Assembly (NCBI GenBank): GCA_964463155.1
Contig: CAYXAY010000011.1
Span: 1-21,852, forward strand
From: an uncultured archaeon
GTDB taxonomy: Archaea > Iainarchaeota > Iainarchaeia > Iainarchaeales > CSSED10-239
Direction of reading: 5' to 3'
Length of the DNA: 21,852 bases
Shown here piece after piece: positions 1 to 21,852 of the stretch. How positions within the stretch are numbered: position 1 is the first letter of the stretch; the number at the start of each line of letters is the position of its first letter. A program made the translations under genes and the position numbers. The notes under the pieces were generated by a model. It made no database searches, was not told the origin of the DNA, and worked only from the letters and a program-made list of their open reading frames with translations.

Positions 1-204
1 AATAAAAGAATTGCAAAACAATTTGGATTGTTTGCTTTTATTTCTGTTATTGGATTGTTGATTAATCTTGGAGTTTTAAAACTTTGTGTTGAATTGTTTG
101 GATTACATTATATGGTTGGCAAAATTGTTGCAGTTGGTGTTGGGTTTTTCTGGAATTACACTGCTAATCGGAAATTAACTTTTAGAAATAATAAATCTAT
201 TTAA
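1..204 (+). CDS. C-terminal fragment of a GtrA-family membrane protein (gene begins upstream of the window)
   Basis: Frame +1 is open from base 1 to TAA at 202-204. The translation ...FGLFAFISVIGLLINLGVLKLCVELFGLHYMVGKIVAVGVGFFWNYTANRKLTFRNNKSI has two hydrophobic helices. Its terminal FWNYxxNRxxTF signature is typical of GtrA-like proteins. Confidence 0.5.
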   Translation, partial: NKRIAKQFGLFAFISVIGLLINLGVLKLCVELFGLHYMVGKIVAVGVGFFWNYTANRKLTFRNNKSI

Positions 205-230
205 AATACTTTCTTAATCTATGCTATTTG

Positions 231-262
231 TAATTAACGCAGATTCTAATCTGTGTTAATTG
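231..262. promoter_or_regulatory. Inverted repeat plus duplicated 11-mer between the GtrA-like gene end and the AAA ATPase start (terminator and/or operator)
   Basis: AATTAACGCAGAT (232-244), loop TCTA, ATCTGTGTTAATT (249-261): 13-nt arms with one C/T mismatch. The 11-mer TTGTAATTAAC occurs twice, at 228-238 and 260-270, and overlaps both arms. Confidence 0.3.
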
Positions 263-286
263 TAATTAACACAAACGGATGGTGTT

Positions 287-1552
287 ATGGAATTAAAAAA
301 AACATTATTTGCTCAAAATTATTGGTGGAAAGAAAAAATCGCTTTTGATTTTAAAGATAGAGACATAGATATAGAAATATCTAAATTTATTACAGAACCG
401 CAAATACTAGCAATTACTGGAATAAGAAGAGTTGGAAAAACCACTTATCTATTAAGTCTTATTAATAAATTAATTAAAAATGGCACAAATCCAGAAGCAA
501 TACTTTTTGTTTCCTTTGACGAACTTAAAACTCAAAAAATTAGAGACATCTTAGAAACCTATGAATCAATTATTGAAAACAAAAAATTTCAAAAAACATA
601 TTTGTTTTTAGACGAAATACAAAAACTTAAAGATTGGGAGAATCAAATAAAATCAATATATGATGAACATAAATTGAAAAACGATTTAAAAATATTTATT
701 TCTGGTTCTGAATCTTTATTTATTAGAAAAAAATCAAAAGAAACTTTAGCTGGAAGAATATTTGAATTTAAAATGAATCAATTGTCTTTTAAAGAATATT
801 TAAATTTTAAAGATTTAAATTATAAAAATATACAACTTTATGAAAAAGAACTATTAATTGACTTTAATAATTTTATTTTAACACAAGGCTTTCCTGAAAT
901 GCTAAATTATACAGACTATTTTAAATTAAAAAAATATACTAATGAAATCACTGAAAAAATCATATTTGGAGATATAGCAAAACAATTTAAAATTACAAAT
1001 TTACAAGCACTAGAATCAATTGTTAAAATAATATCTAATAATCCAGGGCAATTACTTGATCAAACCGATTTAGGCTCAGAAATAAATGTAGTTAGGCAAG
1101 TTGTTTCTAATTATCTTAAGTATCTAGAAGAATCATACTTAATAAAAAAACAATATAATTATTCAAATAATTTTAGAAAAACAGAAAGAAAACTTAAAAA
1201 ATATTATCCTACAATCTTGTCTCCTGAGATTATATTAGATGAAGATTATTTATCTAAGTCTAAGGTTTTTGAAACATTTATAATTAATCAATTAAATTCT
1301 AATTTCTTTTGGAGAGATGCTTATAAAAATGAAGTAGATATGATTTTTGAAAAGAATAAAACAATTGTCCCAATAGAAATAAAATACGGAAAAGTAGAAA
1401 CAGAAGGATTAGATAAATTTATGTCAAATAATAATGTTTCTGTTGGTTATATAATTAGTTTAAATATAGAAAAAAAAATACAGAAAGGAGACAAAACGAT
1501 TTATGTAATCCCCGCATATAAATTTTTACTAAACAAAGACAAATATTTATGA
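287..1552 (+). CDS. AAA+ ATPase of the archaeal COG1373 type (AAA domain plus DUF4143-like C-terminal PD-(D/E)xK-like module)
   Basis: Complete 421-aa ORF with an ATG preceded by GGTG. Walker A is GIRRVGKTT and Walker B is TYLFLDEIQ. The C-terminus (WRDAYKNEVDMIFEKNKTIVPIEIKYGK) has a D...E-x-K arrangement like the nuclease-fold module of this family. Confidence 0.75.
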   Translation: MELKKTLFAQNYWWKEKIAFDFKDRDIDIEISKFITEPQILAITGIRRVGKTTYLLSLINKLIKNGTNPEAILFVSFDELKTQKIRDILETYESIIENKKFQKTYLFLDEIQKLKDWENQIKSIYDEHKLKNDLKIFISGSESLFIRKKSKETLAGRIFEFKMNQLSFKEYLNFKDLNYKNIQLYEKELLIDFNNFILTQGFPEMLNYTDYFKLKKYTNEITEKIIFGDIAKQFKITNLQALESIVKIISNNPGQLLDQTDLGSEINVVRQVVSNYLKYLEESYLIKKQYNYSNNFRKTERKLKKYYPTILSPEIILDEDYLSKSKVFETFIINQLNSNFFWRDAYKNEVDMIFEKNKTIVPIEIKYGKVETEGLDKFMSNNNVSVGYIISLNIEKKIQKGDKTIYVIPAYKFLLNKDKYL

Positions 1553-2202
1553 GTTCCACTGAAATTAAAGAAATCTATTATTGTCTTGATAATGGACTTA
1601 AGAATTATCCTTTGCCTTTTGCTGAGAATGTTTGTTTACATTATAAGAAACCATTCTTTGTTTTGATTGCAACAATTCTTTCAGCAAGAACTCTTGATAA
1701 GACCACGGCTGTTGTCTGCAGAAAACTTTTTTTAAAGATTAAGGGATTTAAAGACCTTGAAAAGATTTCCTTAAAGGAACTTGAAAAATTACTTTATCCT
1801 GTTGGGTTTTATAAGACAAAAGCTAAACACTTAAAGGAATTGCCATCTGTTGTTAAAGAAAAATTTAACGGCAAGGTGCCAGCCGAAATTGATGAGCTCT
1901 TGGAGCTTCCAGGAGTTGGAAGAAAGACTGCTAACTTGGTTGTTTCTGTTGCCTTTGGAAAACCAGGAATCTGTGTTGACACTCATGTTCATAGGATTAC
2001 AAATATCTTAGGGATTGTTAAAACCAAAAACCCACTTGAAACAGAAATGGAACTGCGTAAAAGATTACTAAAAGAACTGTGGAATAAAACAAATTATCTT
2101 TTTGTAACACTTGGGCAAAATATCTGCGTTTCTAGAAAACCTAATTGTTTAATGTGTCCAATTGCGAAATATTGCCCTGTTGGAAAAGAAATAAAGAAAT
2201 AG
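1549..2202 (+). CDS. nth: Endonuclease III (HhH-GPD DNA glycosylase/AP lyase with a 4Fe-4S cluster)
   Basis: 217 aa. The helix-hairpin-helix LPGVGRKTANLV carries the catalytic Lys, and VDTHVHR carries the catalytic Asp. The C-terminal CVSRKPNCLMCPIAKYC matches C-x6-C-x2-C-x5-C. The start ATG overlaps the upstream stop (ATGA at 1549-1552). Confidence 0.9.
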   Translation: MSSTEIKEIYYCLDNGLKNYPLPFAENVCLHYKKPFFVLIATILSARTLDKTTAVVCRKLFLKIKGFKDLEKISLKELEKLLYPVGFYKTKAKHLKELPSVVKEKFNGKVPAEIDELLELPGVGRKTANLVVSVAFGKPGICVDTHVHRITNILGIVKTKNPLETEMELRKRLLKELWNKTNYLFVTLGQNICVSRKPNCLMCPIAKYCPVGKEIKK

Positions 2203-2226
2203 AATAAGAAAAATAATTTAAAAAAA

Positions 2227-4410
2227 TTATTCTTCTACTGCAGGGCTACTTACTGTATCTTCATAATACCTAAAAGAAGGAGAGGTGCCAATTGTAACTT
2301 TTGTTGTGTCTTCTGTATCTAAGTTGTAAGTTACTATTTGGTTATCAGAAACTGTGTATAGCTCATCACCAATGTAAAGAGACCTTAAAAGATTTCCATA
2401 ACCTTGTTTATGAGATAATACTTCTTTCGTAACTATGTCATCATCAGTTATCTCTAAGACATAAAAGTTTGTTTCATTTCCTCTTGTCTTTAAATATTCA
2501 TTTACTGGAATTACTATTTGCTTGTTTTTTGGAATATACAAGAAAGCCTTATGGTCATTCTGTATTGGTGTGTATGAATTTTCTGTTTTTACTTTGTAAG
2601 TTGCTAATTCTTTTGGATCTGAATAATCAGAGACATCAAACAATGTTATCTTTACTCCTGAGTTTATTATTCCCCCCCATTCACTTATCTTTGTGTCTTG
2701 GCCAACACCAAGTATTAAAGTATCGCTTATTGGATGTAGATAACTACTATATCCTGGAATCTTTAAATAACCTAAAACTTTTGGATTTTTTCTATTACTT
2801 AAATCTATAACAAAGAAAGGATCTATTTGCTTAAAGGTTACTAAGAAAACCTTGTCTCCCATGAACCTCACACTATAGATGCTTTCATCTTCTGCAAGAC
2901 CATCAAGTGTTGAATATTTTTTTAGTTGTGAATCCAGGATTACTATGCCGTTTTCATTCTTATAATCTTTATTTCTGTAAGTAATTGCAACCCTGAGATA
3001 ACCTTCAGAATCTTCATCTAAAGAAAACTGGTTTAGAAGATCTCCTAATACATAGCCAGTTGTTATTTCCCCAAGCTTGCCATTTGATTTTAATTCTATT
3101 TTGTTAATAAAAGTCTTTTGTCTTTCTCTTTGCTTTTCTTGATAGTATTTTTCTGTTGCTTCTTGAATGTCGTTGTATAGTTGTTCTTTTTCATCAGCAT
3201 CAAGAGTTTCATAATAAGCATTTAGAATTTTTATTAGCTCTTCTGGATTATTCATGTTGTCTTCTATATTGTTTTGAATTGACTTAGGATAAATGTCTTT
3301 ATAGATTGCTTTAAAGACATCTAAATTATCATCATAATAACCCCTGTAAAACCAAGGCCCCCAATAGGAGTTTTCTTTGTGAGCAATATATAAATTATCT
3401 TCACTCATATAGATTGTGCTGGAATAATCAAGTAACAAGTCTAAAGAATCAATAACTGAATCGTTTTTCTCATCATACTTGATAGTTGTAACAGTATACA
3501 TATTTTTGTTTTCAGGAGTTCCGTCTCTTGGCATAACAATTGTTCTTTCAAGTGTTGTTGTTTTTTCTGATTTTGTTTCTGATATTGGATTAATTATTAT
3601 ATCTTCTACAAATAACGGCATTGGATAATAGAAATTATTACTATTTGTTATAAGATAGATATAACCGTCTTTAATCCTTGACTGGTAATATTCACCATCA
3701 ATTTCTATTGTGCTTAGTTTTTCTAAACTATCTTCTTTTATTTTGTAGGTTGTTACTACTGTTATTGGCAAATATAATTTCTGTGGATAAAGTAAAGAAC
3801 TGTCGAATTTAGACTCTACTTTGTATTTTGTGGTTACTAAATATAGTACATCATTATCAAGTAACATTGTTCTAATTGTTTCGTGATGGCCGGTATAGTA
3901 TTCATAGTTTATTATTTCTTTTGATATTTCTAAATCATATATATCATCTAATGGCGGAGTAACATCATTAACAACAAATAATTTAGTTTGTTTAGCAATA
4001 AATATCTTTTCTCCGTTAGTTTTTACAATGTCGCCTTCATCAATTCCTACTACTTGGACATTTGTTGTTGAATAATCTGCACTTGCTCCACTAGCTTCTT
4101 GAGTTATCAGAGGAACTGCACCAGTAGTCATATCTGTACTTGCCCTTAGTGTCTTATATCCTGAACTTGAAGTTGTTGAAGATTGTTGAAGAAGAGTCAA
4201 AAGATTATCCTTTGAAAGAACTACAAAATCAGAATTTTTATAGAACTGTAATTGTGTTGTTTTATTATTTGTTGTTGTATTTGTTGGTGTTGTGATTCCT
4301 GGGTTTTGGATATTTGGTTGGTTTGTATTTGAGCCTAAAAAGAAGGCTGCAATTATTCCAACTACTAATAACCCAATTATCAGATAAAGAACTGTATTTT
4401 TTTTTTTCAT
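2227..4410 (-). CDS. Secreted or membrane-anchored beta-propeller domain protein (Beta_propel family)
   Basis: 727 aa with an N-terminal signal anchor (MKKKNTVLYLIIGLLVVGIIAAFFL) and a Thr/Asn-rich linker. TNVQVVGIDEGDIVKTNGEKIFIA and SVRFMGDKVFLVTFKQIDPFFVIDLSNRKNPKVLGYLKIPGYSSYLHP match the conserved blocks of this secreted beta-propeller family. GGTGAT lies upstream of the ATG. Confidence 0.75.
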   Translation of the reverse strand: MKKKNTVLYLIIGLLVVGIIAAFFLGSNTNQPNIQNPGITTPTNTTTNNKTTQLQFYKNSDFVVLSKDNLLTLLQQSSTTSSSGYKTLRASTDMTTGAVPLITQEASGASADYSTTNVQVVGIDEGDIVKTNGEKIFIAKQTKLFVVNDVTPPLDDIYDLEISKEIINYEYYTGHHETIRTMLLDNDVLYLVTTKYKVESKFDSSLLYPQKLYLPITVVTTYKIKEDSLEKLSTIEIDGEYYQSRIKDGYIYLITNSNNFYYPMPLFVEDIIINPISETKSEKTTTLERTIVMPRDGTPENKNMYTVTTIKYDEKNDSVIDSLDLLLDYSSTIYMSEDNLYIAHKENSYWGPWFYRGYYDDNLDVFKAIYKDIYPKSIQNNIEDNMNNPEELIKILNAYYETLDADEKEQLYNDIQEATEKYYQEKQRERQKTFINKIELKSNGKLGEITTGYVLGDLLNQFSLDEDSEGYLRVAITYRNKDYKNENGIVILDSQLKKYSTLDGLAEDESIYSVRFMGDKVFLVTFKQIDPFFVIDLSNRKNPKVLGYLKIPGYSSYLHPISDTLILGVGQDTKISEWGGIINSGVKITLFDVSDYSDPKELATYKVKTENSYTPIQNDHKAFLYIPKNKQIVIPVNEYLKTRGNETNFYVLEITDDDIVTKEVLSHKQGYGNLLRSLYIGDELYTVSDNQIVTYNLDTEDTTKVTIGTSPSFRYYEDTVSSPAVEE

Positions 4411-4507
4411 AAGTTATCACCATTTCTAATTGTTATATATAATTAATAGAACAAATAGAATATAAAGGGCTTTTAATAGTTAGGTTTTTACCTAAAAAAG
4501 AGAAATT

Positions 4508-4527
4508 GAGCTCATTTGAAATGAGCT
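4508..4527 (-). terminator. Palindromic hairpin plus T-tract at the 3' end of the small membrane protein gene
   Basis: AGCTCATTT-G-AAATGAGCT (4509-4527) is a perfect 9+9 palindrome spanning the stop codon (4512-4514). On the minus strand it is followed by CTCTTTTTT. Confidence 0.4.
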
Positions 4528-4844
4528 ATCTTTATTACAACGAAAACTGAAACAACTAATGCTGCTGGTCCTACAAAGCTTGCAAAGTTAATTACCATTC
4601 TTTGAAGGAAATCTCCAACCAACGGAAATTTGTCTACTGGTGTTGCGCTTGTTGCAATCAAGACAATTGAGGCCAGAAGAAATTGGTTTGTATCTTTGTC
4701 TTTAATATTTAATACACCAACAACAAAACCTAAAAGTAATAATGTTATTGTTATCCATACTGCATAAGTTGAAATAAACGCCAGTAAAAAACATAAGAAT
4801 AGACCTATCAAAAAGGCTATCCCGCCAAGTCTTTGAATACTCAT
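4512..4844 (-). CDS. Small integral membrane protein, function unknown
   Basis: 110 aa with 3-4 predicted hydrophobic helices. A strong GGAGGAG Shine-Dalgarno motif sits just upstream of the ATG. I recognise no family. Confidence 0.5.
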   Translation of the reverse strand: MSIQRLGGIAFLIGLFLCFLLAFISTYAVWITITLLLLGFVVGVLNIKDKDTNQFLLASIVLIATSATPVDKFPLVGDFLQRMVINFASFVGPAALVVSVFVVIKIAHFK

Positions 4845-5065
4845 TTTTCTCCTCCTTAAAAAATATATAAATATTAAATATATAATAAGAAAAAGTTTTT
4901 AAATAAGTTTTATTTTAAAAATAGGCAGAAAAGAGAAAAAGAAAAATCTTTTATCTCTTTTATTTTTTTAAGTGGCAGAAAAAAGGAAGGAAAAGTTTTT
5001 TTGTAGTTTTTATCTTTATTACCAAATTTCCTTTAGATTGGGGGTCTAAAATCTATTACCTTTTA

Positions 5066-5515
5066 CTATTTTACTACAAAATAAACCTTTCTTCCAGAGT
5101 TGACTTTCTGTAAGTGATTTGCTTTGACTAGGTTATTTAATCTTTGACTTGCTGCGTTTGCTCCTTTGTAGCCGAATGCTTCTTTTATTTCTTCAGCGTC
5201 TGCTTTTCCGTGTTCCTTTATGTAATGTATTATTTTGTCATCGGTTTCTGGCAAAAGAACAATCTCAGGAAGATTTCTGTCTTTTTGTGATATTGAAAGC
5301 TCTAGCTTGTCGTATTTGTCTTGAATGTCTTTTAGGATTTTGTTTGTTTCCTTTCTTTCTTCAAATAACTTAAAGACTAAGATTGAAAGAACCAATGGGT
5401 CCTTTGTTTTTTCCTGAATAGCTATCAAATCAGATAACCCTAACTCCTTGAATTGACTTCCAAGCAATTGCTCAAGGAACATTCTTTTAGTTTCGTCTGT
5501 GTCATTATTAGTCAT
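5066..5515 (-). CDS. Putative winged-helix DNA-binding protein (transcription regulator)
   Basis: 149 aa. The C-terminal 60 residues (IIHYIKEHGKADAEEIKEAFGYKGANAASQRLNNLVKANHLQKVNSGRKVYFVVK) have a helix-turn-helix-wing pattern. Palindromic operator-like sites lie directly upstream. Confidence 0.5.
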   Translation of the reverse strand: MTNNDTDETKRMFLEQLLGSQFKELGLSDLIAIQEKTKDPLVLSILVFKLFEERKETNKILKDIQDKYDKLELSISQKDRNLPEIVLLPETDDKIIHYIKEHGKADAEEIKEAFGYKGANAASQRLNNLVKANHLQKVNSGRKVYFVVK

Positions 5516-5517
5516 AG

Positions 5518-5540
5518 TATATCATGATATAGTCATGACT
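5518..5540. promoter_or_regulatory. Two abutting perfect palindromes sharing a TCATGA core, upstream of the wHTH gene (candidate auto-operator)
   Basis: TATATCATGATATA (5518-5531) and AGTCATGACT (5531-5540) are both perfect palindromes, lying 3-25 nt upstream of the ATG at 5515. A TTTTAAAA TATA-like box is at 5544-5551. Confidence 0.4.
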
Positions 5541-5666
5541 TTGTTTTAAAAGGATCGCTTTCGCCTTTTACCAAGAAATTGGGTTTTTGGTTAGAAAACC
5601 AAACTTTGAGTCGGTTTTTGCGAAAAGAGAACCGACTTGACGGTCTAAACTTACTAAAAAATATAA

Positions 5667-5759
5667 CTATATGCCTATTTTACTTCTAGCTAGGTAAATT
5701 GTACAGGCAATACATACAACTAAAACACCTGAGAACTCCAAAATATCCAAAAGCATCAT
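5667..5759 (-). CDS. Possible 30-aa hydrophobic micro-protein (not in the supplied ORF track)
   Basis: Minus-strand ATGATG at 5759 to TAG at 5667-5669 encodes MMLLDILEFSGVLVVCIACTIYLARSKIGI. GGTGG lies 5 nt upstream of the ATG and an AT-rich TATA-like stretch lies further upstream. The ORF is very short, so coding status is unproven. Confidence 0.2.
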   Translation of the reverse strand: MMLLDILEFSGVLVVCIACTIYLARSKIGI

Positions 5760-5879
5760 AACTACCACCCACTTTTCTTAAATTAAATATAATACAGTAT
5801 TAGTAGTGCATGTATTGTATTAATAAATAATGCTGGTTGTTTTTTAAACCGCAGGAAGTATAAAAATAAGAAAAATAAA

Positions 5880-6965
5880 CTAAAAGACCCTTGACTCTCT
5901 TCTTGGAAGCCTAAAGCCATAACTTTTGGTTTTTTCTAGAATCTTGTTTGTAATTAGGTTAATCTCTTGAAGAGTAAGGCGACTTCTGATGTCTGCCTCT
6001 ATTAAAACTGAAGGATAGGTGTATTTTTGGTTAAAGGAAGAAATTTCTGAAACCATTCTAATAAGCTTATCTGTGTATTCCTTTAAGGAAAGATTGAAAT
6101 CTTTATAGTAAACAAACTCCAGCCTTAGAGGGTAATCATTATCAGAAAGCTTTAAGTAGCAACAATAGAGATTATCTCTTATCTCTTCTGGGAAATCAGA
6201 AAGGATTGGATGGTTTTTTGGGTCCTTTGAATATTTGAAGATTCCTGTTCTTTGGTTCTTTTCTAAAAGAGAAAAAACAACAAAAGCATCAAAGAGTTCA
6301 AAGTCAAGGTTTTGGTCATTGAATATTTCATCTTTTAGAATTGAAAAGAGACGATTTGCTCTACAATCTTCTATTGTTCCAGCTAAGAAAATCTTTTTTT
6401 CTCTTGCCTCTTTGTAAACAGAAAGAAACTTTGAGATTAAATGTTCGTATTTTTTCTTTTGAGGACAATCCGTTGTTGGCTTGTTGATGTATTGAGGAAT
6501 GATTGAACCGTCAAATAGAAATAGTTCAAGGTTGCTTTCTTGTTGTCCAAGAATTAGTGAGGAAATTTCTAGTTCTTTTTCCAAACGAGAAATGGAAGTG
6601 TTCCACATTATCTCCTCAAGCTCTAGAGAAGAACTAGAAAGATATGGTTTTGGGAGATTGTACATGTTTGGAAAATATTTGTAGTTTTTTAATTGCCCTT
6701 CTTGATAATCAAAAAATACTCCTGCTTCCTTGATGATTGTGATATTAGCAAAATTAAGTTGCTTTGAGACAAACCCAGAATCAACGCCAGCTGCCTTTAA
6801 AGAAAAGTTTCTGTCAAATGAAATGTTTTCAATAAGTTTTTCCTCTGAGTTGTAAGGATTATTAATTTCAGAAATATTAATAGTGCGAAGACGAGAAATA
6901 AACACTTGGTTCTTGTTATAGGTATTTACCATCTGTTCAACAACGTTGTTAATGTCTTGTTCCAT
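5880..6965 (-). CDS. nurA: NurA-family 5'-3' nuclease
   Basis: 361 aa. AAGVDSGF (first catalytic Asp), the acidic RLEKELE block and LFLFDGSIIP (second Asp motif) occur with NurA-like spacing. The later GTIEDCRANR and YPSVLIEADIRSR blocks also fit. The ATG is 2 nt after the stop of the upstream toxin gene. Confidence 0.65.
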   Translation of the reverse strand: MEQDINNVVEQMVNTYNKNQVFISRLRTINISEINNPYNSEEKLIENISFDRNFSLKAAGVDSGFVSKQLNFANITIIKEAGVFFDYQEGQLKNYKYFPNMYNLPKPYLSSSSLELEEIMWNTSISRLEKELEISSLILGQQESNLELFLFDGSIIPQYINKPTTDCPQKKKYEHLISKFLSVYKEAREKKIFLAGTIEDCRANRLFSILKDEIFNDQNLDFELFDAFVVFSLLEKNQRTGIFKYSKDPKNHPILSDFPEEIRDNLYCCYLKLSDNDYPLRLEFVYYKDFNLSLKEYTDKLIRMVSEISSFNQKYTYPSVLIEADIRSRLTLQEINLITNKILEKTKSYGFRLPRRESRVF

Positions 6966-6967
6966 AT

Positions 6968-7411
6968 TTATTTCTGCTTTTTCCGGATATTATATTTCCT
7001 ATTAGATTTCCAGATAATTTCTGATTCTTGTTTTTTAAGTTTCTTCAAAATCAATTCTTTTTGTTTCTCTGTTAAGTTTTTATAATAAATCTTTTTCTTA
7101 CTTGCTTTTAATAGATTACTAAAATTGTTATCTTTTTCTATATCAAAATATCCAAATAAAGAATATACATTTCTTCTATACCCTACTTTTATTGTGATTA
7201 TTTTTTTATATTCTTCTTTAATATAGTATATTATTCTATAATCTCCAACATGTAAACTTCTAGTGTTTTTTAAAAAATTAGACATTAGTTTACCAAATTC
7301 TGGATTATCATTTAGTTCTCTTATTTTTTTTATAACCTGAATTTTAATAGATTTGTCTAGCTTTTCAAGTTCTTTTTTTGCTTGAGGAAAAAACAACCTT
7401 TCATAAATCAT
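6968..7411 (-). CDS. RelE/ParE-family type II toxin with a 60-residue Lys-rich C-terminal extension
   Basis: The core is ...AKKELEKLDKSIKIQVIKKIRELNDNPEFGK...LHVGDYRIIYYIKEEYKKIITIKVGYRRNVY, which is the RelE/ParE pattern GDYRIIY...V..R..VY. The track ORF starts at a TTG (7420), and I prefer the ATG at 7411. That start overlaps the antitoxin stop by 11 nt. Confidence 0.7.
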   Translation of the reverse strand: MIYERLFFPQAKKELEKLDKSIKIQVIKKIRELNDNPEFGKLMSNFLKNTRSLHVGDYRIIYYIKEEYKKIITIKVGYRRNVYSLFGYFDIEKDNNFSNLLKASKKKIYYKNLTEKQKELILKKLKKQESEIIWKSNRKYNIRKKQK

Positions 7412-7634
7412 TTTCGTCAATTCCTAATTCTTTTAATAATTCTGATTCAGAAATACATTCTCCATTTTTGTAAGCAATTTCTGCTTCTTCTGTAAGTCTT
7501 AATATGTCTAATAATTCTAAATCTGCTAATTTCTTTGCAATAGATCTTCTTGCAACTTCGCTCCATCTTATTTCTGAATACTTTTTCATTCCAGTATACA
7601 TATAATCAGGTATTGTTAAAGTTATATTTGCCAT
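7401..7634 (-). CDS. Ribbon-helix-helix antitoxin paired with the RelE/ParE toxin
   Basis: 77 aa. The N-terminus ITLTIPDYMYTGMKKYSEIRWSEVARRSIAKKL fits a beta-strand plus two helices (RHH), and the tail is acidic. It sits immediately upstream of, and overlaps, the toxin gene. Confidence 0.6.
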   Translation of the reverse strand: MANITLTIPDYMYTGMKKYSEIRWSEVARRSIAKKLADLELLDILRLTEEAEIAYKNGECISESELLKELGIDENDL

Positions 7635-7639
7635 ATAAT

Positions 7640-7655
7640 CACCAAATATCTGGTG
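7640..7655. promoter_or_regulatory. Inverted repeat CACCA-N6-TGGTG just upstream of the antitoxin start (candidate TA operator)
   Basis: CACCAAATATCTGGTG lies 6-21 nt upstream of the ATG at 7634. A TTTAAAATTATT TATA-like element lies further upstream on the minus strand, and a second ATGTG...CACAT repeat is at 7672-7688. Confidence 0.3.
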
Positions 7656-7764
7656 TTTGGAAATAATTTTAAATGTGTGTTTTCACATATTTTCTCGTAA
7701 CTACAAATATATTATAGAATTAGTTATTTAAAAGGTTTTTGAGGGCATATGTCCAATGCGAAAA

Positions 7765-8661
7765 TCACATTGCTTCTAATCTTTTTATTCTTTCTGCAAT
7801 TGGCGGATGTGTTGAGAATAGGCCGGAAATGCCCCCGCTTTTTAGAGGGTTTGCTATGTAAAGATGAGCTGTTCCTTTACTTGCGTTCTTTACTGGTTCG
7901 TGGGCAGCAGATATTTTCTTTAAGGCACTTGCAAGACCTGCAGGATATCTTGTTAGTTTTGCCCCTGAACTGTCTGCTAGAAATTCTCTGTTTCTTGAGA
8001 TCGCAAGTTGAATCATCATAGCAATGATTGGAGCAAGAATTACTAAAACAATGGCTACAATTATACCAACAATATTTTGATTGCCTCTGTCATCGCGTCC
8101 TCCAAATATAAATACCCTTATTGCTATGTCAGAAACTATTGAAACAATACCAAAAAGAATTGAAGTAATCATCATCACTTGTATGTCTCTATTTTGGATG
8201 TGTGACATCTCATGAGCAATAACTCCTTCAAGCTCTTGTCTGTTCATTAGTTCTAAAAGACCAGTAGTTACTGCTATAGAAGAATGCTTCGGGTTTCTTC
8301 CTGTTGCAAAAGCATTTGGGGATTTGTCATTAATTATGTAAACCTTTGGCTTTGGTATCCCTGCAGAAATTGCCAACCCTTCAACAACATTATGAAGATA
8401 AATATATTTTTTTTCATCTGCCTCTTTTGCACCAGTTGTTAGAAGAACAATCTTATCTCCCATAAAATATCCAAAGATGCCGTAGATTATTGCAAAGACT
8501 CCTGCAATAAACAATATTCCGTATCCTGCAAAATTAAAAATATACTTTACAGCAAAGGAAATAACAAAGATAAATAAAAAAAAACCAAAAAACAAGAAAA
8601 AAGTCTTTATCTTGTTGTTGTTAATCTCATAAAATATATCTCTTCTTTTATTTTCAACCAT
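7765..8661 (-). CDS. htpX: HtpX-type M48 zinc metalloprotease (membrane protease)
   Basis: HEMSH zinc motif, SPNAFATG block, and N-terminal plus internal TM helices. The track ORF begins at a GTG (8691). The ATG at 8661 (MVENKRR...) is preceded by GTGAT and is preferred. Confidence 0.85.
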   Translation of the reverse strand: MVENKRRDIFYEINNNKIKTFFLFFGFFLFIFVISFAVKYIFNFAGYGILFIAGVFAIIYGIFGYFMGDKIVLLTTGAKEADEKKYIYLHNVVEGLAISAGIPKPKVYIINDKSPNAFATGRNPKHSSIAVTTGLLELMNRQELEGVIAHEMSHIQNRDIQVMMITSILFGIVSIVSDIAIRVFIFGGRDDRGNQNIVGIIVAIVLVILAPIIAMMIQLAISRNREFLADSSGAKLTRYPAGLASALKKISAAHEPVKNASKGTAHLYIANPLKSGGISGLFSTHPPIAERIKRLEAM

Positions 8662-8761
8662 TTTTATCACTAAATTTAATAGGTGTGTCACTAATATAAT
8701 AGATAATAATAAGATTTAAAAAGAAATACATCTTAATCATACTATTAAAATGTGATACAGT

Positions 8762-10147
8762 ATGCCAAAAAACAAATATGAGTACAACAATCCTGATTTT
8801 AATAAGATTATTGAAAATATACAAAAAGAAACTTTAGAGTTAAAAGATGTTTCAGAATTTATTCTAAAAACAACCACTGTTGACAAAACACAAATACTTA
8901 AAGAACTATTAAAGCTTGGCAAACAAAAACAAATATTTTCTTCAGAAATTATTTCTCAAGAAAAGAAAAAGATAGCAACTTATCTTGACAAAAAACTGGG
9001 AGACTATCTTATTGATTATTCCTTTGGATATAGGCAACTTACAAGACTTTTTGATTCAAAGGATATTGAAGAGATAATAATCAACGGTTTAAATAAGATT
9101 TTTATTATTGACAGATATCAGAACAAGGTAATTACAGGAATTGAGTTTACAGAAAAAGAATATGATTGGTTCATTAATATCCTAAAGAACACTGTAAAGA
9201 AAGACTTTGATAAAAGAAAGTTTATTGATGGAACATTGCCTGACAGGTCAAGGCTAAACATTGTTTCTAAAAATGTGTGCGGGTTTAATGCAATCACAAT
9301 TAGGAAGTTTACACAAAAGCCACTAACAATAATTGATCTTATAAATTCCGAGACAATTGATTCTTACACAGCAGCATATCTTTGGACAATTGTTGATGGG
9401 TTTAAAATTAAACCCGCAAATATCTTTGTTTGCGGCGGTACTGGTTGTGGAAAAACAACATTTCTAAATATACTTCTTGACTTTATTAACAATAACGAAA
9501 GAATTGTGTTGATTGAAGACACAACAGAGATTGATATTACTAATTTTAATGATTACGTCTCCTTGATTTCAGACATCTCAGACGAAGAAAGCCTATATGC
9601 TATAACACTAAACACAATGAGGATGAGACCAGATAGAATCATTATAGGAGAAGTTAGAGGCAGAGAAGTTCAGGGACTGTTTGTTGCAATGGACACAGGG
9701 CACAATGGCTGTATGGCCACAATTCACGCCAACAACAGCGAAGATACAATTATCAAATTAATAAACAAACCAATGGAGATTTCAGAAATGAATCTTACTC
9801 TTTTGGATTTAATTATTATACTAAAGAAAGGAATGGTTTCTGGAAAAATTATAAGAAAGCTATCTCAGATTACTGAGATATCAAGAGTTGGAAACATCAA
9901 TCTTAATAACATCTATAAAGATGATGACTGTGTGAATTGTACAACAAATATAATGACTTCTCATGTTGCTGAAAAGCTTTGCGATATGGCCGGCATTTCA
10001 AAAGTGGATTTAAAAAAGATTGTAACTTACAGGGCAAGACTGCTTGATGAAATCTGTAGTGGTAGACCAAACATAACAAGAGAGGACTTTAAAAATATAA
10101 TTCATGCTTCCGATATGGAATATGATGTAATTTTAAAAAACAAATAG
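8762..10147 (+). CDS. Type II/IV secretion-system family ATPase (archaeal PilB/FlaI/VirB11-like hexameric ATPase)
   Basis: 461 aa. Walker A is GGTGCGKTTFLN, the Asp box is RIVLIEDTTEI, Walker B is RPDRIIIGEVRGRE, and the His box is GHNGCMATIHAN. Confidence 0.85.
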   Translation: MPKNKYEYNNPDFNKIIENIQKETLELKDVSEFILKTTTVDKTQILKELLKLGKQKQIFSSEIISQEKKKIATYLDKKLGDYLIDYSFGYRQLTRLFDSKDIEEIIINGLNKIFIIDRYQNKVITGIEFTEKEYDWFINILKNTVKKDFDKRKFIDGTLPDRSRLNIVSKNVCGFNAITIRKFTQKPLTIIDLINSETIDSYTAAYLWTIVDGFKIKPANIFVCGGTGCGKTTFLNILLDFINNNERIVLIEDTTEIDITNFNDYVSLISDISDEESLYAITLNTMRMRPDRIIIGEVRGREVQGLFVAMDTGHNGCMATIHANNSEDTIIKLINKPMEISEMNLTLLDLIIILKKGMVSGKIIRKLSQITEISRVGNINLNNIYKDDDCVNCTTNIMTSHVAEKLCDMAGISKVDLKKIVTYRARLLDEICSGRPNITREDFKNIIHASDMEYDVILKNK

Positions 10148-10196
10148 ATTTATTAAACATTAATAAAGTATAAGGTATATATAAAGGTGATCACAA

Positions 10197-10724
10197 ATGG
10201 CATTTAATTTAAAAGAAATATTTAGTAGTAAAAGAACAACAACAAAGGAAGAGGAAAATAGAAGTTTTAATGCTATTCCGGTTCTTGAAAAAACACAAAA
10301 GATAGATCTTGTAGCAGTTATAGCTAGAAGAGCAAGTATGAATGTTGATAAATTGATTGATGTTAACAAAACAACCGAAGATATTGAAAAATATAAACAA
10401 ATGGTTCTGGACTACAAAAAAAGAGGAGCAACAGAAAGACAATTAATGAATCTTAAAGATAAGATTGAAGAACTAGTTGTTGAAAGACAAAAGATGGAAG
10501 TCTTAATGGAATTACTTAATCAGGACAACCTTGTTAAAACCGCTTTTGGAAAAAAAAGGCAAGCAGAGATACATAATACTCTTTTAAACAGATACAAAAA
10601 TGGACAATTGACTCTTGTAGACTTAAAAGATAACCTCTCTGAGCTTTCATTAATCTTAAAGTCAAAGACAGACGAAAGGAACGAAACTCAAAAGTTAGAA
10701 GACTTTAATGCTAGGTTGTTTTAA
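10197..10724 (+). CDS. Charged coiled-coil protein, function unknown
   Basis: 175 aa that is Lys/Glu-rich and heptad-like. A near-perfect Shine-Dalgarno AGGTGATC lies 5 nt upstream of the ATG. I recognise no family. Confidence 0.5.
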   Translation: MAFNLKEIFSSKRTTTKEEENRSFNAIPVLEKTQKIDLVAVIARRASMNVDKLIDVNKTTEDIEKYKQMVLDYKKRGATERQLMNLKDKIEELVVERQKMEVLMELLNQDNLVKTAFGKKRQAEIHNTLLNRYKNGQLTLVDLKDNLSELSLILKSKTDERNETQKLEDFNARLF

Positions 10725-11715
10725 AAAAATCATAAATTGAAACTTGGTTTAGGCCTTCTATTGGCCTTGACCAAATCCCTAATTCTTTATTTATTGTTTT
10801 TGAGAAATCCTTTGAAAAGCCGTGCATTGTAAATACTTTTTTTGCTTTTGTGGCTTTTACAAATTCTAAGAGATCATTGTAATCACAATGGTCGGAAATT
10901 GGTATGCATTTACCATACTTGTAGTGTTTCCAACCGGTTGCAAAATAAACAGAGACTTTTCTGTTCTGTTGGTGCTCAAGGCTTCTTATCAAGTCTTTGT
11001 TTATTAGATTCATCGGAGCTATCAAGATATTGTGAGTATCTGTGTTATGATTAAGAAAATCGTATTTGCCAAGAGTTACATCAAAACCCTCATAGACCTT
11101 TGAATAATCAAAGCCTTTTTTTGTTATTAATGGGGTTTCCTTTAGATAATCATTAACAAACCGTATTATCTCTTGAGATTTCCCAAGAGAATATGCTCCA
11201 ATCAATACTAGTTTTCCTGAGGAGATGTCTTTTGAAATCTTTTCTGCAAACTCTTGATATACTTTTTCTCTTTCAGGAAAGATGTGTTCTTTTCTTCCAA
11301 AGGTTGTTTCTATTACTAGGATATCTGTTTCTATTGGCTTTGCTCCATTAAACAATAACGAATCCTGCGTTTTAAAGTCTCCTGTGTAAAGAAGGGACTT
11401 GTCTTTGCTTTCAAGGCAGAACATCTTGCTGCCAAGTATGTGCCCAGCGTTTAATGCCGATAATTTGATATTGTCTGTTAAGTCAAGAGTTTGACCATTA
11501 AGGAAAGTATAGTCTAGTTGCTTTCTTGTGTGAGTACTTATTAATGCAGAAGTCTCTTTTGTTGTAAATATCTTTTGTGGAGTTATGGCTATGTGATCTG
11601 TGTGACCGTGAGTGATTAGATTATAATCTTCAGTTTTACCAATCTTATTTTGGTCAATGTTTGCTTTTTGGTAGTTATCAGTAATAGAGAAGCAATCTTT
11701 ATAGTTTAGAATCAT
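10711..11715 (-). CDS. Small metallo-beta-lactamase / beta-CASP-fold nuclease (COG1236-like; resembles ligase-associated DNA-damage-response exonucleases)
   Basis: 334 aa. Motifs are LITHGHTDH (HxHxDH), YTGDF, VIETTFG, AYSLGKSQE (beta-CASP motif A region), ISDHCD and FTMHG. Confidence 0.75.
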   Translation of the reverse strand: MILNYKDCFSITDNYQKANIDQNKIGKTEDYNLITHGHTDHIAITPQKIFTTKETSALISTHTRKQLDYTFLNGQTLDLTDNIKLSALNAGHILGSKMFCLESKDKSLLYTGDFKTQDSLLFNGAKPIETDILVIETTFGRKEHIFPEREKVYQEFAEKISKDISSGKLVLIGAYSLGKSQEIIRFVNDYLKETPLITKKGFDYSKVYEGFDVTLGKYDFLNHNTDTHNILIAPMNLINKDLIRSLEHQQNRKVSVYFATGWKHYKYGKCIPISDHCDYNDLLEFVKATKAKKVFTMHGFSKDFSKTINKELGIWSRPIEGLNQVSIYDFFKTT

Positions 11716-11777
11716 TGCAATAAATAATATCCCAAGATTATTTTATATTGCTTTTGTTTTCATATAAAAGCAACAAG

Positions 11778-11802
11778 TATATAAAGACTTTTTATTATAA
11801 AA
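11778..11802 (+). promoter_or_regulatory. AT-rich TATA-like promoter region for the tRNA gene
   Basis: TATATAAAGACTTTTTATTATAAAA ends about 14 nt before the first tRNA base. Its position is compatible with an archaeal TATA box about 25-30 nt upstream of the transcript start. Confidence 0.3.
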
Positions 11803-11815
11803 TATATACAACTAC

Positions 11816-11979
11816 GGGGATATGGGGTAGTCCGGTTAGCCTAGCGGGCTCCAGATTGTTTAAGCCTTAAAGCAGGATGTTTGAAAAAACAGATGATTGA
11901 GAATTACAGGTATGCTAAGAAACTATTCTTAGAAAAAAGGAGATACCTGTTGACCTGGGTTCAAATCCCAGTATCCCCA
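11816..11979 (+). tRNA. tRNA-Trp: tRNA-Trp (anticodon CCA) interrupted by a 90-nt intron at the canonical 37/38 position; no encoded CCA end
   Basis: The acceptor stem is GGGGATA/TATCCCC plus discriminator A. The D arm is GGGT-AGTCCGGTTA-GCCT. The anticodon stem is GCGGG (11844-11848) / CCTGT (11946-11950) and the loop is CTCCAG|A. The T arm is CTGGG-TTCAAAT-CCCAG. The mature length is 74 nt. Confidence 0.85.
11855..11944 (+). other. tRNA-Trp intron with a bulge-helix-bulge splicing motif
   Basis: The central 4-bp helix is CUCC (11849-11852) / GGAG (11939-11942). It is flanked by the 3-nt bulges AG|A (11853-11855) and AU|A (11943-11945). The outer helix is UUGUUU (11856-11861) / AAAAAA (11933-11938). 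An internal perfect 7-bp hairpin CTAAGAA-ACTA-TTCTTAG spans 11915-11932. Confidence 0.75.
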
Positions 11980-11986
11980 AAATATC

Positions 11987-12436
11987 TTATTTTATAAATA
12001 TTAAAATAAATCTTGCAAAAGAAAACTTTATTTTTTTAAACAGGCCTTTTGCATCATAGATTAATCTTTTTTCCCTTATTGCTTGCTTAAAAGCCTTTAC
12101 TTGATTGTTACTGTTTATTATATTGTCCATTTTTTCTTTATCTGCTTGGATTATCAATGTTGGTTTTATGGAATTATCAAAAGAATAAGACTCTATGTGC
12201 GCGTTTTTCATAACTAGAGTTATTGTTTTTGTTTCTGTTTCATAGTTTACATTTAGTTGTATCTTCTCACTACCTACAAAGTTTCTTAAAGCACCCGGCA
12301 TGTCTTGAAGCTTGTTATTATATTTTTCAATTGCGTTTTCTGGAGTTGTAAACAACTCATCAATAGTTGTTAGAGCATAGGTTGTTCCTATAATTGATAT
12401 TAAGAAAAGCAAAACAAATATTTTTTTAAAAACCAT
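11987..12436 (-). CDS. Secreted or exported protein, function unknown
   Basis: I prefer the ATG at 12436 (MVFKKIFVLLFLISIIGTTYALT..., a signal-peptide-like N-terminus). The track ORF extends to a GTG at 12535 through a GC-rich noncoding-looking patch. I recognise no family. Confidence 0.5.
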   Translation of the reverse strand: MVFKKIFVLLFLISIIGTTYALTTIDELFTTPENAIEKYNNKLQDMPGALRNFVGSEKIQLNVNYETETKTITLVMKNAHIESYSFDNSIKPTLIIQADKEKMDNIINSNNQVKAFKQAIREKRLIYDAKGLFKKIKFSFARFILIFIK

Positions 12437-12588
12437 ATTTATCACAGTTAATATACAAGTGTTAAAATAAAAGAATTTAAAAAGCTTGCACTGGACAGCT
12501 ACCCCCCCGGAAATGCCCCTCTTATAACACACCACTATTTCTTATCTGCCAAAGAATTATTTAGAAATTGTGGAAGTGATTAGAGAAT

Positions 12589-14049
12589 ATGGAGCAGAGA
12601 CTATGCTTACTTAATAGTAGTTATGAAAAAGACAGGGCAAGAGTAGTTCTCTACTTTGGTAGAGACCCGCTTAATAATAACTATGAGTTTGTGTATAAAT
12701 CCACTTTTTATCCTTTCTTTGTTGTTGAAGTAAACCATTCTCTTGTTTCTCAGTTATTAGCTGATTTTAGAAAAGACATTTCTTTAAAATCTATTGACAA
12801 CAAAACAAAAATCATTGCTAGAAACTTTGAGCTTTTAAGTAAATGTTCAAAAATACTTCAGCAAGCAACAGGAAAAAACATTATCCTAATTGAACCAGAA
12901 AGGCAATTTCTTATAAGAAACAACTGGAGTTATTATGATGTTTTTTATGTCTTTAAGGGAAATCTAAAGAAAATTACAAACGAAAACCACATTCATTTTG
13001 CTATAAGAAACTATACTGAATCACTCAATAGAACAGAAAAGATATCATTGATTGAGCCATTAACTAAAAAACTAATATTAAGCAATATCCTAAAGCTAAA
13101 ACCAGAAACCGATATCAAAAACGACCAAATCCTTAATACTCTTTTTGAAAACGAGTTTTTTAACAAAGAGCTGATTTTAAAGAATACAAATAATTTTTAT
13201 TATGAAACCAAGGGGAAATTCCTAAAAGATCATATCAATCTTGATTTTTCTAATGTCATACCATATCTTCTAACAAACAAGTTTAGTAATATTGGTTTTG
13301 AAACCCTCAATTGTGATTGCTGTCATCCACTTTCAACTTTACAAGAGAATGTCCTCCCCTCATCTCTTGTAGAAGTTGAGTTTAGAAAATGTGGGTTTTA
13401 TTTTATCTCTTGTGATGATGCTTGGGCAAGAGATTATCACGATAGTCACGACCAGAAAGAAAACCGCAAAAACTACAAAAAACAAAATGGGCTTTTCAAA
13501 AGTGTTGTTGGGCCTTTCTCCAGAGGTCAAAAAGAACATCTTTTGCTTGCTGACGCCTTTAGACTTACAAAAGATAAAGACATTGTCATTCTTGAAGACC
13601 AAAAACAACTTGTATGGAGTTGCCAAAAACAAGAATCATTTATTTCAAAAATCATAAACGACTTAATTGAAAGACAAAAAGTAATTGAGCAATCAATAAA
13701 CATAAGCACACTTGGAAACTATTCTCTTAGAAGTCTTGAAAACTCAAGAGAGCTTGAAACAAATCCTATGTTCCTACAATATTTAACAGAATATTCACTT
13801 ATCAACTCCTTAATTGAAGAAATGCCAAAATTCCTACAACACAAAAACACAAAGTTCTATTCTCCAACTCTTGAGCAAGCAATCAGAACCATCAAATACA
13901 ACACCATTAACGAAATAAACAAAGAAGAAGATAGAATCATCATCTCCGAGAAAAGCAATATCCAGATAACAAACAAAAAGCTTCTAGCAAAAATCAACCA
14001 GACCTTCCCAAAAATGAATCTACCGGTGCCTAAATTAATTATTGGGTAA
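12589..14049 (+). CDS. Highly diverged, probably inactive family-B DNA polymerase-like protein (N-terminal domain + degenerate palm/fingers; no exonuclease core, no thumb)
   Basis: 486 aa. Blocks alignable by eye to archaeal PolB are: CLLNSSYEKDRARVVLYFGRD...FYPFFVVEV (N-terminus), LIEPERQFLIRNNW (E-DIPF--RYLID block) and NLDFSNVIPYLLTNKFSNIGFETLN (motif A). Further blocks are SFISKIINDLIERQKVI (GFIPSLL--LL-ER--IK), SLINSLIE (motif B, NS retained) and RIIISEKS in place of motif C YxDTD. A GGAAGTGAT Shine-Dalgarno-like motif lies upstream. Confidence 0.5.
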   Translation: MEQRLCLLNSSYEKDRARVVLYFGRDPLNNNYEFVYKSTFYPFFVVEVNHSLVSQLLADFRKDISLKSIDNKTKIIARNFELLSKCSKILQQATGKNIILIEPERQFLIRNNWSYYDVFYVFKGNLKKITNENHIHFAIRNYTESLNRTEKISLIEPLTKKLILSNILKLKPETDIKNDQILNTLFENEFFNKELILKNTNNFYYETKGKFLKDHINLDFSNVIPYLLTNKFSNIGFETLNCDCCHPLSTLQENVLPSSLVEVEFRKCGFYFISCDDAWARDYHDSHDQKENRKNYKKQNGLFKSVVGPFSRGQKEHLLLADAFRLTKDKDIVILEDQKQLVWSCQKQESFISKIINDLIERQKVIEQSINISTLGNYSLRSLENSRELETNPMFLQYLTEYSLINSLIEEMPKFLQHKNTKFYSPTLEQAIRTIKYNTINEINKEEDRIIISEKSNIQITNKKLLAKINQTFPKMNLPVPKLIIG

Positions 14050-14075
14050 AAAAAAAATAAAAGCAAGATTTATAC

Positions 14076-14354
14076 TTACTTCATCAATTTGATTTCTATT
14101 GCAGAAACCTTCATTGGGGTGTTGTTCTCTGTTGTTATTTCTTCTGTGGATATCGCAATATCTGCAACCTTAACTGTATTAACAAATTTGTTCTTAACAA
14201 TCTCAGCAACATCAACAGCTTTAGAAATTGTCTTTCCTCTAGCCTTTATTGTTACATTATCTGTTCCCTGGTTAAACTGTGTTATCACTGCAAGAACATA
14301 TGACATTGTTCCTTTCTTTCCTATGTATATTGTATTTCCTTCCATTTCGCTCAT
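14076..14354 (-). CDS. albA: Alba (Sac10b-family) chromatin / nucleic-acid-binding protein
   Basis: 92 aa. [24 protein letters not shown]...[24 protein letters not shown] closely follows the Alba consensus (IGKKPVMNYVLA...[22 protein letters not shown]). A G-rich Shine-Dalgarno motif lies upstream. Confidence 0.9.
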   Translation of the reverse strand: [92 protein letters not shown]

Positions 14355-14440
14355 AGTGTCTTCCCCCCTTGTTTATAGGTATTAATTATATATCTATTAA
14401 TCAAAATATTTAAAAAAGAGATTTAAAAATTGCCTTTAAC

Positions 14441-15646
14441 CTAAATAAGTTTCTTTATCTTTTTTAGGGTTTCAGCAAGCTCGTCTATTTCTGATTTTGT
14501 GTTATAGAAATAAAAGGAGACCCTCACTAATCCGTCTTTATTAAAACTAGACACTAATGGTTCAGCACAATGCATTCCTGCACGTGTTGCAATATTACTA
14601 TACTCGTCTAAGAAAGAAGAAAGCTCTCTTGATTTTATTCCTTTAAGGTCAAACAAGACAATTGAACCTTGCTTTTTAGAATCACAAGGATTGTAAAGTT
14701 TTAAATCAGAAATATTATTTAGTTTGTTGATTGCATAATCCGTTAATATCTTGTCCTGTCTTTCAATATTATCAATGCCAACTTTCTTTATATAATCAAT
14801 TGCTGCCAGTGTTCCAAAGGCACCAGCAATGTTAGGAGTTCCTGCTTCAAACTTGTTTGGTAAACTATTCCATGTGGATTTCTTAAAAGTAACCTGTCCA
14901 ATCATGTCTCCTCCGAATCTTACTGGAGAAAACTTATCAAGAAGTTTTTCTTTACCAATCAATATTCCAACGCCTGTTGGTCCAAGCATCTTGTGCATTG
15001 TGCAAGCAAAGAAATCAATGTTTAGTTTTCTAAAATCAACTTTTCTATGAGGCGCCGACTGTGCACCATCAACACAAACAAGACAATTGTATTTTCTTGC
15101 AATCCTTACTATCTCTGAAATAGGAGCAACAGTTCCTGTTGTGTTTGAGATGTGAGCGATTGTTACTAATTTTGTTTTGTTTGTAATCTTTTTTTCAAAA
15201 TCATCAAGATCAAAAGTAAAGTCTTTTTTTATTTGTACAAACTTTAGCTTTAATCCAAGTTTTTGAGAAATAAACTGCCAAGGCACAAGGTTTGCATGAT
15301 GTTCATAGACTGTTGTTAATATCTCGTCTCCTTTCTTGAAATAATTAGAATTGTATAACATATACATTATCATGTTTAGAGAATCCGTGCTGTTATGTGT
15401 TAGGATTACTTCTGTTGGTTTGCAGTTAAAAAACTTTGCAAGCTCTGTGTGGCAAGCCTCATAAATAATGCTTGCTTCTTGAGATAGTTTATAGACCCCC
15501 CTATAAATATTTGCTTGGCAGTATATATAATAATGATTCACTGCATCAACCATTTGTTTTGGTTTAAGGCTAGTTGCTGCGCTATCGAGATAAACAATGT
15601 CTTTTTTTAACAAAGGGAAATCCTTTCTGTATTTTTCTAGAGTCAT
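14441..15646 (-). CDS. sufS: Cysteine desulfurase, SufS/CsdA-type class V aminotransferase
   Basis: Motifs are FPLLKKDIVYLDSAATSLKP, the PLP-lysine block CTMHKMLGPTGVGIL and the catalytic Cys block TRAGMHCAEP. The track ORF starts at a TTG (15793) and overlaps rpl44e. The ATG at 15646 (MTLEKYRKDFPLL) matches the family N-terminus. Confidence 0.85.
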   Translation of the reverse strand: MTLEKYRKDFPLLKKDIVYLDSAATSLKPKQMVDAVNHYYIYCQANIYRGVYKLSQEASIIYEACHTELAKFFNCKPTEVILTHNSTDSLNMIMYMLYNSNYFKKGDEILTTVYEHHANLVPWQFISQKLGLKLKFVQIKKDFTFDLDDFEKKITNKTKLVTIAHISNTTGTVAPISEIVRIARKYNCLVCVDGAQSAPHRKVDFRKLNIDFFACTMHKMLGPTGVGILIGKEKLLDKFSPVRFGGDMIGQVTFKKSTWNSLPNKFEAGTPNIAGAFGTLAAIDYIKKVGIDNIERQDKILTDYAINKLNNISDLKLYNPCDSKKQGSIVLFDLKGIKSRELSSFLDEYSNIATRAGMHCAEPLVSSFNKDGLVRVSFYFYNTKSEIDELAETLKKIKKLI

Positions 15647-15780
15647 TGGTTTTTCACATCTTTCTTCTGAAATTAATATATAAGCAATCTTTTTAAATAA
15701 ATATGGGGCATTATATATTATATAGAGTGATCTAAAATTCTGCTCTTTTTTTATAATATTTAACAAAAGAACGATTATAT

Positions 15781-16065
15781 ATGAAGATACCAAAGCAAAT
15801 CAAAACATACTGTAAGAAATGTAAAAAACACGAGGCGCACAAGCTTTCTCAATATAAAGGGAGAGGAGCTAGACCTATGTCAGTAGGCACCCGAAAATTC
15901 CAAAGAAAGCATAAAAGTGGATATGGGGGTAAAGCAAAAATCATAGGTACGGTCAAAAAACAAAATAAGAAACCAACATTTATCGCGGAATGTATGGTTT
16001 GTAAATCCAAAAGATATTTTGTCATACCAAAGAAAATGAAAAAAACAGAATTAAAGACTGACTAA
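15781..16065 (+). CDS. rpl44e: 50S ribosomal protein L44e (eL42), zinc-ribbon type
   Basis: 94 aa. MKIPKQIKTYCKKCKKHEAHKLSQYKGRG...GYGGKAK...ECMVCKSK carries the two CxxC pairs and the GYGG block of L44e. Confidence 0.9.
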   Translation: MKIPKQIKTYCKKCKKHEAHKLSQYKGRGARPMSVGTRKFQRKHKSGYGGKAKIIGTVKKQNKKPTFIAECMVCKSKRYFVIPKKMKKTELKTD

Positions 16066-16121
16066 AGTCTTTTCTTCTTTTTCTTTAATATTTTTAAATT
16101 CATCTATAATCTATTTATAGT

Positions 16122-16793
16122 ATGAAATTTGACACAATCTATAAGTTTATTGCAGCTAGCTTTGCCATAGCTTATTTTGGTGGTTTGATTGTTGGAATGA
16201 TGGTTGTTAGTTTTGATATTGGAAACTATCAAGAGACAGATATTACTAAGTCTTTTTATCTTACTGGTCAAGTAAGCTTTAGAGATGTTTTTACTGAAAA
16301 CTTAAACCGCGCATTAAAGATGGCAATATTGCCATTCACTTTTCTTATAATAGCAATAAAGTTTGGCTTTAATCATGCAACATATATCTTGTCCCCATTT
16401 TTGGGACAGATTAAGCTTGCTGTTCTTTTTATACCGCAGATATTTTATTTTATTACCTATGTTTTGTTTTCCGTAATTGGGTTAAAGATAATTGCAACCA
16501 CTGTTTTGTTTATTGCCAATAGATATTTGATTAAAGGAAATAAGCAATTTGTCAATATAAAAATATTTGGAACTCATGATGTGCTGTTATTGTATCTTGC
16601 ATTATTGTCTCTAACAATCGGCACATTCACACAGATATATCTTTCAAGGGTGTTTTTCATATTCTTGATTAATTATCAACTAATCACCTATGTATTGATT
16701 CTGTTGATATATGTTGCAATCATTGCATTTTCATTATATATAATTTATCAGACAATAAAGTCTATTTTAAAAGAGAATAAACATGGGTATTGA
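16122..16793 (+). CDS. Polytopic membrane protein (about 6 TM), weakly SpoIIM/DUF95-like
   Basis: 223 aa that is almost entirely hydrophobic helices. FRDVFTENLNRALKMAILPFTFLIIAIKFGFNHATY loosely resembles the F..NL..........G.NG block of the DUF95/SpoIIM family (low certainty). Its stop overlaps the downstream ATPase start by 11 nt. Confidence 0.6.
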   Translation: MKFDTIYKFIAASFAIAYFGGLIVGMMVVSFDIGNYQETDITKSFYLTGQVSFRDVFTENLNRALKMAILPFTFLIIAIKFGFNHATYILSPFLGQIKLAVLFIPQIFYFITYVLFSVIGLKIIATTVLFIANRYLIKGNKQFVNIKIFGTHDVLLLYLALLSLTIGTFTQIYLSRVFFIFLINYQLITYVLILLIYVAIIAFSLYIIYQTIKSILKENKHGY

Positions 16794-18078
16794 TTTTCAA
16801 TCTGAAGAGATTGTTGTTGGAAGAATACAAAGTCAGATAGCTAAGTATGGAAACAAGGGGACCGGCTATATTGGAAAGGTGGTTGTTTCAAGCGGAGAAG
16901 AGCCAGTTCTTGGAAAAAGAGTACTAATGGATGTGTCAAGATCACATGTAGCTATTGTTTGTGGAAAAAGAGGTTCTGGAAAATCTTATGCTATGTCTGT
17001 CTTGATTGAAGAATTTGCAAGACAGCCTTTTGAGATTAAGGAAAGACTTTCAGTTATTGTTATTGACACTGTCGGAATCTTTTGGACAATGAAATATCCT
17101 AACAAGGAAGAAGTAGGGCTTTTAGAGAAATGGAATCTTAAGCCTGAAGGAATAGACATTAGAAATCTTGTTCCTGTTGGTAAGAAAGACTTTTATGAAC
17201 AAAAAAACCTTCAACATGACGGCTTATTCTCAATTAGAACTTCACAAATGGATGTTGAAGACTGGCTTGCTGTTTTTAGACTTAATTGGAGAGACGCAGA
17301 GGCGTCTTTGCTTTCAAGAACCATTGACAAAATAAAGTCAAAGGTTGGAACTCTTTACGATATTGACGATATTATTACTGAAACAAAAAAAGACGAAGAA
17401 ACAACTAAAGAAATTATTAATTCTTTAAACAATCGTTTCTTGGTAGCAAAATCCTGGGGGCTTTTTTCAAGAGCAGGAACAACAATGAAGGAGTTTGCTA
17501 AACCTGGCACAATAACAATTGTTGACACCAGCACCTACAAAGAATCAATTGGTATGGAATCAATTAAAGAATTGATTGTTGGAATCTTAGGCAAAAGACT
17601 TTACGAAGAAAGAATGCTTTACAGAAAAGAAGAAGAAATGTCTCTTTTGTCTAGAGGAAGAAAAGAAAGTGAGATGCCAATCATATGGATGATGATTGAT
17701 GAAGCGCATATGTTTATGCCATCAGACAGACAATCAATGGCACTTGATGTTCTTTTACAATGGGTAAGGGTTGGAAGGCAACCTGGTCTTTCTCTACTTC
17801 TTGCAACACAAAGACCAAACAAACTTCACTCTGAAGCAATATCGCAATGTGATTTTTTCCTAAGCATGAGAATGACTGCTCAAGAAGATATACAAGCAGT
17901 TTCATCAATCAGGCCAAGCTATCTTAATATACCTATGGACAAATACTATGGACAGATGCCAAAAGACCAAGGTTATGCCATCTTGCTTGACGATAACTCA
18001 GAAAAAGTAATGATGATAAAAATGAAGCCAAGAGTAACTTGGGATGGTGGGAAGACAGCTAATGTTTTTATTGATTAA
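16783..18078 (+). CDS. HerA/FtsK-superfamily P-loop ATPase (DUF87-type) with only a vestigial N-terminal HAS-barrel
   Basis: 431 aa. Walker A is HVAIVCGKRGSGKS at residues 55-68, Walker B is IWMMIDEAHMF, and GRQPGLSLLLATQRPNKLHSEAISQCDFFLSMRM matches the conserved HerA/DUF87 C-terminal block. Confidence 0.8.
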   Translation: MGIDFQSEEIVVGRIQSQIAKYGNKGTGYIGKVVVSSGEEPVLGKRVLMDVSRSHVAIVCGKRGSGKSYAMSVLIEEFARQPFEIKERLSVIVIDTVGIFWTMKYPNKEEVGLLEKWNLKPEGIDIRNLVPVGKKDFYEQKNLQHDGLFSIRTSQMDVEDWLAVFRLNWRDAEASLLSRTIDKIKSKVGTLYDIDDIITETKKDEETTKEIINSLNNRFLVAKSWGLFSRAGTTMKEFAKPGTITIVDTSTYKESIGMESIKELIVGILGKRLYEERMLYRKEEEMSLLSRGRKESEMPIIWMMIDEAHMFMPSDRQSMALDVLLQWVRVGRQPGLSLLLATQRPNKLHSEAISQCDFFLSMRMTAQEDIQAVSSIRPSYLNIPMDKYYGQMPKDQGYAILLDDNSEKVMMIKMKPRVTWDGGKTANVFID

Positions 18079-18089
18079 AATAAAGGAAT

Positions 18090-18770
18090 CTATTCATCCA
18101 AAAGCTTGCCACCAAACTCTTTTGCAACAACATCTGCTATCTTTATCTTCTTGCTTGGGCCTTCTATGTAAAGAATACTGTCTTTTTCAAAGTAGATAAC
18201 TAGGCTTTCAGAAGACAATCTAAACTTTACTGTTTGAGCTTTTAATATCTCATCATAGATTAGGTCTATGCTTGAAGCTGGAACAATAATGTCTATTCCA
18301 ACCTTTCTTCCATTTACATGTTCAGCAATGTTATTTAAATCAATTGTTCCAACAACATTAAACTTTAGTATAAACTCCCCAATATTGAATGACTCAATCA
18401 TCTTTTTTAAGAACTCCTTTGATTTCTTAGCTCCATCAAAGCTCATTGTCCTGTAACATCTAAAGTTTTCAAGGAATATGTCGCCAGTAGCAATGCTTTT
18501 TTCAAAACCATTTATTTCTTCTCTTAGGTTTTTGCTTAATGTTACCATTTTCTTATATAGGGAAATTAGCTCTCTTTTCTTTATTTCTTCTTCAATTGTT
18601 GCATTAAGTAATGGCTCTTTTTCGCTTATATCTTGTAAATCCTTTATGTCTTGGGTTAAACTAAGCATAATCTCCTGCATAGGTTTGTAAAGCTCAACAA
18701 GCTTATTTATCTTATACAGGCTCTTGTTTAAAGAATCAAACAATTTAGTTAATTTTATGTCTTCTGGCAT
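18090..18770 (-). CDS. Hypothetical coiled-coil protein with a C-terminal alpha/beta domain
   Basis: I prefer the ATG at 18770 (MPEDIKLTKLF...). The track ORF begins at a TTG (18854) inside an AT-rich promoter-like stretch. It is convergent with the HerA-like gene, with 11 nt between the stops. I recognise no family. Confidence 0.45.
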   Translation of the reverse strand: MPEDIKLTKLFDSLNKSLYKINKLVELYKPMQEIMLSLTQDIKDLQDISEKEPLLNATIEEEIKKRELISLYKKMVTLSKNLREEINGFEKSIATGDIFLENFRCYRTMSFDGAKKSKEFLKKMIESFNIGEFILKFNVVGTIDLNNIAEHVNGRKVGIDIIVPASSIDLIYDEILKAQTVKFRLSSESLVIYFEKDSILYIEGPSKKIKIADVVAKEFGGKLLDE

Positions 18771-19046
18771 AAATTTTCCCCATTTTAGAAATATATATAG
18801 ATTAGAAAAGGAACTATATTTAAAGCTTATCTCTTGAGATAGGTTTAAAAACAAAATTATATAGTTCTTATTGCGGTTTTTTTCTTTATTTTTGGCTTGT
18901 CTTCAATAAGTCTTCTTAATGGCATCTAATTCTCTTTGTGTTGGTTTTCTATCATTAGATTTTGTTACAGAGATTTGACCTTGTCTTTATTGGGTTAGTT
19001 ATTGGTTTTTTGGGATTATATGGTTGGGGGGCGTATTTTATTTCTC

Positions 19047-19958
19047 CTAATGGTTTTCTTTAATCTCAATAAAGGCGTGATATGCTGCAATAGCTCCTTG
19101 GCTTGCAGAAGTCACCACTTGTTTTAAATCTGTGGAATTTGTGGCATCACCTGCTGCAAATATACCTTCTTTGTTTGTTTTTTGGTTTTTATCAACAACT
19201 ATATAGTCTTTTTCATCTAAGGAAATTTCGGTGTTTTTCAAAAGCTCAGTGTTAGGAACAGAACCAATCTCTATAAACAGACCATCAACTATTAGTTCTT
19301 TATTTGTGTTTGTTTTTATTCCCGTTAGTTTTTCTTTACCAAGAAGCTCTGTTATCTCTGTATTGTAAAGTATTTCTATTTTTGGATTATTAATTACTAA
19401 GTCTGTCCAGATCTTTTCTGCTCGCAATTGTTCTTTTCTATAAATCAAATAAACTTTGCTAGCGAGGTCTGCTAAAAGAAGAGCAGAAGTAACTGCAGCG
19501 TCACTTCCTCCAACAACCCCAACAACTTTATTTTTGTAAAAACCACCATCACATGTTGCACAATAGCTTATTCCTTTGCCTATTAATTCTTTTTCTTTGT
19601 CAATACCAAGCCTTGCTCTTGTTCTGCCAATAGCTAGAATTATCTTTTTGCTTTTAATTGTTCTTTGATTAGAATTAACAATAAATTCTTCTTTTTCCTT
19701 ATTGATTGTCATAACTTTTTCAAAAAAAACCTCTACTCCAAAAGACTGTGTTTGATCTAAAGTTTTTTCTGCAAATTCCATTCCAGATATTTCCTTTAAT
19801 CCAGGGAAATTACAAACCTTGTGAGCATAGGCGACTGCTCCGCCAAAGGAATCACTAAACACTATTGTCTTTAGGCCATATCTTGAAGAATATATTGCAG
19901 CAGTCAGTCCTGCTGGGCCCCCCCCAACAATCGCAACATCATAAATAGTTTCGCTCAT
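19047..19958 (-). CDS. trxB: Thioredoxin-disulfide reductase (low-molecular-weight TrxR)
   Basis: 303 aa. The FAD motif is VAIVGGGPAGLTAA, the redox-active site is CATCDG, the second dinucleotide motif is VVGGSDAAV, and GIFAAGDA is near the C-terminus. The start overlaps the upstream stop (ATGA). Confidence 0.9.
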   Translation of the reverse strand: MSETIYDVAIVGGGPAGLTAAIYSSRYGLKTIVFSDSFGGAVAYAHKVCNFPGLKEISGMEFAEKTLDQTQSFGVEVFFEKVMTINKEKEEFIVNSNQRTIKSKKIILAIGRTRARLGIDKEKELIGKGISYCATCDGGFYKNKVVGVVGGSDAAVTSALLLADLASKVYLIYRKEQLRAEKIWTDLVINNPKIEILYNTEITELLGKEKLTGIKTNTNKELIVDGLFIEIGSVPNTELLKNTEISLDEKDYIVVDKNQKTNKEGIFAAGDATNSTDLKQVVTSASQGAIAAYHAFIEIKENH

Positions 19959-20365
19959 TTTTTCTTCCTCTTCTTAATAAATATATCTTCATACAACTTA
20001 TTATAATCCCTTTTCTTTGCTTTTAATCCTAGAGATCTATCAATAGATTCCATACCATATCTTATATTTTCGGGACTAACTTCAATTGTTGGAATGCCAC
20101 ACTCCTCTAAAGCAGCAAAAAATTCTCTATAGGTGATACCAGCAAGCTTTGCCCCCCCAGCAATATTAACTTCTTTGTTTTTGTAGGCTTTTAGAGCCAT
20201 GCCAAGCTTATATTCCTTTAACCCTTTTTCAATTAACTTTCTTAAAAATTCAGACTCTGTTAGATTTTCTTCTTTTGCAATATTGTAAGCCATTTCAGAC
20301 ATTGCATCAGTTAATCTTAATGTTTTTACGTTCTTTCTTTCACAAACAGATTTTACTTTTTTCAT
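19955..20365 (-). CDS. Antitoxin-like protein: N-terminal ribbon-helix-helix fused to a UPF0175 (COG2886)-like domain
   Basis: KTLRLTDAMSEMAYNIAKEENLTESEFLRKLIEKGL fits RHH. LGMALKAYKNKEVNIAGGAKLAGITYREFFAALEECGIP fits the UPF0175 pattern. I prefer the ATG at 20365, whereas the track ORF starts at a GTG (20374). Confidence 0.6.
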   Translation of the reverse strand: MKKVKSVCERKNVKTLRLTDAMSEMAYNIAKEENLTESEFLRKLIEKGLKEYKLGMALKAYKNKEVNIAGGAKLAGITYREFFAALEECGIPTIEVSPENIRYGMESIDRSLGLKAKKRDYNKLYEDIFIKKRKKK

Positions 20366-20377
20366 AAATATCACATT

Positions 20378-20902
20378 TTACATCTTATGTAGCGCTTCTC
20401 TCCCATTCTCTAGATACTCTAATTTCATTGATTTAAATTTTTCTAAAATATTTAATTTCTCTAATGCATCTTCTTTTGTAATCTTGCTATTTTCAACTAA
20501 ATGCAAACAAAAATCAACTATGTTTGTAGCAGCTATGCTATTTCTTTTACAGAAATCATAAGAAATTCCGTTATCAATAAACACAATAATTTTTTCTTCC
20601 TTTGCTAAAGCTAAACTAAATAATTCCCCGGAATCTTTTGTTATCTGACTATCAATGTCACTTGGAACATTCTTTGGGTTTTTTATTTGTATTTCGCCTT
20701 CTTGTTTTAGGATACTATATATTTCTAAATCTAAAGTCAAATATAATTTGATTCTTGTAAAGGCTTGTAACTCTTCTTCCACTTTTTTAGTAACAACAAT
20801 ATCCCAAAGACTAGTAAAAGCATCAACTAAACCTAACTTTACAAGATGAATCCAAAAAGAAGTATCGACTACTGCTTTTGGTTTGTGTTTAACTTTAGGC
20901 AC
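20378..20902 (-). CDS. PIN-like domain protein (COG2405 / DUF3368-type putative toxin)
   Basis: 174 aa. The N-terminal AVVDTSFWIHLVKLGL has the PIN first acidic motif. The remainder follows with ...KKVEEEL..., ...SGELFSLALAKEEKIIVFIDNG... and ...AATNIVDFCLHLVENSKI. It apparently uses a GTG start with a TTTAAATATTT TATA-like box about 30 nt upstream, so it may be leaderless. Confidence 0.6.
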   Translation of the reverse strand: MPKVKHKPKAVVDTSFWIHLVKLGLVDAFTSLWDIVVTKKVEEELQAFTRIKLYLTLDLEIYSILKQEGEIQIKNPKNVPSDIDSQITKDSGELFSLALAKEEKIIVFIDNGISYDFCKRNSIAATNIVDFCLHLVENSKITKEDALEKLNILEKFKSMKLEYLENGREALHKM

Positions 20903-20977
20903 AAATGGATATTATACCAAAAAATATTTAAACGTATTACTTTGTAATACATTTAAGAAAAAGAATATAAAAGGAAA

Positions 20978-21478
20978 TCAGATTACATAATTTTTTCTAA
21001 ATTCTTTATAAACCGATTTTGTTCTTGATTTTGCTTTTTTAGAAACGTTTTCTATAAAATTAATTGCATCTTTTGCACTCATGTTTTGAAGACTAGTAGG
21101 AACAAAAGAACTATGCAATATATTATAGAAATCAGAAGTAAACAAGCCATGCAAATAGCTATATTCTCTTGCTTGTAAATTACTATCTACTGTGCCTACT
21201 TTTATTGAAGTAATTTCTCTTTTAAATAGCTCTTTGAATAGTTTTTCTTTAATCTCGTGAACAGTTCCTTTTTTTGAGACTGCAAGTAAAGAATCAAGTT
21301 TTCTAATCCAATCCTTTAATTCTATTCTCTCTAAATCTGCTTTTCTTATTTTCTTTCTTCTTTCTATTTGTTTTAGGTATTTAATATCTATTTCTCTTTT
21401 ATAGTCAAACTTTGATGCTGTTAGTGGCTTTCCGCCCGTTATTAATTTCTTTCCTGTAGAAAATAATTTAGATGCCAT
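20978..21478 (-). CDS. Basic alpha-helical hypothetical protein (contains an R-x5-H-G motif reminiscent of HEPN)
   Basis: I prefer the ATG at 21478 (MASKLF...), which is preceded by GAGGGAG. The protein is Lys/Arg-rich. QAREYSYLHGLF is the only motif-like element. I recognise no family. Confidence 0.4.
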   Translation of the reverse strand: MASKLFSTGKKLITGGKPLTASKFDYKREIDIKYLKQIERRKKIRKADLERIELKDWIRKLDSLLAVSKKGTVHEIKEKLFKELFKREITSIKVGTVDSNLQAREYSYLHGLFTSDFYNILHSSFVPTSLQNMSAKDAINFIENVSKKAKSRTKSVYKEFRKNYVI

Positions 21479-21512
21479 AATCAATCTCCCTCAAAATTAT
21501 AAATAAATTAAC

Positions 21513-21530
21513 AGGGGTTGTAGAACCCCT
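21513..21530. repeat. GC-rich 7-bp hairpin AGGGGTT-GTAG-AACCCCT between the hypothetical gene and the transposase gene
   Basis: Perfect inverted repeat at 21513-21519 / 21524-21530 in an otherwise AT-rich spacer. It is not positioned behind any gene end, so it is not an obvious terminator. It may be an IS-end structure or a regulatory structure. Confidence 0.3.
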
Positions 21531-21593
21531 CTAACTCCTTAATTATAACATAAATAATATCTAGGTCTTACAACCTATATATTCTGATTTTTT

Positions 21594-21852
21594 ATGATAA
21601 ATATATTACAACCAACATCTTTTAATAGTTTCTATAAGCAAGTTGAACGAGTTTTTAGCGAAGTTAGACTGCCTTTTCTTTTTTCTAAGTACTCTAACAA
21701 GCTTTACAATAATTTTGTTCATGTATATTTGTTGATTTTAAAAGAACGACACAAATGTTCTTATCGTCGTTTAACGGAATTGTTAAACGACATAACTGTT
21801 TTAAGATTGCTTGGAATCCAGAAGCAACCACACTTCACAACTCTGCAAAAGG
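21594..21852 (+). CDS. N-terminal fragment of an IS4/IS5-superfamily DDE transposase (continues beyond the window)
   Basis: The ATG at 21594 is preceded by an in-frame TGA at 21585-21587, and the frame stays open to the window end. The translation is MINILQPTSFNSFYKQVERVFSEVRLPFLFSKYSNKLYNNFVHVYLLILKERHKCSYRRLTELLNDITVLRLLGIQKQPHFTTLQK. Its SYRRLTELL...LRLLGI...PHFTTLQK block resembles the InsH-type N-terminal (DUF772-like) transposase domain. It is absent from the ORF track because it has no stop. Confidence 0.55.
   Translation, partial: MINILQPTSFNSFYKQVERVFSEVRLPFLFSKYSNKLYNNFVHVYLLILKERHKCSYRRLTELLNDITVLRLLGIQKQPHFTTLQK

Follow-up and report, generated by a model that had tools for sequence, protein, structure and literature searches.

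The window, i.e., the entire 21,852-nt stretch of archaeal DNA analyzed here, carries on its minus strand a putative antitoxin gene, a putative toxin gene, and nurA, in that order, with coordinates read straight from the sequence (Table 1). The antitoxin gene extends from an ATG at 7634 to a stop codon at 7403-7401, its reading frame sharing 11 nt (7411-7401) with that of the toxin gene, which begins with an ATG at 7411 and terminates in TAA at 6970-6968; the ATG of nurA follows at 6965, 2 nt past the toxin stop, and the gene ends at 5880. The tight packing described in an earlier note on this DNA, namely the 11-nt overlap and the 2-nt gap, is borne out by these coordinates. Based on Pfam matches of the window genes, nurA has htpX as its upstream neighbor and a gene for a 149-aa protein downstream. 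Antitoxin, toxin, and nurA are all under purifying selection (omega about 0.07-0.23).

Table 1. Features of the antitoxin-toxin-nurA locus, by position in the window
Feature	Position	Strand	Basis or remark
Two T5 runs just past the nurA stop	5862..5875	-	Likely archaeal oligo-T terminator (putative function)
nurA, 361 aa	5880..6965	-	Pfam NurA, AF2 fold, acidic residues, dN/dS 0.07-0.10
Toxin C-terminal extension, residues 89-147 and stop	6968..7147	-	Linker FSNLLKASKKKIYY, then lysine-rich helical tail; dN/dS 0.08-0.23
TATA-like AAATATAATAT in toxin 3' end	6987..6997	-	32-22 nt upstream of nurA ATG; candidate internal promoter, leaderless nurA mRNA
RelE-fold toxin core, residues 1-88	7148..7411	-	PF05016, PDB profiles, AF2/Foldseek, dN/dS 0.065-0.08
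Antitoxin, 77 aa, putative RHH_12 type	7401..7634	-	PF26688 on homologues, weak NCBIfam; dN/dS 0.07-0.11
Shine-Dalgarno-like GGTGAT	7638..7643	-	3 nt before antitoxin ATG
CACCA-N6-TGGTG inverted repeat	7640..7655	-	CACCA 7655-7651, six bases, TGGTG 7644-7640
TATA-like box TTTAAAAT	7666..7673	-	39-32 nt upstream of antitoxin ATG
ATGTG-N6-CACAT palindrome, core TGTG-N4-CACA	7673..7688	-	Abuts TATA box; candidate operator of RHH antitoxin
AT-rich 35-nt element ccttttaaataactaattctataatatatttgtag downstream of htpX	7701..7735	-	Conserved

The nurA product scores 46 bits with PF09376 (cutoff 21) over residues 58-293, and this family is present in 70/70 NurA homologues. A sequence-profile search of the PDB returned no match for NurA even at E=10, and a fold comparison was used in its place: the AF2 model (pLDDT 91.7) has 2YGK as its top Foldseek match (E=3.9e-10), followed by 9X1L, 3TAZ, 7F6D, and 1ZUP, supporting an RNase H-like NurA fold. 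In a sequence alignment of 32 NurA homologues, D62, E131, D152, and D325 are invariant and E115/E118 nearly so; the catalytic acidic residues of the Sulfolobus solfataricus enzyme are D58, E116, and D133 (PMC3326311). Profile and predicted fold thus agree on the original NurA assignment, and an ordinary DNA-end resection nuclease is the best explanation of the predicted product. The gene is kept in every relative, whatever lies upstream of it.

A herA-mre11-rad50-nurA four-gene operon has been described for thermophilic archaea (PMC3326311). The window protein resembles NurA from such operons in Sulfolobus and Pyrococcus in having the same fold and conserved acidic residues, but the four genes are not contiguous here: by Pfam gene content, none of herA, mre11, and rad50 adjoins nurA, and the sole HerA-like ORF in the window (16783-18078, 431 aa) lies ~10 kb away. 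This ORF is 23% identical to a DUF87/HerA gene near nurA of one outgroup. NurA acts together with a HerA ATPase, whose gene is usually its neighbor. The claim that nurA is detached from its usual partners holds for the window; however, outgroup relatives also lack the canonical operon, their nurA being located 1-5 kb from a DUF87/HerA gene, and detachment is therefore not unusual for this group. A 223-aa ORF preceding the HerA-like gene was considered as a second NurA and rejected (hhalign probability 0.04%, no PDB match).

The toxin matches PF05016 with 41.5 bits (residues 9-83) as well as RelE entries among the PDB profiles (best E=1.8e-17), its profile and fold matches being to RelE proper (2KHE, 3G5O, 9G12, and 4FXE). 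The toxin core is confidently modeled by AF2, with Foldseek matches to RelE at target TM-scores of 0.8-0.88, in keeping with the RelE/ParE assignment first made from the letters alone. The window protein has Y in place of H78 of the GHRxxxY motif, a residue that is otherwise nearly invariant, and a tblastn search of the toxin against plasmids gave no match. For the antitoxin, no match was obtained in the Pfam library searched or in the PDB; its RHH class rests on PF26688 (RHH_12) matches precomputed for near-identical homologues and on weak NCBIfam scores to VapB/RelB. The two genes constitute a putative RelBE-like type II toxin-antitoxin (TA) pair, to which toxicity, ribosome-dependent mRNA cleavage, and autoregulation would be ascribed by likeness. 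As in RelBE of Escherichia coli and aRelBE of Pyrococcus horikoshii and Methanocaldococcus jannaschii, the antitoxin gene is small, lies upstream, and overlaps that of a RelE-fold toxin with a core of ~90 aa, and the best sequence or fold matches among RelE structures include 3BPQ and 1WMI in addition to the four entries above. A palindromic element at the promoter and the occurrence of the pair on its own elsewhere (in lineages L097 and L098) are further features shared with RelBE modules. In contrast to these modules, the antitoxin is assigned to RHH_12 and not to RelB proper, the toxin bears a C-terminal extension of ~60 aa that derives in part from an antitoxin-like gene, and the toxin stop abuts a housekeeping gene.

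The origin of the toxin extension was traced by comparison with RHH proteins, which align with the toxin tails in hhalign at 97% probability (E=2.8e-11). An RHH HMM matches the tails of the 162-aa toxin versions, the tail of toxin P0072 terminates in an antitoxin C-terminal motif, and the window tail resembles the free-standing RHH gene of L018 at the DNA level. Judging from these alignments, the lysine-rich tail derives from a second antitoxin-like (RHH-type) gene that was fused in frame. Chimeric toxins recur: RHH-derived tails occur in L001-type genes and P0072, the tail in L093 is derived from the antitoxin of an adjacent TA pair, and the toxin is fused to NUDIX (RelE::NUDIX) in L023 and L034. 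Descent of the window tail from a collapsed NUDIX domain, considered on account of an LKSPKK linker shared with the RelE::NUDIX fusions, was rejected because the nurA-less homologue P0077 has the linker too and the remainder matches RHH proteins. Whichever ORF is present upstream of nurA, its end falls at the same point of the nurA flank: 2 nt short of the ATG in crown-clade members, and 17 nt into the gene in those of the basal clade.

TA systems may be fused, as in toxin-antitoxins of the CapRel type, or tripartite, in which case a regulator or chaperone gene accompanies the TA pair. The window toxin is similar to the former in having an in-cis segment that resembles the C-terminal part of an antitoxin, but neutralization of the toxin by this tail is not indicated, the tail being a low-confidence helix in the AF2 model. 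Likewise, nurA is packed as a third gene in the same orientation with no spacer, as in tripartite systems, but unlike a third component it does not covary with the pair.

Upstream of the antitoxin gene, the TATA-like box would serve as the cassette promoter, by analogy with the general layout of archaeal promoters. A TTTWWAAW box occurs at -39 to -43 in 11/13 distinct RHH promoters and at -56 in L023, with no match in L019. The palindrome abutting this box is conserved in position: TGTG-N(2-13)-CACA is found at the same place in 13/14 RHH promoters (12/13 distinct sequences) and also at the nurA-less copies in L097 and L098, the L001 promoter has the same arms with a 15-nt spacer, and the pattern arises in 2% of shuffles. 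The earlier note had drawn attention to a different repeat, CACCA-N6-TGGTG, at the operon 5' end. This repeat is indeed present, but at least one perfect 5+5 inverted repeat occurs in 87% of dinucleotide shuffles of the 130-nt spacer, the CACCA arm is confined to the window and missing from every relative, and the TGGTG arm belongs to the conserved GGTGAT Shine-Dalgarno sequence. It is thus the wrong repeat for an operator, the conserved candidate being TGTG-N4-CACA beside the TATA box. Nearly all relatives keep the GGTGA core ahead of their RHH gene (GTGATA in L097 and L098), and GGTGAT also precedes several other first genes of the window. Further upstream, the 35-nt AT-rich element is conserved in the window, L006, L017, L012, L001, and L004, and in L002 and L018 it immediately precedes the RHH stub; it could be an htpX 3' signal or an alternative promoter.

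Comparison of ~30 related lineages revealed the RHH-RelE-nurA trio between htpX and nurA in 11 of them, at 48-100% NurA identity. At least nine lineages have no such gene before nurA, and in seven of these htpX directly precedes it. Closely related strains differ at this site: the nurA genes of L017 (full trio) and L018 (only a 66-aa RHH gene) are 99.2% identical, those of L034 (RHH, RelE::NUDIX fusion, nurA) and L038 (no cassette) are 98.9% identical, and the nurA of L033, whose RHH gene overlaps it by 4 nt, is 97% identical to both of the latter. L093 and L040 also differ in TA content, with 93% identity between their nurA genes. The direction of change (gain versus loss) is clear only for L033. 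Conversely, an RHH-RelE pair 58% identical to that of the window occurs without nurA in L097 and L098, preceded by the same palindrome and TATA box and followed 300-350 nt on by another gene, which is RelA_SpoT in L098 and is cut off in L097. The trio is thus a recurrent occupant of the htpX/nurA site across a deep clade, but the linkage is repeatedly absent in related genomes, an outcome that the earlier note had taken in advance as arguing against its proposal. Strain-variable presence at the htpX/nurA site favors two of the origins put forward there, insertion of a TA cassette in front of nurA and operon compaction, whereas a three-component module with NurA is not supported: nurA occurs without the pair, in near-identical strains as well as in the lineages with no such gene, and the pair occurs without nurA. 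Searches of the literature on NurA with TA systems and on TA systems of DPANN archaea turned up no account of the arrangement.

A stress or conflict module of three or more genes would have RHH/RelE gate NurA, the nuclease being de-repressed when the antitoxin is lost in response to stress or infection, with NUDIX as a recurrent fourth player. The tight adjacency of RHH/RelE genes to nurA, maintained over the whole range of NurA identity, is compatible with such a module, as are the purifying selection on all genes and the recurrence of NUDIX, which lies downstream of nurA in L093 in addition to its two RelE fusions. TA genes of other types adjoin nurA at two outgroup loci: L057 has an AbrB-like gene and a PIN match that is weak (22.7 bits; cutoff 23.6) 0 nt from nurA, and L081 has MNT-HEPN 79 nt from it. 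However, near-identical strains lose or reduce the cassette while keeping nurA, L031 and L032 have pseudogenized RHH remnants, and neither the apparent orthology of nurA nor the constraint on it differs between loci with and without the cassette. In addition, 0/3 proteins (NurA, RelE, and RHH) match a PADLOC model. Given also the TA-less and nurA-less loci described above, we regard this module as improbable. In its strongest form, with NurA under the TA promoter, stress-triggered loss of RHH would switch on RelE together with NurA, coupling translational arrest to DNA-end processing, and NUDIX and the antitoxin-like tails would be further parts of one variable conflict/repair module anchored at nurA; there is likewise little reason to expect this to be so. 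Persistence at one locus over deep divergence, along with constraint on the TA genes equal to that on nurA, would also be compatible with selection for a functional link.

An RHH-type ORF abuts nurA without an intervening toxin in seven lineages (L002, L018, L033, L035, L037, L040, and L046). L002 might be taken as simply TA-less, but this was rejected since its DNA shows a 44-aa RHH stub that is missing from the ORF list. These seven toxin-less lineages could reflect a dedicated RHH regulator of nurA as the ancestral state. In that scenario, a small RHH repressor translationally coupled to nurA was the original unit, RelE was captured later, and the "antitoxin" is primarily a nurA regulator. 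Free-standing RHH genes abutting nurA (44 aa in L002/L015, 66 aa in L018, 106 aa in L046, and 91 aa in L035/L037/L040) occur in crown and basal subclades alike, and the L001-type toxin tails look like remnants of a nurA-proximal RHH. The L033 layout, however, arose by recent deletion from an L034-like cassette, given the identity of the two RHH proteins across 70 residues. Moreover, nurA-proximal RHH copies lack the TGTG/CACA palindrome, L031 and L032 have them as pseudogenes and many lineages have none, and the RHH sequences are too short for resolving orthology. An RHH-first origin is accordingly considered very improbable.

The reading we consider probable is that of an autonomous, strain-variable RelBE-type cassette lodged in a hotspot before the housekeeping gene nurA, with compaction having brought it up against the nurA start codon; such a cassette looks like an accessory insertion, not a new three-part nuclease system. 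In this mechanism, a type II RelBE-like cassette (RHH_12 antitoxin plus RelE-fold toxin) would occupy the variable htpX-nurA spacer in a clade of small-genome (DPANN-like) archaea and bring its own TATA promoter with the abutting TGTG-N4-CACA palindrome. Binding of this palindrome by the antitoxin or TA complex, as expected from other RHH antitoxins, would repress transcription. Repeated deletions and fusions in the compact locus would then have erased the spacing between cassette and nurA, such that the toxin frame would run on through the remnant of a second RHH-type gene and end at the conserved TAA of the nurA 5' flank (GAAATAAAYATG), producing the 2-nt gap. If so, nurA here is probably transcribed by read-through from the TA promoter, and its translation may occur by termination-reinitiation. 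Co-transcription with the cassette is plausible from the sequence: nurA lacks a Shine-Dalgarno sequence, and there is no oligo-T run between nurA and the toxin 3' half (no T5+ run between 7272 and the nurA start). A scan of this archaeal DNA for bacterial-type promoters and terminators was uninformative. Such read-through is best explained as a by-product of compaction and not as evidence for NurA as a TA component. The 4-nt RHH/nurA overlap in L033 indicates that nurA at least tolerates expression driven by the RHH promoter.

If this plain reading is right, the locus provides good documentation of a TA cassette at a strain-variable hotspot in a streamlined archaeal genome, where deletions join adjacent reading frames and bring a selfish module up against a housekeeping gene. 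The TGTG-N4-CACA palindrome at the TATA box is a candidate operator for the poorly studied RHH_12 antitoxin family, and the locus is a caution that close packing of genes in a compact genome need not mean that they are functionally linked. The arrangement would matter more if nurA expression were to depend on the TA promoter, since the capacity for DNA repair would in that case be linked to TA regulation.

Alternatively, nurA may be an independent unit with a leaderless-type promoter in the last ~35 nt of the toxin gene, which the TA pair merely touches while being regulated separately; we consider this unlikely, though less so than any scheme in which NurA works with the TA genes. The box at 6997-6987 is positioned like those of the Shine-Dalgarno-less genes for L44e, the 223-aa ORF, and MBL, nurA itself also lacks a Shine-Dalgarno sequence, and within the tail 3' end the AAATATAATAT 11-mer is conserved better than any other block in the window, L006, and L017. 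Tolerance of wholly different upstream genes in near-identical strains is easiest with a promoter very close to the ATG, and A/T-rich boxes in the last 35 nt are also seen in L018 and L034/L038. On the other hand, an A/T-only 8-mer in a 13-nt window is common at 30.6% G+C (~15-20% by chance, a rough estimate), and the box is not significant by composition alone. The same block also encodes a conserved KYNI, a well-placed box is missing in the L001-type and L002 sequences, and in L033, L036, and L029 the upstream gene overlaps nurA or stops 8-22 nt before it.

Downstream of nurA, the gene for the 149-aa protein has a TATA-like box a few nucleotides further upstream than the nurA-type position.

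The ribbon-helix-helix (RHH) and RelE genes preceding nurA probably form a TA module that lies in a strain-variable TA hotspot before nurA. On re-reading the sequence, the three-gene minus-strand layout reported in the earlier note for 5880-7655 was recovered exactly. The 361-aa product matches the NurA family in Pfam (46 bits; cutoff 21), and its AF2 model (pLDDT 91.7) has NurA structures as best PDB matches (2YGK, 9X1L, 3TAZ, 7F6D, and 1ZUP); it is an ordinary member of its family. For the 147-aa protein, Pfam detected ParE_toxin at residues 9-83 (41.5 bits), its profile matched RelE proteins in PDB (best E=1.8e-17), and the confident core of its AF2 model superposes on RelE structures, pointing to a RelE-like member of the RelE/ParE superfamily; both proposed identities were upheld by Pfam and by comparison of predicted folds with PDB. 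No Pfam match was found for the 77-aa antitoxin in the local library and its NCBIfam VapB/RelB scores were weak; PF26688 (RHH_12) is precomputed on its near-identical homologues. In its features the pair resembles RelBE-type type II TA modules, the antitoxin being of the RHH_12 family. Pairwise dN/dS among the window and the related loci L006 and L017 was 0.07-0.11 for RHH, 0.065-0.08 for the RelE core, 0.08-0.23 for the RelE tail, and 0.07-0.10 for NurA; in this lineage the cassette is no pseudogene. The archaeal window is AT-rich (30.6% G+C), encodes Alba and L44e, and has NurA homologues labelled 'Candidatus ainarchaeum' or 'Iainarchaeum' in source records; its lineage is presumably DPANN-like.

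Positions of features in the window and, where a locus (L) is named, in relatives
Feature	Position	Strand	Remark
Antitoxin ORF, 77 aa	7634-7401	minus	read directly from sequence
Toxin ORF, 147 aa	ATG 7411, stop TAA 6970-6968	minus	11-nt overlap with antitoxin ORF
nurA ORF, 361 aa	ATG 6965, end 5880	minus	start two bases past toxin stop
CACCA-N6-TGGTG repeat	7655-7640
Cassette TATA-like box	7673-7666
Palindrome arms	ATGTG 7688-7684; CACAT 7677-7673
CCAAA...TTTGG repeat	7644-7660	minus
35-nt AT-rich element	7701-7735	minus	downstream of htpX
nurA TATA-like box	6997-6987
Toxin Tyr78	7178-7180
Antitoxin-derived toxin tails	6968-7147; L001:5510-5998; L093:7457-8017
RelE/ParE-fold toxin + NUDIX ORF	L023:3142-3945; L034:3192-3974		L030 alike
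Separate NUDIX gene	L093:9158-9883		weak DUF7347 match
2H-phosphoesterase/LigT-like gene	L002:5219-5788; L019:2600-3166		188-189 aa
nurA-less RHH_12-RelE pair	L098:93-2122; L097:4784-6414
AbrB-like gene + PIN match	L057:3390-3991		ends 0 nt before nurA
Nucleotidyltransferase-like + HEPN genes	L081:2951-3903		end 79 nt before nurA
HerA-like ATPase, 431 aa	16783-18078	plus
223-aa ORF	16122-16793	plus	11-nt overlap with ATPase gene
UPF0175 + 174-aa proteins	19955-20374 + 20378-20902	minus
AAA_14/DUF4143 ATPase	287-1552	plus

NurA relatives were drawn from collections of genomes and metagenomes. HMMs built from the window family served to classify the 2.5 kb preceding each nurA, and the resulting states were placed on a NurA tree. 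In nearly every locus of the clade sharing 48-100% NurA identity, htpX anchors the upstream side, and the htpX-nurA spacer takes four states. The full trio (RHH, RelE, nurA) is present in the window, L006-L011, L017, L001/L013/L014, L012, L004, L019, L039, and L093/L094; the toxin ORF either stops 2 nt ahead of the nurA ATG or extends 16-17 nt into nurA. A fusion form (RHH, RelE::NUDIX, nurA; both domains confirmed by Pfam) occurs in L023 and L034/L030. In L002/L015, L018, L033, L035/L037/L040, and L046, nurA is abutted only by an RHH-type ORF, which in L002/L015 is a 44-aa stub recognised on inspection of the DNA; in L031 and L032 this ORF is degraded. The cassette is missing from L036, L029, L038, L024/L025, L028, and L041, where htpX ends 8-218 nt before nurA, and from L020-L022, L026, and L027, where other genes lie upstream. 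It was also absent from the ~40 outgroup loci (33-40% NurA identity) examined; there, the distance between nurA and a DUF87/HerA gene is 1-5 kb, and one locus has rad50 ~5 kb from nurA. The description of nurA as 'detached' from herA-mre11-rad50 is correct in that the four-gene operon is absent, but it is absent from the whole group of relatives studied, the canonical operon being a feature of thermophiles (PMC3326311).

Two lineages carry an inserted LigT-like gene in the stretch separating htpX from the cassette, further evidence that this spacer is an insertion hotspot. NUDIX is recurrent at the nurA locus, fused to the toxin directly upstream or, in L093, as a separate gene directly downstream. 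Other TA types lie just upstream of nurA in two of ~40 loci of distant relatives (34-36% NurA identity): an AbrB-like gene with a weak match to a PIN domain (22.7 bits, short of the 23.6 cutoff), and a HEPN gene with a nucleotidyltransferase-like gene (named without a profile run).

Cassette content varies even between near-identical strains. At 99.2% nurA DNA identity, L017 has the full trio and L018 a 66-aa RHH only; at 98.9%, L034 has RHH-RelE::NUDIX and L038 nothing; L093 and L040 (93%) differ in TA content; and in L033, about 97% identical to both L034 and L038, the RHH overlaps nurA by 4 nt. Since the RHH proteins of L033 and L034 are identical across 70 residues, L033 derives by deletion from an L034-like cassette, the only case among the strain pairs compared where gain and loss can be told apart. 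The TA-nurA linkage is thus missing from related genomes (e.g., L038 and the no-cassette lineages). Away from nurA, the toxin homologue P0077 (58% identical) is paired with RHH_12 and shares both palindrome and TATA box with the cassette. This copy and the strain-level variation indicate that the pair is an autonomous module and nurA independent of it. The three-component nuclease conflict module raised in the earlier note failed the co-occurrence test, as nurA occurs without the pair and the pair without nurA; no NurA-containing TA is described in PADLOC or the literature searched, and functional wiring of nurA to the cassette is improbable. The nurA-less RHH_12-RelE pair with P0077 precedes a RelA_SpoT-domain (small alarmone synthetase-like) gene in L098 and L097; the domain is seen in L098, the L097 gene being cut short.

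Co-transcription of nurA with the toxin gene would be plausible: no spacer separates them, nurA has no Shine-Dalgarno sequence, oligo-T runs are absent between 7272 and the nurA start with two T5 runs after its stop, and the L033 arrangement leaves no room for a separate nurA promoter. Other points speak against exclusive co-transcription. A TATA-like box ~22-36 nt ahead of the ATG precedes several window genes that lack a Shine-Dalgarno sequence, a pattern suggestive of leaderless mRNAs. A box of this kind, AAATATAATAT, precedes nurA and is conserved in the window, L006, and L017; however, its bases also code for KYNI, and at such a high AT content it is not significant. The upstream ORF, whatever its kind, stops at one fixed position of the nurA flank: in the crown clade, at the TAA within GAAATAAAYATG; in the basal clade, 17 nt inside nurA. 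The 2-nt spacing therefore stems at least in part from the nurA 5′ flank itself.

The CACCA-N6-TGGTG repeat previously noted at the operon 5′ end is present but at chance level: when the 130-nt spacer is shuffled, 87% of the resulting sequences have at least one 5+5 inverted repeat. Its TGGTG arm is part of GGTGAT, a Shine-Dalgarno-like motif also found before several other first genes of the window, with the GGTGA core upstream of the antitoxin ATG in nearly all relatives; the CACCA arm was seen in the window only, among the relatives compared. A TGTG-Nx-CACA palindrome abuts, on the 5′ side, a conserved TATA-like box 39-43 nt upstream of the antitoxin ATG. Of the 14 promoters examined, 13 have it (12 of the 13 distinct sequences), two cassette copies away from nurA included; in the remaining one, L001, the arms are unchanged and the spacer is longer. 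Among shuffles, 2% show the pattern. The palindrome is likely the cassette operator and, by analogy with the general behaviour of RHH antitoxins, would be bound by the antitoxin. The CCAAA...TTTGG repeat, located between TATA box and Shine-Dalgarno sequence around the predicted transcription start, holds the same position in L006 (a perfect 8+8) and L017, is kept in window-type lineages only, and may act as a second operator or, folded into a hairpin, mask the Shine-Dalgarno sequence. The 35-nt AT-rich element, conserved across the close clade and directly preceding the nurA-proximal RHH gene in L002 and L018, could be an htpX terminator or alternative promoter.

The RelE core of the toxin ends near residue 88, and the linker FSNLLKASKKKIYY that follows is common to all family members, nurA-less copies and NUDIX fusions included, and therefore belongs to the toxin. 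Beyond it the tail is variable and chimeric: the RHH HMM matches the tail of 162-aa toxin versions (E=4e-5 to 6e-8), and a tail profile matches RHH proteins (97% probability, E=2.8e-11). The C-terminus of P0072 (...SRKEFAEGKGIKYSDLKKEMGFK), a homologue 75% identical to the window toxin, nearly matches that of the L019 antitoxin; the L001 tail resembles at DNA level the 3′ terminus of the RHH gene that stands free in L018; and the L093 tail is derived from another antitoxin encoded next to it, namely from its C-terminal half. In the window, the tail is of the P0072 type but shortened, and AF2 models it as a low-confidence helix. Antitoxin-gene pieces form the tails of these RelE toxins and include the RHH C-terminal segment, which is usually the toxin-binding part of RHH antitoxins; such tails may possibly neutralise the toxin in cis. 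Alone among long-tailed family members, the window toxin carries Tyr instead of the His (H78) that is nearly invariant in GHRxxxY, which might weaken it.

Elsewhere in the window, a short HerA-like ATPase (DUF87 and several PADLOC HerA models) is preceded by a 223-aa ORF, for which no family, NurA likeness, or PDB match was found; possible roles are as HerA of this clade or as a defence pair based on HerA. A UPF0175 protein and a 174-aa protein, each with a match to PADLOC PDC-S70, make up a second pair that is TA-like or a defence candidate; the AAA_14/DUF4143 ATPase matches PDC-S01 (215 bits).

Follow-up and report, generated by a model that had tools for sequence, protein, structure and literature searches.

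The window, the whole 21,852-nucleotide stretch of DNA analysed here, carries a gene conserved in Iainarchaeota, whose product most probably derives from a family-B DNA polymerase (PolB) and is non-catalytic. This conclusion, drawn mainly from structure prediction, is well supported. Judging from the model, what remains in the protein is the N-terminal domain of PolB, a short remainder of the exonuclease and linker region, the palm and two finger helices; the exonuclease core, the thumb and the catalytic residues at motifs B and C have been lost (both statements are well supported). A domain inserted into the palm has a core which, with moderate support from structural and profile comparisons, appears to resemble the B-domain of GINS proteins and not the P-domain of Pol epsilon.

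The gene and its immediate surroundings comprise the following features:

12589..14049, + strand: whole ORF (486 aa plus stop, start ATG; ORF list), a probable inactivated, miniaturised family-B polymerase homologue (ORF list, family comparison, AlphaFold (AF2) model, Foldseek and dN/dS)
12572..12579, + strand: putative Shine-Dalgarno-like motif GGAAGTGA, 9 nt 5' of the ATG (read from the sequence; consensus match only)
14076..14354, - strand: albA, convergent and directly 3' of the family gene (Pfam Alba E=7e-22)

The intact ORF, the Shine-Dalgarno motif and the albA neighbour had all been described in a previous sequence-only reading, and all three were found, the ORF at exactly the coordinates given there. 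The 486-aa protein gave no Pfam, NCBIfam or PDB sequence match and its gene is unannotated; nor did the protein match any PADLOC model of anti-phage defence.

The family comprises at least 182 clusters at 50% identity, with full-length members of about 485-530 aa. Its loci, 56 of them at the species level, come nearly all from Iainarchaeota (DPANN archaea), including two complete genomes (CP045477.1 and CP010424.1). In 49 of 62 loci the ORF is intact and no shorter than 460 aa, and the dN/dS ratio among relatives is about 0.06-0.11 (pN 0.14-0.20 versus pS 0.68-0.72); the gene is under strong purifying selection. The phylum-wide conservation, the intact ORFs and the low dN/dS, a measurement which the sequence-only reading had proposed, bear out its view that the gene is retained and not decaying. 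It was confirmed that the gene is real and conserved, beyond what chance would give. One subgroup of the family is ~425-445 aa long, and a single species representative (L028) has an in-frame deletion of residues ~200-388.

Remnants of the polymerase fold

The AF2 model of the full protein reached a pLDDT of 87.5 and a pTM of 0.87. When it was compared with the PDB by Foldseek, the best 50 of 112 matches with E<=1e-3 were all family-B polymerases: Pol epsilon (the top full-length match), Tgo/KOD/9N/Pfu and Sso PolB1, with E ~1e-7, probability 1.0 and TMq 0.42-0.50. Every significant match in a viral library was likewise a PolB. The Pfam models DNA_pol_B (PF00136) and DNA_pol_B_exo1 (PF03104) gave no match at E<=1, either to the window protein or to any of 72 members, the family profile found nothing among PDB sequences, and none of the sequence-profile methods reached curated thresholds for PolB or GINS families. 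Since the PolB profile searches by themselves were empty, the PolB assignment rests on the structure model and on short-motif alignments; the GINS assignment of the insert (see below) likewise depends on a predicted structure together with alignments that are short or below threshold. Of the checks proposed earlier, the structural comparison was therefore positive and the profile search negative, and the central idea of a family-B polymerase relic is supported by the PolB-only Foldseek matches together with the alignment of motif A.

The following parts of the polymerase fold were distinguished (column conservation was counted over 72 family members); their residue-level superposition on PolB is predicted:

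12589..12924, + strand: residues 1-112, PolB N-terminal-domain-like (mainly from the global Foldseek match)
12925..13233, + strand: residues 113-215, probable exonuclease and linker remnant (AF2 secondary structure)
13234..13311, + strand: residues 216-241, motif A strand and helix/loop, I-N-L-D219-F-S...P225...N234-I-G-F-E-T-L-N241 (hhalign to Pfu)
13639..13839, + strand: residues 351-417, fingers-like long helices 351-378 and 393-417 (AF2; hhalign to the Pol2 motif B region)
13840..14046, + strand: residues 418-486, probable second palm half and protein end without a thumb (AF2; hhalign to a Pol epsilon profile)
13933..13968, + strand: residues 449-460, pseudo-motif C hairpin, RIIISEKSNIQI (column statistics; opposite Pol2 LELDTDG)

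In residues 1-112 the conserved positions are Y12, F23, F40-x-P42, L83 and P103-ERQFL108, and the pattern Y..F..FxP followed by P-x-x-x-(F/Y)-L-I is common to the family protein and archaeal PolB. The N-terminal likenesses proposed earlier (residues 6-48 and 99-112) were recovered in a second hhalign comparison with Pfu, which pairs Y12 with Y7, F23 with F19, F40xP42 with F34xP36 and PERQFLI with FAKRYLI, but that alignment is not significant (E=0.17).

Residues 113-215 contain the segment WSYFD117xF, two short strands and helices 134-143, 148-168 and 178-192, with a low-confidence linker at residues 202-208 in the AF2 model. A low-confidence hhalign pairing sets LSNIL...E-x-FLEN against LSRLVG...VEWFLL of Pfu. 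None of the acidic residues of the Exo I-III set is conserved among the 72 members; D117 (Asp in 61/72) might be an Exo I relic and is the sole candidate. The distance from QFLI to D219 is ~110 residues, compared with 282 in Pfu, and 33 residues follow pseudo-motif C, compared with 232. These lengths exclude a full exonuclease domain and a thumb, in agreement with the earlier claim that both are missing, and no adjoining ORF could provide either domain (ORF list and synteny).

Motif A is the best-aligned polymerase element. In the comparison with the verified Pfu Pol (hhalign E=1.6e-4), D219 corresponds to D405, F220 to F406, P225 to P411, N234 to N418 and ETLN to DTLN, so that the family protein and archaeal PolB have the block LDF...P...N...(D/E)TLN in common. 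The placement of motif A at residues 217-241 was thereby upheld; the retention of D219 holds for the window protein, but among the 72 members this position is Asp in only 58 (81%), Asn in 10 and Ser in 2.

The likeness of residues 350-366 to the GFIPSLL block was also borne out: ESF-ISKIINDLIERQ matches the position of (P)GFIPSLLxxLLxER in Pfu or NPFYVDTVKSFRDRR in Pol2, and the preceding Cys-to-Phe spacing is 6 residues in all three proteins. Residues 396-417 align with Pol2 motif B (hhalign), and none of the K, N, S, Y and G residues of Kx3NSxYG is conserved there among the 72 members. SLINSLIE had been thought to keep the NS of motif B; this we regard as a coincidence, N406 and S407 each occurring in 12/72. 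Beyond it lies a (K/R)-F423-Y424 block, the hhalign equivalent of R-W-Y in Pfu and Pol2, and (K/R)(F/W)Y after motif B is thus another feature common to archaeal PolB and the family. The KxY motif is absent from the family protein.

The remainder of the protein consists, in the AF2 model, of helix 426-443, hairpin 450-460, helix 463-475 and strand 482-484. RIIISEKS, said earlier to occupy the motif C site without its catalytic Asp residues, indeed falls in the predicted beta-hairpin which hhalign sets opposite LELDTDG of Pol2, and residues 449-460 are variable across the 72 members and hold no conserved Asp or Glu in place of YxDTD(S/G). The claim of a dead polymerase is supported by this family-wide loss at motifs B and C: judging from the aligned sequences, with no acid at motif C, no signature at motif B and Asp at position 219 in 81%, the enzyme is probably catalytically dead.

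Compared with archaeal PolB of ~775 aa, the 486-aa family protein is like Pfu/Tgo/KOD/Sso PolB1 (PolB1/PolB3 type) in fold (probability 1.0, TMq 0.42-0.50), and lacks the exonuclease core, the thumb, KxY and any catalytic residue at motifs B and C. The known inactivated relatives, archaeal PolB2 and PolEpsilonC (the C-terminal half of the eukaryotic Pol epsilon catalytic subunit), still have exonuclease, palm, fingers and thumb domains of nearly full length. Each has been described as a whole PolB module that comprises exonuclease and polymerase; one motif C Asp survives in PolB2, which may be active, and PolEpsilonC is an essential non-catalytic scaffold which binds the CMG helicase (PMC7544198). 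As in the present family, a PolB fold with a degraded active site has been kept under selection in both. The family protein is free-standing, unlike PolEpsilonC, which is joined to an active module and has Zn fingers at its C-terminus.

The inserted domain and its cysteine residues

The features of the insertion are:

13312..13323, + strand: C242-x-C244-C245, three invariant Cys at the entry of the insert (72/72)
13324..13614, + strand: residues 246-342, inserted domain, the most conserved part of the protein, with its own confident predicted fold
13360..13596, + strand: residues 258-336, GINS B-domain-like core (Foldseek, Pfam and hhalign)
13615..13623, + strand: W343-x-C345, fourth invariant Cys on the exit side of the insert, with F351 6 residues further on (W343 in 71/72, C345 in 72/72)

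Conservation is concentrated in the insert, a point absent from the sequence-only reading: seven of the eight invariant columns, including the four Cys, fall within residues 242-345, and N254, S259, H284, K290, R293, G308-P309-F310, D322-A323 and L326 are conserved. The Cys/His-rich insertion of about 100 residues proposed earlier was found, but of its Cys and His residues only C242, C244, C245 and C345 (72/72 each) and H284 (68/72) are conserved.

The location of the insert is that at which Thermococcales PolB has a Cys pair and Pol epsilon its P-domain and Fe-S cluster, a correspondence with moderate support. Archaeal PolB and the family protein both have a Cys on each side of the pre-fingers loop (C429 and C443 in Pfu, disulfide-bonded in Tgo/KOD), and in the family protein a 100-residue domain sits between these two positions. 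Relative to motif A, C242-x-C244-C245 occupies the position of Pfu C429 and Pol2 C665, and the spacing of W343-C345 to F351 is the same as that of Pfu C443-F449 and Pol2 C763-F769. One hhalign result pairs WSCQKQESF with IVCQRENPF, within an overall alignment that is not significant. Another equated W343xC345 with Pfu W504xC507; it was rejected because of the order of the secondary-structure elements.

In the N-terminal module of Pol epsilon, too, the palm loop that lies between motif A and the fingers holds an extra domain, which is flanked by Cys. With verified Pol2 residues 640-1009 as the reference, a palm insertion in this place, flanked by four conserved Cys, was found in the family protein: D640 to C665 spans 25 residues and C763 to F769 spans 6 in Pol2, compared with 23 (D219 to C242) and 6 (C345 to F351) here. 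The CysX motif of Pol epsilon and the family site have four Cys in total each; the spacing differs, being Cx2Cx8C...C in the former and CxCC...C in the latter. Pol epsilon is moreover an active, full-length polymerase with a [4Fe-4S] cluster. In the family protein C242, C244, C245 and C345 are putative metal ligands; they probably cluster in space, where they would clamp the insert at its base, presumably with Zn or an Fe-S cluster at the centre. We know of neither a PolB2 nor a PolEpsilonC with a GINS-B-like insert or a palm Cys4 site.

Modelled in isolation, the insert (pLDDT 91.8, pTM 0.80) is predicted to match the fold described for the B-domain, a three-stranded sheet with a helix and a hairpin (PMC2861644). 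Its core consists of the strand SLVEVEF, a two-helix insert (277-300) and then PVGPF...LLLADAFRL...IVIL. In the Foldseek search with this model, 38 of the best 50 matches were to chains of GINS or CMG structures (best probability 0.95, E-values 0.2-1), among them Sso GINS, human, yeast and worm Psf2 and Tko Gins51C; the superposition on 5ghr_B gave a TMt of 0.73 and an rmsd of 2.2 A. Sub-threshold Pfam matches were obtained to PSF2_N in 11 of 71 insert fragments (best E 6e-4) and to Gins51_C in 3 of 71 (best 8e-4). Neither model matched N-terminal fragments, nor did either match the window protein itself. In the hhalign comparison with a Psf2 B-domain profile (E=3.8e-5, probability 71%) the score was above 200 column-shuffled controls, and the hmmsearch score was above 3000 shuffles.

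The corresponding searches for the P-domain were negative. No Pol epsilon chain was present among the best 50 structural matches of the isolated insert, PF22634 matched none of the 72 members or insert fragments, and hhalign against a Pol epsilon profile gave a non-significant E=0.08. The likeness of the insert to the GINS B-domain had not been noticed in the earlier reading.

With the GINS B-domain (N-terminal in Psf2, C-terminal in Gins51) and the C-terminal domain of PriS, the insert has in common a small beta-sheet/helix/hairpin module and, with the former, the signature GPF...(V/I)PL-x-x-A-x-x-L...I...W. It differs in being broken by the two extra helices (277-300), tied to the Cys4 site, and in having D322 where the Trp of PLWLA is found in Psf2 (the pairing is with the Trp of human PSF2). 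GINS subunits (Gins51/Gins23/Psf1-3/Sld5) are proteins of ~170-250 aa composed of an alpha-helical A-domain and a B-domain and assembled into a tetramer, a description which the family protein does not fit: it has no A-domain (no Pfam match to Sld5/GINS A-domain in the window protein or 72 members), and its B-like module lies inside a PolB palm.

Genomic neighbourhood

Two further neighbours were identified in the window:

16783..18078, + strand: HerA-like ATPase, co-directional with the family gene (Pfam DUF87/HerA and PADLOC HerA models)
5880..6965, - strand: NurA nuclease homologue (Pfam NurA E=6e-12)

The HerA neighbour matches only generic HerA models of PADLOC. A HerA homologue is encoded in 43 of 62 loci and is co-directional with the family gene in every one of its 44 occurrences; in 11 loci herA lies directly upstream, with a gap of 61-163 bp, and the interval between the two is sometimes filled by unrelated genes. 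NurA is encoded upstream in 34/62 loci, 31 loci have a convergent Rad50/SbcC-like gene downstream whose product contains a CxxC hook, albA adjoins the family gene in 20/62, and a SufS-like cysteine desulfurase is found nearby in 20 loci. The linkage of the gene to herA, nurA and a rad50-like gene is thus a persistent one, which the earlier reading had not mentioned. Housekeeping genes (aEF-1beta, CCA-adding enzyme and Alba) also belong to the neighbourhood. In the Forterrea clade herA and nurA are absent within 10 kb of the family gene. In view of these exceptions and of the unrelated genes, the linkage may be due to inherited gene order and not to a functional operon. None of the replisome genes MCM, GINS, GAN, PolD, PCNA and primase is among the conserved neighbours in the 62 loci.

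In archaeal herA-mre11-rad50-nurA clusters, mre11 lies between herA and rad50 in many operons. A crude regular-expression motif scan detected no Mre11-type phosphoesterase in the 62 loci, and the gene upstream of rad50 encodes aEF-1beta, not Mre11.

Possible roles of the protein

The most likely role would be that of a non-catalytic adaptor in DNA repair or replication. Our best explanation of the observations as a whole, put forward tentatively, is a dead PolB with a GINS-B-like insert which serves as a repair-linked adaptor. The PolB shell would provide a DNA-binding or structural platform, and the insert would recruit a partner protein, B-domains being protein-docking modules (PMC2861644, PMC9023282). 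Given the conserved nurA-herA-(family gene)-rad50 neighbourhood, the protein would most likely work alongside HerA-NurA and Rad50, either in end processing at double-strand breaks or in replication associated with recombination.

It is possible, if somewhat doubtful, that the protein is a replisome adaptor and not a repair factor, i.e. that it is analogous, in archaea, to Pol epsilon's C-terminal, non-catalytic half. Its insert would then bind GAN/Cdc45, MCM or the DP1 subunit of PolD, or replace a missing or divergent GINS subunit, and the linkage to herA, nurA and rad50 may reflect an inherited gene order, not a functional operon. The known partners of GINS B-domains indeed belong to the replisome: GAN and DP1N are bound by Gins51C, Cdc45 and Dpb2N by Psf1C (PMC9023282). 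A B-domain also occurs outside GINS, in the C-terminal domain that belongs to PriS, a primase subunit (PMC2861644), and inactive PolB modules as CMG scaffolds have a precedent in Pol epsilon (PMC7544198), which is the top full-length Foldseek match. The many unrelated housekeeping genes around the family gene are likewise consistent with this alternative. The Pfam matches to DUF1744 (the C-terminal half of Pol epsilon) in 2/72 members (E=0.018), which might be added, are at chance level. What weighs against a replisome adaptor is the lack of any replisome gene among the conserved neighbours and the co-directional herA (44/44, adjacent in 11 loci), which goes beyond loose synteny.

We consider it distinctly unlikely that the protein is a repurposed enzyme, in which the metal cluster of the insert and R293, D322, H284, N254 and S259 form a new active site (e.g. 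for a nuclease or Fe-S-dependent DNA processing) that stands in for Mre11 with Rad50 and HerA-NurA. Conservation is centred on polar and charged residues of the insert, and the invariant R293, D322, H284 and N254 could mark an active site and not a docking surface; the gene occupies, between herA and rad50, the place of mre11, no Mre11-type phosphoesterase was found in the 62 loci, aEF-1beta precedes rad50, and the SufS-like desulfurase is a weak hint of Fe-S chemistry. However, the only detectable likeness of the insert is to a non-enzymatic docking domain, and no nuclease or hydrolase fold was detected. G308, P309, A323 and L326 belong to the B-domain motif (GPF...PL-x-x-A-x-x-L), with D322 inside that stretch, and Mre11 may be encoded elsewhere in the genome, where the crude scan of these loci would miss it.

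An enzyme that is still a polymerase or nucleotidyl transferase with non-canonical catalytic residues, as argued for PolB2 and as is the case in primer-independent PolBs without the first motif C aspartate, is very improbable. In its favour, 81% of members keep D219, and palm and fingers retain their topology. The loss of one motif C Asp need not preclude activity (Kazlauskas et al., PMC7544198). In the present family, however, the motif C hairpin has no conserved acidic residue at all, motif B lacks the Lys that binds dNTP phosphates, position 219 is Asn or Ser in 12/72, and with KxY and the thumb absent the grip on the primer-template is missing. Finally, the reading of the gene as a relic without function, whether a pseudogene in decay or one piece of a split gene, to which the deletion in L028 and the ~425-445 aa subgroup might point, is effectively refuted by conservation and selection (182 representatives of uniform length, 49/62 loci intact, invariant residues and dN/dS ~0.06-0.11) and by the lack of an adjoining ORF able to supply the thumb or exonuclease domain.

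A bolder form of the adaptor idea, unlikely in our estimation, is that two replisome parts, an inactive PolB shell and a GINS-type docking domain, have been fused via a metal (possibly Fe-S) centre, placed at the palm site of the Fe-S/P-domain in eukaryotic Pol epsilon, into a previously unrecognised core factor of DNA metabolism that would physically connect HerA-NurA/Rad50 end resection with the replisome (a RecJ/GAN-like nuclease or MCM). If this were true, the protein would be an archaeal free-standing counterpart of the essential non-catalytic scaffold of Pol epsilon, perhaps even a stand-in for Mre11 or a GINS subunit in these reduced genomes.

Inactive polymerase modules acting as scaffolds are central to the assembly of the eukaryotic replisome; to our knowledge, free-standing archaeal examples are few and near full-length. 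The present family shows how far a PolB can apparently be stripped and yet stay under strong selection, and it would place a GINS-type docking domain in a polymerase palm, at the hotspot used by the Fe-S cluster and P-domain of Pol epsilon. A phylum-wide DPANN 'hypothetical protein' is thereby given a predicted fold and a testable role, with HerA, NurA, Rad50 and GAN/RecJ as candidate partners, and it could help to model how archaeal and eukaryotic replisomes evolved through the recombination of polymerase scaffolds, GINS modules and metal centres.

Gene, fold and catalytic residues

The window is AT-rich (GC about 0.23-0.36). Its genes include housekeeping genes of archaeal type (for ribosomal protein L44e, Alba, NurA and HerA), one for a SufS-like desulfurase and others. 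The gene that defines the family had been located exactly by the sequence-only reading:

12589..14049, + strand, family gene, 486 aa, ATG start

That reading had also noted a Shine-Dalgarno-like motif, which we found 9 nt upstream of the start (GGAAGTGA), and the adjoining albA, which is convergent and lies on the downstream side. Searches of Pfam, NCBIfam, the PDB (phmmer) and PADLOC with the window protein gave nothing significant, and an hmmsearch of the PDB with a 34-sequence family profile gave zero matches.

The AlphaFold2 model built on the family alignment (pLDDT 87.5, pTM 0.87) gave 112 Foldseek matches in the PDB at E<=1e-3. The best 50 of these 112 were all family-B polymerases, including human and yeast Pol epsilon, the Tgo/KOD/9N/Pfu/P. 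abyssi enzymes and Sso PolB1 (E about 1e-7, probability 1.00, TMq 0.42-0.50). Among predicted viral structures each significant match was again a PolB, with weaker scores, and none was a closer "mini" relative. The PolB relationship that had been proposed therefore held at the structural level, and by fold the family protein is very probably a family-B DNA polymerase. At the profile level, a PolB-family Pfam match was found in none of 72 family members scanned singly, and hhalign aligned the 72-sequence family profile to the PolB comparator Pfu with E=1.6e-4.

The solid core of this alignment is motif A, in which the following residues are paired (family/Pfu; comparators verified against the PDB, Pfu Pol as 3a2f_A 1-775 and residues 640-1009 of Pol2, the yeast Pol epsilon catalytic subunit, as 4m8o_A): D219/D405, F220/F406, P225/P411, N234/N418, E-T-L-N241/D-T-L-N425 and C245/C429. 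The motif A resemblance was thereby supported, with D219 retained in the window protein. The resemblance claimed for the N-terminal domain was recovered residue by residue (Y12/Y7, F23/F19, F40-x-P42/F34-x-P36, PERQFLI/FAKRYLI), but in an alignment that is non-significant (E=0.17). The alignments to Pol2 are likewise non-significant alone (hhalign E=0.07-0.08), yet coherent: they place W-S-C345-QKQESF opposite IV-C763-QRENPF, residues 401-446 opposite the motif B helix and the next R-W-Y block, and RIIIS--EKS opposite LELDTDG.

One hhalign stretch suggested a different Pfu register, in which W343xC345 would correspond to W504xC507 and the insert would take the place of the fingers. This register was rejected because (i) the order of elements after C345 in the model (helices 351-378 and 393-417, helix 426-443, hairpin 450-460, helix 463-475, strand 482-484) is that of PolB, where the fingers are followed by the palm helix, the motif C hairpin, a helix and a strand, (ii) two Pol2-based alignments support the other register, and (iii) (K/R)F423Y424 corresponds to the R-W-Y that follows motif B.

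Column statistics over the 72 members (21-76% identity) showed that the pseudo-motif C hairpin (449-460) lacks a conserved acidic residue, and that none of Lys, Asn, Ser, Tyr and Gly is conserved at the motif B position. The SLINSLIE "NS", said to be kept from motif B, did not survive this comparison, as N and S each occur in just 12 members. The D219 column contains Asp in 58 members, Asn in 10 and Ser in two. With 33 residues after pseudo-motif C, against 232 in the verified Pfu sequence, the KxY motif and the thumb are absent by length comparison; the exonuclease core is gone, because the distance from QFLI to D219 is 110 residues as against 282 in Pfu. D117, present in 61/72 members, is at most an exonuclease relic. 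Columns and length arithmetic against Pfu thus back the claim of a protein with no exonuclease core, no thumb and a destroyed motif C, and support, at the level of sequence, its description as a catalytically dead, truncated PolB derivative.

Only eight columns are invariant (P42, C242, C244, C245, R293, G308, P309 and C345), and the near-invariant residues concentrate in 234-350 (N234, N254, S259, H284, D322, L326, W343). Outside the insert, the strongest conservation of a linear motif is seen in L-I-E-P-E-R-Q-F-L-x(4)-W-S-Y-F-D-x-F (residues 98-119), which reaches well past the PolB "RYLID" helix into the WSYFD part.

The insert between motif A and the fingers

The four invariant Cys flank the insert (about 246-342) at the positions of C429/C443 in Pfu and of C665/C763 in CysX, the Fe-S site of Pol epsilon.

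Spacing of the flanking Cys from motif A and from the following Phe, in residues
Protein; motif A Asp to Cys; Cys to Phe
This family; D219 to C242 = 23; C345 to F351 = 6
Pfu; D405 to C429 = 24; C443 to F449 = 6
Pol2; D640 to C665 = 25; C763 to F769 = 6

Since these spacings are close in the family, Pfu and Pol2, the insertion site is that of the Pol epsilon P-domain and [4Fe-4S] cluster. In Tgo and KOD, C428 and C442 form a disulfide. Pol epsilon carries both the P-domain and the [4Fe-4S] cluster at its palm insertion site (PMC6582351), and both are otherwise unique to it (PMC7544198). The Cys spacing raised the possibility that the insert is itself a P-domain. Homology of fold was rejected: a Pol epsilon profile of 32 sequences was matched by hhalign at E=0.08, and there was no Pol epsilon among the best 50 matches of the isolated insert. 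What stands is an equivalence of insertion site and Cys positions only.

Two genes downstream of the family gene lies a gene that is syntenic with it in 20 loci:

14441..15793, - strand, SufS-like class-V aminotransferase/cysteine desulfurase

This synteny is a weak hint of an Fe-S cluster at the Cys4 site, or a coincidence.

Modeled in isolation (residues 230-352; pLDDT 91.8, pTM 0.80), the insert resembles GINS. Chains of GINS or CMG entries made up 38 of its best 50 Foldseek matches, among them Sso GINS (9moj, probability 0.95), human Psf2 (2e9x_B) and yeast, human, worm and frog CMG chains, with E-values of only 0.2-1; chains 2e9x_B, 2eho_C, 6xtx_B and 8ouw_B are Psf2. The isolated C-terminal domain of T. 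kodakarensis Gins51 (5ghr_B), also among the 38, was matched with TMt 0.73 and rmsd 2.2 A.

The sole recurrent weak Pfam matches of full-length members were PSF2_N (6/72) and Gins51_C (3/72), both B-domain models. Insert-only fragments matched the same models more strongly (PSF2_N 11/71, best E=6e-4; Gins51_C 3/71, best E=8e-4), and N-terminal fragments matched neither (0/70), so that an origin of the signal in the N-terminal domain was rejected. The insert HMM scored real Psf2 B-domains at 9.1-9.8 bits, against a maximum of 6.2 over 3000 composition-matched shuffles, and hhalign of the insert to an 82-sequence Psf2 B-domain profile gave E=3.8e-5 (probability 71%, score 29.7), against a maximum score of 20.2 in 200 column-shuffled controls. 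This Psf2 profile contains vertebrate sequences only and is shallow, because a large protein search with human PSF2 returned vertebrate orthologues alone. The insert profile found no GINS chains among PDB sequences, by a method too insensitive to count as evidence.

In the aligned core (PVGPFSRGQKEHLLLADAFRLTKDKDIVIL) the AEVEFL of Psf2 is also paired, and W343 lies opposite the Trp of PPEW. The invariant G308-P309 and the conserved A323 and L326 are therefore part of a shared B-domain signature; D322 falls inside the aligned stretch, where human PSF2 has Trp, and helices 277-300 form an extra element within the B-like module. We consider it probable that the insert is related to the GINS B-domain. 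B-domains stabilise GINS and bind partners (Psf1C binds Cdc45 and Dpb2), and one is also present in PriS (PMC2861644, PMC9023282). The Cys4-flanked insert is the conserved core of the family protein and would be its functional heart.

Distribution, selection and genomic neighbourhood

A word-indexed search yielded 35 clusters of about 480-535 aa each, annotated only "hypothetical protein [archaeon]". When 1.84 billion representatives were searched exhaustively with the profile (cut-off E<=1e-3), the family grew to 182 proteins, 129 of them at E<=1e-30; all full-length members are about 485-530 aa long, and none of the best 150 of the 182 matches is as long as a canonical PolB. Scanning the species representatives of GTDB provided 56 loci, and nearly all of these carry the names Candidatus Iainarchaeum, ainarchaeum or Diapherotrites, or no name. 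Two of the loci lie in complete genomes, those of Ca. Forterrea multitransposorum (CP045477.1) and archaeon GW2011_AR10 (CP010424.1). The host lineage is the phylum Iainarchaeota of the kingdom Nanobdellati (DPANN). A full-length member with 28% identity was found on an 8.5 kb contig (JAFCBY010000044.1) in a 'Candidatus Falkowbacteria bacterium' bin; this is probably a mis-binned archaeal contig, not a bacterial homologue.

The ORF is intact (at least 460 aa) at 49 of 62 loci, and most of the others either run off the end of a contig or fall into a subgroup about 425-445 aa long. Comparison with six relatives (67-77% identity) gave pN 0.14-0.20 and pS 0.68-0.72, which puts dN/dS at about 0.06-0.11, with dS almost saturated. 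Intact ORFs and low dN/dS exclude the pseudogene alternative that the sequence-only reading had raised: the family gene is not a pseudogene. One species representative carries a 350-aa variant (9974..11026 on contig CAYXWT010000002.1) in which an in-frame deletion of residues about 200-388 has removed motif A, the entire Cys4/GINS-like insert and the first finger helix.

ORF clustering over the 62 loci, with Pfam annotation, revealed recurrent neighbours. HerA (DUF87 and HAS barrel) is encoded in 43/62 loci, every time on the strand of the family gene. It lies upstream in 34 of 44 occurrences and is directly adjacent in 11 loci (61-163 bp gap); of the 45 loci whose upstream sequence covers 3 kb or more, 36 contain it. 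NurA, found in 34/62 loci, is always upstream. In 31 loci a Rad50/SbcC-like ATPase of ~684 aa (AAA_23, SMC_N, SbcC Walker B; central CxxC hook in 28/31) is encoded downstream in convergent orientation, a median of 517 bp away. This ATPase is unusually short (e.g. 9982..12033, - strand, in locus L004 and 4614..6668, - strand, in locus L041, besides 29 other loci); its upstream neighbour is aEF-1beta, and there is no adjacent mre11.

A crude motif scan detected no Mre11-type phosphoesterase in the 62 loci, and in GW2011_AR10 the ~380-aa product encoded between herA and the family gene, considered as Mre11, proved to be a Na/Ca exchanger. The genes intervening between herA and the family gene are unrelated (Na/Ca exchanger, VTT and HAD proteins), and housekeeping genes are syntenic too (aEF-1beta, CCA-adding enzyme, Alba, SufS). 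In the clade of the window, herA has moved about 3 kb downstream and nurA is still about 6 kb upstream:

16783..18078, + strand, HerA-like gene
5880..6965, - strand, nurA

The Forterrea clade has neither gene within 10 kb. The herA/nurA/rad50 linkage is strong in the main clade but not universal, and it could in part be inherited gene order. The HerA-like protein of the window is short (431 aa) and intein-free; orthologues with an intein and a LAGLIDADG homing endonuclease have 834 aa in close relatives and 1149 aa in distant ones (e.g. 12508..15012 in locus L001 and 3793..7242 in L004).

Further features of the window are:

11816..11979, + strand, tRNA (Rfam 43.1 bits, full model 1-71)
287..1552, + strand, AAA_14 and DUF4143 ATPase (PADLOC candidate defence family PDC-S01, E=3.8e-64)
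6968..7420 and 19955..20374, both - strand, toxin-antitoxin-type genes, one for a ParE-family toxin and the other for a UPF0175 protein

The tRNA presumably contains an intron, since the full model is spread over 164 nt; over the whole window ARAGORN called no tRNA. In relatives, an RHH antitoxin gene adjoins the ParE-family toxin gene.

Possible role of the family

The combined evidence firmly supports a selected, non-catalytic PolB derivative with the Cys4-flanked insert as its conserved core; that the insert is a GINS-B-like docking module is probable. The four Cys would bind Zn or an Fe-S cluster that fixes the base of the insert, by analogy with CysX in Pol epsilon. The PolB shell may be a DNA-binding or structural platform, and the B-like module would recruit a partner protein. 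The most likely setting would be that of an adaptor acting alongside HerA-NurA and Rad50, either in end processing or in synthesis linked to recombination, a statement that, taken in full, is tentative and falls just short of probable.

An adaptor purely of the replisome, comparable to the C-terminal half of Pol epsilon, would account for the GINS likeness and makes no use of the herA/nurA/rad50 linkage; we consider it unlikely. A new enzyme with its centre in the insert, perhaps substituting for Mre11, would fit the clustering of near-invariant residues and the lack of Mre11-type genes in the scan; the insert resembles a partner-binding domain, and this explanation is improbable. A residual polymerase, for which the mostly retained D219 could speak, is very improbable given the state of motifs B and C, and a mere relic is dismissed in view of the selection on the gene.

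With PolB the family is homologous by fold but lacks its motif B, motif C, exonuclease and thumb, and is missed by its Pfam profiles. The family shares with PolB2 and PolEpsilonC the retention of a dead polymerase module, but is far more reduced and has a domain that neither is known to carry. With the Pol epsilon P-domain/CysX region it has insertion site and Cys positions in common, whereas the fold of the insert differs. GINS and PriS have a domain in common with the family, but lacking an A-domain the family protein does not count as a GINS subunit. No description of such a family was found in the survey of PolB by Kazlauskas et al. (2020) or in one of the diversity of archaeal replisomes from 2025, and a targeted literature search gave nothing specific on mini or inactive PolB in DPANN, on PolB with a GINS insert, or on the polymerase and GINS complement of Diapherotrites. 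The family is an inactivated PolB paralogue of unprecedented architecture.

Follow-up and report, generated by a model that had tools for sequence, protein, structure and literature searches.

The question raised by this locus is what an ATPase of the HerA type does when most of its N-terminal barrel is missing and when its gene directly follows that of a polytopic membrane protein. The window analysed is a stretch of 21,852 nt of DNA from an uncultured archaeon of the Iainarchaeales (contig CAYXAY010000011.1). The initial annotation had read the two genes as a candidate membrane-anchored translocase and as something other than the canonical end-resection helicase. The following elements of the locus were considered:

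16122 to 16793, plus strand: ORF of 223 aa, gene of an orphan membrane protein with six long predicted helices
16783 to 18078, plus strand: ORF of 431 aa, gene of a HerA-clade P-loop ATPase belonging to a DPANN-wide family of ~430-aa proteins
16783 to 16793, plus strand: 11 nt common to both genes, where the end of the membrane ORF runs into the beginning of the ATPase ORF, from the ORFs and the sequence
16091 to 16099, plus strand: TATA-like box TTTTTAAAT, read from the sequence, 23–31 nt 5' of the ATG of the membrane gene

The conservation of motifs in the ATPase was judged on a family alignment of 25 sequences, in which the positions of the Walker A, Walker B and ATQRP blocks were invariant or nearly so. 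The corresponding elements of the ATPase gene, together with two regions delimited on the AF2 model of the protein (pLDDT 88.5), are given below:

16783 to 16947, plus strand: N-terminal stub, aa 1–55, with three strands and a short helix where canonical HerA has its ~100-aa HAS-barrel
16963 to 16986, plus strand: Walker A GKRGSGKS, aa 61–68, from the family alignment
17254 to 17454, plus strand: helical insertion in the RecA-like core, aa ~158–224, with AF2 helices at 158–164, 172–188, 194–202 and 209–224
17686 to 17709, plus strand: Walker B WMMIDEAH, aa 302–309, with D306 nearly invariant and E307 and H309 invariant
17794 to 17817, plus strand: LLLATQRP block, HerA/FtsK-type sensor region, aa 338–345, with T342 and Q343 invariant

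The HerA/DUF87 blocks and the P-loop starting at residue 61, as originally read from the translation, were all recovered in the family alignment and by Pfam DUF87, the HerA central domain (2e-12, 48 bits with a cut-off of 23.2). The LLLATQRP block aligned with its counterpart in HerA proteins of known structure. The ATPase profile compared with the PDB retrieved HerA at 6e-23 and FtsK at ~1e-3, with VirB4 absent from the results, and the best Foldseek matches of the predicted structure were HerA entries (9x1m, 3e-19; 4d2i, 8e-17), the best 50 all being HerA or HerA-like ATPases. Judging from this global fold match, the helical insertion may correspond to the HerA-type helical bundle. The NCBIfam models helicase_HerA and HerA_Thermprot scored 49.8 and 33.7 bits, respectively, with equivalog cut-offs of 970 and 800. 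The Pfam FtsK match was marginal (25.7 bits, cut-off 24) and covered only profile positions 153–219 of 221. The CedB and CedD models gave no match at E ≤ 1, VirB4_CagE reached 0.036 with no passing stretch and VirB4_plasma scored 33 bits with a cut-off of 590. No transmembrane segment, N-terminal membrane domain or gamma winged helix was found in the ATPase chain. A placement among the HerA, VirB4, CedB and FtsK clades had been suggested as a check, and both sequence profiles and predicted fold assigned the protein to the HerA clade rather than to VirB4, CedB or FtsK.

The likeness to archaeal HerA (Sulfolobus 4D2I, Thermococcus 9X1M) comprises the RecA-like core, Walker A and B, an ATQRP-type block and the helical insertion, but the ATPase is ~70–160 aa shorter, retains three strands of the ~100-aa HAS-barrel and is encoded by a gene that does not adjoin nurA, mre11 or rad50. 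Only 55 aa lie ahead of the first core strand. In the AF2 model, this stub consists of strands at residues 10–12, 27–36 and 42–50 and a helix at residues 16–22, and its residues G13, R14, D50 and H55 are invariant in the family. An upstream start giving back the HAS-barrel was rejected, since an in-frame TAA is present at 16768–16770, four codons upstream of the ATPase ATG, and the homologues share the identical start and the identical length of 431 aa. The view that only a vestige of the barrel could be present was therefore upheld, and in the predicted structure the domain has shrunk to a stub of three strands.

More than 2700 homologues of constant length were found for the ATPase, and the family is present in at least 594 GTDB species genomes from six DPANN groups. 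The identity across Iainarchaeia is 55–60% and the genes occupy a stable housekeeping neighborhood (L44e, Alba, SufS). Vertical inheritance of the family is proposed and its role is probably a housekeeping one. Many orthologues appear to carry an intein inserted after K67, within the P-loop, as indicated by orthologues aligning only from residue 68 and by precomputed Pfam intein domains in P0096. The name LAGLIDADG also turned up among these records. Winged-helix domains are fused to the ATPase in distant homologues; they have no sequence similarity to the winged-helix protein encoded near the ATPase gene in other genomes, so that homology between the two was rejected and an argument from fusion is one of analogy only. 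Literature searches found no paper on this ATPase family in DPANN, the FtsK–HerA classification of Iyer et al. (2004) lying outside the search.

The protein encoded upstream of the ATPase is polytopic, with 6–7 hydropathy segments and six long helices in its AF2 model (mean pLDDT 74). Its homologues formed only 23 clusters, all 45–66% identical. Their alignment (A2) contained 45 invariant columns, with the conserved motifs SPFLGQIKL and YLSRxFFIFLINxQLITY; polar residues were conserved and the short SPFLGQIKL motif was strictly so, and the loops predicted to face the cytoplasm are very short. None of the 23 members matched a Pfam membrane family at E ≤ 1, which led to the rejection of the SpoIIM/DUF95 identity suggested for this protein, and no match to NCBIfam was obtained. 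A profile search of the PDB found nothing, and the best entry in the fold search was TolQ, with an E-value of 0.7 and a TM-score of 0.2; among the PDB structures of channels and transport proteins, a set without CedA, none resembled the membrane protein. By sequence it is an orphan, private to the narrow clade of the window. The GC content of its gene is 0.28–0.30 versus 0.35–0.38 for the ATPase gene, but this says nothing for or against a foreign origin, as such values are expected when an AT-rich genome encodes a hydrophobic protein.

The expectation that the two genes are kept as neighbors in related genomes was borne out within the clade of the window and failed outside it. In this clade the membrane gene is flanked by the L44e gene on one side and by the ATPase gene on the other; it was located directly 5' of the latter in all 16 loci, and the pairing held down to 41% membrane-protein identity. 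The adjacency survived rearrangements on both flanks and the membrane gene was never seen without the ATPase gene (16 of 16 loci), which favors a real functional tie over a passenger gene. The membrane gene is confined to genomes whose ATPase is at least 74% identical, the next ATPase relative (70% identity) already lacking it. It was absent from 78 other DPANN loci (Iainarchaeia, Micrarchaeota, Woesearchaeota, Nanoarchaeota, Aenigmatarchaeota and Nanohaloarchaea), even when sought with a profile HMM at E ≤ 10, and none of eight loci outside the clade had a polytopic same-strand upstream neighbor, the background being 14%. Small single-helix ORFs just 5' of the ATPase gene in Aenigmatarchaeota were low-complexity, non-homologous and probably spurious. 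As the ATPase family occurs elsewhere without the membrane gene, its core motor function would be independent of the membrane protein.

The 11-nt overlap in the window was found as described initially: the ATPase ATG (16783) falls within ...AAACATGGGTATTGA, and the membrane ORF ends in a TGA at 16791–16793. The spacer between the genes ranged from -11 to +15 nt across six clade genomes; in the five related genomes, 3–15 nt separated the two genes and the overlap was unique to the window. The fixed stoichiometry deduced from it thus goes beyond the data. The box TTTTTAAAT is likely the promoter of a leaderless two-gene transcript, judging from its position, and an equivalent TATA-like box was present 22–33 nt 5' of the membrane gene in all six clade genomes. 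Where the ATPase gene has its own upstream region, in other genomes, it is preceded by a TATA-like box at the same spacing, whereas in the pair such a well-placed promoter-like box was found for the membrane gene only, not for the ATPase gene. Because the membrane gene carries the putative promoter, both genes would be expressed from one transcript. The short or negative spacer, the single putative promoter and the gene order kept in 16 of 16 loci define the pair as a predicted operon.

These observations are best accounted for by a vertically inherited, DPANN-wide HerA paralogue to which a membrane protein was added in one clade, a reading that we hold with about even confidence. The shared operon in this lineage hints, short of proof, at a membrane-associated role of the motor there. 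A lineage-specific membrane tether or a membrane-docked translocase add-on is possible, but it would not be the purpose of the motor family.

The strongest competitor is a dedicated membrane-docked translocase, in which an ATPase hexamer on a six-helix ring or channel would move DNA, nucleotides or protein, possibly for uptake by a host-dependent archaeon. The operon with its one well-placed putative promoter, the membrane gene kept 5' of the ATPase gene despite rearranged flanks, and the conserved polar residues and strict motif of the membrane protein all speak for it. It also has precedents among membrane-bound members of the HerA/FtsK superfamily. CedB and CedD act with CedA, a polytopic protein, and for some CedD orthologues, in which a transmembrane domain is lacking, binding via other factors was proposed (PMC11823120). 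The Ced DNA importer thus resembles the pair in combining a six- to seven-helix membrane protein with a HerA/FtsK-superfamily ATPase, but no CedA1/A2 pilin-like genes occur here and the pair is known from a single narrow clade of DPANN only. TdtA of the Thermus element ICEth1 is reported to be a membrane-bound HerA-like hexamer which pushes DNA out (PMC5365140). It is a protein of 568 aa found via its HAS-barrel motif, encoded on a mobile element beside a NurA-like nuclease gene, whereas the ATPase here is encoded by a chromosomal core gene and has none of those features. FtsK/SpoIIIE is related by superfamily and, if the tether were real, its anchor, motor and DNA-recognizing winged-helix module would be present here as separate proteins; the match to FtsK is, however, confined to the last third of the profile, and the ATPase chain contains neither a membrane nor a gamma domain.

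The translocase reading that had been proposed for the locus was therefore sustained as far as the unit is conserved in the clade of the window, but not beyond, as in the 78 other DPANN loci the ATPase, at 50–70% identity, stands without a membrane partner, and no fused multi-span membrane domain was found in the ~90 long homologues (>500 aa) examined. Moreover, the membrane protein with its short loops showed no similarity to any channel or transport family of Pfam or the PDB, the ATPase matches no CedB or CedD model and VirB4 only marginally, the overlap is not conserved in relatives, and no pilin, VirB2-like or other secretion genes lie beside the pair. A dedicated translocase is thus considered rather unlikely. 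The more specific idea that a newly evolved six-helix protein recruits a housekeeping HerA paralogue to the membrane, making a minimal two-gene nucleic-acid translocase unrelated to Ced, type IV or FtsK systems, e.g., for the uptake of DNA or nucleotides from a host, is an unlikely one.

Other genes recur beside the ATPase gene, among them homologues of two genes of the window:

18090 to 18770, minus strand: convergent gene adjoining the ATPase gene, soluble protein of 226 aa with a coiled-coil N-terminus
5066 to 5515, minus strand: gene of a 149-aa protein with a coiled coil and a winged helix, here relocated beside nurA

Homologues of the 226-aa protein adjoin the ATPase in 15 loci with ATPase identities of 50–100%, which makes it a more widely conserved neighbor than the membrane protein. 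It matched no family and no PDB entry, and its homology to a divergent 155-aa coiled-coil protein of other genomes was rejected for want of similarity. The 149-aa protein is the commonest neighbor of the ATPase family elsewhere (about 26–27 loci, reaching Micrarchaeota), where it is encoded on the same strand 1–8 genes, mostly 1–5, upstream of the ATPase gene. In loci L087 and L088, a gene of this type was also located 1–2 kb downstream of nurA. Further coiled-coil proteins recur beside the ATPase in 12 and 15 loci. Profile searches of the PDB with three recurrent neighbor families returned weak winged-helix matches (E ~0.03) and nothing else. From the gene neighborhoods, some of these proteins might act with the ATPase; across related small genomes, however, the arrangement may also be a matter of common descent of the gene order rather than of function.

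The next explanation assigns the ATPase to NurA, as a minimal HerA–NurA end-resection machine whose genes drifted apart. The nurA gene of the window (5880–6965, minus strand; Pfam NurA, 6e-12) is 10 kb from the ATPase gene, as first noted, and on the opposite strand. No Mre11 or Rad50 domain was detected in any window ORF of at least 90 aa, in line with the absence of mre11 and rad50 noted initially. The best structural match of the ATPase is the Thermococcus HerA–NurA complex, no herA adjoins nurA in the window, and the gene of the coiled-coil and winged-helix protein lies beside nurA here as in L087 and L088, all of which would fit such a partnership. However, nurA was never located within 6 kb of the ATPase gene in 84 other loci. 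The HAS-barrel face is the docking surface for NurA in the solved HerA–NurA complexes, and this face is missing from the ATPase. The initial annotation advised looking for another full-length herA in the genome of the window; such a gene was found in a complete Iainarchaeum genome, where a canonical-type HerA of 517 aa is encoded 5 kb from nurA. The match of this protein to the repair HerA profile begins at its N-terminus (it also matches the CedD model at 6e-25), and it is only 24% identical to the barrel-less ATPase. With both proteins encoded in one complete Iainarchaeum genome, the ATPase is by sequence a paralogue of canonical HerA, and its separation from the canonical, NurA-partnered HerA, already proposed from the window, was corroborated by the lost barrel, the distance to nurA and the 517-aa protein. 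A partnership with NurA is accordingly judged quite improbable.

The idea that the pair is a HerA-type anti-virus defense module, whose membrane protein would be the effector killing or arresting infected cells, has a negligible chance of being right: PADLOC HerA models and mad8, itself also a short form, matched the ATPase at 1e-22 to 1e-13 and HerA–effector pairs are common in defense systems (PDB entries), such as Sir2-HerA and DUF4297-HerA, but these good matches (aa 240–385) span the shared ATPase core only, the N-terminal effector-binding platform is absent, PADLOC gave nothing for the membrane protein, the adjacent genes include no Sir2, DUF4297 or nuclease effector, and the family is near-universal in DPANN instead of patchy, with constant length, 55–60% identity across the class and a housekeeping neighborhood.

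In the preferred reading of a DPANN-wide HerA paralogue with a clade-specific membrane protein, the ATPase would, by analogy with solved HerA proteins, most likely assemble into a hexameric ring. Such a ring could thread nucleic acid, probably duplex DNA, through its pore at the expense of ATP. Its site of action is probably the cytoplasm, where the small coiled-coil and winged-helix proteins, rather than NurA, are the candidate partners. The membrane protein would then not be the channel that defines the motor; it may be an accessory that retains some of the motor molecules at the membrane, or else the product of a gene that is co-expressed yet separate in function.

DPANN archaea have tiny genomes with few conserved genes of unknown role, and a constant-length, barrel-less HerA-type motor kept alongside canonical HerA must serve some basic purpose that has yet to be described. 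If the tether is false, the membrane gene would be an ordinary lineage-specific gene in an operon with a core gene. If it is true, the pair would represent a simple DNA pump at the membrane, evolved independently, in organisms believed to rely on hosts for their nucleotides.

The membrane protein gene and the ATPase gene are both encoded on the forward strand of the window and overlap by 11 nt, as judged from ORF calls.

16122-16793, + strand: membrane protein gene, ORF of 223 aa
16783-18078, + strand: HerA-type ATPase gene, ORF of 431 aa
16963-16986, + strand: Walker A GKRGSGKS, ATPase aa 61-68
ATPase aa 302-309, + strand: Walker B WMMIDEAH
ATPase aa 338-345, + strand: LLLATQRP block
5880-6965, - strand: nurA, opposite strand to the ATPase

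The Walker A, Walker B and LLLATQRP blocks were invariant or near-invariant in an alignment of 25 family sequences. An in-frame TAA is located four codons 5' of the ATPase ATG and the homologues share the N-terminus and the 431-aa length of the window protein; therefore, the short N-terminus is real, and an upstream start restoring a HAS domain was ruled out. No Mre11 or Rad50 domain was detected in any window ORF of at least 90 aa. The factual statements of the initial annotation (genes, overlap, motifs, short N-terminus, position of nurA, lack of Mre11 and Rad50) were all borne out.

The ATPase matched Pfam DUF87, the HerA central domain (2e-12), and marginally FtsK_SpoIIIE. Its top NCBIfam and PADLOC models were HerA models, all far under the full-length cut-offs. 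The family profile searched against PDB sequences returned HerA proteins (6e-23 to 1e-12) and FtsK (about 1e-3), with VirB4 absent from the results, and the CedB and CedD models gave no match at all to the ATPase. The AlphaFold2 model was confident (pLDDT 88.5, pTM 0.89) and each of its best 50 Foldseek matches in the PDB was a HerA or HerA-like ATPase, topped by the complex of HerA and NurA from Thermococcus (3e-19) and by HerA from Sulfolobus (8e-17). Profile and fold searches thus placed the protein with HerA among the HerA, VirB4, CedB and FtsK groups, and it is HerA-like by sequence and by predicted structure. Canonical HerA has at its N-terminus a barrel of about 100 aa, the docking platform for NurA or defence effectors. 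At the same position, ahead of the first core strand, the model of the ATPase had no more than three short strands and a single helix (aa 10-50); a four-helix insertion was present at aa 158-224. Residues G13, R14, D50 and H55 of this N-terminal stub were invariant in the 25-sequence alignment, which marks the stub as functional, as opposed to decaying.

The complete Iainarchaeum genome CP064981 encodes the 431-aa protein at about 850 kb and, separately, a canonical-type HerA of 517 aa with DUF87 (15955-17508 of locus L089), located 5 kb from nurA and not adjacent to it. The repair-HerA profile (487 positions) aligned with the 517-aa protein from position 8 to 463, N-terminal region included; the CedD model matched this protein too (6e-25), and its identity to the window ATPase was 24%. 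With both proteins in one complete genome, the 431-aa ATPase is, on sequence grounds, a paralogue of canonical HerA. In all 84 other loci, nurA was absent from the 6 kb on either side of the 431-aa gene. Together with the separate 517-aa HerA, this upheld the view that the pair is not the classical end-resection helicase. The Hjc resolvase, a Toprim protein and SMC share a 20-kb stretch with the 517-aa HerA in L089; the repair genes of this class form a loose cluster, not an operon.

A word-indexed search revealed 2781 ATPase homologues, the best 120 being nearly all 429-436 aa long and 55-91% identical, and an exhaustive search of 50%-identity representatives gave 213 clusters under 1e-30. 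Scanning one genome per GTDB species identified the ATPase in at least 594 genomes; the best 80 matches came from Iainarchaeia, Micrarchaeota, Woesearchaeota, Nanoarchaeota, Aenigmatarchaeota and Nanohaloarchaea. Judged from these searches, the ATPase is distributed like a core gene passed on by vertical descent. In many orthologues the P-loop was interrupted after K67 by a large intein of about 420-440 aa, in some cases named as a LAGLIDADG homing endonuclease (loci L007-L010, L032-L036, L038, L039, L090, L091, L093, L094, L098, L100 and L101); the copies of the window and its closest relative had none. Distant homologues of about 35% identity (P0198, P0223, P0216, P0229, P0197 and P0210, the last two with Diapherotrites source names) were fused to DUF835, subtilase or papain-type proteases or winged-helix domains of the TrmB/MarR type, and a long homologue from Promethearchaeota (P0203) had no added Pfam domain. 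A multi-span membrane domain was found in none of about 90 long relatives.

To survey neighbours, ORFs were called and neighbouring genes clustered in 85 loci, the window and 84 related ones. The membrane gene was found in only six loci, whose ATPases were at least 76% identical to that of the window, always directly upstream of the ATPase and on the same strand; across all 85 loci the membrane-family profile HMM detected nothing further, with the threshold relaxed to E<=10. The spacers in this clade ranged from -11 to 15 nt (-11, 3, 3, 9, 14 and 15 nt), so the fixed stoichiometry read from the overlap in the initial annotation was not warranted. Scanning metagenomes with the membrane protein as seed added 14 loci, and in 10 of the 10 with enough downstream sequence the ATPase lay directly 3', down to 41% membrane-protein identity, giving adjacency in 16/16 loci. 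This adjacency outlasted changes on both flanks: in L007 the L44e gene is split from the membrane gene by an insertion, in L008 it is located elsewhere, and the genes downstream of the pair differ among clade loci. The next relative, L010 (ATPase 70% identical), had the order L44e, small opposite-strand ORF, ATPase, the membrane gene being absent. Outside the clade (78 loci), 0/8 close same-strand upstream neighbours were polytopic, against a 14% background. Conservation as neighbours therefore held inside the narrow clade but not outside it, where the translocase claim thus fails the first refuting check named in the initial annotation; the pair is tightly kept where present, and present in a very small part of the ATPase range.

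In L002, L003, L005 and L012, whose ATPase genes have upstream regions of their own, a TTTAAATA box was located 22-36 nt 5' of the ATPase ATG, as is usual for archaeal genes with a short leader or none. Each of the six clade genomes had such a box at the equivalent distance 5' of the membrane gene, and none had it at this distance before the ATPase; some had instead GGA or GTGAT ribosome-binding-like motifs there.

16091-16099, + strand: promoter-like box at this spacing before the membrane gene in the window

The arrangement was read as a two-gene transcript from the putative promoter of the membrane gene, as inferred from sequence in AT-rich DNA.

Hydropathy of the 223-aa protein indicated 6-7 hydrophobic segments, hence a polytopic protein, and the AlphaFold2 model (23 homologues as input) consisted of six long helices with a mean pLDDT of 74. 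Only 23 homologue clusters were found, 45-66% identical throughout. No member of the family had a Pfam match at E<=1, so SpoIIM/DUF95, a candidate identity in the initial annotation, was unsupported and was rejected. NCBIfam, PADLOC and the family profile against the PDB gave no match, nor did the fold search (top TolQ, E=0.7, TM-score 0.2). Polar residues are conserved in the family and the SPFLGQIKL motif is strict, so by its sequence the protein is real and constrained, yet orphan.

The surroundings of the ATPase and of nurA included the following genes:

5066-5515, - strand: coiled-coil and winged-helix gene, just downstream of nurA
L087 7131-7589 and L088 8245-8709: coiled-coil and winged-helix gene, arranged by nurA as in the window
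6968-7420, - strand: ParE-toxin-domain protein, directly upstream of nurA, 2 nt away
7401-7634, - strand: ribbon-helix-helix-like (RHH) ORF, 77 aa, upstream of nurA
18090-18770, - strand: convergent neighbour of the ATPase, 226 aa, ATG start as in homologues (MPEDIKLTKL...)

The commonest ATPase neighbours formed a family of roughly 160-aa proteins, coiled-coil at the N-terminus and probably, by a weak assignment, winged-helix at the C-terminus; in 26 other loci, two of them Micrarchaeota, the gene lay 1-8 genes (mostly 1-5) upstream of the ATPase in the same orientation (27 loci with the relocated copy of the window). Most Iainarchaeia and Micrarchaeota have this gene just before the ATPase, whereas the window, L087 and L088 have it 1-2 kb downstream of nurA; it thus alternates between the two neighbourhoods. 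In 11 loci a divergent 155-aa coiled-coil gene on the opposite strand directly preceded the ATPase, and in a twelfth it lay two genes upstream; a convergent gene of about 224 aa followed the ATPase in 15 loci, window included. The mechanical ORF of the latter (18090-18854, - strand, TTG start, 254 aa) is longer than its homologues, which start at the ATG at 18770. Woesearchaeota neighbours were replication factor C subunits and a methyltransferase. Outside the pair, no recurrent neighbour family was a membrane protein, and the recurrent neighbours point loosely to nucleic-acid work. The RHH, ParE, NurA order recurs in the distant Iainarchaeum contig L087 (NurA 48% identical), so the toxin-antitoxin pair appears stably linked to nurA.

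Further genes of the window were:

287-1552, + strand: AAA_14/DUF4143 ATPase
8762-10147, + strand: type II/IV secretion-family ATPase (T2SSE, 8e-33)
10197-10724, + strand: 175-aa protein without family, after the T2SSE ATPase gene
14441-15793, - strand: cysteine desulfurase, mechanical ORF, TTG start, 450 aa
19955-20374, - strand: UPF0175 antitoxin-like protein

The T2SSE ATPase and the 175-aa protein are possible components of a pilus or archaellum-like assembly system, and this locus is a better surface-machine candidate than the membrane protein/ATPase pair. The desulfurase gene of the closest relative (L004) encodes 400 aa, so the window gene probably starts some 50 codons further downstream, which would make the overlap listed with the start of the L44e gene a likely artefact. 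AAA_14/DUF4143 ATPases and UPF0175 proteins are common, poorly understood small-genome accessories.

In the likeliest scheme, the ATPase would be a HerA-type ring translocase working on nucleic acid in the cytoplasm, a DPANN housekeeping paralogue that gave up the barrel platform and whose partners are probably the small coiled-coil and winged-helix proteins. In the clade of the window, a new membrane protein gene would have been placed before the ATPase and would now supply its promoter. Because the motor is unchanged elsewhere without the membrane protein, there is an even chance that the latter was added in this clade alone, perhaps as a tether, and is not needed for the core role of the motor. 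That it is instead a true channel or anchor defining a translocase is considerably less probable, and owes its standing to the linkage in 16/16 loci and to the precedents of membrane-bound TdtA (PMC5365140) and the Ced system (PMC11823120); the specific membrane-translocase claim of the initial annotation was not established. A split partnership of the ATPase with NurA is less likely still and seems doubtful, and a defence module is the least likely, being highly improbable. No literature on a barrel-less HerA-clade motor of DPANN was found, and the ATPase would be an undescribed motor of the HerA clade that lacks the barrel and is core to DPANN.
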